Part shown: one piece after another, positions 1-57,335 of the stretch
How positions within the stretch are numbered: position 1 is the first letter of the stretch
Layout: each line of letters begins with the position of its first letter
DNA from: a virus
Lineage: Duplodnaviria; Caudoviricetes
Length of the DNA stretch: 57,335 nucleotides
Virus record (IMG/VR): IMGVR_UViG_3300037424_000877
Span: 1-57,335 of that record
Strand: one strand, 5' to 3'
Position numbers and translations under genes: made by a program
Notes under the pieces: generated by a model
Told to the model about the DNA's origin: nothing
Seen by the model: only the letters and a program-made list of their open reading frames with translations
Databases searched by the model: none

Positions 1-114
1 GCCCTCGAGGTACTCGGCCTGCGCGTTTTTCTCGGCCTCGAGCTCCGTTGCGCCGAGCGCCCACACTACATCATTTGCCCCGTCCGTCCCGATTGCTGCG
101 TATTGTTTTGCCAT
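1..114 (-). CDS. hypothetical protein, truncated at window edge (MAKQYAAIGTDG...)
   Basis: ATG at 114 preceded by AGGAGG; frame open to position 1. Confidence 0.55.
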   Translation of the reverse strand, partial: MAKQYAAIGTDGANDVVWALGATELEAEKNAQAEYLEG

Positions 115-151
115 CTCATCCTCCTGCTGTTTGCGTTGCTGCGTTGTGGGG

Positions 152-481
152 TCAGGCGGCCAGCTCTCGGCGAGCTGTCTTGATTGCGCCAGATCGATAG
201 CCAGCGTTGTAGTCGCGGCAAGCCTCGCGGAACGCTGGCCCGCGGCTCTCGCACTGACGCAGAGTGATACCTAGTTCGTCGGCCAAGTCTTGGCCGTTGA
301 GAGCGTTTATCAGCCCAGAGTCGGCCTCTTCTTGACCAGCGGCAAACCACGACTCTACGTCTTCGCGGCTAGCTCTTACGTCTGGGTCTCCTATTGTAAG
401 CTCGTCTGTGACCCGCGTTTCTCCGTCGTTGTACCCGCTGCGGTAGGCCTTGCTCTTTTTGTTGATTTTTGAATTTGCCAC
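152..481 (-). CDS. hypothetical early-type protein
   Basis: 109-aa ORF, GAGG upstream, promoter-like element at 534-562. Confidence 0.7.
   Translation of the reverse strand: MANSKINKKSKAYRSGYNDGETRVTDELTIGDPDVRASREDVESWFAAGQEEADSGLINALNGQDLADELGITLRQCESRGPAFREACRDYNAGYRSGAIKTARRELAA
168..258. repeat. 91-bp exact direct repeat, copy 1 (copy 2 at 57245-57335)
   Basis: CGGCGAGCTGTCTTG...CGCACTGAC identical at both sites. Confidence 0.95.
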
Positions 482-533
482 CTGGCACCTCTTCCCGTTA
501 GTTGTTACTGGCTACTACGAATTGCCATGCTAG

Positions 534-562
534 TATATACGGCTCCTATCCTACCGAGTAAA
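534..562 (-). promoter_or_regulatory. sigma70-like promoter
   Basis: TTTACT-17-TATATA on minus strand upstream of 152..481. Confidence 0.45.
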
Positions 563-721
563 GACTAATATTGTGTCTTGCGCGATTTGTGCTTTTTTGG
601 CAATTCGGCAATCAGGTAATTGTCGAGCTCGCCGTCGCGTCCTTCCTTTTCAGCCTTTGCCCACATGCGCCCCCACTTGCGGTGAAGGTACCACCATACG
701 CAAACGAATAGGACACACACC

Positions 722-1198
722 TCAAATCTGGGCATCTTCGAATGCTCCCTCACAAGCGCCGCAAGCACCAGTGACGTCAGACACGTCGGTCGAGACTTGA
801 TGGCACTCGCTGCACTCCACGCCATCACGTTCGGCCTCGTACGCGGCGTGCTCGGGGATCCCACCGGAGCACAGGTACACGAACCCAGTGTCTGTTTCAT
901 GGATCCACACACAGTGCTCCGCTGGCACCAAGTCGCCGAAGGTCTCAACCAACTCCGAACAGAGGAACGGGCCGCAGTCGCCGTGGAGTTCGCACTCATA
1001 GAGAAAGACTGTGAGCACAGTCTCACCCTGAAACTTGCCGGGCCGGGTCACCCGTCCTGTGTAGTGATCGAAGTCCTCTGGATCGGGCAGACCTTCGGCT
1101 CCGCGATCGTCAAGCGGGGAACCGATGTCAAGGAACGCTTGGCGTATGGGTGTCCAGTTGAGCCAACGCCCGGTGAAAGAATCAAGTGCAGTTGTCAC
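722..1198 (-). CDS. hypothetical protein with C-terminal CxxC...CxxC Zn ribbon
   Basis: CSEC...CGAC; GTGA overlap with upstream gene. Confidence 0.7.
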   Translation of the reverse strand: MTTALDSFTGRWLNWTPIRQAFLDIGSPLDDRGAEGLPDPEDFDHYTGRVTRPGKFQGETVLTVFLYECELHGDCGPFLCSELVETFGDLVPAEHCVWIHETDTGFVYLCSGGIPEHAAYEAERDGVECSECHQVSTDVSDVTGACGACEGAFEDAQI

Positions 1199-1455
1199 GA
1201 CACCTCCGAAAAACCGTCAGCCTGCCAAAGCAAAAACTCCTGGACTGCAAGATCTACCGACCTCGCGAACGAGTCGCGACTGGTACCGGCGACTCCGCCT
1301 AACCCAGGTTGACAGGCTAGCTCTAGTCGTGTGACGTACAGATCATAATATAAGCCGCTGATGAACTCGCGCCTAGTCTGCCTCTCTTGGATTATGCGAA
1401 CACGTGAGTCTATCAGTGGGTGTTCAATCTCTGTTTTATCAAGTGCAGTTGTCAT
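1195..1455 (-). CDS. hypothetical protein
   Basis: translationally coupled ORF; starts MTTALD like its neighbour. Confidence 0.65.
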   Translation of the reverse strand: MTTALDKTEIEHPLIDSRVRIIQERQTRREFISGLYYDLYVTRLELACQPGLGGVAGTSRDSFARSVDLAVQEFLLWQADGFSEVS

Positions 1456-1687
1456 ATTCGTTTCGGTCTCCTTTCAAGTCCCCTACCATCTCGCCCATGC
1501 GATCTAGGAAATCTGCGATCGCCTCGTTCCTTGTATCCCCGCAGCCGATGAGAAGGGACAGCGGTCCGCTATCCTCCGCTCCGTCGTAGCAGCCGTCGCA
1601 GTAGGCCTGGTACTCGTTACGCATTGGGTTGTCACTACAATGCGCCTTGACGCGCCCGCCGCAGTAAGGACACACTGGCGCGCTCAT
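1439..1687 (-). CDS. Lar-like (restriction alleviation-type) Zn-finger protein
   Basis: CPYCGG...CDGC...TRNEAIADF pattern resembles the Lar family. Confidence 0.5.
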   Translation of the reverse strand: MSAPVCPYCGGRVKAHCSDNPMRNEYQAYCDGCYDGAEDSGPLSLLIGCGDTRNEAIADFLDRMGEMVGDLKGDRNEYDNCT

Positions 1688-1890
1688 GTTAAAACCCCAC
1701 GGTAGCTAGCCTCGAACTGACCACACAAGCGCCGGTATCTGACCTCGGACAGTGCATGCGCCAGTGCGTCAGTCAACCGCCCATGATAGCTCGCTCCGAC
1801 TCCGATGCACGACGACCCGCGATAAACGAAAACTGTCAGCGAGACCCACCCGCCCGGCTCCTTCGGGCGCACCTTGATTGAGTACCTCAT
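1684..1890 (-). CDS. hypothetical protein
   Basis: 68-aa ORF, ATGA overlap. Confidence 0.6.
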   Translation of the reverse strand: MRYSIKVRPKEPGGWVSLTVFVYRGSSCIGVGASYHGRLTDALAHALSEVRYRRLCGQFEASYRGVLT

Positions 1891-1981
1891 GTTCGTACTT
1901 CCCTTCTGCTAATCACCCGGTATTGATACTCGGGCGCGTTGAGGCGGTAGGCGCGTAGATCGTCGCGGAGTTCCCGAGGGA

Positions 1982-2407
1982 TCATCGTTTCCCCGCAATG
2001 TGCTCGGCGTAGTCAATCTCGCTCAGCAGCCGTCGCACTTTGGCGAGCTCGACTCGGTTGGCGTGCGCGCGTTGATCGGTGTTGCCGTCGCTCTGTCGGC
2101 CGACCCTGCCTGTTTGCAGATCGTATCCCAGATCCGCACCGATCAATGCATCTTGACGCATCCCGGCCGAGTATATCGGCCGCGAGCGGCGTACCTCTGA
2201 GATCCACTTAGCGGCAAAATACTCCGCGGCGACGGCAACCGGTTGAACGTACCCCGCACCGCATATCCGCCGGCCCATCGCGCGGTGAGCGCGCTCGCCC
2301 TTGGCCGCCTCAGTAAAACACTCGTCCAGTCGCCGATCGCAGGATGCGATCCGGTAGACGATCAGATACGCAGCTTTGATTCGGTCTTTCACTTCTTTTT
2401 TGGTCAT
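1982..2407 (-). CDS. hypothetical protein (likely start MTKKEVK)
   Basis: ATGA overlap at 2404-2407. Confidence 0.6.
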   Translation of the reverse strand: MTKKEVKDRIKAAYLIVYRIASCDRRLDECFTEAAKGERAHRAMGRRICGAGYVQPVAVAAEYFAAKWISEVRRSRPIYSAGMRQDALIGADLGYDLQTGRVGRQSDGNTDQRAHANRVELAKVRRLLSEIDYAEHIAGKR

Positions 2408-2667
2408 TTCACGATCTCCAGATTTGCGACGTTGATGCGCCGGAATCTCAGTTGCGGGTATTGTTCGAGTTCTTCCGGGGTCCAAATCTGCGCTGCGTCC
2501 GGCCGCGGTTCGTCCGTGGTCGCGATCACCCACCCATCCGTACCCTGCTCAATGTGCGTCACGATCCACCGATCGAGCCCGGCGGAGCCGGTGTATTGTC
2601 CTGTGTTGCGCAAGTGCTTTCCGGTCAGTCGCACCTTATCCCCTACCTGTATTAATCTCTTCGCCAT
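2404..2667 (-). CDS. small SH3/KOW-like protein
   Basis: IQVGDKVRL motif; AGGAGG RBS. Confidence 0.65.
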   Translation of the reverse strand: MAKRLIQVGDKVRLTGKHLRNTGQYTGSAGLDRWIVTHIEQGTDGWVIATTDEPRPDAAQIWTPEELEQYPQLRFRRINVANLEIVK

Positions 2668-2788
2668 TTGTACCTCCTACACTATATTCTGTCGCTTCCT
2701 GACTGGTGGGTTGTCGCCCGAGTTTGGTCGCGAGCCGATTCCAGATCGTGTTTGGGTTGCGGTTCGTGAAAGTGATTGAAATCTTCAT
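2636..2788 (-). CDS. 50-aa hypothetical protein (below ORF-track cutoff)
   Basis: MKISITFTNRNPNTIWNRLATKLG... fills the gap between genes. Confidence 0.45.
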   Translation of the reverse strand: MKISITFTNRNPNTIWNRLATKLGRQPTSQEATEYSVGGTNGEEINTGRG

Positions 2789-2790
2789 GG

Positions 2791-3024
2791 TTAGCGGTCA
2801 CAGGTTACGACGTACGTTGCACCGCGATACTCCCAACGAGCCGACTCGCAGCCGGCAACAGTGGCGCGCACATGGCGCGTGAGTTCGATTGCGCTGGATT
2901 CGTCTGCGGCCACGATCTGGACTCGAGGGGCATCGGCTCGAGCAATCCCGACCGTCGCGCCGAGTACAGTTCCGAGGCAAGCGGCCATGATGATTCTTTT
3001 TACAGTGAGAGTTGATTTGGTCAT
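2791..3024 (-). CDS. small secreted protein
   Basis: signal-peptide-like N-terminus (KRIIMAACLGTVLGATVGIARA-D); Cys pair in mature part. Confidence 0.6.
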   Translation of the reverse strand: MTKSTLTVKRIIMAACLGTVLGATVGIARADAPRVQIVAADESSAIELTRHVRATVAGCESARWEYRGATYVVTCDR

Positions 3025-3101
3025 TTTCGTTTTTCCTTTTCCGTTTCCGAGTTGGTGAGTTGGTGAGTGTAATAGTATCAACGGCAGTCGCAGGCAAGGT
3101 C

Positions 3102-3338
3102 TTAAGTAGATTCGATCTCCAAGGCGTCAAGGTGTTTCAGATCGGCGAGTCGCTCTTTGATTAAGCGGATCTGCCTTTTGATCTGTCGCAGGCAAGCGCC
3201 GTCGGAGGTGGCGGCCTTGCGTTCGAGTGTCGATAGACAGTGGTTCAGCTCGAAGCGCTCATGCTCTCTCGTGATAGTCATGCCAACCGCTATTGCATCG
3301 CTCGTACCAAGCCAAATACAGGCCATTTCGGCCCGCAA
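3102..3338 (-). CDS. hypothetical coiled-coil protein
   Basis: 78-aa ORF; start uncertain. Confidence 0.45.
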   Translation of the reverse strand: MRAEMACIWLGTSDAIAVGMTITREHERFELNHCLSTLERKAATSDGACLRQIKRQIRLIKERLADLKHLDALEIEST

Positions 3339-3439
3339 GACGGCCCGACCACGACACCAGGATCATAGCTAAGCGGTAAACCGAATGAATACGGGCTGTT
3401 ACAATGTCATAGGCCCGCAAGCGCTGCATAGCCTATACC

Positions 3440-3539
3440 GGCTATGACCATACGTTGCACTGCACTGCACTACGTTGCGTGACAATACACTGCACTGCAC
3501 TGCACTACGTTGCGTGACAATACACTGCACTGCACGCAC
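3440..3539. repeat. tandem TGCAC pentamers / ~35-bp duplicated unit
   Basis: (CACTG)n-CACTACGTTGCGTGACAATA twice; begins with a 19-mer shared with 55299-55317. Confidence 0.9.
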
Positions 3540-3552
3540 AGATTCGAGCTCC

Positions 3553-3628
3553 AGGATTTTGAACAAAGTCCCCAGATCCGAAATTGAAAAGAAAACGGCC
3601 GCGAGGATTTTGAACAAAGTCCCCAGAT
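3553..3628. repeat. two 25-bp direct repeats, each an imperfect palindrome (operator-like)
   Basis: AGGATTTTGAACAAAGTCCCCAGAT at 3553-3577 and 3604-3628. Confidence 0.9.
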
Positions 3629-3647
3629 TTTTTGCTAGTTTATACAC

Positions 3648-3839
3648 ATGGAAGAAACCAAAAAGTCCAAGTTGAACAACAAAGCACTGTGGGCCTCGAT
3701 CGCCGCAGTCGCCTTCGCCGTCGCGGCAGGTTACGGGGTCGACCTTCAGGGCGCTCTTTGCCCTAACACAACAACAGAGTCAACGCCGTCGGTCGTTGAT
3801 GCAGGAGGAGTAACCGAAGGAAAAACTAATCACCCCTGA
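3648..3839 (+). CDS. putative holin-like small membrane protein
   Basis: basic N-terminus then ALWASIAAVAFAVAAGYG transmembrane segment. Confidence 0.5.
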   Translation: MEETKKSKLNNKALWASIAAVAFAVAAGYGVDLQGALCPNTTTESTPSVVDAGGVTEGKTNHP

Positions 3840-3891
3840 ACCGTGAACGTGAAAAACTCGCAGATCGAGTTCATGACCTCGCTCTGAACAT

Positions 3892-3960
3892 GCTCTGCGA
3901 TTGTGTCCTCGGAGGGGTGCTCGTCGTGCTTGAACGCACGCCGGGTGCCCCTCGCAGAGC
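3892..3960 (+). ncRNA. long structured hairpin (candidate ncRNA or cis-element)
   Basis: GCTCTGCGA/TCGCAGAGC, GGGGTGCTCG/CGGGTGCCCC (3 G-U pairs) and CGTGC/GCACG stems. Confidence 0.4.
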
Positions 3961-4031
3961 CTTCTTCGACCGCTCGGCTGATTAGCTCGTACCAGTTGGG
4001 TTCCACAGCCTAACATGGTACACTAGAAGGT

Positions 4032-4298
4032 ATGAAGAAGCTAGCGCTGTTGGTAGCAGGGGCCGTGCTGGTCGCCTGCGGCGGGGACGTTAAGTTCCCG
4101 AAGACCGAGGACGTATACAAGGCTGCGTACGAGGCCGTAGAGGCTCTCGAGGCGCATCCTGGAGTGTCTGAGTACGTGGAGAAGGCAAAACAGGCCGTCG
4201 CCATCGCTCAGTCAGTCTGTGACCAGTTGCCCGAAGGTGGCGCAGCCGACCCGGTGTGTGCCGAAGTCGACAAACTGGCCGACGCCCTGAAAGAGTAA
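4032..4298 (+). CDS. lipoprotein (spanin-like or exclusion protein)
   Basis: MKKLALLVAGAVLVA-C lipobox; helical mature region. Confidence 0.75.
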   Translation: MKKLALLVAGAVLVACGGDVKFPKTEDVYKAAYEAVEALEAHPGVSEYVEKAKQAVAIAQSVCDQLPEGGAADPVCAEVDKLADALKE

Positions 4299-4301
4299 GA
4301 C

Positions 4302-4332
4302 GGGCGCCCCCTGGTAACCCCGGGGGGCGTTC
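4302..4332. terminator. GC-rich hairpin between convergent genes
   Basis: GGGCGCCCCC...GGGGGCGTTC. Confidence 0.6.
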
Positions 4333-4702
4333 ACTTCACCAAACGCAGATGGCTGGGCCGCTTCGAGGCGGCCTTTTTCGCAGGCGCGTCTTCTGGAGCA
4401 TCGTCCTTCCAGATCTTGCCCATGCCGTCCTCGGTGACCATAGCGAAGACAGACTCCCAGGGGACGGAGCACGGACTCGGCCTCCCTCCGAAGGACAGCG
4501 TGCAACTGAAACCGTCATCGGTTACGTGGAGATCGTGTATCGGGCGCGCGAGGTTCAGACCTAACTGCAAGCACAGTTTACGGTCATTTTGGAACTGGAG
4601 CGGGACCTGCACGCCCTTGTGGCCGGGCTTCAAATGCACGAACACCGAGTTCGACTGCTGCAACATCCAGCCGATCAGATCTCGCTTCTCGTCGTTTTTC
4701 AC
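4331..4702 (-). CDS. sspB: ClpXP specificity-enhancing adaptor SspB
   Basis: GVQVP...LQLGLN...FSCTLSFGG...VPWESVFAM core; C-terminal RPSHLRLVK resembles the ClpX-binding tail; GTGA overlap. Confidence 0.85.
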   Translation of the reverse strand: MKNDEKRDLIGWMLQQSNSVFVHLKPGHKGVQVPLQFQNDRKLCLQLGLNLARPIHDLHVTDDGFSCTLSFGGRPSPCSVPWESVFAMVTEDGMGKIWKDDAPEDAPAKKAASKRPSHLRLVK

Positions 4703-5262
4703 TTGATCCCAGCTTCTCGACACCTCGACTTGAACACCCTCTCCTGTTCCGAATAGGACAGCTTCAGGATCTGATCGAACGTGCCCTCGCGAGCAGGCGG
4801 CACGGGGTGCTCCCATAGAGATCCGTCTTCGCAGATCAGCCCGTCGTGCTCCCAGTTCGCGTTCGGCCAGAACTGCTTCATCTCGTGGATGAGTAGCTGC
4901 TTGTCTGCGACGTGGATTGCCTCGTCCTTCCCGGGTGTCAGACCGAAGCGTTCGTAGATCACATTCTGGACGGTGTCTTCCAAGATCCTATACTGGTCGC
5001 CCACGAAGCTGTGCTTCAACTCCCGGTGCATGTCTCCCATGAAAGCCTCGGAAGCGTCATGGAGAAGGGCCTTCGGGTCGTTAAGCAGGTCGTAGATGAT
5101 CACACTGTGATATGCGACCGAGTAGTAGAACGGGCAGTGGTTCGTGTACCGAGGTTGCATGAGCCCGGCCGTTACGTCCTCGAGGCAGATGTCCTCGGGA
5201 CGTAAGTTGAGCAGGTTGACGAGCTTTCCTGAACGGAGGATCTTGCGAATTGGTTTGGTCAT
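4699..5262 (-). CDS. HD-domain 5'-deoxynucleotidase (YfdR/YfbR-like)
   Basis: RYTNH...YSVAYHS...ALLHDASEAFMGD...AD motifs. Confidence 0.85.
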   Translation of the reverse strand: MTKPIRKILRSGKLVNLLNLRPEDICLEDVTAGLMQPRYTNHCPFYYSVAYHSVIIYDLLNDPKALLHDASEAFMGDMHRELKHSFVGDQYRILEDTVQNVIYERFGLTPGKDEAIHVADKQLLIHEMKQFWPNANWEHDGLICEDGSLWEHPVPPAREGTFDQILKLSYSEQERVFKSRCREAGIK

Positions 5263-5648
5263 GGTTGCACCTTGATGAACTCCGCGACGACTGCGGCGAC
5301 GGTTTCGCGAACATGTTCCAGCGACTTTGGTTGGTACTTCAGCACATCACATACCCGATCTGCGATCATGGTTGCGATGTCCGCCGGGTCGCCGGTGCTG
5401 TTCGCACTGCGGCCGATCACCGAGAGCGCCGCAGAGTCGCGCAAAATAGCGTCTGTTACGGAGGGTGCCACTCCGTATTTCTTGAACGCGTAGTTCGTGA
5501 CCTTCCCGAACTGTCGGGCCTTGTAGACAGTCAGAGTCACATTCCCGCACCCCGGGCACGAAGCCGAGTAGCACGTCGGGCAGCTCTTGCAGTTCGGATC
5601 GTTCAGGTCAGCAGTTCTTCCAGGTTCGTTTTTCGACATCGTTTTCAT
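5259..5648 (-). CDS. Cys-rich hypothetical protein carrying an in-frame tail-fibre repeat unit
   Basis: CKSC, CPTC, CPGC; contains SVTDAILRDSAALSVIGRSANSTGDPADI. Confidence 0.7.
   Translation of the reverse strand: MKTMSKNEPGRTADLNDPNCKSCPTCYSASCPGCGNVTLTVYKARQFGKVTNYAFKKYGVAPSVTDAILRDSAALSVIGRSANSTGDPADIATMIADRVCDVLKYQPKSLEHVRETVAAVVAEFIKVQP
5376..5463 (-). repeat. ectopic 88-bp copy of tail-fibre gene segment 25204-25291
   Basis: 85/88 identical; 3 mismatches, all synonymous. Confidence 0.95.
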
Positions 5649-7908
5649 CCTTCAGGTTTCGTTCTCTGCACCATTGTTTCAGTTGCTCGGCCGACTCGTT
5701 TCTCTCGTACCCGGCCCAGCTGTCAAATGAAAGGTGCCACAGTCCGTTGTTTCTTTCAACTGCCCCAAGTCGTTTTGTGTACCTTCGAGCAGTGCGTGTG
5801 GTCAATGTTCCAACCGTATTGGAAAGGATTGCCCTGATTCGGAACACTATGCCGGTTTCGTTGACGAAAGGCGCGTCGAGCCCATCGACCATGCCGTTCA
5901 GCGTCCGGCTGACCATCTTGCGCAGAGCGGCCAGGATCTGCAACTCGGGGCCTTGCTTTACGGTCGGTCCCATCGACTGTTCGACGATCGCCGACAGCTC
6001 GTCAGGAAGAGTGAAGCGCCCGTATTGCTTGAACGGGATCGCCTCGACGAGCAGTCGGAAATGAGACAGCACCTCGGAGAAGTCCTTTCGCTCCGGTACG
6101 ACTTTGGCTGCTTCCGGATCGATGAAGATCGGGAACAGTCGCGACGCAGCAGCGGACAGCCCACCGTCGTTGATCATCGCAGCGTAGTTGTCGCACCAGT
6201 CGAGGTTATTCGAGGTCACGATCACTCTGCAACACCCATCAATGCGGGTGACGGGTCGGCCCTTCTGCTCGGTGCGCATCGAAGGGGAGGTGACGAGCCG
6301 CTTCAAATCTTCGATCGAGCTCTTGTCGTGCAGATCGTTCGCTTCGTCCTTGACGATGATCGGGCAATGCATGAGCTCTGCGTTGAATCGTTCGGTGGCA
6401 GATTCGATGTCGATTGCACCGTTCTTCGAGTACAGACTGCCTACGGCTGCGAGGAATAAGCTCTTCCCTGTGTTCTTCTCACCCATCAATGCGAGCAGGT
6501 TGTCCGGTGCGGTCAAGTCGCTCAGGTTGGCGATCCACTGACACAGGTAGGCATATCGGTCGCCAGCAAAGACCTTCAACCAGTTGTCGACCATCTTGCT
6601 GAACACAGGGACAATCTCATCGCGAAGCTTAACGCAGTTCACGCGGAGGTTCGGTCGCTCGGTGTCGTCTGGCCAGTCGAAGGTGGTCGGTCCGTACGTG
6701 TACGTGATTTCTTTGCACCCGATCCCGTACATCTCGAGCAGTTGCGCAGGCGAGATCAGTTTACCTTCGGCGGTGCTCAGGACAATGTCCGGTCGGAAGC
6801 GCGATGTCTTCAGCGACGGGACCGTGGAACTGTCGAGCACGATTGGAGCGTAGCCAGACATCTCGAGCCGGAATACGTCCGAGCCCGACGTGTAGGCGAA
6901 CCAGTACCGATTTGTCTTCAGGTCCTCTATCGGGAAGCCAACGACGTCCGCGATGTCGAGCAGCTGTTGCTCAGTGTAGGATGTCGCGAGCTCTTCGGCC
7001 ATCATAGCGGCGACAGCGCGCTCGGAGTTTTCGCTGCGAACGCGCGCCCATTGCGACAGGAACTGTGCCTGCGTCGGCGCGCCGTCGGTGGCCTCTAGCG
7101 AATCTTTGAAGAATACATACAACCGCTCGCCCGAGACCAGGGGCAGACGGGTCTTCAGCGCGCCCAGGAGCTCGAACAGAAGCCCGTTTCGTCCCCCTTC
7201 TTCGCTGTACGGTCGGCCCTGAAGCACCAGAGACAAGACCGAGGCCAGCGCTTGCTGCTTCTCGTTCCGGACCCGCTTAAGGGCGGCTACGGCGCGCACC
7301 AGGTCCCGGCGCTCTAGAGGCAAGGTGGCGGGCAGATCTGCTGCTGACGGGGCCGGTGCGGCCGGCGTTGGTGCTTTTGCGGGCGCGGCTCCGGGTGTCT
7401 CCTCCAGGGCGCCCCAAGACAGGATCTGACCCGACCCCCGCTTAACGTCCTGCGGCGCGCCTTTAGGGCTGCTGGGCAGGTAGTACCAGCGGCAGACGTC
7501 TTTACATGAGGGATCGATGTCCGGGGCCAGTCGGGCTCTCAGGTCGCTCCAGACGCCCTTCCAGAGCACGGCTGGGACCGGACGGTCCAGTGGCAACACA
7601 ACTCTCCACTTCGGGGCCTCCTTCGTGTGTGACCAGGTCGTGTGTGCGATGAAAGTCAGTTCGGAAAAGCGGGACCAATCCGGCGTCCCCTGGTCGAAGT
7701 CTAGGACCAAGCAGCAGATCTCGGAGACAGCGGCGTTCTCGTGTCGGGAGCCCTCTTTCAGCGCGTACGGCGACCAAAGCGGGCACTGGTCTTTCTGGAC
7801 GTAGTTCTTGAACGCGGCTAGGACCTGCGTCAACTGCCACCAAGTGCCGACGGTCGTCGACCAGTCTTCCGGACGGTAAAGCGACGGAAAGACGGTCCAA
7901 TTAAGCAT
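5608..7908 (-). CDS. primase-helicase (AEP-type primase plus SF3/DUF5906-like helicase)
   Basis: LVLDFD, HTTWSH, WRVVLPLDRPV, DPSCKD; Walker A GEKNTGKS; DE and SNN motifs. Confidence 0.85.
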   Translation of the reverse strand: MLNWTVFPSLYRPEDWSTTVGTWWQLTQVLAAFKNYVQKDQCPLWSPYALKEGSRHENAAVSEICCLVLDFDQGTPDWSRFSELTFIAHTTWSHTKEAPKWRVVLPLDRPVPAVLWKGVWSDLRARLAPDIDPSCKDVCRWYYLPSSPKGAPQDVKRGSGQILSWGALEETPGAAPAKAPTPAAPAPSAADLPATLPLERRDLVRAVAALKRVRNEKQQALASVLSLVLQGRPYSEEGGRNGLLFELLGALKTRLPLVSGERLYVFFKDSLEATDGAPTQAQFLSQWARVRSENSERAVAAMMAEELATSYTEQQLLDIADVVGFPIEDLKTNRYWFAYTSGSDVFRLEMSGYAPIVLDSSTVPSLKTSRFRPDIVLSTAEGKLISPAQLLEMYGIGCKEITYTYGPTTFDWPDDTERPNLRVNCVKLRDEIVPVFSKMVDNWLKVFAGDRYAYLCQWIANLSDLTAPDNLLALMGEKNTGKSLFLAAVGSLYSKNGAIDIESATERFNAELMHCPIIVKDEANDLHDKSSIEDLKRLVTSPSMRTEQKGRPVTRIDGCCRVIVTSNNLDWCDNYAAMINDGGLSAAASRLFPIFIDPEAAKVVPERKDFSEVLSHFRLLVEAIPFKQYGRFTLPDELSAIVEQSMGPTVKQGPELQILAALRKMVSRTLNGMVDGLDAPFVNETGIVFRIRAILSNTVGTLTTRTARRYTKRLGAVERNNGLWHLSFDSWAGYERNESAEQLKQWCRERNLKDENDVEKRTWKNC

Positions 7909-8269
7909 CGTCCCGCCGTTGTCGTTGGGCGATCATTTCGCGTGCTTGTTGTCGTGGTATTTTGCGCCGCACTCGAGCGCGCGCTCTTGCCAAGATTGAC
8001 ATCGCATTTTCTGTCGTCCAAAGACTGTGGACGAAACGTTGTATCGATTTCGATCCTCGTTTCGAGTTACATCGCAAACAAGCCGTCAGTAGGTTCGAAG
8101 GAAGGTGCGAACCTCCGCGTGCGTGAGGGACAACGTGGTCGAGAGAGAGCAGACACTCGGCGTCGTCTTCGATTGATCTTTCGCAGTAGACACAAGAGAA
8201 ACCGTCTCGTATATAGATCGCCAACCTGGTTGTTGGCCGAATCCACTTGCTTCCGTTTGACCAGCTCAC
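7901..8269 (-). CDS. HNH endonuclease
   Basis: RDGFSCVYC...LDHVVP...GG...NLLTACLRCN. Confidence 0.9.
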   Translation of the reverse strand: MSWSNGSKWIRPTTRLAIYIRDGFSCVYCERSIEDDAECLLSLDHVVPHARGGSHLPSNLLTACLRCNSKRGSKSIQRFVHSLWTTENAMSILARARARVRRKIPRQQAREMIAQRQRRDDA

Positions 8270-8772
8270 CAAACCTCCACGAGTGCGCCACGTCCGACGG
8301 CGTAGGCGATCATCTGCGCGTCGCAATCGTCTTCGTCGGGAGACCAGTCGACTGTTTTATGGTAGGCCTTTGCGCGGTTCTGTGCAACAGTTTTGTCGAC
8401 GTTCGCCGGAAGATCGAACGCTTTTCGGTGCTCGGCGATGTCGATCCAACAGGCCTTTGCGCTGAACGTGCCGGCAGCCGCCCCGAGTAAGTACCCCGCG
8501 CGCATAGCACGGACCGTCACGCCTTTCTGGTGTGTGGTCAGCGGGCGTTCACATATGATCGTCTTCGGTGCGATGATCATATCCGGAGTGAGCAGTTGGA
8601 GGTCGCTCACCGGGGACATCCGGTAGCAGAACCCTGCCTTCTTCCCCGGATCAATGCAGAGGACAGGGTAGTCTTGGGCGGTCAGGACAGTCCGAGTCGA
8701 CGCCTTTTTCGTTGCGCGCCGCTGTCTACGATCGACGACTGATTGCGCTTTCTTCAGTTTATCAGATCCCAT
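8266..8772 (-). CDS. RuvC-like Holliday junction resolvase
   Basis: LCIDPG...ICERP...DDCDA acidic motifs. Confidence 0.65.
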   Translation of the reverse strand: MGSDKLKKAQSVVDRRQRRATKKASTRTVLTAQDYPVLCIDPGKKAGFCYRMSPVSDLQLLTPDMIIAPKTIICERPLTTHQKGVTVRAMRAGYLLGAAAGTFSAKACWIDIAEHRKAFDLPANVDKTVAQNRAKAYHKTVDWSPDEDDCDAQMIAYAVGRGALVEVW

Positions 8773-10652
8773 ATCCCGGTCTCCTTGCAGCGCACGCACG
8801 GCGTTTTACCGCCGTCAGGGCTTTTGATCACACCGTGTCCGTAACACACAGGACAGCAAACAGCAAGTCGGCCGTCCGCGTGGGTCTTGTGAATACACCT
8901 CTTGCTCCAGTGGGTCATAGCAGCGTATTCCGCGCGCATGACGACGTCCGGGAGCAGGTGATCCCTCTTTGGGACCTCGCACATTATTCGTTGCAGTTCG
9001 CGAGCCCCTTCGTCTAGTTTGTCCAACGGGATCTCGAGCATGAAGTCGTCGTGTGCGAAGTTGACCATGTGGGAACCCCACAGCGGGCTCTGCTGGTCGT
9101 AGGCGGCCCACATGACCTCCCACCCGACGTTGGCCTCCACGACGGCCCCGAGCGACTGGAACGGGTGGTTGTGGGCCGCACAGAACGTCGCCCCGGAGCG
9201 GACGATTGTCGTCCCCGGGATCTGGACATAGAACAACTCATTTTGATCGGTTGGGTGCTGTTCGATCCAGTTAAAGTAAGGCCAGGCCTCTTTTCGGGTC
9301 CGGAGCCAGATGTTCTTGAGGTCCTTCGACTCGTCGATTCCGATCAGTGTGCGATACTGCGTTTTTGCCGCGATGACTAGCCGCTCGGCGCCCATGCGCC
9401 CAGGCAGACCGTAGTTCGCGACCTTCCCGCACTGTCGGGCCTTGTACCCCTTGGCGCCGTCGTCTTTCATCTTGACAGCGTCTTCGTAGGAGCAATGCAG
9501 GATCTCAGCCGCGATCTCGCAATGGCAGTCGAACTTCTTGTTCAGCTTGTCTGCGAGATCCCGGATCCCTAGGTTCGTGACGCAGACCTGCGCCCAGGTG
9601 CAAAGCTCGAGACTCGCGTGGTCGCACGGGACGAGCGCATATCCGTCGCGCGCTCGGATACACTCTCGGATCCCCTCTTTCGACCTCAGGTTCTGCAAGT
9701 TGGGCCGGCTCGAGGTCGTGCGGAACGTGTCTGCGGTCCCGTATTTCGTGTGGATCGGATATTGCGTCCCTGCGCTGAGCAGCTTTACGTCGGCTTTCTT
9801 GACTTTGCTCCACTCTCCATACTCTGCGAAGAGCTCGAGGATCGGATCCCCCGACTCGGTCAGTGTGACGTGATCCGTTTTCGGCTGACCGGTGGGTGTC
9901 GTTGGCGGGTGGCCGCGGTAGGCCTCCGAGACCACGGCCTTGATTGCAGCCATGCACCGGGTGCCGTCTTTACGTACGAATCCAAGTTCCTGCACCTCAG
10001 CTGTCAGGAAAGACAGGTGCTCGTCGGCGGCTTGTTCCAGCTGCGACACCCTTTCCGGATCCGTCCGGAGTCCGTACTGTCTGGTGTTGTTCAGCCAGAG
10101 CTTCTCTCGGGCCAGCAAGGCCACGTCTTCGAGGTGGACGTTCGAGTTCCGCTCTAGTTGACGGTTCCAGGTGCGCAGGGTCTGGTCACCGTCCCCGAGC
10201 AGGTAGGCCATGTGCTTTTCGCTGTAGTCGGACAGCGGTCGGTTGTAGTACTGATCGAACGTTGTTCGAATCATCAAGTCCTTGTCCATTTTCGGAAAGC
10301 CGTAGCGCTGCGACACGCTGTCGAGTGACAGGTCGCCTCTAGGCTTCCCCTGGATCTCCGCGATGCGCTCAAAGGCCCACCCGCACAGAACGCGAGTCTC
10401 CTCATAGGCTCTCTTGATCAACGGCCGCAGTTCCGGGTACCAGACGATCGCGCACATCATGTCGTAGTCGATCGTCCAGCCGACGATCGTTCGGTTCGAT
10501 AGCAGTTCTCGCGTCCGTTCGAAGACCTCAGAGGTCGGGAACGCGATCGGACTTCCCGGAACCTCGCAAAGCACTCCGCACACGATCGGCGGGCACATCA
10601 GCCCCGGCTGGAACCTGAAAGTTTCGTAGTCGAGCGAGACGAAGTCGGTCAT
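8754..10652 (-). CDS. polA: family A DNA polymerase with 3'-5' exonuclease domain
   Basis: LDYET exonuclease motif; RTTSSRPNLQN; CDHASLE (A); RQCGKVANYG (B); AHDD (C). Confidence 0.92.
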   Translation of the reverse strand: MTDFVSLDYETFRFQPGLMCPPIVCGVLCEVPGSPIAFPTSEVFERTRELLSNRTIVGWTIDYDMMCAIVWYPELRPLIKRAYEETRVLCGWAFERIAEIQGKPRGDLSLDSVSQRYGFPKMDKDLMIRTTFDQYYNRPLSDYSEKHMAYLLGDGDQTLRTWNRQLERNSNVHLEDVALLAREKLWLNNTRQYGLRTDPERVSQLEQAADEHLSFLTAEVQELGFVRKDGTRCMAAIKAVVSEAYRGHPPTTPTGQPKTDHVTLTESGDPILELFAEYGEWSKVKKADVKLLSAGTQYPIHTKYGTADTFRTTSSRPNLQNLRSKEGIRECIRARDGYALVPCDHASLELCTWAQVCVTNLGIRDLADKLNKKFDCHCEIAAEILHCSYEDAVKMKDDGAKGYKARQCGKVANYGLPGRMGAERLVIAAKTQYRTLIGIDESKDLKNIWLRTRKEAWPYFNWIEQHPTDQNELFYVQIPGTTIVRSGATFCAAHNHPFQSLGAVVEANVGWEVMWAAYDQQSPLWGSHMVNFAHDDFMLEIPLDKLDEGARELQRIMCEVPKRDHLLPDVVMRAEYAAMTHWSKRCIHKTHADGRLAVCCPVCYGHGVIKSPDGGKTPCVRCKETGIWDLIN

Positions 10653-10897
10653 CGATACCTAAGAGCCATTCCAACACAGATCAGGTTCACGACGATGCAC
10701 CCGAACGCGGCGAACCAACTGAGAGACTGCCCAAGGTGGCTGTACCGGTGGATGTTCCAGAAGCCCCACAGTGTGTACCAAGCCGTCGGGAGGATCGACA
10801 CCCCGAGCAGTCGCTTGTCCTTGTACAGGCGCACGACGTTCAGCCAGAGTAGACAGGCACCACCGGCTTCGAACACGCTGTTGATCAGATCGTTCAT
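10649..10897 (-). CDS. PQ-loop/SemiSWEET-like 3-TM membrane protein
   Basis: RLYKDK..GVS pattern and three hydrophobic segments. Confidence 0.55.
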   Translation of the reverse strand: MNDLINSVFEAGGACLLWLNVVRLYKDKRLLGVSILPTAWYTLWGFWNIHRYSHLGQSLSWFAAFGCIVVNLICVGMALRYR

Positions 10898-10909
10898 AGG
10901 CACACACAG

Positions 10910-10983
10910 AGCCGGTCGCAGGATTCGAACCCGCATCGCCTCGATTACAAATCGTGGGCTCTTCCTTGTTGAGCTAGGCCGGC
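10910..10983 (-). tRNA. tRNA-Thr (anticodon TGT)
   Basis: GCCGGCC-TA-GCTC...GAGC, loop TT-TGT-AA, T-arm GCGGG-TTCGAAT-CCTGC; two stem mismatches; no encoded CCA. Confidence 0.88.
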
Positions 10984-10984
10984 T

Positions 10985-11006
10985 AAAAGCCCGGGCTGTC
11001 CCGGGC
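10985..11006 (-). terminator. hairpin plus U-tract immediately upstream of the tRNA
   Basis: GCCCGGG-ACAG-CCCGGGC-TTTT. Confidence 0.55.
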
Positions 11007-11013
11007 GAGTAAG

Positions 11014-11499
11014 TTAAGCAGCAGTGGTGAAAGCCGTCGCAGTGACGTCGCTCTTACCGTCCCGTGTCCGGTTGCGGTTGTTCATGCGAACTTGCCGAAC
11101 CGCTGCGGCAATCTTGTCGGTCTCTTCTTGAGTCTTCGCATTGTGGAACAAGGTCGCTAGATCGACGACTTGCTGATCGGAATCGAAGGTCTTGTCCTTG
11201 ACGTCTTCATTGCAAATCCCGCAGATGAACGCTCGGAGCTTCTGATCTTCGATCGACTGCTTGTCGCCCGTGCCGCCGACACCGAAGAGCAGGTTGTATG
11301 TCGATCCGACTTTCACATCGTCTCGGCTACTCTCTAGAACTTCGCAGTCAGCCACGTACTTCGTTCCGCCTTTGTATCCCTTGTGGAATCCGAACTTCTT
11401 CAGCCTCAAGAGGTAGCCACCGTCTCCGAAAGGGATCAGATTGAAGTTGCTGCCGTTGAGTGCCTGTTCCGACATCGTGTTTGGTTTTGGAAAGTTCAT
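11014..11499 (-). CDS. putative ssDNA-binding (OB-fold, DUF669-like) protein
   Basis: beta-rich G.Y.L...KY.ADCEVLES pattern; position in replication module. Confidence 0.4.
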   Translation of the reverse strand: MNFPKPNTMSEQALNGSNFNLIPFGDGGYLLRLKKFGFHKGYKGGTKYVADCEVLESSRDDVKVGSTYNLLFGVGGTGDKQSIEDQKLRAFICGICNEDVKDKTFDSDQQVVDLATLFHNAKTQEETDKIAAAVRQVRMNNRNRTRDGKSDVTATAFTTAA

Positions 11500-11534
11500 T
11501 TCGTTACTCGTTTCTGTTGTTGATTGTTGATAAG

Positions 11535-12050
11535 TTAAGGACAAAGCAAGGCTCGAACTTTTCTCGCCTTTTCTAAGGAATCTCGAACATCATCGATTGC
11601 TCTGTGAGCCGGCGCTCCCCCAGTGCGTAGTTCCACACCAATACGATCACACAGCTCCATGAATGAGCTCACGTCTATGTTCCTGTAATGAAACAGCTTT
11701 GACAAAGTCGGCATGTGATGGTTCAACCAGCCTCGATCGAAACCCACACTCGAACCTGCCAAAGGGACTTTTGCGCAATCGTTATTGGCTACGAAGTCGA
11801 TCAGAACCGATTCACACTCTTTCAACCCAATGCCGGTCGCTAGTTTGTCGATCAGCCCGCTTTTCGTGTGCATATCATTGATGAACTCCGAAAACACAGT
11901 ACCTGACGTCGGTTTAATCACGAATGAGCAATATGCTATTTCGTCGAGTCGATAGTCGGTCGCCAAAAGCGCTACCTCCAGAAGCTGCCCTTCGTAAGGG
12001 ATCAGACCCGTTGTTTCTACGTCTACCCACAATATGTTTTGGTTGTTCAT
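11535..12050 (-). CDS. orn: oligoribonuclease (DEDDh exonuclease)
   Basis: WVDVETTGL, MHTKSGL, PLAGSSVGFDR, FHYRNIDVSS, HRAIDD. Confidence 0.9.
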   Translation of the reverse strand: MNNQNILWVDVETTGLIPYEGQLLEVALLATDYRLDEIAYCSFVIKPTSGTVFSEFINDMHTKSGLIDKLATGIGLKECESVLIDFVANNDCAKVPLAGSSVGFDRGWLNHHMPTLSKLFHYRNIDVSSFMELCDRIGVELRTGGAPAHRAIDDVRDSLEKARKVRALLCP

Positions 12051-12083
12051 GAGTGTTGCACCATTTCAAATCACCCCGGGGGC

Positions 12084-13772
12084 CTACCCGTCTTTTTTCA
12101 CGCGATCGACGTCTCCCCACGCCGGGCCTTTGCCCCTCTTCTCCGGAGACGTCACGTCACCATAACACAGTTTCTGTGGCAAGCCAGTCGTTTGTTGCAC
12201 GTAGTCCGCCTCAGCACTGGCTTGTCGGAAAGCGTTCAGGTGCTCCAAGCACTGAACTAGGTACTGGACCTCGACCGGTCGAATCTGTCCCGTCCTGTGG
12301 GTCCGGCCGCAAAGCTGCTCCCAGATCTTGCACTTGTTCGGAGGGGTGATGATCAGGTTCCTGTGCCAGAGGTATTGGAGGTTCAGCCCGATCCCGCAGG
12401 CCTTGATCGAGGCAATGACCGTCGATGCTTTGGTGTCTGTGATGTGCTGCCCGGACGGGTCACACCCTCCGTCGCTAAAGTAAGGCCAGCTTGTCTTCTT
12501 TGAGAGCTGTTTCCCAAAGTCGATGTTGTGGACCCAGACGATCCCCGGTCCCTTCCAGGCGGCCACTGCATTCACCGTGTCGTCGCTAAGCCAGTGTGCG
12601 ACACGGTTCGGGGTGAACTCCGGCTCTTTCAACAACCAGTCGTCCCAAGCCTCTGCGTGCAAGGCTCCGGACGCGAAGAAGTCTTTGACCTGTCCCTCGG
12701 AGTCAAACTCCTCGCTCTCTTCGAGGATGGCTCGCACGACCGAGCACCACGCTTTGCGGCTGGCCAACCAGTCTTTCGGCGGCCAAGGGTCGTGCTTCTT
12801 GTAGAAGCCTTGCGCGTACTGGTTCGCCACGGCGAAGATCTGGAACTTGGCGTCACCGAGCGGCCAGTCGTCGGCCGCGAGCCACAGTGTCCGAAGCTTT
12901 TCGAAAGCCTCGTCGGCCTCCTTGGGCGGATCCAAATACCACGGGCTGATAGTGATCGGTGGGAGGTTCGGTTTCTCCGACGAGATAACGACACCCGGCG
13001 TGCTGACCAGGCGTTTCCGAAATTGCTCGCGGGCCTGGTCTTTGGTCCTGCACTTGCCGAGGTCCGAGGTCAGGTGCCGTAGATCGCCGGCGGTGCGCAC
13101 ATCCATCGCCTCTGCCCAGATCTCGATCTCGCTGGTCTCGAGCGGTACCGGGGCTCCGAAGCCGAGCGACCAAACCAGCATGTGAGAGTATTCGTGCAGG
13201 CTCTGATCCGTAGGGCTGCCGGAAAGAGTCAAGACCTTACAGTGCGGGTGCGCTTTGAGATACTTGCGAACACGCTTCGCCCGCGAGGCCTTGTGGATGT
13301 TCTTCACAAGGTGACACTCGTCGAGGATCAGCAAGTCAGGCTGCATTTCTTCGAGGTCGTTCGCGTGGTCGCGATGACTCAGCAGTTCATACCCGATGAG
13401 CGGGAAGTTCTCGGGTATGTCTTTGAAGTGCTTTCGGAGTTTCGTAAGCTCCCTCTCCATGTCGTGGATGACGCTTGAAGGCATCAACCAGATCGGACGC
13501 TTCGCTTCGAGCACGACTGGTGCAAGCGCTGCTACCCACGACTTGCCGTGCCCGACGTTGGCCGCGCAAAACGAGCCCCCGATCGACATCAGCTCGTAAA
13601 GAACGACGCCTTGGATTGCGTTCAGGCGCTCTGTCCCGTTCGAAGTCTTAAGGACGGCCGTCATGGCGCTCGCGCACCAGTCGGCCTTGTCCTTCCAGTC
13701 CCGCGCAGGGAGAGCGGCGATACGGCTCAATGTTTCCTTGTGCAGTTCGTCATCCGTCCTCCAACCACTCAC
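12084..13772 (-). CDS. superfamily 2 (SNF2/DEAH-like) helicase
   Basis: VGHGKS, LDECH, LSGSP, GIGLNLQ, QLCGRTHRTGQ. Confidence 0.9.
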   Translation of the reverse strand: MSGWRTDDELHKETLSRIAALPARDWKDKADWCASAMTAVLKTSNGTERLNAIQGVVLYELMSIGGSFCAANVGHGKSWVAALAPVVLEAKRPIWLMPSSVIHDMERELTKLRKHFKDIPENFPLIGYELLSHRDHANDLEEMQPDLLILDECHLVKNIHKASRAKRVRKYLKAHPHCKVLTLSGSPTDQSLHEYSHMLVWSLGFGAPVPLETSEIEIWAEAMDVRTAGDLRHLTSDLGKCRTKDQAREQFRKRLVSTPGVVISSEKPNLPPITISPWYLDPPKEADEAFEKLRTLWLAADDWPLGDAKFQIFAVANQYAQGFYKKHDPWPPKDWLASRKAWCSVVRAILEESEEFDSEGQVKDFFASGALHAEAWDDWLLKEPEFTPNRVAHWLSDDTVNAVAAWKGPGIVWVHNIDFGKQLSKKTSWPYFSDGGCDPSGQHITDTKASTVIASIKACGIGLNLQYLWHRNLIITPPNKCKIWEQLCGRTHRTGQIRPVEVQYLVQCLEHLNAFRQASAEADYVQQTTGLPQKLCYGDVTSPEKRGKGPAWGDVDRVKKDG

Positions 13773-13932
13773 ACTCTTTGCGCAGCGCCTTCTTGGACTG
13801 CTCGTTCTTCAGCGAGATCACACCGCAGTTCCGACAATACACCCACGAGTGTCGTTTCATCTTGGACATTGCGTGCGCACCCTTCTTCTTCAGGACGCGC
13901 ACGCTGTCGTCCCAGCGCTGCCAGGTGATCAT
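13750..13932 (-). CDS. small hypothetical protein with CxxC
   Basis: HSWVYCRNCG; ATGA overlap. Confidence 0.55.
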   Translation of the reverse strand: MITWQRWDDSVRVLKKKGAHAMSKMKRHSWVYCRNCGVISLKNEQSKKALRKECEWLEDG

Positions 13933-15116
13933 CGACCCAGTGTCAGCGTCGCAGTGAGTCCGGTTTGCGTTTCGATTGCCTCGATCAGTACAGACAACGG
14001 GAGCTTGGACACTTCGTCTACACCGAACGTCGTTCGTTCCACGATCGGTGCTGCGTTCGGTGCGACCGTCTCAGTGACCTGCGTCCGCTGGCGACCAACC
14101 GTGCGTCGTGTTTTCTCTGCGACAGGCGCTGGCGTCGGCGGAGGCGCGGGATTGTCCAGGGCCTGTTTCGATTCCGGGGGTAGGACTTGCCCGTGCTCGG
14201 CTTCGAGCTTGGCGATCTGGTCTTTGATAGACAGGCCGCTCTTCTCAACTGCCTTCCTCTCTCCATTCGCCTTCTCGTGGGCCTGGATCGACTCCTCGAG
14301 CGGTCGGACGAGCGATTGGTTTCCGTTGGACTTGTTCAGCAGTGATGCGATTGACGGCATTAGGTCTTCCTCCTTAGGCTTCTGATACATCTTGCAGTGC
14401 TGAAAGAAGTCACACAGTTGACCCTTCCCTCCGCAAGCTTTCGGTTCGTTCTTGACTACATTACACAGGGAGATCTTTTCGTCAAGCGTCTGCGGGTTGA
14501 TTTCGTCCCACAGCCGTTTCAATTCGGACAGGTGTTCCGCAACCGGAACTATTTCCGTCTCCATTGTACGTTGTACTTCTTCACGACTCAGGACAACCTC
14601 GACTGCGAACGGGTCCCCGCCCTTCTTCAGGTAGTAGATCCACCTAGCTCTGCACTGCACTGCTTCCGGGTGTTTCTCGAGCCACAACCACGAGTTGATG
14701 ACGACCTGCGGATCGGTCCGCATCCCCTCTTCGTCGAGGTTGTACTTCTCGTAAGTGGCCTGGTCCTTGCAGGTCTTGTGATCGTTCGGCCCGTGCTCGT
14801 CTTCGAAGTCCACCCGCGCGAAAAACTGAATCCCCTCAGACCAGTCGTGACTAACCCAGGATTCGACCTGTGTGATCGGCGGCTCCGGCAGCAGCCCCAT
14901 TGAGATCGCCTTCTGGACCAATCTTCCCATCTTGTCGTTCGGCGGGTATGTCCCGTCCTTCAGGTAGTTCTCTCCGTGCTTGTGCAGAAGCTCGCCGTCT
15001 TCACGGGCCTTCCGCATCCAGTCCGGGACTTCGACCTCGAGTCGAGCGAAGTACTTGAAGGCCTGCTTGCGCTGGCACTTCTTCCCGAGGTCAATCTGAC
15101 TCGGCGAGAACCTCAC
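13929..15116 (-). CDS. PD-(D/E)xK (RecB/Cas4-like) exonuclease
   Basis: SPSQI...CQR, H, VE, RVD, DHKT, C-terminal Cys cluster. Confidence 0.85.
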   Translation of the reverse strand: MRFSPSQIDLGKKCQRKQAFKYFARLEVEVPDWMRKAREDGELLHKHGENYLKDGTYPPNDKMGRLVQKAISMGLLPEPPITQVESWVSHDWSEGIQFFARVDFEDEHGPNDHKTCKDQATYEKYNLDEEGMRTDPQVVINSWLWLEKHPEAVQCRARWIYYLKKGGDPFAVEVVLSREEVQRTMETEIVPVAEHLSELKRLWDEINPQTLDEKISLCNVVKNEPKACGGKGQLCDFFQHCKMYQKPKEEDLMPSIASLLNKSNGNQSLVRPLEESIQAHEKANGERKAVEKSGLSIKDQIAKLEAEHGQVLPPESKQALDNPAPPPTPAPVAEKTRRTVGRQRTQVTETVAPNAAPIVERTTFGVDEVSKLPLSVLIEAIETQTGLTATLTLGR

Positions 15117-15271
15117 CTACGCACCGATTGTGCGATGTCGCATAGCCATGACGCGCAAGAGCCGACGTAAAGGAACATCGCGTGTTGCACGTCCCCGAGC
15201 AGGAACGCGACAGTGCCGGCCACGAACGTCGCCACAGCCCCGAACCGATTAGCTTCGATTACTGTATTCAT
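15113..15271 (-). CDS. 52-aa membrane protein (below ORF-track cutoff)
   Basis: MNTVIEANRFGAVATFVAGTVAFLLG...; ATGA and GTGA overlaps. Confidence 0.55.
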   Translation of the reverse strand: MNTVIEANRFGAVATFVAGTVAFLLGDVQHAMFLYVGSCASWLCDIAQSVRR

Positions 15272-16473
15272 CCACACTGTACACCTCCGTATAACGCTGT
15301 CGTGATGACCAAAGCCAAGCGGTCCCCGCAGTTGATGAGTCTAGTACTAACATCCGGTGCGGCAAGAGGCAAGGGCAATCGCCACGTCACCCCGCCGTCG
15401 CTCGACGCAGTGTAGAACACCGGGGAGGTGATAGCAGTGGTCCCGGTCGTCAGGGCTAGAAGAAGGCCCTTGAAGTAGACGAGGTGCTGCTCGCCGTTGC
15501 CGTCAAACGACACAGGACCTACCGTCAAGCTCGAAAAGATTGTCGCCGCAGCTGTCGTCCAGGTCTGTCCGGTTGGCGAGGTGTAGACACTGAGCGTAGT
15601 CTCGGAACCGGCTGTCGGGTGTGTCGCCAAGATCACGAACTGCTCGTGGATCTCGTCCCACACAACACCAACCGGACGCGCGTTGCTTGCCGAGTGTGTG
15701 ACCGTGGACGAGCTCCAGTTAACACCGCCGTCGGTCGACCGGAACACAACCAGCGCAGGTGTCGTGCGGTCGCAGGTCGCCAGCAGCAAGACCCCTGGAC
15801 TAGCCGCAAGGTGCCTGTCCCGGTGACAGGACAACGTACTGCGGAGTGACCAGGTGTCAGCGTTCCCGGTCGCGCGTCGGTAAACGTCTAGGTTCGTCGC
15901 GCTGCTAGACTCTGTGTTGCCGCCGACGGCCAAGTACAGGAACCCATCGTGCGGATTGTGAATGAAATCCTTCACGCGATCGGTCGTGACCGCACTCACA
16001 ACCTGTGCCGTGCTCCAGGTGAGGCCGCTGTCGTCTGTGTACTGGCTGCGTAAGTCAGGCCCGGCTGCGGCTCCGAGCGCGAAGACCCTTTTGATCGACT
16101 GCACGAACACAGAGCGAACAGCGCCGACCGAGAACGACGTCGCTGTCCTTGACTGCTGGCCTTGCGCCCCGATTAACCAAGACGCTGTGCCAGTCGAGTT
16201 TAGCAACAGAATCCCCCCGTCTCCTGTCCCTGACACAGCGTCGGCGTGCGCGATCGTGAACCCGCTCTGTGGTCCGAACTGTTGCGCCTGCCTGACTACT
16301 TTCCTGATCGTCATCTCTTCGAGACGTTCGAAGGCGTAGTTCGCATGCTGCGCAAAGATCTGAGCGGCGAAGCCGTCGGTCGAATAAGGCGCAGGCGGAG
16401 CAATCTTGGTCGGTGTCCCGATGCTTGGCCCCGCGTCGTAGTTAGTCAGTGTTGCGAATTGTCGTGCGATCAC
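15268..16473 (-). CDS. BNR/Asp-box beta-propeller virion protein
   Basis: TDDSGLTW, STDGGVNW, SSDGGVTW. Confidence 0.75.
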   Translation of the reverse strand: MIARQFATLTNYDAGPSIGTPTKIAPPAPYSTDGFAAQIFAQHANYAFERLEEMTIRKVVRQAQQFGPQSGFTIAHADAVSGTGDGGILLLNSTGTASWLIGAQGQQSRTATSFSVGAVRSVFVQSIKRVFALGAAAGPDLRSQYTDDSGLTWSTAQVVSAVTTDRVKDFIHNPHDGFLYLAVGGNTESSSATNLDVYRRATGNADTWSLRSTLSCHRDRHLAASPGVLLLATCDRTTPALVVFRSTDGGVNWSSSTVTHSASNARPVGVVWDEIHEQFVILATHPTAGSETTLSVYTSPTGQTWTTAAATIFSSLTVGPVSFDGNGEQHLVYFKGLLLALTTGTTAITSPVFYTASSDGGVTWRLPLPLAAPDVSTRLINCGDRLALVITTALYGGVQCG

Positions 16474-17681
16474 AGGCTCGTCCTTATGATGAAGTCTACG
16501 TCTGGGCCTGAGTGCTCTGTCAGAAACAGACCCCCGTGCGCTGATGAAAGCGTACCGCCCACCCCGGACGCGCCAAGCTTGATCTCTCTCCAGTTGTCCC
16601 CGCCATCGGCCGATACAACCAGCGTCCTTTCGTCCGGACTGTAGGCCACGAGCATCGAACCGACCGAGGCCAGATTATGTATCCTTGCTGAGTCGTCTGA
16701 GGTCGTCAGTGTGTGCTTCAGCTCCCATTTAATCCCGTCCCGCGAGATGTGTAGCCGTCGGTTCGTACCGTCCTGGGTCATGAGACACCAGCTGCCCCAG
16801 ACGCGATTCGCTACGAGCCCGCGGACATCGACCGCGACTCCAGACCCTGCGAACGTGTAGGGGTAGACCAGCAGCCCGGCGTTAGGCGTGTCCGATGTCG
16901 GTACCGCGGTCCGGGACAGGGCAAGGCGCGGCGAGCGCACCACGTGCACTGTGTCAACAGCGACACCGTCGGCTGCTCCGACCATCGCCCCGCCGAAGCA
17001 ATCGAAATGGTAGACCGATCCGAACGCGCTCCCGAGCACGGTGGGTAGTGCAGTCAGCGCAACCCACGACCCGTCGAGTCCGGTGTGCGACACGGCGAAC
17101 CTGCCGTCGTCCATAGACACCCAGAACACACCGTCGATCACGATCGTCGGCGTCGAGGCAGTGTTGTACTTGTCGAACCGGGCTCGCAGCACATTGCGCG
17201 CAGCGGCGGACAAGATCAGATCATACCCGGCCCAGGTCACACCGCAATCCTCAGAGAGCGCAAGGTCGTTGTTGGTTGATCCTCCCGCACTCCACGCGAG
17301 GATCGTCCCGCGGGAGACCAGCGACGTTGAGTCCGGAGTATCCGCGGAGCATGCGCCCAAGCCGTTAACCCCAGTAAACGCCGTGGTCCGTGCGACAGCC
17401 CCCGTCGGGAAGTACTCTGCGGTCGTCATGTCAGCACCCAGAGTGCACGACAAGACCCGCCCGTCAGGGCCTTCAACTTTGAAGTCGTGAGTACCTGTGA
17501 TGATCTCGAACTGCCCTAGCGCCCAACCGCCGTCCCGGTGCGTTTCGAAAGCATCGACGAACAGGCGGTCGATGTCGTTAGCGGTCACAGCTGTTCCATT
17601 TATGAACCCGTTCCGCAGGTCGAGGGACACCAGAGAGAGATCCAGATCTCTTCCGTAGTTGAGAATATTTCTAGACGTCAT
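16470..17681 (-). CDS. BNR/Asp-box beta-propeller virion protein
   Basis: SEDCGVTW, SRDGIKW, SADGGDNW. Confidence 0.75.
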   Translation of the reverse strand: MTSRNILNYGRDLDLSLVSLDLRNGFINGTAVTANDIDRLFVDAFETHRDGGWALGQFEIITGTHDFKVEGPDGRVLSCTLGADMTTAEYFPTGAVARTTAFTGVNGLGACSADTPDSTSLVSRGTILAWSAGGSTNNDLALSEDCGVTWAGYDLILSAAARNVLRARFDKYNTASTPTIVIDGVFWVSMDDGRFAVSHTGLDGSWVALTALPTVLGSAFGSVYHFDCFGGAMVGAADGVAVDTVHVVRSPRLALSRTAVPTSDTPNAGLLVYPYTFAGSGVAVDVRGLVANRVWGSWCLMTQDGTNRRLHISRDGIKWELKHTLTTSDDSARIHNLASVGSMLVAYSPDERTLVVSADGGDNWREIKLGASGVGGTLSSAHGGLFLTEHSGPDVDFIIRTSL

Positions 17682-18796
17682 GGTACGAACAGCCTCACTC
17701 CGCTATTGCCCGAGACGTATAGCGAATCGTTCGCCACGTACAACCGGTGCGCGTTACCGTTACCGTCGCCGCTTGACACAGGGTCTTCAACATCCCAGGT
17801 CAGCCCGCCGTCGAGCGACATGTGGATGAAGTTCCCAGTCGCTCGGTACTCCGAGGCCAGTACGAGCGGTCCGTAGGACACGACCGATTCTGACACCCCT
17901 CCGACCGAAGTGTTGCCTAGTGAGTGCGCAGACGAGAACGAAAGCCCGTCGTCAACGGACACGTAGTAGTGCTGCAAAGAGTTCGTGGAGTCTTCGATGC
18001 AGATAACCCACGTCCCGTGGAACTCGTTACACGCGACCCCGCAGATCGCACCCGTTGTACCGCCTGAGACCGCGAACGTGTAAGTGCTCCAGGATCCTGA
18101 CACCGGCCTGCGCACGACCCGGATGTTGATTGAGGCCCCGTCACGTGCGGCGCTCAGAACTGTCCCGGTGGTCTGGTTGACGTCGAACTGCACGTGCGTT
18201 CGGGTCGACCCCGTGTCGTAGACCGTGAACGCCGTTGCGAGATCCGGGCTCGAGGCCATTCCGATCGTACCCGAGCCGTTCGCGTCACCTACCCAGAAGA
18301 GCCCTCCGACCGAGTCCCGCCGGATCCGTTGCGGAGACGTCATTCCGGATGCGAACGTGGTCCAAGTCGTGCCTCTGTTGTCCGTATATCGGCCAAGGAA
18401 CGTCCCGCTCCCGACGACACCGAGACGTGCCGTCGTCGGATTACTTGCCGCACTGCGTACCGTCGTCGTGAACCCTGGGTCGGTGCGTGCAATGTTTGCG
18501 AACTGGGTTGCCTCTTGCGCAGTGACGGCCAGATCGACAGAGATGTGGTGTCCTCCCGAGCCGGCAACGATCTCTCGTCGGTTCGCCGGGCTGGCTTCCA
18601 ACCTACGGATCCGCCGCGCGAAGAAGCTCGCATACTCCTTGTTGTGCCAGTCCAGCAGATAGTTGATCTTCTGTCGCGACACGACTCCCATTCCGCTAGG
18701 CGCGTGGGCCGGTCGTGTCTTTGACACCAGTCCCCCTGCGTCAAGCTCGTTCAGAGCGACGGGATATTTGACCAGCGGCGGAATAGATTGGGACAT
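17678..18796 (-). CDS. BNR/Asp-box beta-propeller virion protein
   Basis: TDNRGTTW, SVDDGLSF, SLDGGLTW. Confidence 0.75.
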   Translation of the reverse strand: MSQSIPPLVKYPVALNELDAGGLVSKTRPAHAPSGMGVVSRQKINYLLDWHNKEYASFFARRIRRLEASPANRREIVAGSGGHHISVDLAVTAQEATQFANIARTDPGFTTTVRSAASNPTTARLGVVGSGTFLGRYTDNRGTTWTTFASGMTSPQRIRRDSVGGLFWVGDANGSGTIGMASSPDLATAFTVYDTGSTRTHVQFDVNQTTGTVLSAARDGASINIRVVRRPVSGSWSTYTFAVSGGTTGAICGVACNEFHGTWVICIEDSTNSLQHYYVSVDDGLSFSSAHSLGNTSVGGVSESVVSYGPLVLASEYRATGNFIHMSLDGGLTWDVEDPVSSGDGNGNAHRLYVANDSLYVSGNSGVRLFVP

Positions 18797-18797
18797 C

Positions 18798-19661
18798 TTA
18801 AAAAGGCTGTGAATCCGGGAACTCAGACCCCCAAAAGGACGGATTCGAAATAGTTAAAGTCCCCCCGACACCGGCGGCTCTGGTGACGGGCAGTATGTGC
18901 GTGGCGGCCAAGGGTGTGAAGTCTGGCACACCGTCGAAGTGAATGTCAACTGCTCCCGGCCCTGTCGTGTCAACTTGTACCGTCCCGGAGCCCTTCAGAG
19001 CAGCCGACGTCACGGCGATCAAGTCTTCGTAGCCACCGGACGAGCGGTTCGCCGCAGCCCGAGCCCGGATAAGTGCGCGAAACGTTTCCTGATCGAACCC
19101 GAGTCGAAACTGTCCAACGATCTGTCCAAGCAGATCCAGTCGCTGGGCTATCGCGAAGTCGATGTGATAGGCGTACCGCACGTCATAGGCTTGTTCGGAC
19201 AGCTCTTGGATCTCGGTCAGCATCGCCAGCAGGTAGGACGTGATCCGAGGCTTCCCGTAGAACGGCAGGGCCAGGTCCAGGACACCTTGAAGGTGGTTGA
19301 CATTCTGTCGGTACCAGGTCACCTGCACGCAAGGTGTCGCCGCGGGCGGGGACGGAAATTCGGCCAGCGCGCGAACGGCCCAGAACAGCTGATTGCCTGG
19401 GTCTACGGCCGTGCTCAAGGTGTTCTCGCGGAACTGGACCGTGGAGGTCGTTCCGAGTGAGACGATGGCCGGGTCGTCGTAGATGTCGCAGACGTGAGTC
19501 CAAAACAGATACCGCGTCCCGTCCCACAGCTCGAACTTCACTCGCGATTCGTCCTCTAGTGGGACGATCGGGACGATCAGCAAGTCGTCGGCCTGCATGA
19601 TCTGCAAGCGCGTCGACGCGCGAGCGAAGGCCAGGTCAGGCTTGACCGTTGTGATTGCCAA
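18798..19661 (-). CDS. baseplate wedge protein (DUF2612-like)
   Basis: IDFAIAQRLDLLGQIVGQ.R...FRALIRAR...RAAGV. Confidence 0.75.
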   Translation of the reverse strand: MAITTVKPDLAFARASTRLQIMQADDLLIVPIVPLEDESRVKFELWDGTRYLFWTHVCDIYDDPAIVSLGTTSTVQFRENTLSTAVDPGNQLFWAVRALAEFPSPPAATPCVQVTWYRQNVNHLQGVLDLALPFYGKPRITSYLLAMLTEIQELSEQAYDVRYAYHIDFAIAQRLDLLGQIVGQFRLGFDQETFRALIRARAAANRSSGGYEDLIAVTSAALKGSGTVQVDTTGPGAVDIHFDGVPDFTPLAATHILPVTRAAGVGGTLTISNPSFWGSEFPDSQPF

Positions 19662-19935
19662 CTTTGCGCTCCTCTTCCATGCGCTTTAGGACAACACTCA
19701 CCATTTGCTTCTTCACGGTCACAAGCTCTTGTGAATGTCGTTCGAGGATTTTCCCGTGCTCGTCGTGACCGATCAGAAGGCGGTCTTGCTTGGCGTCGAT
19801 AGCCTTGAGCATTTCTCGCACGTCCGGCTCGTCTTTTTTGCCGAACATCAATTTAGACACGTTCCAGGCCTTCCACATTGCTGGCAGTCCTGCGGCCAAG
19901 ACGCCTAGAGCAGCAAAGATCGGTGTGTAGTCCAT
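19636..19935 (-). CDS. single-TM coiled-coil protein (possible holin or i-spanin)
   Basis: N-terminal TM followed by charged coiled coil. Confidence 0.5.
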   Translation of the reverse strand: MDYTPIFAALGVLAAGLPAMWKAWNVSKLMFGKKDEPDVREMLKAIDAKQDRLLIGHDEHGKILERHSQELVTVKKQMVSVVLKRMEEERKVGNHNGQA

Positions 19936-20000
19936 AATAGGTTCCGAGGGACGGGCGGTGAATGAGGAGGAGGCAATCGCCGCCCGCCCCCGAAAGATTG

Positions 20001-20075
20001 TCACGTCAGAAAAAAGTAGGCGAACAACACTCCTTGGAATGTGGCGATACCGGCCCAGATGAATCGGTCAAGCAA
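20001..20075 (-). CDS. 24-aa hydrophobic peptide
   Basis: GGAGG 8 nt before TTG; MLDRFIWAGIATFQGVLFAYFFLT. Confidence 0.4.
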   Translation of the reverse strand: MLDRFIWAGIATFQGVLFAYFFLT

Positions 20076-21018
20076 CAAAGAAGCCTCCCATGTAGCCCCG
20101 CAGCAGTGCCGCCTCCTGTGAAGTCAGCAAACGGTTGACTAGCACGAGCTGAGAGACTGAGCCAGTCAAAGCGTTTGAGCCGTCCGGGTCGGCCCCGATC
20201 GACAGCGCGGTGGTCGGTGTCCCGAACAGCCCAGTGATTGTCGCGTCGGTCCCGACAGTGGTCACGTAGTCGTCAGCGTAGACGCCTAGGGTCCCGCTAG
20301 CAGAGCCTGTGAACCGGGATCGCCACACGTGCACGGCCGTGTTCACGGTGCCTCCAGTGGCTTCGTAGGCGGCTGCCCCGGTCGAGTTCATGATGCGCGA
20401 CCGGAACGCCGCGGTAGTATTACACTCGAGCAGGAACGCCGCAGCGGTGTCGCCGGCCGAACGACTGGACAGGATCCGGTCGCCGGAGCTCGCAACCGTG
20501 TCCCGAGTCACGGCCCAGACTTCGAACGCGCTCCCGTTGGCCAGGAAATCGAACGCGCTCAGCGCGCCGTTCCAGACCAGGCGGTCGCCGTTGTCAAACG
20601 AAGCGTAATAGGTCGACGAGCCGCTGTTCGCACGTTGCGGCTGGGCCGACCCGGTACCCTGCGCGAACGCCCCGACCGCAGTGCCTTTGTTAGTGGCCGC
20701 AGTGATCGAAGCACCACTGAGAGACAGCGAGCTTGCGTCGTTAAAGTCGACCCACGCGATCAGGTTCGGACCAAACGACAGAGGGGAGAACAGTTCCGGG
20801 ACGGTTTGGATCACTTTCCAGGCCCCGGAGATCCAAACCAGCAATTGACCGGTCAGGAGATCGAGGAACGGGAACCCGTTCGGCACCCCAGTCGGGCGGA
20901 CGGTCCCGGACTGTGGGTAGTACGCAAGGCCATTCCCGACCGAGTTGACGAACGCGGCATACCCGGCCTGACTAGCAGTCGGGGCAAGCACCCCGTTTGC
21001 AAACTTGATACCGATCAT
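20068..21018 (-). CDS. LamG/concanavalin-like tail-associated protein
   Basis: PLSFG..LIAWVD...FEVWAV...IGA...GSVSQLVLVNRLLT. Confidence 0.7.
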   Translation of the reverse strand: MIGIKFANGVLAPTASQAGYAAFVNSVGNGLAYYPQSGTVRPTGVPNGFPFLDLLTGQLLVWISGAWKVIQTVPELFSPLSFGPNLIAWVDFNDASSLSLSGASITAATNKGTAVGAFAQGTGSAQPQRANSGSSTYYASFDNGDRLVWNGALSAFDFLANGSAFEVWAVTRDTVASSGDRILSSRSAGDTAAAFLLECNTTAAFRSRIMNSTGAAAYEATGGTVNTAVHVWRSRFTGSASGTLGVYADDYVTTVGTDATITGLFGTPTTALSIGADPDGSNALTGSVSQLVLVNRLLTSQEAALLRGYMGGFFVA

Positions 21019-21935
21019 TCGCCCACCTTCCTCAACGATCGCTGAAATGCTGCGTGCTTCAAAGACGCTTCATCGTCTGTCAACAGTCTTCGAATGAACG
21101 CGAAGTCACCAATCTGCCCCTGGAACGGTGAGCCTGAGTGTCCCTGTACGTTCCCCAGTTGCCAGGTACCGGACAGGGCTGTAGCGAGTGTCCCGTTCGT
21201 GGAGGTGTCCGGGAACGAGGCCGACCCGTCAGCACTGACCGCAATCGACACCGTCCTGTGGTGTCGTACCCGAATCACGTGTGTCTGGTCGATCGAGATC
21301 GGACCCATCGTCGATTGGTAATAGATCCCGAGAGCATTGTTGAAGATCGTAATGCGTGGGCTGTCGGTTATGATCTCGAGGACCAGACCGCAGTCGACGC
21401 CGAGCAGCCCAAAGACGTGTCTGTTGCCGCTCAGGATCGTCGGTCGGACAGCGGCCCAGATCTCCCAGTCACTCGTGAGACGCCCGAGCTGCGGGAAGTC
21501 TTCAGCGATCCCGCTCCAGTCAAGCCGGTCGTTCGTCCCGTCGAATTGCAGGCACGGCTGCGCAAACCCTTCCGCTTCGTCGACCAGCGCCGGCGCTTGT
21601 CCCGCCTCGAAGGAGCCCACGACGCTTCCCTGGTTCTCCCAGTTGGTGACCGGGTCTCCTGTGACTCCTTCTAGTGGGGTCACGAACAACCGAGTGTCTT
21701 CGTCGAACGCTGCGGCCGAGCCGTAGAACGCATACGGTCCGACGTGCAGACCCTGCTTCAGGGAGTAGCTCCAGTGCCCCTCAGGCGTCCCTTCGAGGGC
21801 GACGTTCCGGGTTACGGAAGGCCAATAGGAGATCTCGCCGTTAGGGTCGACGAACATCCGCCCGCCGGCAAGGTACCAGTCTGGATGGGCTAGTCCGCCC
21901 CAGCACGGCCGTCCGATGACCGTATCAGCGCTCAT
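21015..21935 (-). CDS. LamG/concanavalin-like tail-associated protein
   Basis: VTNWENQG...FDGTNDRL...FQGQIGDFAFIRRLLT. Confidence 0.7.
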   Translation of the reverse strand: MSADTVIGRPCWGGLAHPDWYLAGGRMFVDPNGEISYWPSVTRNVALEGTPEGHWSYSLKQGLHVGPYAFYGSAAAFDEDTRLFVTPLEGVTGDPVTNWENQGSVVGSFEAGQAPALVDEAEGFAQPCLQFDGTNDRLDWSGIAEDFPQLGRLTSDWEIWAAVRPTILSGNRHVFGLLGVDCGLVLEIITDSPRITIFNNALGIYYQSTMGPISIDQTHVIRVRHHRTVSIAVSADGSASFPDTSTNGTLATALSGTWQLGNVQGHSGSPFQGQIGDFAFIRRLLTDDEASLKHAAFQRSLRKVGE

Positions 21936-23143
21936 AATTCGTCCACGTCCATGTTGCCGGGAGTGGCGTGTTCGTCTTCGAGTATGGGAATGCTTTCACC
22001 GAGTGCATCTGCGACGACGAGCCCGCCGTCTAGACTCAGGGTCGCAACTTCCCAGTCGAAATTCTGCTCAGTAATCCAGTCTTGAACCTCGCACAACACA
22101 CGCGACCAGACGACGTCTTCTCCGACCCCGAGGGCCATGATATAGGTCGTGTAGAACAGCTCGAACGCCTCTTGCTGCTCAGCAGTGATCGGAGGAGTGT
22201 CGGTCGTGACCTCGAGAGCAATGTCGACCGGGTGTTCTTCTGCGCGATCGAACAGGCGGATCTGCGAGACACCTTCGGAGTCGAGGAACGTCCCGTTCAA
22301 TACCCCGCTGGTCGGGATCCCAGCCGCGACGTCGACCGCTGCTGCTACCTCGTTCGCGTCGGCCCCGTAGACGACGGCCACGCCGTTCCAGGTACCGTCC
22401 CATATGATCGCCCGAACCCCGTGCGGCGGGATCCCAGCGTCGTAAACGTCGGAGGTGTTCTCTAGCACGTTTGCTTCGACCACGCCGTCCACCGCTTCAA
22501 GATCCGCTTCGATCGAGGCCGTCGTGTGGCTCCCGACCGTGGTCAACTGCTCTTCTTGTCTGGCGCGGTATGCCGGATCGGTCTCGACGTCGGTCCCGTT
22601 CTGGGCTGCGTCGGTGTTGGTAATACTGTTCCAGCCGACGACCGGCTGTGCGATGACGGTCAACACTCCCGGTGAGCTAATCTGAAAAGCGGCGCCAGTG
22701 CTCTCCGACACGAAGATCGCAACGTAGCCCCCGGCGGTCGTCGAGGTGACGGCGTCCCGGTTTACCCACCGGTTGTCAGGCTGCCCGGCAACGTATGCGA
22801 CCATCGCTCCGGCCGCAGCCGAGAACGACGCCGACAGATTGACGATCGTCGCGACGACACCCTGTTGTGACGACTTCCGCAGCACCCCTCGAAGGAGACC
22901 GACACTGTCCAGCGCTGCGTCGACAGCGTTATCTGGATTGAATGCGTCGTGCGTCTTACCGAGTTCATCCGAGGCAATCCCCAGCTGGTCGCACACGATC
23001 TGAAGAATGTTGCCTTCGACTTCGTCCTCGGTCAGGAGCAGGTCCTCGCCCAAGGCTTGCCGAACGGAGTTCTGCATACCAGCGAGGTATTCGCTGGACG
23101 ACTTGGTTTTGAAACCCGTTGGGTTGAGTCCGAAGGAGGGCAT
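21932..23143 (-). CDS. baseplate J/gp47 family protein
   Basis: FNPDNA...LDSVG...G.DVETDPAYRAR...VDGV..A.V.EN...PPHG. Confidence 0.88.
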   Translation of the reverse strand: MPSFGLNPTGFKTKSSSEYLAGMQNSVRQALGEDLLLTEDEVEGNILQIVCDQLGIASDELGKTHDAFNPDNAVDAALDSVGLLRGVLRKSSQQGVVATIVNLSASFSAAAGAMVAYVAGQPDNRWVNRDAVTSTTAGGYVAIFVSESTGAAFQISSPGVLTVIAQPVVGWNSITNTDAAQNGTDVETDPAYRARQEEQLTTVGSHTTASIEADLEAVDGVVEANVLENTSDVYDAGIPPHGVRAIIWDGTWNGVAVVYGADANEVAAAVDVAAGIPTSGVLNGTFLDSEGVSQIRLFDRAEEHPVDIALEVTTDTPPITAEQQEAFELFYTTYIMALGVGEDVVWSRVLCEVQDWITEQNFDWEVATLSLDGGLVVADALGESIPILEDEHATPGNMDVDEL

Positions 23144-25929
23144 TATGTGTTGGTTGCTCTTCCGGTTTCGAACCAGTTCGATCCGGTCTTGACAAACTGT
23201 GTTGTGTTCTCGTTAGACGTGTGTGTTCGATCAGCTGCTGTGTCCAGTCTGATGTTACCGGTAGCGTGCTTAAAAACCACATCGCGCGCGTCAGAAGTCG
23301 TCAAGAACGTGACTGTCTGTCCGTCAACTCCTCCGCTGATCGTGACCAAATCGTCTGTTGCCGCAGCTCCTTCGGTGTCGACTTGCACAAGCTGTGTCCA
23401 GGGACTCGTGATCGTGATTGCGCCTGCGGAAATGGTGAGGGTTTCTTTGAACGTGGTCGGGACGACCGCATCGGAGGGGATTGTCCCGAATCCGAGTGTT
23501 GTCCCACTGACCCGCAGGACCTGACCGTCGGTACCCGCAATGACGGCAAGATCTGCGGTCGCGTTCGTCGGATTGCCGATCACACTTAACGCTGCGGCAG
23601 TCACGAGCGCGTTCAGTGGCGTTCCGGAAGTCAGCCCGACCGCGAGCTCCAACCACTCAGAGCCAACTTTAATGAAGGTCGCTGTGTCGCGCGTGGCCGA
23701 AAGAACAAGGTCGGCTTTCCCTGTTGGGCGGATGTTGCCGACGCGGCGGACCGTGATAGTCGCCAAGGGAACGGCGCGAATTGTCAGGATCTGCCCGCTG
23801 ATCCCGCCGGATATGGTGTCGAGATTATCAGATCCTGCTCCACCTTCGGTCGACACCGCCGCGCTACTCGCTGCGGCAGTTGTGACCGAAATGGATCCTG
23901 CACTAATTGTTACTGATTCGTTATAGAGTGGGAAGACAGAGGCGGACGAAATAGTCCCGAACCCGAGAGCTGTCCCGCTGACCCGGAGCACCTGACCGTC
24001 GGTGCCCGCAATGTCTGCTGGCACACCGGTGCTGTTAGCGCTGCGTCCGATGACCGAGAGCGCGGCGCTGTCTCTTAGCCCCGCACTCGCAACCGTCCCG
24101 AACCCGAGAGCTGTCCCGCTGACCCGGAGCACCTGACCGTCGGTGCCCGCAATGTCAGCCGGTACTCCGGTGCTGTTCGCACTGCGTCCGATGACGGACA
24201 GCGCAACCGAGTCACGAAGCTTAGCACTGGTGACCCCGGCGTCTGCGATCTGGATCGAGCCGTCGGCGGAATGTCCGAGACCCCCCGTGGGGCGGAGAGC
24301 GCGGCTGACTTCGTACCAGGTCGATCCGCGTTTTTGAAATACAATTTGTTCAGCAACGGCGAGTGATGTAAATGACGCATCCAGTACCGAAGACAAATTC
24401 CCACCGCCAACACTATTATCACGATACTGCACATCACGCGAAGAAGAAGTCGGCTGAAATATCGCGATCTGACCTTCCGCCCCTCCATTAATCGTGTCGA
24501 GATCGTCCGTCGCCGCAGCGGCTTCTGTGTCGATCAATACTCGAACAACGGGTGTTGTGCTGACGATCGTGATCGCCCCGGCCGCGATGGTGAGGGTCTC
24601 GACGACCGGGGAGAGCGCAGGCCCTACGATCGCTGCGGCCTGCGCGGCGGTAAGGTCTTCTGGGTCCCCGGTTCCGGCGGTCGTGCGGCCCTTGATCGTC
24701 TGGGTCGCCATGTTCGCGGCTTTGGGGTTAGTGACCGCGTCGTCGGAGATCCCCGCCGTCGCGACCGTCCCGAACCCCACTACCGATCCGGACTCTCTGA
24801 GGACAGCACCGCTCGCGGCAGTCGTGCTGATGTCAGCCGGCACTCCGGTGCTGTTCGCGCTACGACCGATCACCGAGAGCGCCGCACTATCCCTAAGCTT
24901 CGCGCTGGTGACCACACCGGCCGCGATCGTGGTCGCGTTAGCACCTGCCGACGCCGTGACATCACCGGTCAGTGCCGATCGACGGATGGTCTGAGATCCC
25001 GTGAACTCGAGTCCGCCCGTCACGCCGATCAGTTCCGGATCGCCACTTGCAGCCGTGTCCCGACCGATCAAAACGTCTGTGACGATGTCCTGGATCTTCG
25101 CAAGTGTCACCGCATTGTCTGCGATCCCCGCCGTCGCGACCGTCCCGAACCCTACTACCGATCCGGACTCTCTGAGGACAGCACCGCTCGCGGCAGTCGT
25201 GCTGATGTCCGCCGGGTCGCCGGTGCTGTTCGCACTGCGTCCGATGACCGAAAGCGCCGCAGAGTCGCGCAAAATAGCGTCTGTTACGGAGTTGTTTGTG
25301 AGCCCAGCACTGGCAATCGTACCAAACCCGAGTGTCGTCCCGCTAACCCGGAGCACCTGACCGTCAGTACCTGCGATGTCCGCCGGCACTCCGGTGCTGT
25401 TTGCGCTGCGTCCGATGACGGACAGCGCTGCCGAGTCTCTTAGCCCCGCACTCGCAACCGTCCCGAACCCGAGAGCTGTCCCGCTGACCCGGAGCACCTG
25501 ACCGTCGGTGCCCGCAATGTCTGCTGGCACACCGGTGCTGTTCGCGCTGCGTCCGATCACCGAGAGCGCCGCAGAGTCCCTAAGCTTCGCACTGGTGACC
25601 ACACCGGCCCCAATGACCGACGTGTTGCTGCCCGCCCCGACGGAGACGTCTCCGGTGATCCCGCTGCGCTGAAGCACCCCCGAACCGTTGAGCTCGATCC
25701 CTACGCCGATCGAAATCTCTTCTACCGCGCCGTCGCCGGGCGTGTCGCGCCCGAGCAGACGATCGGTCTGGATTGAAGACGAGCCGCTTGCGAGAGCGTT
25801 CTTTAGGAAGCGCGTACGGTTGGCGAGATCCTGAAGACCTGCGCGAACCGACTCGGCCGTGGCAAGCGTGAATGGATCTGGCGCTGTCGTGGTTTCTGCG
25901 AACTCGGAGACGTCTGTCAGCTCACTCAT
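23143..25929 (-). CDS. repeat-rich tail fibre protein
   Basis: LQDLANRTRFLK N-terminal fibre motif; six DSxALSVIGRSANSTG repeats plus one degenerate; three xTEGxAxxDxLxTIxGG domains. Confidence 0.8.
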   Translation of the reverse strand: MSELTDVSEFAETTTAPDPFTLATAESVRAGLQDLANRTRFLKNALASGSSSIQTDRLLGRDTPGDGAVEEISIGVGIELNGSGVLQRSGITGDVSVGAGSNTSVIGAGVVTSAKLRDSAALSVIGRSANSTGVPADIAGTDGQVLRVSGTALGFGTVASAGLRDSAALSVIGRSANSTGVPADIAGTDGQVLRVSGTTLGFGTIASAGLTNNSVTDAILRDSAALSVIGRSANSTGDPADISTTAASGAVLRESGSVVGFGTVATAGIADNAVTLAKIQDIVTDVLIGRDTAASGDPELIGVTGGLEFTGSQTIRRSALTGDVTASAGANATTIAAGVVTSAKLRDSAALSVIGRSANSTGVPADISTTAASGAVLRESGSVVGFGTVATAGISDDAVTNPKAANMATQTIKGRTTAGTGDPEDLTAAQAAAIVGPALSPVVETLTIAAGAITIVSTTPVVRVLIDTEAAAATDDLDTINGGAEGQIAIFQPTSSSRDVQYRDNSVGGGNLSSVLDASFTSLAVAEQIVFQKRGSTWYEVSRALRPTGGLGHSADGSIQIADAGVTSAKLRDSVALSVIGRSANSTGVPADIAGTDGQVLRVSGTALGFGTVASAGLRDSAALSVIGRSANSTGVPADIAGTDGQVLRVSGTALGFGTISSASVFPLYNESVTISAGSISVTTAAASSAAVSTEGGAGSDNLDTISGGISGQILTIRAVPLATITVRRVGNIRPTGKADLVLSATRDTATFIKVGSEWLELAVGLTSGTPLNALVTAAALSVIGNPTNATADLAVIAGTDGQVLRVSGTTLGFGTIPSDAVVPTTFKETLTISAGAITITSPWTQLVQVDTEGAAATDDLVTISGGVDGQTVTFLTTSDARDVVFKHATGNIRLDTAADRTHTSNENTTQFVKTGSNWFETGRATNT

Positions 25930-26324
25930 GACCAATAGTCCGTGTTGTACAGTGTCCCGTCATTCCAGTAGAATCCGAAATCGTCTTCCAGGACTTCAAC
26001 CCGTCCGGGGTCGCGACGCACGATCGCTTTGAAAGACACTGAAAGTATACGGGTTTTCCGGTCGAGTGTCAAATCAAGACGGTCAACCGAAATTACACCA
26101 GGGGTGGAAAGCAGAAAGGTGCGGAACACCTCACGAACTGCGCCTAGTGGCGCGGCCTGGCCGAGTACCTGATCGAGCAGGGGGATCCCCCGGAGAAGGT
26201 CGAACTTCCACGAGCCTCGGAAGATCAGCGATCCGACCCGGATGCGCTGGGCGGTCTCGTTGTCGGGTACGCCGAACCGACCCGCGGAAATCGACAGGTC
26301 TCCGGGAACGTCTAGAATGCTCAT
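25926..26324 (-). CDS. baseplate protein (gp46/gp25-like)
   Basis: GDL...AQRI...FRGSWKFD...GIP...TPGV...RILSVSF. Confidence 0.75.
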   Translation of the reverse strand: MSILDVPGDLSISAGRFGVPDNETAQRIRVGSLIFRGSWKFDLLRGIPLLDQVLGQAAPLGAVREVFRTFLLSTPGVISVDRLDLTLDRKTRILSVSFKAIVRRDPGRVEVLEDDFGFYWNDGTLYNTDYWS

Positions 26325-26965
26325 AGTGCTTTGACTTTCGTGGACTGTATGGCCAACGGCCAAGCGGCTGCGATGTTGACGTTCATGGCCGCTAGCGCGG
26401 CAGCCCCTCCGTCGGCCGGGACAACACCCGCAATTCCGGCAACGATCGCGGCAGTCAGTGCGGTCTTTAGTGCTGTTGCCAGAACCGCGAGATCAGTCGC
26501 GCCCGCGCCGAGCTGAATCTCATTCTCATTGACAACGATCTTCGTGACACCTGCACCAACCTCAATCGTCCCCGCCGCAGGGAACGGACCTCTCTTCTTG
26601 TCGCTTTGCTTGAACGGGATCGCCACCGCGTGGTAACCGTGGCGTCTCATTAAGTTCGGCGGGGACGCGACTCCGGTTGCCTTGAACTGACTCGGATCTA
26701 GTTCCTGGAAGACGAGCAGAACTTCATCGCCTTTGCTGGCCCCAATGCGCACGAAAGTCCCGCCGGCTTCGAACGCCTGCCACGGAACGTCCTCAATAGG
26801 CGGGATCTCTTCTTCGCCGTCCTTCACGGCGATCTGTACCGACACGGTCCCTTCGGACTGGTTGTACGCGGTCACGATCCCAGGAAGCGAGGTATGGATC
26901 TGTGCCATCTTAGAGCGCATTGTATCGCTCAGGATCTCAGGCCACGACGGTTGATCGGATCTCAT
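26321..26965 (-). CDS. baseplate central spike (Gp138 N-terminal-like)
   Basis: IHTSLPGIV.AY...VSVQ...IEDVP...KGDEVLLVF...RRH. Confidence 0.8.
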   Translation of the reverse strand: MRSDQPSWPEILSDTMRSKMAQIHTSLPGIVTAYNQSEGTVSVQIAVKDGEEEIPPIEDVPWQAFEAGGTFVRIGASKGDEVLLVFQELDPSQFKATGVASPPNLMRRHGYHAVAIPFKQSDKKRGPFPAAGTIEVGAGVTKIVVNENEIQLGAGATDLAVLATALKTALTAAIVAGIAGVVPADGGAAALAAMNVNIAAAWPLAIQSTKVKAL

Positions 26966-27822
26966 AACGGCTCCCCATCTACTTCTACGTACCAGTCGTT
27001 GTCAAAAGTCTTCCCTCGGTGCTTGGTTCGGATTGCGACGAAGTCCCCGGCGTAGCGCGTCGACTCGACTCGGAACGCAACACCCGGGACCAGGGCCGGC
27101 TGAAGCAGACACGTCAACGATATGTGTCCTTTCTTCTTGCCCTTCTTGTAGAGCCTCGGATGATTGACAAGCCCCGACGTTGGGCTGATCGACGGCCCGC
27201 CGAGCCGCGCCGGCTCACCGATGCGATGCGCCTGGAAGGCCCCGTTCTGGATACTCCACTCAAGCCCGACGCTCGCAGTGAACGCGCGAAGCTCCGCCGA
27301 CACAGCCCCCGCGATCGTCGTCGCAGAGGCCAGCGTCGATCCACCGCCTGCGAACTCCAGGTTGATGATCTGATTCAGGTTCCCTTGTCCAATCCCAGCC
27401 GCTTCGACCAAGGCTTTGAGCACTGTGGTCAGGGACGTCCCCTTCGAAAACGTTCTTCGGATTGTCGCCTCGAGAAGTTCTTTCTCTCCGTCGCCCGCGC
27501 TGGCCTGTGTGATCCACGTCGAGCCTTCGCGCCAGCTTTCCACTTGACGGATCGTCCCCAGGAAGATCAACTGCGGATCGGAACCGTAACCTGCTGCGAC
27601 CGAGCAAACTTCTCCCTCAGTAGAGTCCAGGGCGTTCCGGTGTTGCTCGTTCAGGTTGTAGATCTGAATCTCGGCTGTGTTCGGGATCGGGGTCTTGTCG
27701 CGTTCGATCTCAAACGCAGCTGACATCGTACGCCCGTTGGTCGCGTCGCGGGAATCTACACGGACACCACCTATGTCTATGATGAACGCGCGGTCGAAGA
27801 GAAGCGTGTTGAACGTGGTCAT
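26962..27822 (-). CDS. baseplate hub protein
   Basis: PNTAEIQIYNLN, AGYG..PQLIF.G, WSIQNG, CLLQPAL.PG. Confidence 0.8.
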   Translation of the reverse strand: MTTFNTLLFDRAFIIDIGGVRVDSRDATNGRTMSAAFEIERDKTPIPNTAEIQIYNLNEQHRNALDSTEGEVCSVAAGYGSDPQLIFLGTIRQVESWREGSTWITQASAGDGEKELLEATIRRTFSKGTSLTTVLKALVEAAGIGQGNLNQIINLEFAGGGSTLASATTIAGAVSAELRAFTASVGLEWSIQNGAFQAHRIGEPARLGGPSISPTSGLVNHPRLYKKGKKKGHISLTCLLQPALVPGVAFRVESTRYAGDFVAIRTKHRGKTFDNDWYVEVDGEPL

Positions 27823-28910
27823 GGCCGCAGGAAAACCCCCAACCAGGCGCGCATGTTCGCCGCTTCGGTCGTGTCGAGCAGTCGGTTCGTCACAATGATC
27901 TGCCCAATGTGTCCGTCGCAATCCCCGGTCGAAGGCGGTTGTCCGCCTATCAGGATAGCGTTCGCCCCGGCGCTGTTCGCTAGAGTCCCGGTCGTTGTCG
28001 AGTCTATGACTGCGGGCCGCTCGTTGACTTCGATAGTGAGTGACGGGACCGACGGTCGGCCCTGCGCTCGGAGGATGTAAGGCACGTCAACTTCAGTGTC
28101 AGTCGTGTCGACCGCTTGCAGGTACGGGTTCCCGGCCGTGTTGCCGACGAGAGCGTAGATGTCGCTAGATCCGAGCCACAGCAGGAACCCCGGGGCCGGA
28201 ACGGGACCGGCCAGGAAGTTTGCGAACACAGTCGCCCCGCCGGTGTCGTTGGTCCTGCGCGCAACGGCCCAGACTTCGAAGTCGCCACCGGCGAACTCGA
28301 GCAGGTTGGAGAGTGTGGACAACGTCCCGAAGGTGAGGAACTGGTTCTTCGCCTCGGTGAACCTCAACCCAGGCGCGTTGAACTCGGTCGACGGGGCCGG
28401 CCGACGGTCGACCGTCGTCTGCGTAAACGACCCACCCAGGATCCCCTGGTTCGGAACCGCGCTGACCTTACCTGTGACCTGCGTGATATGTGAGGCCTGC
28501 GACGGATCCGCCCACACCCATAGTGCAGTCCCTAGGGACAACGGAGTCCAGTTCGGGGGGACGTCGGTATTGACCGGGTCCGGTCCGAACTCGTCCTTCG
28601 TCAGGTAGGCCAGCTGAAAGTTCCCGTTCTCGAAGTCGTCAATCAGCGGCGCTCGGGTGAGACCGCGAAGCGAGACGCAGTTGAATACTCCGGTCAATAC
28701 GTCGTCGTGGATCAACCGTTTCAAATCGACGTTCGGTTCAATCCTTCGACCGGTGATCAAATCGCTTCCGTCGACTCGTTGCACGTCGAACAGCCAACCC
28801 GGGGCCTGGAAGTTGTAGCGGAACGTCAGACGAAAGTCCGCCCCCTCCAGAGAAACGGTCTGGGTCGTGTAAGGCTCGTCGGCCCTGGGCGTTGACAGTA
28901 CTTTGATCAC
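27819..28910 (-). CDS. small baseplate protein fused to a C-terminal LamG-like domain
   Basis: N-terminal Q.VSLEG..FRL.FRYN....W.FD; C-terminus resembles 20068..21018. Confidence 0.7.
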   Translation of the reverse strand: MIKVLSTPRADEPYTTQTVSLEGADFRLTFRYNFQAPGWLFDVQRVDGSDLITGRRIEPNVDLKRLIHDDVLTGVFNCVSLRGLTRAPLIDDFENGNFQLAYLTKDEFGPDPVNTDVPPNWTPLSLGTALWVWADPSQASHITQVTGKVSAVPNQGILGGSFTQTTVDRRPAPSTEFNAPGLRFTEAKNQFLTFGTLSTLSNLLEFAGGDFEVWAVARRTNDTGGATVFANFLAGPVPAPGFLLWLGSSDIYALVGNTAGNPYLQAVDTTDTEVDVPYILRAQGRPSVPSLTIEVNERPAVIDSTTTGTLANSAGANAILIGGQPPSTGDCDGHIGQIIVTNRLLDTTEAANMRAWLGVFLRP

Positions 28911-29761
28911 TTTGAGAAATCGTCCCTCTTCTCACGGCGCTTTGCGTCCCCAGCCGCGTCTTCGCTGCCTTCGACTGCGCTGGGTGTTGACCGCGGCACC
29001 GGCGCGTCTTGCTGACCCTTGTCTTTGTCCTTCGTGTTGCGGACATTGGCCGGTTTCGCGGCAACCAGTCCGAGCGCAGTCTCGGCCGTGACGGTCAAGA
29101 CCTGGCTGAACTCCAACGAGAACCGGCCCAGCTCTTCGGTGTGGGAGCGCTTGTACCCCAGCGATTCCATGACCATGGCCGGATAGACCTTCCCGAGCCA
29201 CGACACACGGAAGCTACGCTTCAGGGTCTGAGCCTTCAAGAGCTCGTCGTATAATGTCGTGATCCGGTCCTGGTCTTGGGTCGGCTGGAACGTGTGGATC
29301 TTGATCGACCCTGTCCCGAATGCGCGGCCCGGCAGTTGCATTGTCGTGACCGTCGAGTTTGACGGCTTGAACAGCCCGGCGACGAAGTTGTTGACCGTCT
29401 TCGTCACGGCTAGAAAGTCTAGGAACCCCGCTTCCGGTTGCCTGGGTTCGATCTTGAGTTCGCGGAGCTCGCGCTGCGGCGGCCCGTTGCGCACTGTCAG
29501 ATCCAGCTCGGACAGGGGCACAGCTTCGAAAAGGTTCGGCCCGAGCGGGAACGGGACCTGGGTCTGGACGATCTCGATCTTCAGCTTCGCCGGCTTCAGG
29601 ATCACGTGGTCGGCGATGTTGCCCCCGGTCTCGATCGGGTGCTGTGTCGCTTCGGCCGTGGTCGTCGCTTGCAGCTCGGTTACCATGTCGACGGAGACCA
29701 GGTGCTCGAGGTCTTCTTCGTCGAACCACGAGACCGTATTCTCGAATTGCCTGCGGGCCAT
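28907..29761 (-). CDS. Dit-like baseplate/tail tip protein
   Basis: ATQHPIETGGNIADHVILKP motif, follows tape measure. Confidence 0.8.
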   Translation of the reverse strand: MARRQFENTVSWFDEEDLEHLVSVDMVTELQATTTAEATQHPIETGGNIADHVILKPAKLKIEIVQTQVPFPLGPNLFEAVPLSELDLTVRNGPPQRELRELKIEPRQPEAGFLDFLAVTKTVNNFVAGLFKPSNSTVTTMQLPGRAFGTGSIKIHTFQPTQDQDRITTLYDELLKAQTLKRSFRVSWLGKVYPAMVMESLGYKRSHTEELGRFSLEFSQVLTVTAETALGLVAAKPANVRNTKDKDKGQQDAPVPRSTPSAVEGSEDAAGDAKRREKRDDFSK

Positions 29762-31713
29762 TATCCGCCCGCCAGTGTGCCGTCCAGAATGGCTTGCGGA
29801 CTTCGGTCTCTGAGCGCCCTGGTCACGCCTTGTTCGGCGGCCGTGCCTACTGCACCAGGCTCGCCCGTCGGGACCGTGATGTTGATGTTCACCCCTCCCA
29901 TGTTCGTAGTCGAGGAACCAGTCAAAAAACGCGGCATGCCGGACGGTTTCAGAAAGCTGTTAGGGTTGTCCTTGATTCCGAGATTCGTCGCCGGGAATAG
30001 CTTGTCCAGCGCATTGCCGAGCCCGCGAAACAGTCCGGTCCCCGGGACTGACTCCAGTGTGGCCTTCACTGTGTCCGAGAAGTTTTGATGAAACAGCGGG
30101 TCGTTCTTCACACCTGCGACAATCGCGTCGCCCGGTTTCTTCTCTTTGACCAGGCCCATAGCTTCGCCGACCCAGCCCAGAGAAGCGATCAAGGCCTGAC
30201 CGAATGCGGTTCCGAGTTTCGTGATCTTGTCAAAGAACGAAGTGAAAAACCGCTGGGACAATTCTTCGAAAGAGATCTTACCGGTCGCGAAGTCTTTGAC
30301 GGTCTGAACAAACTCGTCGAAACCGACTTTCAGTCTCACGATCCACATCTGAGACTCGGTTGGGGCAAGCGCGTCGCCGGAAAACACGGCCGCAATATCT
30401 CGTAGTGTGTCCCTGAGATCTCGCGCGAACGTTGCCGCCGTCCCGATCCCGAACAGGCTGTCGACGATGTCCCCGAGAATCGTCCGTCCGCCAATGAAGA
30501 ACGTGAACAGCTCGTCCATGATCAACAGAGGAGCCAAGACCTTCAAGAGCAAGAACTTGATCGCCCCGAGCGCGCCCGCCCAGAGTCCAAACTTCACACC
30601 CATGTGTGTGATGATCGAAAGCGCGGTCGCGCCTGCGCCAACCCAGATTGACGTGAACAGCTGCGACTGTTGCGACATCCGGTTCAGCCAGTTGGTCGCC
30701 CTGAGCAGGTTGTCAACCAGCGATCCGAACACTCCGGTGCTCGCACCAAGCGTGTTGAGAATGAACCGCGTGAACTGCTTGCCGACCAGCTGAAGCTTGT
30801 CACCGATCTCGTCCAGCGCCTTGGCGTCCTTGGTCGAGATGACGACTCCGAGCCGTTCCATTTCGTCGAGGAACTTCTCCGCTTCCTTGCGTCCCTTGGC
30901 CAGGACAGGCACGAGCGCTTGCCCCGTCTTCCCGAGCAGCTTTTGCGCGAGCGCAAGGCGCTTCGTCGGGTCGTCCATGTCGGCGAGCCCGAGCGCGGTG
31001 TCGCGCATGATCGTGTTCAGGTCCTTGAGGGTCCCGTCGCTGTTCTTCACTTCGACGTTCAGGCTCTTGAACGCTGCCGTGACGGTCTTCTCGCGACCGA
31101 ACGACTCAGCCGACTTGGCCAAGAAGTTGAACACCTTGTTCATGTTCTCGGCTGTGCCGCCGGCCTGTTCCATGGCCGTGTGCCAGACCTGGATGTTCTC
31201 GATCGAGACCCCGGTCTTGTCGCTCACGTCCGCAAGAGCCGCAGCGCTGTCTGCCATCTGCTTGACGAAGTTGGCAACCAGACCGCCCGCAATCGCGGTC
31301 GCGAATCCGAACAGGCCCCAGACACGGCGAGCTCGTCCCAAGAACCCGAGGAACCCCTCGCCCTTGCGCTGAGCTTCGTCCACCCCGTTCAGGAAGTTGT
31401 CGAACCAGTGTCCACCGCGCAACGGCTGTCCGAGCTGGGCCGCGATCTGTTCTCCGATGTTGAACTGTTGCAGACGCATCGCCGCAATGCCGAGCCCGGC
31501 GGCCCCTCCGGGGCGATCGACTCTAGACCTTTGACTAGCGGCTTCGAGTCGAGCTTCGAGCCCGGCACGCTTGATCTTCTGCCCGAGCTCTTCGTAGGCC
31601 CGGCCCAGTTGGCGCGCTTTTTCTTTGCCGTCGTCAAGCGCAGCGTTCGCTCGCCCGACGTCTTTCGCGTCTACGGCAACGCGGAAACTTGCAAAGAGGT
31701 CACGAAGCGCCAT
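29761..31713 (-). CDS. tape measure protein
   Basis: helical Ala/Gly-rich 650 aa with hydrophobic stretches; position after chaperone. Confidence 0.85.
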   Translation of the reverse strand: MALRDLFASFRVAVDAKDVGRANAALDDGKEKARQLGRAYEELGQKIKRAGLEARLEAASQRSRVDRPGGAAGLGIAAMRLQQFNIGEQIAAQLGQPLRGGHWFDNFLNGVDEAQRKGEGFLGFLGRARRVWGLFGFATAIAGGLVANFVKQMADSAAALADVSDKTGVSIENIQVWHTAMEQAGGTAENMNKVFNFLAKSAESFGREKTVTAAFKSLNVEVKNSDGTLKDLNTIMRDTALGLADMDDPTKRLALAQKLLGKTGQALVPVLAKGRKEAEKFLDEMERLGVVISTKDAKALDEIGDKLQLVGKQFTRFILNTLGASTGVFGSLVDNLLRATNWLNRMSQQSQLFTSIWVGAGATALSIITHMGVKFGLWAGALGAIKFLLLKVLAPLLIMDELFTFFIGGRTILGDIVDSLFGIGTAATFARDLRDTLRDIAAVFSGDALAPTESQMWIVRLKVGFDEFVQTVKDFATGKISFEELSQRFFTSFFDKITKLGTAFGQALIASLGWVGEAMGLVKEKKPGDAIVAGVKNDPLFHQNFSDTVKATLESVPGTGLFRGLGNALDKLFPATNLGIKDNPNSFLKPSGMPRFLTGSSTTNMGGVNINITVPTGEPGAVGTAAEQGVTRALRDRSPQAILDGTLAGG

Positions 31714-31939
31714 GTCTTTTTGCTTTCGCCTCGCGTCTGCGGTCCAGCCGATCGAGCTCTAGCAAAACTAAATAGGCTTGGACCAGGTCGCTCAGGCTCC
31801 AGTGCTGGACAATTTCTGCGTAGGAGTCCTTTATTCGGGAATCGGTTGCGACTCGCCAGACTTCCCACCGACACCAAGATGGGAGGCGAACTTGCTCATG
31901 TGATTGGTCAGGAGCGTCTGGCCAGCGGACTCTAAAAAA
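31700..31939 (-). CDS. -1 frameshift extension of tail assembly chaperone (gpGT-like)
   Basis: slippery T-TTT-TTA at 31939-31933; -1 frame open to TGA at 31700 (...WSLSDLVQAYLVLLELDRLD...). Confidence 0.8.
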   Translation of the reverse strand, partial: FFRVRWPDAPDQSHEQVRLPSWCRWEVWRVATDSRIKDSYAEIVQHWSLSDLVQAYLVLLELDRLDRRREAKAKRHGAS

Positions 31940-32277
31940 TCAGCGAATTGCCTCGAGATACATTCGGTCAACCAACACACCAGGCGCACGTTCTTGCCGC
32001 CGAACGTGTGCTCGGACACGCCCGGGTTCATGTCGACTGGCTTGCCGTTCAGCTCGACCTTCGTCAGCGGGAAGAACGCTTCGGCGATCGGCCGTAGCGA
32101 CTTCAAACAGCTTAGGTCAAACTTGTTGCCGTTCGACATGTCTGAACCTGCTTTGAAAGCCCCGGCGACCAGCGTCCCGACCTCTGATGAGAGATCAAGC
32201 GCTTGCAGCACCGGCATTTTCTTCAGGTAGAACGTCGTCCCATCAACTTCAAAACTCTCGTACCCAGGTAGTGACAT
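31831..32277 (-). CDS. tail assembly chaperone
   Basis: between tube and tape measure; ends ...FADFL at slippery site. Confidence 0.8.
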   Translation of the reverse strand: MSLPGYESFEVDGTTFYLKKMPVLQALDLSSEVGTLVAGAFKAGSDMSNGNKFDLSCLKSLRPIAEAFFPLTKVELNGKPVDMNPGVSEHTFGGKNVRLVCWLTECISRQFADFLESAGQTLLTNHMSKFASHLGVGGKSGESQPIPE

Positions 32278-32296
32278 TTTCCTCCGACACGTTTAC

Positions 32297-32740
32297 TTAC
32301 CGTCCGCCAACCAAAGCAGACGCGGGCTCTGCTACTAGCTGGAACATCCAGGTCACTTCTTTTTCCTCTTCGCCTGAGCTGTACTCGGGAGTGCCTTTGA
32401 TCCAGCACAGGCCCGCGTACTTCGTAGCGCCGTTGTTGTCGATGTAGAGGAAAGGTCCGATACCCACACCGTTGGTGCTGGCTTCGTCGGCCGCGAAAGC
32501 CGCAGCGAAGATCTGAGAAGCGTTCGAGCTTTGGAGCAAGGTCACCTCGACGTCATAGACGCGGCTGCCCTTTCGGAATCGCACAACGAGGTTGCTGTTC
32601 GCGTCCTGCATCACACCGAAGCTCTCATCGGTCTGGGTGATCTTGACGAACTCCCCTTTGGCCCGACCGTCCTCGACGGAGATCCCGAGACAGACAAGAA
32701 GCTCGGCTCTGGTGTCTTTATTTGCTACTCGTGCGGCCAT
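32297..32740 (-). CDS. tail tube protein (DUF3277-like)
   Basis: VTLLQSS.....L pattern, CWIKGTP..., follows sheath. Confidence 0.8.
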   Translation of the reverse strand: MAARVANKDTRAELLVCLGISVEDGRAKGEFVKITQTDESFGVMQDANSNLVVRFRKGSRVYDVEVTLLQSSNASQIFAAAFAADEASTNGVGIGPFLYIDNNGATKYAGLCWIKGTPEYSSGEEEKEVTWMFQLVAEPASALVGGR

Positions 32741-34068
32741 TAGACGGTCACCGTGCCTTCTACCGATTGGACTTGGCCGATTGCACCCTGCAACGTGGCC
32801 GTGAAGTTGATGTTACGCAGGATGCGGTTCGCCTTGTCCACCTGCGGGACCGTGCTGAACTCGGGGACCGTGACCGTGAAGCCGCCGGCTGAACCTGCTG
32901 CGATGATCACACCGAGCGCCGCAGCCTGAGCTAGTGTGCTCTCGACCACCGACTGTACCTGTGCGATCCCGGCCGGTGTGTAGGTGACGATTTCCTGCGT
33001 CGCGAGCAGTGTCAGGATGTTCGCGCGCATGGTGCTCTTCAGCCACTCCATGTTGCGCGTAATGTCCATGAACCGCAGGCTCGTGTTGTAGGGCTCGTGC
33101 GTCCGGTTGAGGCCGCTGAAAATCGCATACGCGATTGCGCCTTTGTTCTCGATGAGACCGAACTCGGTCGCGTTCCAGTTGTCAGGAAGCGCGCCGGGGA
33201 GTTCCTTCAAGTGAGCCCAGCTGGATCCGACCGCCCTGGACAGCTGTCGTCCGAGCAGGGACGCAGCGGCCTGTCCTTTCATGTCCTTGGTGACAAGCAC
33301 CTTCGCGAACTTGTACGCAGCCGCGACGAAGTCAGACGCGACGTCGGACGAGCCCGCTGTGTGGACCTCGCTGTCGGCGGACTGGTGAATGAATTGTCGA
33401 GCGTTCGACTGCGCCCACGCAGCCGCAGCGTTCCCCTCCAGTTCGCCCTGCCCGTCGATGACGAACGCGAACCAGTCAGGGTCGGCCGCAAGAGCTGCGG
33501 CGAGATCGGTTGCGATACCGGCGTCGGCGGACGTGTCTTCGAGGACCAGCGCGCGCGGGACGTTGCGGAAGAATACTCGGCGGACTTCAGGATCCGTACA
33601 AGTGACCGTGATGACGTTGGTCGTGACCGAAGCGTCTACCCCGCCAGCGGCTTCGATCAGCGGCTCGAGTGCTGCGGCAACCGTGCTGGTCGTCGCGCCG
33701 GCCAGTACTGTGTAGACAATAGCCGTGTCGTTGACCAGGAAATCATACTTGTACCCTTCGACCGCGCCCTCTGCGCCGACGGTCAAGGTAATCGTCTGGA
33801 CGTTCTCGAGCGCACGCGGCCAGACTTTCATCAGGCTTACCCGCGGCGACTGAGCGCGCACAGCATCTAGCTTGTAGATGAAGTCGCTAGTCTCGGTGAA
33901 GCCGTCGGCGATCGCCGCAGTACGACCCGCAGCGGAGGTATTGTAAGTCCGCATTCCCGGACCGAGTTCGTGATACGTCACTGCAAGCAGCGTGCCAAAG
34001 TCGTCTCGACTCGCCGTCTGGTCTTGGACCGTGACGTTAACTGTTACAATCTCGGTCGGATCAGCCAT
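32740..34068 (-). CDS. tail sheath protein (DUF3383-like)
   Basis: IV.VNV...FGTLL, GSSWAHLKELPG, FMDITR..EWL, F.ATLQGAI. Confidence 0.88.
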   Translation of the reverse strand: MADPTEIVTVNVTVQDQTASRDDFGTLLAVTYHELGPGMRTYNTSAAGRTAAIADGFTETSDFIYKLDAVRAQSPRVSLMKVWPRALENVQTITLTVGAEGAVEGYKYDFLVNDTAIVYTVLAGATTSTVAAALEPLIEAAGGVDASVTTNVITVTCTDPEVRRVFFRNVPRALVLEDTSADAGIATDLAAALAADPDWFAFVIDGQGELEGNAAAAWAQSNARQFIHQSADSEVHTAGSSDVASDFVAAAYKFAKVLVTKDMKGQAAASLLGRQLSRAVGSSWAHLKELPGALPDNWNATEFGLIENKGAIAYAIFSGLNRTHEPYNTSLRFMDITRNMEWLKSTMRANILTLLATQEIVTYTPAGIAQVQSVVESTLAQAAALGVIIAAGSAGGFTVTVPEFSTVPQVDKANRILRNINFTATLQGAIGQVQSVEGTVTV

Positions 34069-34638
34069 TTATTCAGTGCTCCAAGGCTGGCCTACAGTGT
34101 CCAGCGTAGCGGTGCCTTCGGACGCACCAATGGTATATTGTAGCGGGTTTGGCACGGTTTCTGCAAGGAAAAATTCTGCTCGAAACGGAATGTCAAAAGT
34201 CCAGGTAGAAAGGGTCCGGTTGTCGGGGCCTTTCGACCGGTGAAATTGCAACGGCCCGAGGAAGCTGAGCAGGGTGAGTTCCTGATTCGGGTCTGCTTTC
34301 AGGACGTTGCGGGCTGTCTCGGTGAAAACGGCCAAGCGCAATTTCTGTGCCACGTCGATCGCGGACGGTTCCGAGGTGTGGCTTATCGACTCGACCTGAA
34401 CCTGTAGCTCGAACCGCTCGACCTTCGAATAGCCGACGATGTCTAGGTTCAGCCCGTTCGGAGCCGTCACCGTGCGAGGCGAGCGAAACTCTTCGCGGAC
34501 GTTCATGACCTCGAGCGCGACGACGGGATCTCCGTGCGCGGTCCAGTCTTGGTCCTTGTAGCGGACGAGCTCGATCGGGAAAGTCGGATACGACTTCAAG
34601 ATCGCAGCGTGAACGAATGAGCGGAGGACAGCGAGCAC
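34069..34638 (-). CDS. neck / tail terminator protein
   Basis: position upstream of sheath; size. Confidence 0.6.
   Translation of the reverse strand: MLAVLRSFVHAAILKSYPTFPIELVRYKDQDWTAHGDPVVALEVMNVREEFRSPRTVTAPNGLNLDIVGYSKVERFELQVQVESISHTSEPSAIDVAQKLRLAVFTETARNVLKADPNQELTLLSFLGPLQFHRSKGPDNRTLSTWTFDIPFRAEFFLAETVPNPLQYTIGASEGTATLDTVGQPWSTE
34150..34165 (+). promoter_or_regulatory. sigma54-type -24/-12 box, antisense to virion genes
   Basis: TGGCAC-GGTTT-CTGCA. Confidence 0.4.
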
Positions 34639-34663
34639 GTTAGATTATACCTCAACTGTAAGA

Positions 34664-37219
34664 TCAGAGCCAGCCTTGAGACAATCCCGGGGATCCGGTT
34701 GGGGTGTTGGCCGGCGGGACGAGCCCGAGCCAGCTGTGTGTATTGATTAAACCGGTCCCGTTTAACACGGCTTGGAGCGACAGCTGTGCTTGAACCACGG
34801 CTGTCAGAGCTGCGTCACCGGTGAGGTTGGCTTGGACAGACAGCGAGGCCGCAATCGTTGTGTTTAGCGCACCAGATTGCTGTTCCAGTATTGCGTCAAT
34901 CGTAAGCACGGCCGGTACAGACGCGCTCAGCGCACCGTCCGCCGTCAAGACTCCGGTCGTGGTCTCTACTGCCGCAACCGTCGCCTGCAGCGCACCGTCG
35001 GCCGTCAGGACTCCGGTTGTGGTCTCTGCTGCCGCAACTGTGGCCTGCAATGCACCGTCCGCCGTCAGATTCGCTTGAACAGACAGAGAGGCCGCCACCG
35101 TTGCTGTCAGGTCCTGTTCCAGGAGCCCCGAGACAGTCAGCACCGCCGGTACAGACGCGCTCAGCGCACCGTCCGCCGTCAGGACTCCGGTCGTGGTCTC
35201 CGCTGCCGCAACCGTGGACTGTAGCGCACCGTCCGCCGTCAAGACCGCCGACACAGCTCCGACAGCCGACACCGTGGCTTGCAACGCACCGTTAGCCGTC
35301 AGGACTCCGGTCGTGGTCTCTGCTGCGGCAACCGTGGCCTGCAACGCACCGTCTGCTGTCAAAGTCGCGACTATGCCTAGAGCCGACGAAACAATAGCCG
35401 TCAGGTCCTGTTCCAGCAGCCCCGAGACAGTCAGCACCGCCGGCACGGACGCGCTCAGTGCGCCGTCGGCCGTCAAGGTTCCGGTCGTGGTCTCTGCTGC
35501 GGCAACCGTGGCTTGCAACGTACCGTCGGCCGTCAAGGCTCCGGTCGTGGTCTCCACTGCGGCAACCGTGGCCTGCAACGCACCGTTCGCCGTCAGGACT
35601 CCGGTCGTGGTCTCCACTGCGGCAACCGTGGCCTGCAACGCGCCGTCGGCCGTCAGGACTGCGGTCGTGGTCTCTACTGCCGCAACTGTGGCCTGTAACA
35701 CACCGTTCGCCGTCAGGACTGCGGTCGTGGTCTCCACTGCGGCAACCGTGGCCTGTAACACACCGTTCGCCGTCAGCACTGCGGTCGTGGTCTCTACTGC
35801 CGCAACCGTGGCCTGCAACGCACCGTCAGCCGTCAGGACCGCCGACACAGCTCCGACAGCCGACACCGTAGCCGACATATCGCCTGCGGCAACCGGCGCT
35901 ATCACTAGCGTCGTTAGAGCAACACGCAGTGATGCAGTTATCGTGTGTACGACTGACTGTGCGCCGGTCTGTGTAGTCAACCCCTTTGCCCGGCACTCAA
36001 ACCAGGCGCCACCAGTCGCCATTGAACAGGCGCCACGGGGGACGCCGGTAAACCCTGCAATCGTGTGGCTCACGACGGTCCAAGCAGGGTTGTTGTTATA
36101 GGCGAGACTAAGTATCAGGCAATCTGCTACCGCAACGGGGCTCGCAGTCGCTGAGGTTGCAACCGCTGACGCGGCGTTCGCGACGTCCGACAGATTCGCC
36201 GACTGATCTGCATTCTCGACGCAAATCGCTTGCGTGTACGCCGCCGCACTACCTCCCGCGATGCTGACGACTATGTTGTTGGCTCCGTCCGCCGGCAGAT
36301 CAGCTTCCCTGAGCTCCCACCACACGATCTGCATGATGTTATCGCCAATGACGTCGGCCGTGTCTGTGCCGTCCGTGCATTTGGTCATCGATACGCCGCC
36401 GTACGTGACGGAGCTGAACGTAACGCCGGTAGTGCCCTCGGTCCCGGTGCCAACGAATAAACGGCGATTGCCGGCGGTTCCGGCGTCCAACGTAAACGAG
36501 TTGGTGAATGGCCCAGCCCCGGAAGCGTTCTGGTAGCTTTGTGATCGCAGGATCGGGATCGCGTGCGCCGTTTGCGCAGTGCGCACCGCGACGGTCGCGG
36601 CTGACCATTGCTCTGTTGCGCGAGTTGTGGTGCCGGGATTGTCGGAACCGGCGGTCAGCTCTCGCTCGCTGACCAGCTGTGCACAACGATTTGTGGTCGT
36701 TGCGTCTGTTGTTATCTGGAGCGCTTCGCTCGAATTTACGCCATAGCTTGTCGAGTCCGCCGTAAACGCGACGTTCTCGTCGCCGCCCGCGTGCTCAATC
36801 CACAGCGTGTCCTCTGTCGCCCAGTCCGCTGGGTCCAGATTCGGCGGGTCAGGGTTTGTAGAGTTGCCCGAAGACAGCGCAAACGCAGGCGCAGTGTTGG
36901 GGTCAAACCCTGTGATCCGTACGGTGCGAGCGCACCAGTTTTCGGACGCTCCCGTAATCGAGAGCGTGCCCTCGTTCCCGTTTGCAATTTTGCACAACGC
37001 CCAGATATACGACGCTGCCGTGCCACCAGACACTTGCTGATAGAGTGGCGTCCACCCTATCATCGCGTCGCCATACGTAGGCGCAGCTGAGCCGTCCTTG
37101 GTGAAGAACGCTAACAGTAAGTCGCCAAGTGCTATTGACGCTGGAACGCTAGCAGTGTACGTCGTCGCGTTCGCCGACGCTACGTTCGAGTTACGGGTTG
37201 GGACAGCCGGAAAAGTCAT
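34664..37219 (-). CDS. large fibre/adhesin-like virion protein with ~20-aa tandem repeats
   Basis: two beta-rich N-terminal domains; many ADGALQATVAAxETTTxVLT repeats. Confidence 0.7.
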   Translation of the reverse strand: MTFPAVPTRNSNVASANATTYTASVPASIALGDLLLAFFTKDGSAAPTYGDAMIGWTPLYQQVSGGTAASYIWALCKIANGNEGTLSITGASENWCARTVRITGFDPNTAPAFALSSGNSTNPDPPNLDPADWATEDTLWIEHAGGDENVAFTADSTSYGVNSSEALQITTDATTTNRCAQLVSERELTAGSDNPGTTTRATEQWSAATVAVRTAQTAHAIPILRSQSYQNASGAGPFTNSFTLDAGTAGNRRLFVGTGTEGTTGVTFSSVTYGGVSMTKCTDGTDTADVIGDNIMQIVWWELREADLPADGANNIVVSIAGGSAAAYTQAICVENADQSANLSDVANAASAVATSATASPVAVADCLILSLAYNNNPAWTVVSHTIAGFTGVPRGACSMATGGAWFECRAKGLTTQTGAQSVVHTITASLRVALTTLVIAPVAAGDMSATVSAVGAVSAVLTADGALQATVAAVETTTAVLTANGVLQATVAAVETTTAVLTANGVLQATVAAVETTTAVLTADGALQATVAAVETTTGVLTANGALQATVAAVETTTGALTADGTLQATVAAAETTTGTLTADGALSASVPAVLTVSGLLEQDLTAIVSSALGIVATLTADGALQATVAAAETTTGVLTANGALQATVSAVGAVSAVLTADGALQSTVAAAETTTGVLTADGALSASVPAVLTVSGLLEQDLTATVAASLSVQANLTADGALQATVAAAETTTGVLTADGALQATVAAVETTTGVLTADGALSASVPAVLTIDAILEQQSGALNTTIAASLSVQANLTGDAALTAVVQAQLSLQAVLNGTGLINTHSWLGLVPPANTPTGSPGLSQGWL
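34800..35880. repeat. ~60-bp tandem coding repeats
   Basis: GCCGTCAGGACTCCGGTCGTGGTCTC...GCAACCGTGGCCTGCAACGCACCGT units. Confidence 0.9.
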
Positions 37220-37230
37220 GGGTAAAACGC

Positions 37231-37260
37231 AAAGCCCCGAGCCCTACTGGGACCCGGGGC
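37231..37260 (-). terminator. hairpin with short U-tract
   Basis: GCCCCG...CGGGGC followed by TTT on minus strand. Confidence 0.5.
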
Positions 37261-37281
37261 CTGAACGCGCCATGCCCGGCC

Positions 37282-37713
37282 TTAGTCGAGCGTGAAGTTC
37301 AGCTCACCGATAGCGAACTTGGGAGTTATCCCAGACGAGACCGCCAACGACGCGCCGAGTGCGCCGGACGCGAGCAATTTACCGGCACCAGATGACGCGG
37401 TCCCTGCCCCGACATGCGTGATCGTGTTCGAACCGCCGGTACACGCAGGGAACGCTACCTCTGCGTCGTTGTCGCAAGTGCCTGATGTCACAGTCCAACC
37501 AGATGTAGTCCGCGCGACTGCAACTCGAGCATAGGACGTATAAGTCGCTTCAGAGGTCGTCTGGTCACCGGCTTCGCCTGGATCTGCTGTGTGTAGCGAG
37601 ATGTAGATATTGGTGATCGGAGACGTAGCGGCATTGTCGGCAATGTTCGCAATCGCGGTCGCTGTGAAAATCAACGACAAGATGTCGTTTTCAAATGTGT
37701 TCTGCCAACTCAT
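37282..37713 (-). CDS. small virion structural protein (fibre-associated)
   Basis: YISLHTADPGEAG....E..Y..YAR..V motif common in small phage structural proteins. Confidence 0.7.
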   Translation of the reverse strand: MSWQNTFENDILSLIFTATAIANIADNAATSPITNIYISLHTADPGEAGDQTTSEATYTSYARVAVARTTSGWTVTSGTCDNDAEVAFPACTGGSNTITHVGAGTASSGAGKLLASGALGASLAVSSGITPKFAIGELNFTLD

Positions 37714-38147
37714 ATCAAGACCTTACTTCTTAGTTCAGTGAAAAGGTTCCCGGACTCGACGAACGTACTGTCGTGCCCCTTGCGTTTTACAGTCGACGGA
37801 GACAGGGCCGGTCGCAAGTCCAGGACGTGTTGACGGATCGACCGGGTACAGAACGCGGCCATGATCGCCGCGACTTGTCTCGGGCTCTTGGTCATGTTCG
37901 CCGCGTGCTTACGGTGCATCTCGTCAATCTGCTCGCCCTTCTGGTCGACCCAGGAGCGCAGCCAGCTTCGCGCCGGTTGGTGAGAGTTCCCAAACTCGTA
38001 CAGAGAAGCCATGTCCCCGACCGTGAGCCCGCTCGGGCCGTGTGCGGACGAGCCGTCCAGCATGCCGGTACGCCAAGCGTACCCGCCGGACTTCGCCCAG
38101 TCGGACAGTTCCTTGTGCGCTCTCGATTTTGTGTCTCGGATCGTCAC
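37710..38147 (-). CDS. neck / tail-completion protein
   Basis: EFG....PARSWLR...PALSPST.KRKG...ESGNL. Confidence 0.75.
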   Translation of the reverse strand: MTIRDTKSRAHKELSDWAKSGGYAWRTGMLDGSSAHGPSGLTVGDMASLYEFGNSHQPARSWLRSWVDQKGEQIDEMHRKHAANMTKSPRQVAAIMAAFCTRSIRQHVLDLRPALSPSTVKRKGHDSTFVESGNLFTELRSKVLI

Positions 38148-38452
38148 GGCAAGAACTCTTCCTCGATATCAGACAGTCGGTTCAGCCCACAAGCGTGAGC
38201 GTCGTACAGTTTACAGAGCGGTTCGTCGTACAAGGTCTTAGGTTCGCCCTTGATCATCAACAGGGCGTTTCGTCCGAGCGGCGATCTCGCAACCCTCGAC
38301 GCGGTCTTGAGCCCGACAGCTGTGTTGCGTCTCGCGACGCTTTCCCAGTTGTCGGACGTCTCGGCTTCGATCTCGTCCAGCACGATTTGTAGAAAGGGAT
38401 CCGGAGCTGCAATGAACTCCGGAAACCTTGTCTTGAACTCGGCTGGCGTCAT
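38144..38452 (-). CDS. head-tail adaptor (DUF4054-like)
   Basis: AEFKTRFPEF motif after the capsid gene. Confidence 0.75.
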   Translation of the reverse strand: MTPAEFKTRFPEFIAAPDPFLQIVLDEIEAETSDNWESVARRNTAVGLKTASRVARSPLGRNALLMIKGEPKTLYDEPLCKLYDAHACGLNRLSDIEEEFLP

Positions 38453-38460
38453 CTCGCTCC

Positions 38461-39450
38461 TTAGACAGCGTCGATGTTGTCGATGTAGAGCACACCTTCA
38501 GGGGTGCGGCTGATCGCGCCACCGGTGCGCATGCTCTGCGCGTACTGGTACCCGACGAGACCGGGGATAACCGGACCGTTAGTCAATTCCTGAGTGATGT
38601 AGAACTGGAGAACTTCCGCACTGTTGTTGAAGAACACCATGCGCGACGTCGAACCAGCCCCGGCCGTTGCGCCTTTTTCCCAGACGCTCATCTGGATCTC
38701 GGGGAACATCGTACGGATCACTTCCCAGGCCGAGAAGTTACCCTCGACGCCGGTACGCTTCTGTTGCAGGATCTTCCGGATGTTCCGGGTGATCACCAGG
38801 TTGGTGGGCTCGAAGATCTCTTTCGACTGCGTCCCCATGTAGTCAACCAAGGCGACGAAGTCTTCGACAATCGCAAGAGCGCTCGTGCCTGCGTTACCCC
38901 ACGACCCGGTGATTCCGGGAACCGCAACGGGCGAGACGCCCGCCAGGTTGTAGAGGCCAGCAAGACCGCTCGCCGTGTCGCCGTTCGCGGCAATGTTCTC
39001 GAGCTTGGTCTCGGCCGCGCGTTGGTTCGCGGCGGCCATAGCCAACGCAATGTTGAACGTCGGAGCGTTCATTTGCTGAGCGCGAGTGACCTCTTCGTAC
39101 AAGACGTCCACCCCGGCACCCCAGGAATAGAGGCGAAAGGACTCTTTGCTGCGCTCGACCGTCGGGGACGGCAAGTCTGTTTTCCCGCGGCTTATCGGCA
39201 CGACTTCCGCGAACTCGTTCATGCGGAAGATCTCAACTTCGTCGGCCCAGGCGGGGACGCTTCGGTTGATGAGCGATCCGTAGACCCCTCGGAACTTCAG
39301 CGGGCGGTAGAGCTTCGCCAGCTCGCCTTCGTTGTGGATGAGGTTCTGGTTCAGGATCAGCGAGTTCGCATCCTGGACTTTGATGAGCGGCTTCGGGACT
39401 TTCAGCCCGGACCGGTCGTCTCGCACGTAAAGGATTTCAGTATTTTCCAT
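38461..39450 (-). CDS. major capsid protein (DUF2184-like, HK97 fold)
   Basis: NIAANGD...GLAGLYN, PTNLVI, RTGG...RTP. Confidence 0.88.
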   Translation of the reverse strand: MENTEILYVRDDRSGLKVPKPLIKVQDANSLILNQNLIHNEGELAKLYRPLKFRGVYGSLINRSVPAWADEVEIFRMNEFAEVVPISRGKTDLPSPTVERSKESFRLYSWGAGVDVLYEEVTRAQQMNAPTFNIALAMAAANQRAAETKLENIAANGDTASGLAGLYNLAGVSPVAVPGITGSWGNAGTSALAIVEDFVALVDYMGTQSKEIFEPTNLVITRNIRKILQQKRTGVEGNFSAWEVIRTMFPEIQMSVWEKGATAGAGSTSRMVFFNNSAEVLQFYITQELTNGPVIPGLVGYQYAQSMRTGGAISRTPEGVLYIDNIDAV

Positions 39451-39452
39451 GA

Positions 39453-40190
39453 TTACAGAACCTTCAATTCGACTTTGGCGATCCCTGCGCCGGTCAACGA
39501 CGTTCGGAACAGCGAGCTAGGCAACGGCGCAGCAATCTGGCCGTCCGACGTGATCGCGAGGTTGGCGTCGACTTCGATGACCGACAGGAACGCGGTCGTT
39601 GAGGTCAGCACCAGGGTGCCCGCAGATTCAACTGCGACGATATTCGGGTCCGCATCGAGAACCGCAGCCAGGCCGATTGCGACCTCAGCAGCAGTGGCTG
39701 AAGCGTCCGACGTGAACTCGACCGGGACGAGGTACGACCCTGCGCCGTCCTGGACTTGAACCACCATGTAATAGCGCGTGCTATTGACAGCAGTCGGAGT
39801 AACGACGATCCCAGCTGGACCGCTCGAGGCGAGCAGCTGGCCTGGGTTCGCGCCCGAGAACCGCACGAAAGGCTGCGTATCTTTGACGACAGTACCCTCC
39901 ACCGTGCACCAGACATGGCCCATCGTGAGCACGTCACACATGCTCTTCGCACGGTACTCGTTGCCGGTCGTCGCGTCGGGCTGCTCGGTCGGGCTGTAAA
40001 GCACGACTCCGAGAGATTTGGCGACTTCCGCGGCCGTGGTCGGAGCCTTGCAGCTCTCTTCGCCGGTGTCAGGGACAACAACGATACCGGCCGGGATCGT
40101 CAACGCGGTCCGAAGACCGGTGACGTCTTTCGGGTCCAGCGAGCACGAGAGCCCCCTGCGACCGCGAGTGATATCTTCAAAGACAGCCAT
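39453..40190 (-). CDS. capsid decoration/cement protein
   Basis: IPAGIVV...LGVV...VLTMGHVW; lies between scaffold and capsid. Confidence 0.7.
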   Translation of the reverse strand: MAVFEDITRGRRGLSCSLDPKDVTGLRTALTIPAGIVVVPDTGEESCKAPTTAAEVAKSLGVVLYSPTEQPDATTGNEYRAKSMCDVLTMGHVWCTVEGTVVKDTQPFVRFSGANPGQLLASSGPAGIVVTPTAVNSTRYYMVVQVQDGAGSYLVPVEFTSDASATAAEVAIGLAAVLDADPNIVAVESAGTLVLTSTTAFLSVIEVDANLAITSDGQIAAPLPSSLFRTSLTGAGIAKVELKVL

Positions 40191-41230
40191 TAGACCCAGC
40201 CTTCTTTCTTGACCGCAGCTGCGATCTTCTGTGCACGAAGGTCGAGACCTTCTGCGGGATTCTTGTCGTCAGCCGCACTCGTGGTCGGCTTCAAGTTGTA
40301 GTCTTCGCCAACGGCGTCGAGGCGCGCGTCGAAGTAGGTCGACACGTAGTCATCGCTGCGATCAGCGGCGACCTTCGCGCCCAGTTTGTCGAGCGCAGCG
40401 TTCATGACCGCTCTGCGGGTCGCGACACCGAACTTATAGTCGGGACCGAGGACGCGCGAAGCACGCTCGCGGAAAGCCAACTCGTCAGCGACCAGTGCGC
40501 CCACGTCGATTTTCTTCAGGGCCGCTTCGGCCGTGTCGGCGCGAGCGGTCTGCTTGGCGAGTTCCGCTTCGGAAACCTTCAGCGTGTCTGCGGCGTCTTT
40601 GGCCTGCTTCTGAAGCACTTGGACATGAGACGGGCTGCCGACATCGTATTCGACTCCGTCAATTGTGATTTTCTGCATTGGGGGCTTTCCTTGGCTGTCG
40701 AACAGTCGTGCGCCTCCGCCAGCGCGCGCTTGGCCTTGTCCAAGCAGTGCGAGATGGTTGACGCGGATGTTAGTCTGGACCTTGTCGTAGGCGACGCCAT
40801 TGTGCGTGCCGGGGGTGTCTTTGTAGTCGAGCGAATATCCGAGAGAACATTCGATCTCGCGCCCTTGGGCCTTCTCGGCCAGGATCGCTTCGACCACTTC
40901 GCCGTCGTCGATGACGAGCTCGCCGGATACGAACTTCTCACCGTCTTGGGCGAGCGGGCTCGTGCTGACGTCTGCGATGTGCCCCACCGCGAACTGTCGC
41001 CAGTTCTGCGGGGTCACGAAGTCATTCGGGTGTCCGACGGTGGCCGGCGCGTCGCGCATCGACGACAGGCTGGCTGCGTCGAAGACTTCGGACTCGCTAC
41101 GGAACGCCTTGAACGCGCCGTAGTCCTGCACCCCTGTGCGGGAGAAGGCCGCGCGGATGCGCAAACCGCCCGTCGGGGATTGCCTGACGTCGGTAATTTT
41201 GACGCGGTCGTAGACCTGCACCGAACCCAT
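40190..41230 (-). CDS. prohead protease/scaffold (DUF2213-like)
   Basis: SRTGVQDY, EVF...S, T.GHP...VTPQNW, S.GY, NHLAL...ARAG. Confidence 0.88.
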   Translation of the reverse strand: MGSVQVYDRVKITDVRQSPTGGLRIRAAFSRTGVQDYGAFKAFRSESEVFDAASLSSMRDAPATVGHPNDFVTPQNWRQFAVGHIADVSTSPLAQDGEKFVSGELVIDDGEVVEAILAEKAQGREIECSLGYSLDYKDTPGTHNGVAYDKVQTNIRVNHLALLGQGQARAGGGARLFDSQGKPPMQKITIDGVEYDVGSPSHVQVLQKQAKDAADTLKVSEAELAKQTARADTAEAALKKIDVGALVADELAFRERASRVLGPDYKFGVATRRAVMNAALDKLGAKVAADRSDDYVSTYFDARLDAVGEDYNLKPTTSAADDKNPAEGLDLRAQKIAAAVKKEGWV

Positions 41231-41238
41231 TAAAGTAC

Positions 41239-41267
41239 AGTCTACCTGTACGGCACGGTTCTTGCAA
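41239..41267 (-). promoter_or_regulatory. sigma70-like promoter of head operon (leaderless or very short leader)
   Basis: TTGCAA-17-TAGACT, 8 nt before ATG. Confidence 0.55.
41251..41266 (+). promoter_or_regulatory. sigma54-type box overlapping the head promoter on the opposite strand
   Basis: CGGCAC-GGTTC-TTGCA. Confidence 0.45.
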
Positions 41268-41425
41268 GGTATTTCCTCACCTGGCGAATCGGGTGCAGTC
41301 CCCTCGACCTGTCACCGACCAAGAATTGTCTGAATTGTATGTAAATTCAGCACCTGCGGTGCAACTGTCCTCGTTGACCCTGTAGTCTAGCCCGGTCGAC
41401 GTCGCCCGTGTCGACGCGCACCCGG

Positions 41426-41971
41426 TCAAACCGAAGACGATCCCGAGAGCGAGACGCCTAAAATACGGTGTGTTGCGGCCGGACAGCAGTCGATTAGCCA
41501 GACGTCATCCACTTCTACGCCTAGGCGTTTTGAGCGTACTTTTGCTTTCTTGAGCAGTGTGGCAAGGAAGTCTTCGCCGGTCAAGATCTCTTTCATCGCA
41601 GTCTGGGGTACCAGCTTAGAAACCGGACCGCACAGCACGTCGTTCAGAACCGTGTCGCTGTCCGCAAGGCCGAGGATGTACTTGCGCGAGTCTACAACAC
41701 GGTGAGCCATGCCTAGCTTTAGTGAGACCTCACGCCCGTCGTTCGTGAAGAGAGACTGAATCGAGAGTACAGAACTCTGAAGCGCAGCCGACTCTTTCTG
41801 CGCTTCGTGCATGAACGGGCACTTCCAGTTCCAGCCGTGTTTCATCGGTTTGCGATAGATTTTCCACTTCCGCGTGTGTCCTATCTCGTCGTCGCCGAGA
41901 ACGAAAAACGGCATGATCAACCAGAAGTAGTGCTTGATGAACTCGGCAAACTTTTCGAACAGCGCGCTCAC
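41426..41971 (-). CDS. SPFH/band-7 domain protein
   Basis: GWNWKCPF, QSLFTNDG.EV, HRVVD, LGVEVDDV. Confidence 0.75.
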   Translation of the reverse strand: MSALFEKFAEFIKHYFWLIMPFFVLGDDEIGHTRKWKIYRKPMKHGWNWKCPFMHEAQKESAALQSSVLSIQSLFTNDGREVSLKLGMAHRVVDSRKYILGLADSDTVLNDVLCGPVSKLVPQTAMKEILTGEDFLATLLKKAKVRSKRLGVEVDDVWLIDCCPAATHRILGVSLSGSSSV

Positions 41972-42082
41972 TTATTTTACACGCTTCCTGTTAGCGATGC
42001 GCGCGTCTCGATGATCCAAAAACCCGGCCCAGGCCAGCTGAACCGTCCACCATGCTGCTTTCAACCAGCTCACTCTTCTCAT
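41972..42082 (-). CDS. 36-aa Trp-rich peptide
   Basis: strong RBS GGAGGAAAA, ATGA overlap with portal stop. Confidence 0.5.
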   Translation of the reverse strand: MRRVSWLKAAWWTVQLAWAGFLDHRDARIANRKRVK

Positions 42083-43512
42083 TTTTCCTCCTTGATGAAC
42101 ACCGGATCTCTTCCGGCTTGAATGTCAGCTACAATCTCGTCGACTGACGCAACCGTGCTGGACGGGGACGTGAGTTCCGTGCCAGTCGTCTGGACCGGCG
42201 GGGTGTCGCTCATCTCTCCGCCCGCACCGGGGGCAGCACCGGCGGGCGGTTCGGGGGCCGGGGTGACGACGATTCCAAAGCTCTCGTCGGCGACCCGGCG
42301 CTTAACCAGCTCCGGACCTGTGACGCCCAGTGCGTCCAAATAGACCTTGTCGGCCTGAGCGACCAGCAGCCTGATTTGCGCTTCCTCGCGCTCGCTCGGC
42401 TGAAACAGCGGCGGGAACTCGACCTCGATCTCGGACCCGGCGATGAAGCTCAGCACCCGTTCGAGCGCGGGTTGAATCTCGTTCTGTCGGTACGCCTCGA
42501 GCCGGTCGTAGAACTGTGTGCGCGTGCCGTCGCCGGTCGCGTTCATGCCCTCCGCTTCGCGTCCAAAGAGCACACTGAAAGGGATATAGGCCGCGCCCGA
42601 CATGTTCAGGGCGACCTGCTCCAGTGTCTCAGGAAGGTCGTCGAGCGCAACGCGCACCCTCTGGTAGTCCTCTTCAGAATCCGCGTCCAGGAAGATCGTA
42701 CGACCGACCGTCTTGCCCGCAGAGAGCAACTTGAGACGCGCGCGGAGCAGCTCGTCATTCATGCTCCCGAGCGCTTCGACTAGGCCCTTCATCTTGAAGA
42801 CCGGAATGTCGAGCTCTTCGAGCATCCGACTCAGCGCGGTCCAGGCCAGGCAATACCGTCCGATGTCGAGGTAAACGTTCTGGAGCAGGCTGTCCCCCCA
42901 GAAGTTTTCCTTCGCGGCTTTCCGGTCCCCGATAGTCGTCGCCCCTTGGAACCAGATCACGCGCGAGGTGTGGAACTCTTGATTCGATCGCGGGTGCTGT
43001 CCGATAACCTTGATGATCTCAGGCTGCCCGAACGTGGGCAGATTCGCGTCTTTGAACCGGGAGACGATCTGGATCTGCGGCTTCGGGACTACGTCGAGCC
43101 AGGCCACCGTCCCGCGCCCGACGGTCGCCGGTGTGGTTGGGAGTCGGGTCCCAGACCCGCGGAGCCCGACCAGGAGCGCAGCCGTCCCGTAGACGTTGCC
43201 CTCGACAGCAGCCCCCGCGAATAGGCCTTCCTTGCGCGTAGGGTCGGCGTAGTTGAGTCGCTTGAACTCTTTCTGGACTGCGTCCGGGGCTCCGGACCAA
43301 GCGCGTCTCAGGGCCTGCTCCGGGAAGACTTCGCAGATGCGACGGGCCAACCAGTTGTGCGTGTAAAGCTGTTCGCACATCTGATCGGACAGGTCGTATC
43401 CGACAGCGAAACGGATCGCGTCCTCCCGTGAGCCGGGGGCTCCGAGGCCGGACAGTGCGTTGTAAAAGCCGTCAGTTGCGCGGACGATTTGCTGCGTACG
43501 TTTCCACTTCAT
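42079..43512 (-). CDS. portal protein (DUF1073-like)
   Basis: DGFYNALSGLG, LY..NWLARRICE, WGDSLLQ, IPFSVLFG...GMNATG.G....FYD. Confidence 0.9.
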   Translation of the reverse strand: MKWKRTQQIVRATDGFYNALSGLGAPGSREDAIRFAVGYDLSDQMCEQLYTHNWLARRICEVFPEQALRRAWSGAPDAVQKEFKRLNYADPTRKEGLFAGAAVEGNVYGTAALLVGLRGSGTRLPTTPATVGRGTVAWLDVVPKPQIQIVSRFKDANLPTFGQPEIIKVIGQHPRSNQEFHTSRVIWFQGATTIGDRKAAKENFWGDSLLQNVYLDIGRYCLAWTALSRMLEELDIPVFKMKGLVEALGSMNDELLRARLKLLSAGKTVGRTIFLDADSEEDYQRVRVALDDLPETLEQVALNMSGAAYIPFSVLFGREAEGMNATGDGTRTQFYDRLEAYRQNEIQPALERVLSFIAGSEIEVEFPPLFQPSEREEAQIRLLVAQADKVYLDALGVTGPELVKRRVADESFGIVVTPAPEPPAGAAPGAGGEMSDTPPVQTTGTELTSPSSTVASVDEIVADIQAGRDPVFIKEEK

Positions 43513-44213
43513 TGTTCTCTCGCAGCGGCTTTGATTACGTTTTGAGCGTAGGTGTGGGCCGAGAACTTCGTTCCGCCCAGATCATATAATAACATGGACA
43601 GACAATCCACGCGATCGCTAAACGTCGCGTTAGGGAATCCGACGATTTCGCTTAGCCAGTCCTCGGTCCACGGTGCGCCGGCCGGTAGAAGTATTCGTTT
43701 CTGCTCAGTTTTGTCGGACTGGAGCTTGGCCCGGTCCTCCTTGGGGAGTCGGCTGAACGCCTTCATGTCGAAGTCGTCGGGGTCCGGGAAAGGGAAAAGC
43801 CGCTTTGAGAAGGCCGCGATCTCAGGCCGCGTGTCTGCGGCAAAGTCGGCCACGAGCGGGATCCCGTTGGCCTTGTACTCGACGAAGACCTTCCCCGCGT
43901 CGCCCCACTTGATCCCGGTCCCCGGGACCTCGTGCTGCTGGTGGGCCACGATCATGGTCTTCGTCCCGGGGTAATCGAGGGTCCCAACCCACTCGTCCAG
44001 GATGTAGAGGTCGTCCCCGCACGCCGCCCCGAGCAGTCCGGCGATCCGCGACTTGGCCTCGACTGCGTCTCCCTTCGAAGTCAGATCCCAGTACGCACGA
44101 ATGTGAAGCGTCGCTTTAGGAGGGAGCTGGTGCATCGTATACGGGACATAGGCCAGATCCGACTGGTGGCCGAACGACGCGTCCTGCGCACGTTTCCTCC
44201 AAGCGTCAGCCAC
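43509..44213 (-). CDS. terL: terminase large subunit, C-terminal nuclease part
   Basis: YWDL, VEYKANG, E..GFPNA..SDRVD. Confidence 0.8.
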   Translation of the reverse strand: MADAWRKRAQDASFGHQSDLAYVPYTMHQLPPKATLHIRAYWDLTSKGDAVEAKSRIAGLLGAACGDDLYILDEWVGTLDYPGTKTMIVAHQQHEVPGTGIKWGDAGKVFVEYKANGIPLVADFAADTRPEIAAFSKRLFPFPDPDDFDMKAFSRLPKEDRAKLQSDKTEQKRILLPAGAPWTEDWLSEIVGFPNATFSDRVDCLSMLLYDLGGTKFSAHTYAQNVIKAAAREQ

Positions 44214-45162
44214 TTGTTGTCACCCATCGTTTCGAGAACCAGTTACGATCGAAGTACCCGCCGTGCTGCGGGATCGGGTTCTGTTGCAGTTGCGCGGAGG
44301 CCTCCCCTCCTAGGCTGTTCTCGAGTTCTGTCACCGAGGCCTCGGTCCAGCGTTTATCGAGAAGCTCGCCGGGGGCCGTGCGAGGGTCCTTCAGCTTCTT
44401 CGAGAGCGACGATCCCCGATCCCAGTAGATGTGCGGGTCGTAGCGCATCGGCAAACACAAGTGTTCGAACCCGTGGTCAAGAGCCCAGCCGGCCAAATCC
44501 ATCTCGTGCAGGCGCTGCATGACGATGACCCGGCGGAAGAACTCCGGCTCGCCGTTGATGCGCGAGGCCAGCGTCTTCGAGAACCAACGGATAACGAGCT
44601 TCAGGCGGTGCCGGCTCTTAGAGTCCTTGTCCCCGGGCTTGATCGGATCGTCGATGACCTGCGCGTCGGAGCCGTGACCCACGGCCTTACCATCCGGCGT
44701 CGAAGCGAAGCGGCTACCGCCAGCCGTGTTGGCCATGTTGGTGAACGCAACCACCCGCGGCATGCGCACCTCGGGGTAGGCGGCTTCGTGCAGAGGATCG
44801 CTCAGGACCTCATTCATGCGCCGCGCGTCGCGGATACAGATCAGCTTGTCGCCCGAGCCGTACAGCCACGAGAACTTCGGGGTGATCGTCGCCCAGTGCC
44901 AGCTTGGCCACATGACTCCGGTGACAATCGATTTCGAGTTCCTGGGTGGGAGTGTGATCACCAGGTTCAAGACGTCCCCGCGGCTCACGGCTTCAAGGTA
45001 TTCACAGAGGAAATCCACGTGCCAGTTCGAGCGGAACGTCGAGGTCGGATCTGCAATCCGCCACCACTCGGCCGTGTACGCGCGGAGACCTCCACGCTTC
45101 ACATTCTCTCTGACGATCTCGGCTTCGTGATCTAGGACCTCGGGGTCCTCATCCTGCGTCAT
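44206..45162 (-). CDS. terL: terminase large subunit, N-terminal ATPase part
   Basis: NWH, PPRNSKS (Walker A), VIDDP, VMQRLH..DL.G, QLQQNP. Confidence 0.88.
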   Translation of the reverse strand: MTQDEDPEVLDHEAEIVRENVKRGGLRAYTAEWWRIADPTSTFRSNWHVDFLCEYLEAVSRGDVLNLVITLPPRNSKSIVTGVMWPSWHWATITPKFSWLYGSGDKLICIRDARRMNEVLSDPLHEAAYPEVRMPRVVAFTNMANTAGGSRFASTPDGKAVGHGSDAQVIDDPIKPGDKDSKSRHRLKLVIRWFSKTLASRINGEPEFFRRVIVMQRLHEMDLAGWALDHGFEHLCLPMRYDPHIYWDRGSSLSKKLKDPRTAPGELLDKRWTEASVTELENSLGGEASAQLQQNPIPQHGGYFDRNWFSKRWVTTSG

Positions 45163-45445
45163 CGCTCGTCTTCCGTTTATTCCGGTATTCGACAATATCG
45201 ACCGCCGGTATGACAGCAAAAGACACAGGAGTGTGCTCTGTCCCACATGATACTCGGCGGCACGTCCGACAGGTGCCGGATGTCACAGTCCAACCAGCCG
45301 TGGTCCGCGCGACCGAGACTCGAGCATATGACTTATAGGTCGCTTCGGAGGTCGTCTGGTCACCGGCTTCGCCTGGATCTGCGGTGTGCAGCGAGATGCA
45401 GACTAGCCCAGTCGCTATTTCAAATAAGTCGCAATTAACTCGCAT
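45149..45445 (-). CDS. small Cys-rich ORF carrying an in-frame copy of the 37282..37713 core
   Basis: MRVNC...ISLHTADPGEAGDQTTSEATYKSYARVSVARTTAGWTVTSGTC...CRRVSC. Confidence 0.6.
   Translation of the reverse strand: MRVNCDLFEIATGLVCISLHTADPGEAGDQTTSEATYKSYARVSVARTTAGWTVTSGTCRTCRRVSCGTEHTPVSFAVIPAVDIVEYRNKRKTSDDAG
45270..45402 (-). repeat. ectopic 133-bp copy of 37475-37607
   Basis: 118/133 identical by manual alignment; 11 of 15 differences synonymous. Confidence 0.95.
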
Positions 45446-45623
45446 CGTCGTACCTGACCTGCTCAATCAACCAAGCGATCTGATGCTCGGTCCCGATCAC
45501 TCCACGGTCGTCGTTATACTCAAAGAACTCCAACTGCTCGTAGTTCTCGCGTCGCCAGAGACGATATTTAACAAGGAAAGCCGGACCGTTTTCGGTCGCG
45601 TCCCATGATCTCGATACAGCCAC
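45435..45623 (-). CDS. hypothetical protein
   Basis: 62-aa ORF in operon. Confidence 0.55.
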   Translation of the reverse strand: MAVSRSWDATENGPAFLVKYRLWRRENYEQLEFFEYNDDRGVIGTEHQIAWLIEQVRYDDAS

Positions 45624-45632
45624 AGCGGAACC

Positions 45633-46472
45633 TTACCTTCGCTCGAGGACCAGGTCAAGGGATTTATTCGCTGCCGCGATATACATTTCGTCACGGATCG
45701 AGAACTTGTGCTTCTGTCTGCCGATAATGTCCAGCCGCCTCTGTGTGCGCTCCGTCCAGCGCCCGACCCGCTCTCGGTCCCGCTTAGACAACGGTCCGTC
45801 CAGACGCTCTTGGGCGCGCTCGGCGTAGCTGGCATCGACCTCCGCTCCAAGGTACTCACGATTCAGAAGACGGCAAGCGAGGCCGACCGTGGCGAGCCCT
45901 GCGGTTAGGTCGAGAACGGTCTCGCCCTCTGCCGAGAACCAGCTCACCAGGTCCAGAGCCTGGTCCAACGGCTTCTCTGTCGGGTGCTTCCCGGCTCCGC
46001 GCAGACACTTGTGGCGAAGCGCGATCATGTTCCCCGGGCCGTCCCACGACATCCGAACACCTTTCGCACGCGGGGCGTGCACCAGAACGACCGCTTCGTA
46101 TCCCTGACACGGGCGGTCGTTTGAAAGCTGCGGCATCGACCAGCGGATCCAAGGGACTTGCCTGACATACTCCGATCCGAAGGACTCGCACACCCGCGCG
46201 AGATCTTGAGCGCTCTCCACGTCGGAGTAGAGCAGAGACCAGCGCGCGACCTTCGACGAGCACCACCCGACGAAGTCCGCCAGCTCGGTCGACAGTGGAT
46301 CGAAGTTCAGGTCTCGCGCACGCGCGCCCTTACCTCCTGTGTACGCTGAACAGCTGACTGCGTTCTGGTGGACGTGTTCGGAATAGGGAGGATCGGAGAT
46401 CTGGACATCGAAATGGATGTTCTCGATGATCCTTTTGAGGCGACGACAGTCGCCGTGGAACAGCTCGATCAC
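45633..46472 (-). CDS. N4/N6 DNA methyltransferase (beta class)
   Basis: LFHGDC, SDPPY, HPTEKP, VLDLTAG (degenerate SAM motif). Confidence 0.8.
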   Translation of the reverse strand: MIELFHGDCRRLKRIIENIHFDVQISDPPYSEHVHQNAVSCSAYTGGKGARARDLNFDPLSTELADFVGWCSSKVARWSLLYSDVESAQDLARVCESFGSEYVRQVPWIRWSMPQLSNDRPCQGYEAVVLVHAPRAKGVRMSWDGPGNMIALRHKCLRGAGKHPTEKPLDQALDLVSWFSAEGETVLDLTAGLATVGLACRLLNREYLGAEVDASYAERAQERLDGPLSKRDRERVGRWTERTQRRLDIIGRQKHKFSIRDEMYIAAANKSLDLVLERR

Positions 46473-46672
46473 AGTCCCTCCCCGGGCGGGTGACCTTCGT
46501 CGAACCCCAGCTGATCCTGGAACCCGTCGCGGTACCCGCGTTCAAACCCCTCTGCGTCGCCGTGGAGCTCCCCGAACCGATAAGCGGCCCGGAGTGCGTC
46601 GGTCACTTCCATTCCTTCGAAGACGCACCGTCTGCACAGCTCTGCGAGGATCTTTTTGACGTGTTCGGTCAC
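46469..46672 (-). CDS. hypothetical protein
   Basis: GTGA-coupled; GFERGYRDG. Confidence 0.6.
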   Translation of the reverse strand: MTEHVKKILAELCRRCVFEGMEVTDALRAAYRFGELHGDAEGFERGYRDGFQDQLGFDEGHPPGEGL

Positions 46673-46854
46673 GACGCCGGCTCTTTTCTGGTGGTTACCG
46701 TGTTCGCATGCTCCCAGTTTCTTACGGCCTTGACCAGCGAGCGGTGAAGGTATTCCGACAGCTGCGAGGTTACTGATTCTTCGTCAGGCAGGTAAGCTGC
46801 GCAACCGTAGCATTTTCCACTGTCCTCCCACTGAAGGGTTACGCGCACTGTCAC
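46669..46854 (-). CDS. hypothetical protein flanked by 16-bp direct repeats
   Basis: GTGA-coupled; ends EPAS. Confidence 0.6.
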   Translation of the reverse strand: MTVRVTLQWEDSGKCYGCAAYLPDEESVTSQLSEYLHRSLVKAVRNWEHANTVTTRKEPAS

Positions 46855-47051
46855 GACGCCGGCTCCTGGTCAGCGACCTCGAACGACAGGTGTGTCAAGT
46901 CCGGGTTGTCTGATAGGTACTTCTCGAGCTGGTCCCGACGGAACATGAAGTACCGCGCGTCGCGCACGGAGAACGTGACGCCCCCGTGGATGTCCGTCAT
47001 CATGACCTGGAAGTCGATCAGCTCCTCTGCGGTAGGGCCTTGGTCGCTCAT
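46851..47051 (-). CDS. hypothetical protein (start MSDQG)
   Basis: ATGA overlap; ends EPAS. Confidence 0.6.
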   Translation of the reverse strand: MSDQGPTAEELIDFQVMMTDIHGGVTFSVRDARYFMFRRDQLEKYLSDNPDLTHLSFEVADQEPAS

Positions 47052-47569
47052 TTCAAATTCTCCTGACACAACCGAATCGACTCTTTCAGGACCTGCTCGG
47101 GGTGCAAGAACGGCTTCGAGGCCGCTCGAGCGTCGATCTGCATGACGTTGAACAGCGCCTTGACGTCGAACTCGCACAGGTCGAACAGACTGTTCAGCTT
47201 GCTCATCTGCGACTTCAGAAACAGTCGATCGAACCCGACTCCGTACCCGCAAAGCGGTGTGTACCAGTCGACGTCTCGAATCACGCACTCGTTGTCCTGG
47301 AAGAAGCTGACGATCCGCACGGTCGCGTCGCCTAGCGTCTGCGCGATCTCTGATTGCTGCGTCTGCTGTAGTACCCCGTTTGCGGTGTGTCCCTCGACGA
47401 CCCTAGACGGGACATCGTCCGGGAGGTCGGTGAGCGCGATCGGGTAGTACCTGACTGCAACCAGATTGAAGTCACAATCTGTGACCGCAGCCGCGACACC
47501 GAGGATCTGGTCGTCGGGTTTGATCCCGGTCGTGGCCAGATCGATCCATCCTAAACAGCGTGTTGTCAT
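47048..47569 (-). CDS. oligoribonuclease paralog with degenerate active site
   Basis: WIDLATTG, HTANG, PLCG.GVGFDR.FL...M.KL..LF; DxE became DxA and the HxxxxD motif is lost. Confidence 0.75.
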   Translation of the reverse strand: MTTRCLGWIDLATTGIKPDDQILGVAAAVTDCDFNLVAVRYYPIALTDLPDDVPSRVVEGHTANGVLQQTQQSEIAQTLGDATVRIVSFFQDNECVIRDVDWYTPLCGYGVGFDRLFLKSQMSKLNSLFDLCEFDVKALFNVMQIDARAASKPFLHPEQVLKESIRLCQENLK

Positions 47570-47760
47570 GAGTCTTGACCTTTCGTCAAATTGTCAACTA
47601 GCTCGACAGCTTCCTCGACGGTATTCGCTCGTAATTGAGTCCCGCCTCCGATGCCTCCTACATCAACTAAGAATGTCGAACCTTCGAAGGCTTGGATCAC
47701 GGTCAAGCTCTTGCCGCCCAGCCTCGAGAACAGTTCCGCCACAGTCAACTCGTTGTTCAT
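47566..47760 (-). CDS. hypothetical protein
   Basis: coupled ORF. Confidence 0.6.
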   Translation of the reverse strand: MNNELTVAELFSRLGGKSLTVIQAFEGSTFLVDVGGIGGGTQLRANTVEEAVELVDNLTKGQDS

Positions 47761-48143
47761 ACTCTCTCTGCCTCCTTCGTTCTGCTTGCCCAGATCTTTT
47801 CGAAATCATGTGTGCACTGTCTCTTCGTCCTGAACACTGCACTGAGCGGGTTCTCTCCGCAAGAGATAAGTACCGAGCAGTGTGTAAAAAACCTCCGGGC
47901 TGCGTGTCGCTCGCAGGTCTTGACGAACTTTTCCGCCCCGACTGTGAACCCCGAGACCCACTTCATTCCGGTGTCGAGGTTGCCCGGAGGATCGAACAGG
48001 TTTCGCACGTTCTCGAACTCGGCCCCGAGCCGGATCCGCCGCAGGGTCTCGTCGCCCAGTTCCTGGAACGTGCTGGCCTCAGTGACGCAGCACATGTAGG
48101 TGAGCTCTTCTCCAGAGTCCTTGAAGGGTCGCGTCTGGGTCAT
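47757..48143 (-). CDS. hypothetical protein
   Basis: coupled ORF. Confidence 0.6.
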   Translation of the reverse strand: MTQTRPFKDSGEELTYMCCVTEASTFQELGDETLRRIRLGAEFENVRNLFDPPGNLDTGMKWVSGFTVGAEKFVKTCERHAARRFFTHCSVLISCGENPLSAVFRTKRQCTHDFEKIWASRTKEAERV

Positions 48144-48640
48144 GTCCAGTCTTTCACGGCAGCCATGACCGACATGGACATTCCCCTCATAATCGCCAAG
48201 TCGTCCGGGTGTTGCGTTTCTTCGTACGCCTGCGCCAGCGCTTCCATGACATAGATCGGGATCAGCTCGAATCTAGGTTTCGATGCGTTCTTGCGGTTCA
48301 GCGACGGGTCGACGTCGTCGCGTGTGATATCCGGCTCCAGGCAGACCCCGCAGTTCCAACGGGCGTGCGCGAGGTGCGGCAGCCCGGATTCGGGGTCTGT
48401 CTTCTCGCCGGCCAGTTCCCTGTAGATGTGCCGAAGCGCCGAACCCAGTGCGGCCTTCCTCTGCACACCGGCCCGGAACCCGTCCACGGAATATTTTCGC
48501 GCACCGAAACGAAAGACCTCTGTCTCGATCTCGTTAGCGGTCGGGAACTCGACGGCCGCAGACTTGATGTCGTCGATCGTTCTCGGAGCGAGCAGTTTCT
48601 GTGCAAGTTGTGCGACATTTATCTTACCAGTGCCGCTCAT
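48140..48640 (-). CDS. DUF5664-like (dATP/dGTP diphosphohydrolase-type) protein
   Basis: FGARKY...SALRH...GE.TDPESGLPHLAHA. Confidence 0.8.
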   Translation of the reverse strand: MSGTGKINVAQLAQKLLAPRTIDDIKSAAVEFPTANEIETEVFRFGARKYSVDGFRAGVQRKAALGSALRHIYRELAGEKTDPESGLPHLAHARWNCGVCLEPDITRDDVDPSLNRKNASKPRFELIPIYVMEALAQAYEETQHPDDLAIMRGMSMSVMAAVKDWT

Positions 48641-48837
48641 TTTGACACCTCCACGTCGATCGCTTCCAAAACCTGCACTAGTCGATCGCACTCTGGGGCC
48701 TTGTCAGCAAGCTCCTGTACGAACTCGCGCATCGAGAGCAGCGCGTTTTTCTTCCCGGTGACGTATGCAGCCGTCGTCGCGTTGATCAACGAGTCGTGCG
48801 CAACCGCAACGGCCTCTGCTAGAAGTTGGTTGTTCAT
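48637..48837 (-). CDS. hypothetical protein
   Basis: coupled ORF. Confidence 0.6.
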   Translation of the reverse strand: MNNQLLAEAVAVAHDSLINATTAAYVTGKKNALLSMREFVQELADKAPECDRLVQVLEAIDVEVSK

Positions 48838-49454
48838 ACCTTGTACCCGATCCCTTTCGCCCAGTTTTCTAACTCCTCGATACGCGCTGCTAAGGCCCGG
48901 ACATCAGGCTCCGGAGCTGCGACCTGAAGACACTGAGAATAGTACCTGTCGTAACAGATCTGACACCCGCGCAGGTAGACACCAACGTCCGCGGTGAAGT
49001 ACCCGGCCCTGGACAGCTCGTGCACGAACCCAGCGAGATCGCCTGCGAGACACTCGCTCCAGGCCGCCGCGTACCGGTTAGGCTTCCCGTTATCCGGTGT
49101 TGTGTCGACGGACAAGAAGGTCACCAAGGCTTTTGCGCCCTGGAAGACGTCTGGGTAGGCCGCGAATCGACACTGAGGATCGGGAGGCTGCGGGAAGATT
49201 TCCTTGCCGTTGATGATCTCGCTTGCGCCCTTCAAATACATGTGAGGTCGCGTGTCGGGGGCTTTGATGTTTCCGAAATTGTAGTTGTAGATCTTCGCCC
49301 ACCGAGCGGTCTCGAACGCGCTCTGTGCGACCAGACAGCACAGAGATTCGGGAGAGACGTCTTCCATTGACGCATAGAGCGCTTCGATCGCGACGATCGG
49401 CTCGAGGGCGGTTTTGGTGGTCTCTTTTTCGAGAACGTTGTTCGTGTAGGTCAT
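48834..49454 (-). CDS. endolysin, GH73 glucosaminidase-like
   Basis: AQSAFET, NYNFGNIKA, FAAY, RY, AGYFTA. Confidence 0.8.
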   Translation of the reverse strand: MTYTNNVLEKETTKTALEPIVAIEALYASMEDVSPESLCCLVAQSAFETARWAKIYNYNFGNIKAPDTRPHMYLKGASEIINGKEIFPQPPDPQCRFAAYPDVFQGAKALVTFLSVDTTPDNGKPNRYAAAWSECLAGDLAGFVHELSRAGYFTADVGVYLRGCQICYDRYYSQCLQVAAPEPDVRALAARIEELENWAKGIGYKV

Positions 49455-49801
49455 ACCGTCACCGCCCGCTCGTGGGTCCAGTCGATCGGGAAGTTGCAAT
49501 GACCGATAAAGCGCCCCGCACTTTCACACCAAATCGAGATTGTGTATCCGTCCGGCAACACCTCTTCTATCCGTCGTAATCCTTGGGTGATGATTGGGAA
49601 GTCGGAGAAACGGATCAGGTCGCCCTTCTTGAACTTCGGTTCGACGAATGGTTTGAAATCTTGCACCTCGGACTGGAACGCTCTAATTTTACCTCTAATT
49701 TTACAGCCCTCGACAGACAGGGTATATAGATCTTCCACTTCGATCACTTCGAATACGCGACCGTCCGACCCTTTGTACTTCTTCCCGACTTCTAGTTTCA
49801 T
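49451..49801 (-). CDS. two-SH3-like-domain protein, paralog A
   Basis: MKLEVGKKY...PKFKKGDL. Confidence 0.65.
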   Translation of the reverse strand: MKLEVGKKYKGSDGRVFEVIEVEDLYTLSVEGCKIRGKIRAFQSEVQDFKPFVEPKFKKGDLIRFSDFPIITQGLRRIEEVLPDGYTISIWCESAGRFIGHCNFPIDWTHERAVTV

Positions 49802-50289
49802 TTTTCCTCCTGAAATTTGCTACAATCGTTTCTGTTACAGATGTTGATCAAATCGCTTTCGAGCAGGCGGCTGTCCAGATGGTACTTGGCCTGCATGATC
49901 GACTCGGGGTCTTTTGAATGTCTCTTCACCCCGTACGTATGGACCAGCTCGTGTGTCAGGTACGCTGTGCTGTACTCTGGCACGGCGTCGTGGGACAGGC
50001 AAATCCACCGGTAGTAGGTGTCGGACTCGGCCCCTCGGCTGCCCGGGTCGCAGACAGTCACGCAACCGGCTTCGTGCCGCTTGCAGGACCCGTAGGACCA
50101 CGGGCGCTCGAGCCCGGTCGCCGCTTCGAGGCGCTGGACGGCCTGCTCCCACTGGGCTCGTCGCTCTTCGGGCAGATCGACCGTGAAGCTCCCCGGGACG
50201 CAGGCGAAGGCTAGCGGAGCGAGCAACGAAAAACAAATCACCCGCAGCGGACCCTGGATCACCCGCAGCGGACCCTGGATCACCCGCAC
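49798..50289 (-). CDS. Zn-metalloprotease-like lipoprotein, paralog A
   Basis: LAFA-C lipobox; HELVHTYGVKRH...SIM (metzincin-like). Confidence 0.7.
   Translation of the reverse strand: MRVIQGPLRVIQGPLRVICFSLLAPLAFACVPGSFTVDLPEERRAQWEQAVQRLEAATGLERPWSYGSCKRHEAGCVTVCDPGSRGAESDTYYRWICLSHDAVPEYSTAYLTHELVHTYGVKRHSKDPESIMQAKYHLDSRLLESDLINICNRNDCSKFQEEK
50237..50288. repeat. 21-bp tandem repeat, 2.5 copies
   Basis: ATCACCCGCAGCGGACCCTGG x2 plus partial. Confidence 0.95.
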
Positions 50290-50471
50290 ATTGACCTCCC
50301 CAACGCAAACCCGAAAACACTGACTAGCGGGATCAGGATCAGTAAGCACAGGACGATGACGACCACGTAGGGCAAGTCTGATTTCTCACTCTTTTCCAGC
50401 ACCAGCTTCGGAGGGGTTTTCGCTGAGTGGACGGTTCTCGGCGGTGGCAGTGGTAATGGTGGCAGGTTCAT
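50280..50471 (-). CDS. small membrane protein with Pro-rich N-terminus
   Basis: PPLPLPPP; one TM. Confidence 0.6.
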   Translation of the reverse strand: MNLPPLPLPPPRTVHSAKTPPKLVLEKSEKSDLPYVVVIVLCLLILIPLVSVFGFALGRSMCG

Positions 50472-50812
50472 TTCGTGCTCCCGATCCGGAAGTAGATGTG
50501 CTCGGCTTCTGCGAAGGGCATTTTCGGGACCGCAGCTGGGTGATTTCCTGTGAGATCCTCGGACAAGGAATAACGCCCCTCGGCGATCTTCAAAACCTCC
50601 CGGACCGCAGAGAGAGCGCCGCTGTAAAGCAGCAAGTCCCCGACGGCGAACTTTGGGTCGCGGACTTCCACGTAGTGTCCGTTAAAAGTCGCTGAGACGT
50701 CGCCCCGATCGCCCCAGGCGTTTGTCCAGGTGTAATATTCAGTAACCTTCTCGACTTGTATCACTCTTCCGTTTTGTGTGTTCAAGTACTTCTTTCCGAC
50801 TTCCATTTTCAT
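50468..50812 (-). CDS. two-SH3-like-domain protein, paralog B
   Basis: MKMEVGKKY...PKFAVGDL. Confidence 0.65.
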   Translation of the reverse strand: MKMEVGKKYLNTQNGRVIQVEKVTEYYTWTNAWGDRGDVSATFNGHYVEVRDPKFAVGDLLLYSGALSAVREVLKIAEGRYSLSEDLTGNHPAAVPKMPFAEAEHIYFRIGSTK

Positions 50813-50827
50813 AATTTCCTCCGTTTT

Positions 50828-50877
50828 AGGGCCGGTCGTGGCAGAGGCGCAATGTCTACTCCACGACGACCGGCCTT
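50828..50877. terminator. intergenic hairpin
   Basis: GGCCGGTCGT...ACGACCGGCC. Confidence 0.4.
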
Positions 50878-50883
50878 GTCTAA

Positions 50884-52113
50884 TTAGCGCCGCTTTACCT
50901 TCGAGTCAAGTACCTTGTTTTGCTCACGTACCCAAATGGGGCTCTTGCACGTTTTTCCTCTGGTGCTGTCGAGCAGGTAGAACGCCTGCTGTGGCGGCTC
51001 GGGGCTCGCCTTGATGCTCATCGCGTAGGCGTTATACCCGATCAAGCTCCCGTTCACGAGAACGTTCCCGGTGTCGATATATTGGTGGAAGTGTCCGAAG
51101 TGGTGATAGTCGCTCTTCCTGACTCGGTCCCACTGTGCAACGGCCTTGTTCAGCGGGATTGTGATCCCGCCCACGCCCCCGCCGTAGGCGACTTCGTCGC
51201 CGTGGTGAAAGTGTAGTGTGTAGTCGTACACCTGGACGTACTGGTGTCCGCTCGGGTCGGCCAGCACATCGACGCGCTTGTTACCTGCGTAGTGCTGGGC
51301 CAGGTGCTGATACATTCCCCACTCGTAGCTGTGGTGCGCTCCAGTGGCCCGTCGTGGCTTCAGCGTGTCGCGCCCGTGGTTGCCGTACGAGCACACTAGA
51401 AGAAGCCTCTCGAGGCCGTTCAAGGCGAGCAGCTGGTCGACACCGGCAACGAGTCGCGGGAAGATCCAGAGCATGGTCGCAATGGGCGCCATGACCGTGG
51501 TTTCCTTCAGCTCGTCGTGGATGTGTCCGGACCCGAGGTCCCCGCCGAACCAGAGCACCAGATCCCGGATCTTGAACCCAAGTCCGTCCCTCTCTCGGTG
51601 AAACTTGATCAGCCACTCGACCCCGCTGAAAAAACGCCCCAGAGAGGCCTCTGCAATGGTCAGGTTGTACTCGTTCCGAAGCGGGGTGTCCCCGATCTTC
51701 ACGATTTCATCCACGTGGCAGTCGCTCAGCAGCGCGACCGCAGTCGCTTCCCTGAGGTTCGACCCGAGCTCTCTGCGCTTGACGGGTTTCAACGCGGCCG
51801 ACGCCAGCGCTTCGCGAAGCGCGTTCTGCTCGCGGAACGTACTGAGTTCCTCGACCAGTTGCCGGTTCTCAGTGCGCTCTCGTCCGAGTTGCTTCTTCTC
51901 GGCTGCACGCTCGACGGGGTGAACTTGCTTGACCGGTTCCGGAACGCACCGCACGTCCAACCTGCGCATGCGAGACGACAGCGCGTCGTACGAGATGTCG
52001 AACCCTTGGATCAGCAGTTGATCCACAATCTCTCCGCGCGTTGAGTACTTTTTTGCCAGCAGCATGATCTGCCGATCGATCTCGATCGACAGCTTGGATT
52101 TCTTCGAACTCAC
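50884..52113 (-). CDS. calcineurin-like metallophosphoesterase with N-terminal HTH/coiled coil
   Basis: SDCH, GGD, GNHG, HHGD, GHFH, NGSL.G. Confidence 0.88.
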   Translation of the reverse strand: MSSKKSKLSIEIDRQIMLLAKKYSTRGEIVDQLLIQGFDISYDALSSRMRRLDVRCVPEPVKQVHPVERAAEKKQLGRERTENRQLVEELSTFREQNALREALASAALKPVKRRELGSNLREATAVALLSDCHVDEIVKIGDTPLRNEYNLTIAEASLGRFFSGVEWLIKFHRERDGLGFKIRDLVLWFGGDLGSGHIHDELKETTVMAPIATMLWIFPRLVAGVDQLLALNGLERLLLVCSYGNHGRDTLKPRRATGAHHSYEWGMYQHLAQHYAGNKRVDVLADPSGHQYVQVYDYTLHFHHGDEVAYGGGVGGITIPLNKAVAQWDRVRKSDYHHFGHFHQYIDTGNVLVNGSLIGYNAYAMSIKASPEPPQQAFYLLDSTRGKTCKSPIWVREQNKVLDSKVKRR

Positions 52114-52445
52114 GCGCGCTCCGTGTGATCGGGGTAGATCAAGACCGCTTCCCTGCCTCTGACTTCAAAATGCGGAGTGGGGACAAACGGGATTGGTTGG
52201 TCGATCCCTTGCAGCATGTCGCTGTTGGCGTCGTTCGCGCCGTCAACGAAACCTTCTTCATAGTCCGCGTTGGCGTCCTGTTGCAGCTGCTCCGCGACGA
52301 ACAGCGCTTCGTGCCAGAGTTCGACTTCGTCCTCTGAGCAGATATCGTACACCGCGCGGACCGCCAACACGATCGCGTCGTAAATCTCGCTTCTCGTCGG
52401 TCCTGCAATCTGTTTCGCTTCTTCTGTCCGTTCGTATTTGCTCAT
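52110..52445 (-). CDS. acidic hypothetical protein
   Basis: coupled ORF. Confidence 0.6.
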   Translation of the reverse strand: MSKYERTEEAKQIAGPTRSEIYDAIVLAVRAVYDICSEDEVELWHEALFVAEQLQQDANADYEEGFVDGANDANSDMLQGIDQPIPFVPTPHFEVRGREAVLIYPDHTERA

Positions 52446-52615
52446 CTGGTCTTCTCCTGTCGTTGATCAATGTGCTCGTTCAGACGCTTCAGGCCGCTGT
52501 CGATCTCCTTGACGATCTGCTGGGCTTGTCGGTCGCCTTCGAGGTGCCTGTTCCATCGCGCGGTCTCGTACTGGGCTTGTTGTACTGCCTGCCTTACGCT
52601 GTCTGCTTTGGTCAT
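52442..52615 (-). CDS. 57-aa hypothetical protein (below ORF-track cutoff)
   Basis: MTKADSVRQAVQQ...; ATGA overlaps at both ends. Confidence 0.55.
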   Translation of the reverse strand: MTKADSVRQAVQQAQYETARWNRHLEGDRQAQQIVKEIDSGLKRLNEHIDQRQEKTR

Positions 52616-52920
52616 TTCAACACCTTCCTCAAAATCGTCCGAGCCCAGGCCACAATGTTCAATTCCTCGTCGGTGAGTGTGCTCAGGTCCACGGTCTTCT
52701 TCGGGTTCGACTCCTCGAACTCTTGCAGAGTAGTAGCAAGCTTTTGGACCTCTTTCAACGACATTCGCTGATTTGGGTCCCTTGCCGCCTCGAGTGATTT
52801 ATTCAGTTCTAGGCGGAACGTCTCCTTGAGGATCTGTGACGGTGTCGGGTCGGGTGGGAGCTCGGTCGGGAGCAGCGGTGTCCCCTCGTCGTCCCGGTTG
52901 CGTGTGAGTTGTCTTCGCAT
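52612..52920 (-). CDS. hypothetical protein, possible terminase small subunit
   Basis: C-terminal VDLSTLTDEEL motif, often seen in small terminases. Confidence 0.4.
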   Translation of the reverse strand: MRRQLTRNRDDEGTPLLPTELPPDPTPSQILKETFRLELNKSLEAARDPNQRMSLKEVQKLATTLQEFEESNPKKTVDLSTLTDEELNIVAWARTILRKVLK

Positions 52921-53022
52921 TTTTCTTCACAATCCTTTTGAGAATGCTTCCGATCGCTCGTCGTTGTCTTCGGTTGTGTTTCGGAGGTGTAGGCCTTGGC
53001 AGGAAGTTTTCCGTAGGTGCCA

Positions 53023-53229
53023 TCATTTCAGCCGCTCGCAGTCATCGAACTGCCCTGCCCAAATGCGAACTGCGATCTGTGCGTCTTCCAGGCATTCCTC
53101 TACTGATCCCGGATTGTCGGATCGTGCCTCTTCGACGACGATCCTCGAGTAGATCTCCCACTCGAGCCGGAGGCGCCATTGCTCTCTGTCGAGCCCCGGT
53201 GCTGGGTAGACTGCTGGATCGACGGTCAT
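53023..53229 (-). CDS. hypothetical protein
   Basis: coupled ORF. Confidence 0.55.
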   Translation of the reverse strand: MTVDPAVYPAPGLDREQWRLRLEWEIYSRIVVEEARSDNPGSVEECLEDAQIAVRIWAGQFDDCERLK

Positions 53230-53987
53230 GGCGTCACCGCCCTCTTTCTCATGTCCGCCATCGCGTCTTCGTTCGACGCATAGAAGTCAGGCACAGGCAA
53301 ATCAGGATAGGTGCTCGCGTAGATGATTGCCCCTGCGACGTTCCAACCGAACAGCTGTTCAAGAACGCTCCCGGCCTGTCCTGCGAGTGTCACGGCCCAT
53401 CCGGCTCGGCAGTGGGTTGTGGCGCAGGTGTGTACGTCTGCCATGTCGAGATCCCCGCACGTGTCGATCATTTCCAAAATTCTTCGATCGAGCCCAGGCA
53501 GTATCAAGGTGCATGGAAGCGTCGCCCCGGACAGGTTCGCCCCGGACAGGTTCGCCCCGGACAGTTTCGCCCCGGACAGTTTCGCCCCGTAGAGGTTCGC
53601 CCCGGACAGGTTCGCCCCGTAGAGGTTCGCCCCGGACAGGTCCGCCCCGGAGAGGTCCGCCCCGGAGAGGTCCGCCCCGTAGAGGTTCGCCCCGGACAGT
53701 TTCGCCCCGTAGAGGTTCGCCCCGGACAGGTAAGCCCCGGACAGGTAAGCCCCGTAGAGGTTCGCCCCGTAGAGGTCCGCCCCGGAGAGGTCCGCCCCGG
53801 AGAGGTCCGCCCCGGAGAGGTTCGCCCCGGACAGGTCCGCCCCGGACAGTTTCGCCCCGTAGAGGTTCGCCCCGGACAGGTCCGCCCCGGACAGGTCCGC
53901 CCCGGACAGGTCCGCCCTGGACAGTTTCGCCTCGCGGAAATCCCGCTCGCCTTCGCCGTACCGCTCAATTAGTTCTGCGCCGTTCAT
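53226..53987 (-). CDS. pentapeptide-repeat protein with C-terminal CxTTHCRAGW domain
   Basis: GERDF followed by more than 25 A(D/N)L(S/Y)G repeats (15-bp units at about 53521-53935). Confidence 0.9.
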   Translation of the reverse strand: MNGAELIERYGEGERDFREAKLSRADLSGADLSGADLSGANLYGAKLSGADLSGANLSGADLSGADLSGADLYGANLYGAYLSGAYLSGANLYGAKLSGANLYGADLSGADLSGADLSGANLYGANLSGANLYGAKLSGAKLSGANLSGANLSGATLPCTLILPGLDRRILEMIDTCGDLDMADVHTCATTHCRAGWAVTLAGQAGSVLEQLFGWNVAGAIIYASTYPDLPVPDFYASNEDAMADMRKRAVTP

Positions 53988-54115
53988 GGCAGCACCGCCT
54001 GCGCGAGTCGGATCCCGATCGTTGCCGCGAATGTAGTTATGCTCACTGCAGTAAACAGCAACAACGCTATCCAACACAGTGAAGCTCTCAACGACATCAA
54101 TTCTTTTGTTTGCAT
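53984..54115 (-). CDS. 43-aa membrane peptide
   Basis: strong RBS; hydrophobic. Confidence 0.5.
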   Translation of the reverse strand: MQTKELMSLRASLCWIALLLFTAVSITTFAATIGIRLAQAVLP

Positions 54116-54615
54116 TTTTCCTCCTTGAGTTTGGTGCACCGTGTGCGCTTGCAAGTCTCTACCAGGGCCGCGACGTCGATGCAACTGCTTCCTTGATCAA
54201 AATCTAGGATGCCTCCCGATTTCGTGTGATCTGACCCGAAAAGGTGCATAAGCTCATGGACCATTACGTTCTCAGTGTAGTCTTCCTCAATCCAAATGGT
54301 CTTCGTCAGGTCCAGAGAAAGCCCCTCGGTGACCGGCCGCTCCTCTGTGAGCACGATGCAGTTCGGCATTGCCAGTTGTCCGCCGCGCGTGACCAGCTTC
54401 GGCGCGTCACACCAGGCGTAGCGGATACCTACGTGCAGCCCGGTTGCGCGCTCAAGCCTGGCCGCTGCGAGCTCGAATTTCACGACGTCCTCCGGCTCCC
54501 AATAAGAAGGCGACGCATTTAACGTGAAAATAGGCTGTTTATGCGGTGTTTTGGCCGGTTCTGAGCGATTTACACACGAGATCAGGGCTATTATCGTCAA
54601 TAAACGGCGGATCAT
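54097..54615 (-). CDS. Zn-metalloprotease-like lipoprotein, paralog B
   Basis: LIS-C lipobox; RLERATGL; HELMHLFGSDH. Confidence 0.7.
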   Translation of the reverse strand: MIRRLLTIIALISCVNRSEPAKTPHKQPIFTLNASPSYWEPEDVVKFELAAARLERATGLHVGIRYAWCDAPKLVTRGGQLAMPNCIVLTEERPVTEGLSLDLTKTIWIEEDYTENVMVHELMHLFGSDHTKSGGILDFDQGSSCIDVAALVETCKRTRCTKLKEEKCKQKN

Positions 54616-54620
54616 GCCCT

Positions 54621-54649
54621 ATTATGGCAGATTTGTGTGTTTTAGTCCA
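54621..54649 (-). promoter_or_regulatory. sigma70-like promoter (leaderless)
   Basis: TGGACT-17-CATAAT with extended TG, 5 nt before ATG. Confidence 0.55.
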
Positions 54650-54702
54650 ATACTTCCACACTCCGTCCATTCGGTCGGAAGATCCGTGCCAGTTGCCGAC
54701 GA

Positions 54703-54796
54703 GTGTTGCACCGAACGATATCCACGCGGATTTTAGTGTTGCACCGAACACGATATGGCCTGGTTGGGTTGGAACTGTATGTGTTGCACCGAACAC
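54703..54796. repeat. three direct repeats GTGTTGCACCGAAC(AC)
   Basis: at 54703, 54736 and 54781; inverted partial copies at 55195 and 55212. Confidence 0.9.
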
Positions 54797-54864
54797 TGTC
54801 GAGCGCCGGGGAAGTAGGTGTTGGTCCCCCACGCCGCCATTCAGCTCACATCAAAATTCCAGTC

Positions 54865-54912
54865 CCTATGTAATGACCATACGTGACCCTATGTGGCCAT
54901 ACGTGACCATAC
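54865..54912. repeat. 10-bp periodic repeats (GACCATACGT-like); second block at 55299-55333
   Basis: GACCATACGT GACCCTATGT GGCCATACGT GACCATAC. Confidence 0.85.
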
Positions 54913-55595
54913 TGGGCGCCCAGTGGGTGGCACCATACAAGAAGCGTGCCAGTGCGTGCCATGCCGCGTACTCCACTTATCCGATGGGGTATGTGGAGTA
55001 CCCCTCGTGCAAGGACCGTGCCAGCGAGTCCGCACCTACATACGCACACACCCACGCACACCCACTGGGCGCCCAATTGCCGGGTATAAATGTACTCGAT
55101 CGCGACATTCCTGTCATGTAGGAGATGTAGGCAGAGGTAGGTAAGGGTAAGGTGATGTCGACAGCACTGCTACTTATGCCACCTGCACGTGGCGGTGCAA
55201 CACTCATGCCAGTGCAACACTTAATAACCCTGAAAGGGGTGGCTGATCTACGGTGCGATCGAATCGATCTGGCCCTAAGTCCGTCCCGCCCCTTTGAAGG
55301 CTATGACCATACGTTGCCCTATGTGACCATGTGGCAATATGTCGCACTTTGGCACGAATTTTGCCCACAGGGCGTTCGAGGGCAGATCCTAGGTCTCACC
55401 GATCCGACCCGTGTCCGACCCGCGGTGTCACAAGTCGGCAATTCTTTCGGCAGTGATTACCAAAGGTTACGGGAGTTAGATGCTCTTGGACTCTCTTTTC
55501 TATATAAAGGATGAAATGATAGTATGGGTCTATTCTTTTTGCTAATCTTCATCGATTTTCCACGGTATGGGCTCGTGTCCCAAGAAAAACGATCG

Positions 55596-55662
55596 AGCAC
55601 GATTCGTGCTTGGCCGTTGGGCCGTACGGACACCGGACTCACGACCGAGCATGATTCATGCT
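55596..55662. promoter_or_regulatory. two perfect 15-bp palindromes (operator-like)
   Basis: AGCACGA-T-TCGTGCT (55596) and AGCATGA-T-TCATGCT (55648); half-site at 55683. Confidence 0.6.
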
Positions 55663-55736
55663 AGATTCGCGAATGTCCTAAGAGCATGATATTTATTTGA
55701 CTTGACATCACTTGCTGGACGAGGCATACACATTGC

Positions 55737-56078
55737 ATGAACAAACAAGAGACCGCCACACTCGCCCTCCTCGATCAACTTGCCGAAGGCCCTATCAAGG
55801 CCTCCGAAGCCCTACCCCCGCCGTGCTCCGCACAGCTGAGGGGTCTCGTCATGAAGGCCCTAGTACGCTGCGGCGCCGTCCAGCAGCAAGGACGCGACGG
55901 GGATTACCTGGACCAAGGACCAGCCTACAATGACACGATCGACCGACTGACCGAACTAGATACGCCTAACGCAGAGCTGGCCCTACAGACGGACCCGAAG
56001 AGCGCCAGGGTGGCATACCTGAAGGCACACATGGTTTGGGTCAAAGCACAAATCGCTGAACTCGAGGTTGAGCCATGA
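55737..56078 (+). CDS. hypothetical protein, possibly winged-helix DNA-binding
   Basis: LLDQLAEGP...LVRCGAVQ pattern; TTGACA upstream; follows palindromes. Confidence 0.55.
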   Translation: MNKQETATLALLDQLAEGPIKASEALPPPCSAQLRGLVMKALVRCGAVQQQGRDGDYLDQGPAYNDTIDRLTELDTPNAELALQTDPKSARVAYLKAHMVWVKAQIAELEVEP

Positions 56079-56377
56079 AAGGCGCCAAAGCAGGCCTTCG
56101 CGCGCCGTGGATCCGCGGCTCGAACCCTACCAAGAAACAAGCTTCTGATATTGCCGCTAAGGCTGTCTCAGACGCCCGCCCGCCTAAACCGGGGAGTATC
56201 AAATACCTAGAGCAGCGTTTCGACGAAGCCTATAAGATGCTCCAAATGGGCTATCCCGACGAAGAAACCGCCCGGGCAGAACATCAGCGCTGTGTTGACG
56301 CGCTGAACATCGCTCGGGTCAGCCGGTTTAATCTTGCCGCCAAGAATAAGCGCTTGAAGGCTAAGGCCGGATGGTAG
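56075..56377 (+). CDS. basic hypothetical protein
   Basis: ATGA overlap. Confidence 0.6.
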   Translation: MKGAKAGLRAPWIRGSNPTKKQASDIAAKAVSDARPPKPGSIKYLEQRFDEAYKMLQMGYPDEETARAEHQRCVDALNIARVSRFNLAAKNKRLKAKAGW

Positions 56378-56603
56378 GACGCTCCCCGTCCGATCCGACG
56401 AGCGACGCTCCCACGCGACCCCGCAACGCGGGGTCTAGTGCGAGTTCGACCGCCAACTGCTCCCCGAGCGCCACCAGTTGCCCTACAGTGAGCTTGTGTG
56501 CGTCAGGGGTCACCATGAGTGCCAGGCCGACCAGGGACGCTTCGAGGCGCCGTGAGCGCTCGGCAATCGCGGTCAGCGCCCGGATGGCGCCATGGGCGCT
56601 CAC
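56361..56603 (-). CDS. hypothetical protein
   Basis: GTGA overlap with upstream gene. Confidence 0.55.
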   Translation of the reverse strand: MSAHGAIRALTAIAERSRRLEASLVGLALMVTPDAHKLTVGQLVALGEQLAVELALDPALRGRVGASLVGSDGERPTIRP

Positions 56604-57136
56604 CTCGACACCTGGTGAACAGCAGCCAAACTGAACAAGGAATCAGCGTGGGACGCGAGAATAGGCGCCTCGTGTGCGAGCGACGGTAGCAAATCTCGCC
56701 AATCAGCGACACTGTGTGTGTGACATCCGATTGTGACTACATCGTCGCAGATCGTGACGTGAAACTCGCCTAGTCCGGTCAGATAGATCGGTGATCGCGA
56801 GGCACTGCCGCACACTAGGGCATCGCCGTACACCAGGGCATCGCCGTACACCAGGGCACGGTCGCACACCAGGGCATGGCCGTACACCTGGGCATGGCCG
56901 TACACCAGGGCACGGTCGCACACCCGGGCACGGTCGCACACCAGGGCATGGTCGCACACCAGGGCATGGCCGTACACCCGGGCACGGTCGCACACCAGGG
57001 CATGGCCGTACACCCGGGCATCCGGACCGACATATGCGCTGTCGTCCACGTGAGCAGTGTCGGCTACCCATCCACTACCATTTATGTGCCTGTGAGCAGC
57101 GACCGGACCACACCCAAAATCAAATTGCGTTGTCAT
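56600..57136 (-). CDS. left-handed beta-helix (hexapeptide repeat) protein
   Basis: AHRH.NG.GWVADTA then AxVxG/D hexapeptides (18-bp repeats) and IGC. Confidence 0.8.
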   Translation of the reverse strand: MTTQFDFGCGPVAAHRHINGSGWVADTAHVDDSAYVGPDARVYGHALVCDRARVYGHALVCDHALVCDRARVCDRALVYGHAQVYGHALVCDRALVYGDALVYGDALVCGSASRSPIYLTGLGEFHVTICDDVVTIGCHTHSVADWRDLLPSLAHEAPILASHADSLFSLAAVHQVSR

Positions 57137-57244
57137 TTCAATTCCTTCCGTTGTCATTTCAAAAGATCTGCGTAACCATCTACGCAACGTGGGGCGTGTT
57201 GCTCCGGATCGGTGTGTTACAGATTGCGTGAAGGGACCAGAAGC

Positions 57245-57335
57245 CGGCGAGCTGTCTTGATTGCGCCAGATCGATAGCCAGCGTTGTAGTCGCGGCAAGC
57301 CTCGCGGAACGCTGGCCCGCGGCTCTCGCACTGAC
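57245..57335. repeat. 91-bp exact direct repeat, copy 2 (copy 1 at 168-258)
   Basis: identical to 168-258. Confidence 0.95.

Follow-up and report, generated by a model that had tools for sequence, protein, structure and literature searches.

Copies of a tail-fibre-like repeat and of a DNA polymerase motif inside a small open reading frame of a myovirus-type phage, most likely a recombination scar

Between a primase/helicase gene and a phosphatase-like gene of an uncultivated phage lies a small open reading frame (ORF) that contains, in frame, part of a repeat unit of the phage's own tail-fibre-like gene. The question is how a piece of a virion gene came to lie there, and whether it belongs to a dedicated system. 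We analyzed the whole stretch of DNA around it, here called the window, which is a complete-looking virus record of 57,335 bases with ~59% G+C. The minus strand carries nearly all genes of the window. A myovirus-type virion module (sheath, baseplate hub and wedges, tape measure, portal, protease and terminase) and a replication module (primase/helicase, family A polymerase, exonucleases, helicase and a dNMP phosphatase-like gene) were recognized with PHROGs and Pfam. "Tail fibre" is a reasonable label for the gene with the repeat units by its context, not by a family match: its motif is found again in proteins annotated as tail fibre, and the 930-aa product matches DUF5907 (PF19264) at E 0.016, under the Pfam cut-off. 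No paper on DUF5907 was found in the literature searched. The features are collected in Table 1.

Table 1. Features of the window discussed in the text, in order of position.
Feature	Position	Strand	Description
Deoxyribonucleoside 5' monophosphate phosphatase-like gene	4699..5262	minus	Immediately downstream of the insert; Pfam, PHROGs
Small ORF	5259..5648	minus	129 aa from ATG 5648; 126-aa form from ATG 5639; 93-aa collection call (P0001) from GTG 5540; stop overlaps the next gene's ATG (ATGA)
ORF body	5268..5605	minus	338 bases; missing in a close relative according to one record, with 9 other bases joining 5267 to 5606
C-terminal tile	5268..5372	minus	105 bases, the last 35 residues; no source detected; coding-like in the ORF frame (0.28 per codon)
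Fibre-repeat-unit copy	5373..5463	minus	5376-5463 85/88 to 25204-25291; 5373-5375 as in other units; encodes SVTDAILRDSAALSVIGRSANSTGDPADI(A)
Spacer	5464..5488	minus	25 bases; no source detected; holds CTCCGTA (plus strand), an inverted copy of the fibre patch's last 7 bases; hairpin 5457-5477
polA motif-B (presumed O-helix) copy	5489..5525	minus	35/37 to 9410-9446; both differences replace a residue, YKARQFGKVTNY vs YKARQCGKVANY
Cys-rich tile	5526..5605	minus	80 bases; no source detected; coding score 0.03 per codon in the ORF frame (ambiguous)
Primase/helicase gene	5608..7908	minus	DUF5906; PHROGs DNA primase; 3' end overlaps the small ORF by its last 41 bases
Family A DNA polymerase gene (polA)	8754..10652	minus	Donor of the 37-base patch, at 9410-9446; Pfam, PHROGs
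Tail-fibre-like gene	23143..25935	minus	930 aa; 141-base (47-aa) repeat units; baseplate wedge genes on both sides; donor unit 25204-25291
Gp80-type virion gene, resident	37282..37713	minus	PF23140, E 6e-25; 37478-37603 is the counterpart of the ectopic copy
Gp80-type core copy	45273..45398	minus	126 bases, 113/126; in ORF 45149..45466, between a 62-aa ORF and the terminase gene

The fibre copy aligns to its counterpart at 85 of 88 bases without a gap (self-BLAST E 1e-36). The two copies, 19.8 kb apart, share the minus strand and the donor's frame and encode the same 29 residues (S63-I91 of the small ORF, 215-243 of the 930-aa fibre protein), so all three differences are synonymous. They fall at 5412 (G in the small ORF, T in the fibre gene), 5418 (C, G) and 5424 (G, A). 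The small ORF's letters at 5418 and 5424 are those of the fibre units at 24829 and 25516; the G at 5412 is found in none of the fibre units. A first-pass annotation had described this match, with its three synonymous differences, two of them shared with another fibre repeat, and its common strand and frame about 20 kb from the fibre gene, and each of these points is borne out. Bases 5373-5375 extend the copy. They are the same as in another fibre unit (25372-25374) and unlike those of the 25204 unit, and the donor would thus have been a slightly different allele of that unit.

Of a unit's 47 residues the copy takes in only the first ~30 (~60%), and the second half is missing. Against a profile made from 21 fibre units, residues 61-99 of the small ORF align to columns 15-53 of 70. 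A complete DUF5907-type (PF19264) unit is absent from the small ORF, which has no Pfam match. Beside the patch, DNA identity drops to about 8 in 20, and the residual similarity of the flanks to a fibre unit is not significant (of 1000 shuffled versions of the flanks, 54 score at least as high as the real ones).

A second patch, absent from the first-pass annotation, lies 25 bases from the first within the same ORF. Bases 5489-5525 match 9410-9446 of the phage's own polA at 35 of 37 positions, in a stretch, YKARQCGKVANY, which we take to be motif B (O-helix). Both patches have abrupt edges. The polA patch has the phage's own NY where a 94%-identical relative has NF, and the fibre patch differs from its own fibre gene at 3 of 88 positions, against 7 of 58 and 8 of 87 for fibre pieces of relatives from the sequencing runs X2 and X3. 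The two patches therefore appear to be recent copies from the genes of their own lineage.

In the coding direction, the small ORF consists of a 41-43-base overlap with the primase 3' end (in another frame), the Cys-rich tile, the polA patch, the spacer, the fibre patch and the 105-base tile. The phage's own genome thus holds donors for two of the five tiles (85/88 and 35/37). Around the 80-, 25- and 105-base tiles, the window's repeated 12-14-base words are at background level (median 10 repeated 12-mers per 450 bases). A tblastn search of the ORF against the window returned the two patches only, and exact-pattern scans of genome contigs for the 80- and 105-base tiles gave no match. A record from X2 with 39 bases like 5269-5307 (4 mismatches, 2 gaps) was rejected as a tile donor, being within chance for a run of that size. 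The only junction feature is a 7-base inverted repeat straddling 5463/5464, where the fibre patch ends on the right; it may be left over from snap-back synthesis or be due to chance (odds near 1 in 100, a post hoc estimate).

We also looked at how the locus appears in relatives. None was found in viral contigs, metagenome contigs or a phage collection, and relatives are known from run pieces and from three 92-95% identical proteins. These proteins are the second members, from another assembly, of the two-member 90% clusters of the phosphatase-like, polA and Gp80-type proteins; the small ORF and ORF 45149..45466 each form a 90% cluster with the window's own protein as its one member. One record of X2, a run from another study, joins 5233-5267 (33/35) to 5606-5712 (107/107) by 9 other bases (record 8; 151 bases, depth 2; aligned at a likeness threshold of 85, with sides of 35 and 107 bases). 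The join points to a relative that lacks the 338-base body 5268-5605, for which this one depth-2 record is good but thin evidence; the one-member cluster of the small ORF agrees with it. In it the phosphatase-like gene starts 16 bases after the primase stop. The edges of the insert in the window are at gene ends: 2 bases lie between it and the primase stop (5608-5610), and 5 bases between it and the ATG at 5262. Neither terminal inverted repeats nor a target duplication is seen by eye at 5267/5268 and 5605/5606, so the insert does not resemble a transposon.

We consider it probable that illegitimate recombination or serial template switching placed filler DNA at this gene boundary, tiling it from short copies of genes of the phage itself, and that the result is a chimeric ORFan dispensable in a relative. 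The fibre copy would be one tile of a 338-base lineage-specific filler between the primase stop and the start of the next gene, and at least two of the five tiles would be recent short own-gene copies (91 bases from a fibre repeat, 37 from polA motif B). The recombination or template switching may have taken place during replication or break repair. The filler would have survived by its position at a gene boundary and by one frame staying open; filtering out of untranslated gaps within operons could account for the open frame. The outcome would be a chimeric ORFan of 93-129 aa, which may be translated. The patches, their sharp edges, the support for the junctions and the missing body in one relative's record are direct observations; we infer this mechanism, its direction (insertion and not loss) and that the filler has no dedicated function. 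Genes for a reverse transcriptase, Ku or LigD were not found in the ORFs scanned (53 against PHROGs and 8 + 40 against Pfam, taking in part of the small ORFs).

A different history would begin with a gene. A moron-like ORFan, whose small accessory protein would have a Cys4 knuckle at the N-terminus and a helical C-terminus, may have been there first and later received the polA and fibre patches by conversion, and the relative would never have had it or would have lost it. Consistent with this, the 105-base tile (5372-5268) is coding-like, its score of 0.28 per codon standing against a mean of 0.32 (sd 0.16) for genes and an off-frame 95th percentile of 0.11, and GC3 is 0.81 in the Cys-rich tile (5605-5526). 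GAAGG 9 bases 5' of the ATG at 5639 is a plausible ribosome-binding site, the frame stays open as far as the next gene, with whose start the stop overlaps, and the collection's gene call, P0001, takes in part of the ORF. However, the closing TGA is part of the next gene's ATGACC and the stop/start overlap is therefore not informative, the flanks of the fibre patch have no residual similarity that could have seeded a conversion (the 54 of 1000 shuffles and about 8/20 identity given above), and searches of 5.8 billion clustered proteins and of 1.84 billion representatives found no homologue for the parts outside the patches. We regard a pre-existing gene as unlikely, though the least unlikely of the alternatives.

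The homologue searches also bear on what the ORF had been called, a Cys-rich zinc-finger protein of the replication module. The pattern CxxCxxC-x4-CxxC is there and is the sole basis for the zinc-finger label, but neither Pfam (E<=0.01) nor PHROGs (E<=1e-5) gave a family for the small ORF, zinc-binding or other, and the 93-aa collection call begins past the Cys-rich part. The His/Asn pattern of HNH nucleases was not seen by eye in this part. Searching the 5.8 billion clustered proteins gave 20 matches from 39 candidates; one is the window's own, and the 19 foreign ones cover 22-50% of the query, with the fibre motif in all 10 of these 19 that were inspected. The N-terminal 61 aa found seven matches among the 1.84 billion representatives, its own and six long repeat proteins with 5-14 matched stretches each, and in P0024, the one N-terminal match aligned, the match is a repeated SCPTC stretch. 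The C-terminal 40 aa had no match among longer proteins. Sequence searches of the PDB returned nothing for the fibre gene and designed helical repeat proteins only for the small ORF, whose single-sequence fold is not interpretable (mean pLDDT 57, residues 1-42 <50). A replication-module protein as host of the fibre copy is thus not established: homologues are reached only via the fibre motif, and the body is missing in one relative's record. A simple consensus scan of 4000-8000 found no promoter-like or terminator-like site on the minus strand, and a moron in the sense of an autonomous transcription unit was rejected, having neither of its own there. The plus strand of this region has one promoter-like site (0.8 expected by chance) and one terminator-like site (3.8 expected). 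The only hairpin is on the plus strand at 5457-5477, and Rfam has no RNA family there.

We compared the window with itself, as the first-pass annotation had proposed. Besides the fibre copy, this self-comparison found the polA patch and the Gp80 patch, giving three inter-gene patches of 88, 37 and 126 bases in 57 kb (E 1e-36, 1e-8 and 2e-35). Five comparison phage records, 238,191 bases together, have 0, 0, 1, 0 and 1 far pairs, with lengths of 29 and 36 bases; the set is a convenience choice (two complete, three first 50 kb, two of one genus) and too small for a rate. The window phage is richer in ectopic patches than these five. Each of the three patches is a sense copy that keeps its donor's frame and lies in an open frame, an outcome with a chance of ~(1/6)^2 to (1/6)^3 under random insertion, and each corresponds to the core that is most conserved in its family. 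The annotation's idea of virion-gene capture into small ORFs holds for the fibre repeat and the Gp80 piece, both in frame, but the polA piece shows that the process is not confined to virion genes.

The Gp80 patch is the second case that had been placed at 45270, and it is real: 45273-45398 and 37478-37603 are identical at 113 of 126 bases. The Gp80-type family is very large (4229 matches), and it is its most conserved core that the ectopic copy spans. Outside the patch, ORF 45149..45466 is non-coding-like, with -0.32 and -0.17 per codon compared with 0.32 (sd 0.16) for genes, and the flanks do not raise the score against the family profile (398 of 1000 shuffled versions of them do as well as the real ones). 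Of the 13 differences, 10 fall at codon position 3, and in nine of these ten the base of the ectopic copy is G or C. Simple neutral decay of the copy would not produce this pattern. A diverged functional allele of a related phage is the more likely donor, the alternative being selection on the copy. This patch would then be an older or foreign-allele tile at another gene boundary, in non-coding-like sequence.

In a further account the chimeric protein is functional, as a dominant-negative or decoy peptide or as a virion-targeting tag, with the fibre core (and the Gp80 core) binding virion proteins of the phage itself or of co-infecting relatives. The sense, in-frame placement of conserved cores, the three silent fibre differences, the 10 of 13 Gp80 differences at codon position 3 and the excess of patches over the five comparison records would all agree with it. 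Against this, only ~60% of a fibre unit is present, a 12-residue piece of polymerase helix has no plausible autonomous role, a relative is without the ORF, the flanks of the second copy are non-coding-like, and the predicted fold has a mean pLDDT of 57. The silent differences match variants of other units, so they may come from the donor allele. A functional peptide is in our judgement improbable, somewhat more so than a pre-existing gene.

Still less probable is a role of the nucleic acid itself, as a conversion donor for the fibre repeats, as a recombination anchor, or as a source of guides, RNA or DNA, that target conserved genes in competing phages. Patches of 37-126 bases with 90-97% identity to conserved cores would suit such a role, and gene conversion has made the fibre gene itself a mosaic of units, but conversion by the fibre copy would be silent at the protein level, and direct repeats 19.8 kb apart would favour deletions. 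Promoter-like and terminator-like sites are near or under chance in 4000-8000, no Rfam family is found, and the pair of fibre copies does not follow the template/variable-repeat rule described below. The donor, decoy and tag roles that the first-pass annotation had proposed thus received no supporting result: a donor would leave the protein unchanged given the three silent differences, only ~30 of 47 residues are there, and the second case has non-coding-like flanks. The most far-reaching form of these ideas is that the phage repeatedly copies conserved cores of essential genes, its own or those of close relatives, into early-region or boundary ORFs, sense and in frame, as an interference device against co-infecting relatives (dominant-negative peptides or guides) that would also be a source of new genes by in-frame shuffling. 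We give this very little weight.

The junctions were examined in contigs of the run X1, which is probably the sample that the window was assembled from and is not independent of it. X1 holds 87% of sampled window words. One contig (record 1; 1883 bases, depth 7.42) covers 5000-5405 and another (record 6; 2679 bases, depth 7.41) covers 5434-5900, both with 0 mismatches. Record 1 extends 30 bases past one junction of the fibre patch and record 6 the same distance past the other, and the contigs cannot place both junctions on one molecule; record 6 also contains the whole polA patch with both of its junctions. Since the contigs run from unique flank into the fibre patch on both sides, the junctions are present in the reads and are very unlikely to be an assembly artefact. 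Read support for the insert, which had been named as a check, is therefore obtained for each junction but not for their linkage on one molecule, which lies beyond the contigs. The contigs break at the point where words common to the patch and the fibre gene force a 31-word graph to branch. Bases 5406-5433 with the small ORF's own letters are in no X1 contig, and all three contigs over 5412 read T, which we take as one of two near-identical paths lost in the contig build. An assembly or sequencing artefact, by a chimeric join through the repeat or by chimeric molecules, might be suspected from the depth of about 7, the 31-mers shared with the fibre gene and the lack of a re-assembled contig that spans the whole patch, but is highly unlikely given 1.9- and 2.7-kb contigs that reach 30 bases into the patch from each side with 0 mismatches at flank-level depth, a G at 5412 that no fibre unit has, a polA patch lying with its junctions inside one contig, and contigs that break exactly where the graph must branch.

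The filler reading fits the two juxtaposed donors, the sharp edges, the boundary site, the absence in a relative and the non-coding-like second site. It fits uncomfortably with patches that are sense and in frame, with their conserved cores and with an ORF that is in part coding-like. The coincidence of all patches with conserved cores is not predicted by a blind mechanism and is left unexplained by this reading.

Is the arrangement like any known system? Diversity-generating retroelements have template and variable repeat pairs in phage tail-fibre genes, with a reverse transcriptase by the template, differences at adenines and the variable repeat at the 3' end of the target. Like such a pair, the window has a copy of ~90-130 bases of a fibre segment elsewhere in the same phage genome and in the same orientation. 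A retroelement was rejected on three grounds. No reverse transcriptase is found in 53 ORFs with PHROGs or in 8 + 40 ORFs with Pfam. The coding-strand differences are C/A, G/C and C/T (small ORF/fibre), at most one of the three being at adenine whichever copy is the template and whichever strand is read. The fibre copy corresponds to an internal part of the target (residues 215-243 of 930), not to its 3' end. Cassettes of the Mu/P1/P2 type adjoin the fibre gene, are inverted, have invertase-site flanks and provide alternative C-termini. The window is like them in having extra partial fibre-gene sequence in a phage genome. An invertible cassette was rejected as well, the fibre copy being direct, 19.8 kb away and part of an internal repeat, with no invertase seen.

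Two other cases come closer. Tailed phages have mosaic indels and ORFan insertions at gene boundaries, for which the model is illegitimate recombination. As an example, gene 68 of the mycobacteriophage Island3 is an 85-aa ORFan that is absent from Brujita and whose last 18 residues duplicate the end of the neighbouring gene (PMC3029335). It is, like the small ORF, a homologue-less small ORF at a gene boundary, absent in a close relative, with a short nucleotide-level duplicate of a gene of its own genome; its duplicate differs in coming from the adjacent gene and in being readable as a crossover site (PMC3029335). Unlike gene 68, the small ORF has two internal in-frame patches, with donors 4 and 20 kb away and neither patch at an edge of the insert. 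The small ORF also has features of a mosaic indel, namely presence or absence with conserved flanks (in the one depth-2 record) and edges at gene ends. Templated insertions can arise by microhomology-mediated break-induced replication and by polymerase-theta-type end joining. Insertions of several tracts at junctions of break repair or replication restart are reported for yeast and human cells (PMC8421209, PMC11724301). The small ORF resembles these in its short own-genome tracts side by side, its sharp edges and the short inverted repeat at one junction. It differs in that its tracts are all sense and in frame, and the described ones are from yeast and human cells. No description of templated insertions in phage genomes was found in the literature searched.

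The locus does not reveal a new system; a scar of recombination is its most likely nature, and a dedicated system is not. The first-pass annotation had itself looked to relatives for counterparts of the insert; the one relative's record is without the ORF body, which counts against a system. For annotation the locus carries a warning that a strong family motif in a small ORF can be a copied fragment and not a domain. The bias of the patches toward sense, in-frame copies of conserved cores, if general, would raise their significance. If the reading as boundary filler is true, the small ORF would be a clean, datable example of the birth of a phage ORFan, and would bear on the origin of homologue-less small phage genes and on whether the template-switch insertions described in eukaryotes also shape phage genomes.

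The three ectopic patches are sequence copies lying away from their source genes. Each carries the most conserved core of its family (see the table). Under the scar model, the patches are filler DNA set at gene boundaries by illegitimate recombination or template switching. This model does not explain the conserved-core content of all three. A 7-base inverted repeat at 5457-5477 (TACGGAG ... CTCCGTA, with a loop of 7 bases) spans the fibre patch's right junction; it may have been left by snap-back synthesis, or it may be due to chance. When the Gp80-type copy is aligned with positions 37478-37603 of the resident Gp80-type gene, the ectopic sequence has G or C against A or T in the resident gene at 9 out of 10 third-position differences. 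The GC3 of the resident gene is 0.62, lower than the 0.70-0.78 usual in this genome.

Coordinates of the ectopic patches, long tandem arrays and terminase ORFs in the window
Feature	Position	Strand	Content
Fibre patch	5376-5463		Core: fibre motif LRDSAALSVIGRSANSTGDPADI
polA patch	5489-5525		Core: polA motif B
Gp80 patch	45273-45398		Core: invariant block of the Gp80 family
Tandem array	34851-35895		60-base repeats; within gene 34664..37219 (851 aa)
Tandem array	53434-54009		15-base period, about 26 registers
Tandem array	56765-57088		18-base period, 13 registers; within the YdcK beta-solenoid repeat gene
Terminase ORF	44206..45246	-	PHROGs terminase profile positions 269-534
Terminase ORF	43509..44213	-	PHROGs terminase profile positions 534-703

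Just downstream of the locus of the small ORF that holds the fibre patch, an 88-aa ORF (4032-4298, GC3 0.72) is encoded on the plus strand, likely as one of the few genes in that orientation, and its start resembles that of a lipoprotein (MKKLALLVAGAVLVACGG). The early region of the phage codes for an SspB-like protein (4331-4816, minus strand; PF04386, E 1.7e-11), a homologue of the ClpXP adaptor. A single tRNA, tRNA-Thr (TGT), is found at 10909-10983 on the minus strand.

Among the virion genes, the terminase large subunit is encoded at 43509-45246 in two abutting minus-strand ORFs, identified by matches to the PHROGs terminase profile. The division could be genuine, or it could stem from a frameshift or an error in sequencing. 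A protein with an SPFH/Band 7 domain (41426-41971, minus strand) is encoded between the portal and protease genes.

Three long tandem arrays are present in the window. In addition, two 35-base direct repeats with 91% identity lie in tandem at 3445-3514, in what seems to be intergenic sequence, and may be regulatory or origin-like.

At the ends of the record (1-350 and 57036-57335), 168-258 is identical to 57245-57335, an exact match of 91 bases that runs off the record's end. The first 167 bases of the window have no match to 57078-57244. ORF 66..350 is in phase with the 5'-open frame 56600..57334. Together, the end match and the in-phase frames point to a genome that is probably circular or permuted, with a beta-solenoid repeat gene spanning the ends.

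Follow-up and report, generated by a model that had tools for sequence, protein, structure and literature searches.

A cluster of sigma-54-like boxes in the largest non-coding gap of a contractile-tail phage

The gap and its boxes

The window, by which we mean the whole stretch of 57,335 bp that was analysed, is an entire IMG/VR virus record with a CheckV completeness of 100%. Its gene content is that of a contractile-tail phage (sheath, baseplate, portal, terminase) that encodes replication genes of its own, namely a family A DNA polymerase, a primase-helicase, an SNF2 helicase and an exonuclease. Nearly all of its genes are carried on the minus strand, and the closest cultured phages share at most 30% identity with it in the portal protein. 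The largest non-coding gap of the genome, 1,121 bp at 54616-55736, lies between diverging genes (Table 1), and none of the eight ORFs within it matched a PHROG family (E<=0.1). The 113-aa neighbour protein is an orphan, for which a single-sequence fold reached a pLDDT of 55 and was unusable. The last 91 bp of the record (57245-57335) are identical to positions 168-258 and stand in the same frame in two minus-strand ORFs. This terminal repeat probably reflects circular closure or an assembly break at the repeat, in which case the first 167 bp of the record may be an alternative branch. The gap probably heads both transcription directions of the phage.

Other parts of the genome yielded observations in their own right. 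Two overlapping ORFs (44206-45246 and 43509-44213) together make up the terminase large subunit, a split that could stem from a frameshift, from a sequencing error or from an intron-like interruption. Accessory genes encode a dATP/dGTP diphosphohydrolase N-terminal domain protein (48140-48691), which could hint at modified bases, an SspB-like adaptor (4331-4816), a pentapeptide-repeat protein (53226-54077) and a YdcK-type beta-solenoid protein (56600-57331). An 851-aa ORF at 34664-37219 without a family match contains about nine copies of a repeat with a 60-bp period (e.g. at 35482, 35542 and 35602). A second diverging regulatory gap, at 3430-3650, holds two copies of a ~25-bp unit and two of a ~30-bp unit, and is flanked by two small plus-strand genes (3648-3839 and 4032-4298) with signal or lipoprotein-like starts.

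A cluster of five sigma-54 -24/-12 boxes had been predicted in the non-coding region of ~1.1 kb, and all five are present, in position as well as in strand. Four face leftward and one rightward, each co-directional with the next downstream gene. They are spaced 72-260 bp apart and imply leaders of about 50 to 570 nt; those of the three upstream leftward boxes would measure ~310-570 nt and that of box 5, with an inferred start at ~55376, ~360 nt. GG at -24, GC at -12 and the N5 spacer are combined in three of the five (55008, 55196 and 55350), and the GC of the -12 element is absent from the boxes at 54936 (TTGT) and 54676 (TTCC). A pyrimidine precedes every box of the cluster and an A follows three of them, in keeping with the extended sigma-54 consensus that is said to go back to Barrios et al. 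in 1999. The additional TGGCAY half-sites of the original prediction are likewise in place, at 54928(+), 54956-54961(-) and 55176-55181(-); the second of these, a TGGCAC, is found 10 bp upstream of box 3, and the inverted TGGCAC at 54928-54933(+) forms an inverted pair with that at 54946.

Table 1 Coordinates of the boxes, flanking genes and repeats, and of arrays in other viruses
Feature	Position	Strand	Remarks
Box 1 CTGGCATGAGTGTTGCA	55196..55211	-	TGGCAT variant; -12 element belongs to GTGTTGCAC repeat
Box 2 CTGGCACGGTCCTTGCA	55008..55023	-	exact -24/-12 match including flanking Y and W; inferred start ~54997
Box 3 CTGGCACGCTTCTTGTA	54936..54951	-	degenerate -12 element (TTGT)
Box 4 CTGGCACGGATCTTCCG	54676..54691	-	degenerate -12 element (TTCC); 62 bp upstream of ATG at 54615
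Box 5 TTGGCACGAATTTTGCC	55350..55365	+	exact match; sole rightward box; faces 55737 operon
Second small box group, exact	33983-33997 and 34338-34352	-	around tail-sheath gene start (34068)
Second small box group, one mismatch	34150	+	around tail-sheath gene start (34068)
First leftward gene	54097..54615	-	172 aa; lipoprotein-like signal (by eye); weak metallopeptidase matches
Sigma-70-like hexamer pair TGGACT-17-CATAAT	directly upstream of 54615 gene		leftward gene
Pair of small rightward orphan genes	55737..56377	+	113 and 100 aa
Three direct GTGTTGCACCGAAC repeats	54703, 54736, 54781 (span 54703..54796)	+	just upstream of box 4
10-bp-phased repeat run (ATGACCATAC / GTGACCCTAT type)	54873..54920	+	
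Palindrome ACTGGGCGCCCAGT	54911..54929		one arm of 17-nt inverted repeat
Hairpin, 15-nt arms	54968..55001		between boxes 2 and 3
Other arm of 17-nt inverted repeat	55059..55075		arm pair flanks boxes 2 and 3
Two inverted GTGTTGCAC copies	55193..55221	-	17 bp apart; between leftward and rightward boxes
Second 10-bp-phased repeat run	55303..55342	+	directly upstream of box 5
A+T-rich dip	55480..55569		GC 0.32-0.35 vs genome ~0.59
Example arrays in other viruses	L126:1964-2251; L119:418-925; L061:1421-2626; L065:5661-6444		
Terminal-repeat boxes, astrithr-like phages	L055:1-330 and reverse-complement end; G437:71-143 and 12920-12992		

The nearest gene had been predicted to possess a sigma-70-like promoter of its own, and the corresponding hexamers are found directly upstream of 54615. 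By eye, such a hexamer pair also directly precedes 55737, and a leftward pair (55545-55516) is situated inside the A+T-rich dip. In the second small box group, the exact boxes at 33983 and 34338 sit on the coding strand and the box at 34150 on the opposite strand. The proposed link between the cluster and boxes at 41251 and 34150 found no support: both carry one mismatch and both lie on the strand opposite to the genes, and by eye the coding strand has a TTGCAA-17-TAGACT hexamer pair that coincides in part with the box at 41251.

The boxes share the gap with several other repeat families. The GTGTTGCAC(CGAAC) family is represented by three direct and two inverted copies, and the GTGTTGCACCGAAC repeats are candidate enhancer, operator or iteron sites. 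Within the second 10-bp-phased region, a stretch of 22 bp (55299-55320) matches the second small regulatory gap (3440-3461) at 95%. The A+T-rich dip is 260-780 bp away from the repeats, with no initiator gene adjacent. The IHF consensus was not found, and the candidate upstream repeats resemble no known enhancer. Two putative leaders folded no better than their shuffles (z = -1.5 and -0.7) and an Rfam search of the phage returned tRNA only, which marks the gap repeats, as far as such predictions reach, as DNA-level signals in a control hub.

Enrichment of the boxes and arrays in other viruses

We searched for TGGCAC-N5-TTGC with at most one mismatch. The whole window holds 10 matches against an expected 3.89 (sd 1.85), a count reached in none of 100 shuffles, and five of the 10 fall in the gap, for which dinucleotide shuffles gave a mean of 0.109 with none of 1000 reaching five. 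The array therefore passes the comparison with shuffled sequence that the original prediction had proposed, standing well above background. Exact matches in the gap number two, against a shuffle mean of 0.003, and none of the 1000 shuffles contained as many. When the spacer was varied from 0 to 11, N5 alone was enriched (10 matches in total, five in the gap, four exact); every other spacer gave 2-8 matches in total, 0-1 in the gap and no exact match. Letter-permuted patterns formed a cluster of at least five in 4 of 400 cases and gave at least four exact matches in 1 of 400, and the reversed pattern had six matches in the window, with a largest cluster of two. Throughout the window, TTGC follows at N5 after 5 of 37 TGGCAY sites. 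That the cluster arose by chance, or by neutral duplication of a short functionless unit, is hardly credible. The gap is repeat-rich and a scan of very many windows must yield some clusters by luck, but the observed count was absent from 1000 shuffles, the effect is specific to one spacer, and just four of the 400 permuted patterns cluster equally. On every count to which sequence can speak, the boxes are genuine, depart from chance and resemble sigma-54 sites.

The IMG/VR collection was then scanned for pairs of canonical boxes (TGGCACG-N4-TTGC) at a distance of 30-60 bp. Such a pair occurred in at least 120 viral stretches, compared with 0 for the reversed control and three for a control with the spacer lengthened by one. 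From these matches 80 loci were listed (L047-L126), which fall into 44 nucleotide-level lineages with a GC content of 0.36-0.68. Among the 44 lineages listed, 19 have at least five boxes within 1.2 kb, the maximum being 21. At the positions left free by the search, a pyrimidine precedes TGGCAC with a frequency of 0.82 and W follows TTGC with a frequency of 0.84 (186 boxes among the matches listed, weighted by lineage). Fourteen records that are at least 90% complete, selected for at least two boxes, contain 76 exact boxes against two for the reversed control. The exact spacing, the fitting flanks, the arrays in the 44 lineages listed and the clean controls support the assignment of the boxes to the sigma-54 type. 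The flank pattern of the survey argues for one conserved host factor and not for many lineage-specific proteins.

The layouts of these arrays vary. Some are same-strand arrays with a spacing of 53-60 bp and unrelated spacers (L061, L125), others are tandem arrays with a period of 26 bp (10 boxes in L126, six in L069), and others contain face-to-face pairs (L119, L058, L050); mixed-strand arrays make up 22 of the 44 among the matches listed. One genome (G442) has several separate clusters, comparable to the second group of the window at 33983-34352. By a crude ORF-based orientation test, 22 same-strand arrays were divided into nine co-directional with the neighbouring ORF, 10 opposite and three without an ORF. 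A mixed-strand or face-to-face array is not a promoter layout, and where boxes face each other or recur every 26 bp, not all of them can be productive as promoters. Searches for relatives of array-bearing loci found no match for L058, L125 and L119, and distant genes only for L077 and L126.

The largest lineage listed (19 loci) consists of astrithr-like podoviruses of ~11 kb, which have three inward-facing boxes, 58 bp apart, in each inverted terminal repeat. The sequence at the ends of these contigs is, we presume, sequencing adapter, and the contig ends would therefore be real termini. The cultured phages astrithr and Phanie lack boxes; the left end of cultured astrithr has sigma-70-like hexamers, and none were found in the first 600 bp of L055. 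On this sequence comparison, the astrithr-like boxes look like a promoter replacement. As a separate observation, two copies of TGTTTCACGTGGAACA, which we take to be close to the chromosomal parS consensus, stand beside the terminal-repeat boxes, so that two kinds of host-factor site would be combined in one terminal repeat.

These terminal boxes bear on whether the arrays are packaging or genome-terminus elements, that is, a pac/cos region or a feature of terminal repeats. Besides the terminal-repeat boxes of the ~11-kb phages, 11 of the 44 lineages listed (nine of one BLAST family plus L057 and L069) encode a terminase large-subunit domain no more than 3 kb from the array, an association that may be fortuitous, and the array of the window lies ~2 kb from the contig end. 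However, the terminase genes of the window (43509-45246) are ~9.4 kb away and thus not adjacent to the boxes as a pac/cos site would be, its contig end is accounted for by the 91-bp repeat, and arrays are often internal in complete records. We therefore regard such a role as highly unlikely, and the packaging scaffold of the original prediction finds no direct support here. A supposed position of arrays near contig ends was dropped as a candidate feature, since record coordinates place many arrays internally.

The boxes could instead be sites of a phage-encoded or other DNA-binding protein in a replication origin or regulatory hub, their likeness to sigma-54 sites being coincidental. Several properties of the gap would suit this explanation: it is packed with other repeat families, TKGCAC hexamers are ~10-fold enriched (12 of 63 within 2% of the genome), the TGGCAC inverted pair and the A+T-rich dip are found within it, its 22-bp stretch recurs in the second regulatory gap, and the adjacent small genes are orphans. 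Nevertheless, N5 alone among the spacers is enriched and the flanks fit sigma-54; and since the identical bipartite motif occurs in 44 unrelated lineages listed, over the whole GC range given above, many different phage proteins are a poor explanation. An origin is further disfavoured by the lack of an initiator gene nearby, the primase-helicase being encoded at 5608-7908. Overall we consider this explanation unlikely.

Activator, relatives and candidate host

Sigma-54 promoters fire only with an ATP-driven activator. The original prediction had recognised no enhancer-binding ATPase in the genome, and we reached the same result: PF00158 was detected neither in 65+20 ORFs nor in a six-frame search, and no GAFTGA-type motif was found in the phage. 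The sigma-54 DNA-binding domain was also absent from the phage ORFs and the six-frame search. Among the matches listed, none of the 44 array-bearing viral records has a bEBP domain.

The absence of activator genes would suit a binding-only array, in which sigma-54 or its holoenzyme binds without transcribing, so that the boxes act as a sponge titrating the scarce sigma factor during replication, as poised closed complexes or as roadblocks. According to passages of PMC4591121, sigma-54 holoenzyme that is bound at promoters is inactive. The two degenerate -12 elements and the extra half-sites of the window point in the same direction, as do the 26-bp-period arrays of 6-10 boxes and the face-to-face pairs of other phages. 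Against this, the window has just five sites, widely spaced and all co-directional with downstream genes, and the astrithr-like case resembles promoter replacement. We judge a binding-only array to be improbable for the window; dense face-to-face arrays in other phages keep a decoy function open. The original prediction is thus partly supported. It named the motif correctly; its sponge or decoy, its copy-number sensor and its origin or packaging scaffold are without direct support in the window, where the sites are few, far apart and oriented like promoters.

No close relatives that retain the gap were found. Searches of viral contigs with the flanking proteins gave no relative for one and one weak relative for the other, and the portal had no match there. 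The exonuclease retrieved six viral and eight metagenome loci, none of them syntenic near the gap. In a blastn search with 54000-57335, matches were limited to coding repeats at 56.8-57.0 kb, and a scan for paired GTGTTGCACCG repeats matched nothing beyond a repeat in coding sequence, in an AT-rich phage that is unrelated. In five distant relatives, boxes were no commoner record-wide than the reversed control. The phage itself was found in two sediment DNA runs, whose pieces are identical to it and show no variation across the gap, and in 0 RNA runs.

The best genomic homologues of the exonuclease come from Labilithrix luteola (59%), a Labilithrix MAG (57%) and a Polyangiaceae MAG (50%). The locus in the Labilithrix MAG (L029) is a five-gene cluster comprising the exonuclease, SNF2, a dNMP phosphatase, a dGTP diphosphohydrolase-like gene and a polymerase. 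Structural genes are not shared with Labilithrix, the portal being absent from both Labilithrix genomes; of 401 Myxococcota genomes, 10 had portal matches, with identities that did not exceed 32% and were no better than those in other phages. With replication-gene homologues in Labilithrix and the structural genes unshared, these comparisons are a weak hint that the lineage has its host among the Myxococcota. A search with the SspB-like protein (Atlas) gave no host pointer. Each of the two Labilithrix genomes has one rpoN, and the bEBP ATPase domain has 99 matches in one and 73 in the other. Sigma-54 is not universal: of 14 control genomes, four had PF04552 above the cut-off. The Labilithrix element has no box cluster.

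A side observation concerns the Labilithrix luteola chromosome record (L037-L040, G006:C1:1-70000), whose first 15,059 bp recur at 53796-68855 with 99.99% identity. The resulting unit of 53.8 kb contains phage-like helicase, polymerase and exonuclease genes, and could be either a tandem prophage or an element of phage or plasmid type that was fused to the chromosome during assembly.

Possible roles and comparison with known systems

Our best explanation, to which we give somewhat less than an even chance, is that the boxes are real sites of host sigma-54 holoenzyme that act as enhancer-dependent promoters. Host holoenzyme would recognise the boxes in the main control region of the phage, four of which would fire leftward, towards the 54615 gene and the extended series of leftward genes that follows, and one rightward, towards the 55737 operon. 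In favour of this explanation are the N5-specific clustering, the orientation and flanks of the boxes, the arrays of the survey and the astrithr-like case, with YuA as a precedent and the Labilithrix genomes as a host hint. As the phage carries no activator, open-complex formation would rely on a host enhancer-binding ATPase, and phage transcription would thereby follow the host's condition. The GTGTTGCACCGAAC copies and ACTGGGCGCCCAGT palindromes would be candidate enhancer or operator sites. Counting against a promoter reading are the two degenerate -12 elements and the one that is borrowed from the GTGTTGCAC repeat, the long leaders of the three upstream leftward boxes, the sigma-70-like hexamers in front of 54615 and 55737, the negative searches for a phage bEBP and for IHF sites, the lack of enrichment in the five distant relatives and in the Labilithrix element, and, in the survey, the mixed-strand layouts and the outcome of the orientation test. 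Observed directly are the motif with its spacing, clustering and orientation, the lack of a bEBP gene in the phage, and similar arrays in other phages; we infer that sigma-54 binds the boxes, that transcription starts at them and that a host activator takes part.

We give even odds to the idea that the cluster belongs to a class of DNA element that is widespread in phages. Such elements would be arrays of canonical sigma-54 sites, from two to more than 20 in the 44 lineages listed, used either to run transcription through the enhancer-dependent polymerase of the host, so that infection would become conditional on host signalling, or to soak up sigma-54. In the literature searched, no description of sigma-54 site arrays in phage genomes was found. 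The survey suggests that the use of sigma-54 sites is common among uncultured phages and takes the form of tandem, face-to-face and terminal-repeat arrays. If the promoter explanation is true, the control region is built from sigma-54 promoters and a host signalling pathway decides when transcription starts; alternatively, the phage would capture a scarce sigma factor and disarm sigma-54-dependent responses of the host. This would open the testable question of the means by which phages sense or suppress the physiology of their hosts. Host prediction would be affected as well, since arrays are expected to be absent where the host has no rpoN.

The closest known case of sigma-54 use by a phage is YuA. 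In passages of two papers YuA is described as dependent on host sigma-54, and one of these passages calls the use of sigma-54 by phages rare, with YuA as the single case cited. Three active promoter fragments in its structural module are annotated '-24/-12 consensus' in the YuA record. YuA, which is of lytic type and ~58 kb long, resembles the phage of the window in that it encodes a family A DNA polymerase itself and has no annotated activator, and some of its fragments lie inside structural genes, as do the window's boxes at 33983 and 34338. In contrast to the control-region cluster of the window, however, its three fragments are dispersed in the late module, and TGGCAC-N5-TTGC with at most one mismatch has 0 matches in its 58.7 kb against 10 in the window, which makes YuA a weak precedent at the level of sequence. 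The '-24/-12' promoters of YuA were reportedly described by Ceyssens et al. in 2008. Because rpoN mutants of P. aeruginosa also lack pili, the reported dependence of YuA on sigma-54 may be indirect.

The gap's direct and 10-bp-phased repeats beside diverging promoters are reminiscent of iteron origins and of helix-phased regulator arrays such as that of 186 Apl, as passages of PMC7498355 portray it, but this likeness covers the other repeat families of the gap and not the bipartite, N5-spaced boxes. The boxes have the same bipartite motif as chromosomal and intragenic sigma-54 sites in E. coli, to which, according to passages of PMC4591121, holoenzyme binds without transcribing and of which intragenic examples are common. 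Chromosomal sigma-54 sites differ in being single and paired each with a dedicated activator. To our knowledge, no chromosomal array of 5-21 sigma-54 sites has been described.

Tandem early promoters at the entering end of the genome are familiar from lytic phages, in the form of T7 A1-A3 and of the inward-facing terminal promoters of the phi29 type. The phage of the window shares with these systems the stacking of several promoters, here putative, at the head of transcription units, and the astrithr-like phages resemble the phi29 type in that boxes occupy terminal repeats where the left end of astrithr has sigma-70-like hexamers. The promoters of T7 and of the phi29 type are, by contrast, of the sigma-70 type and have no need for an ATPase activator. 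The use of sigma-54 in the manner of YuA is already known; the clustering of sigma-54 sites into arrays in phages is little described.
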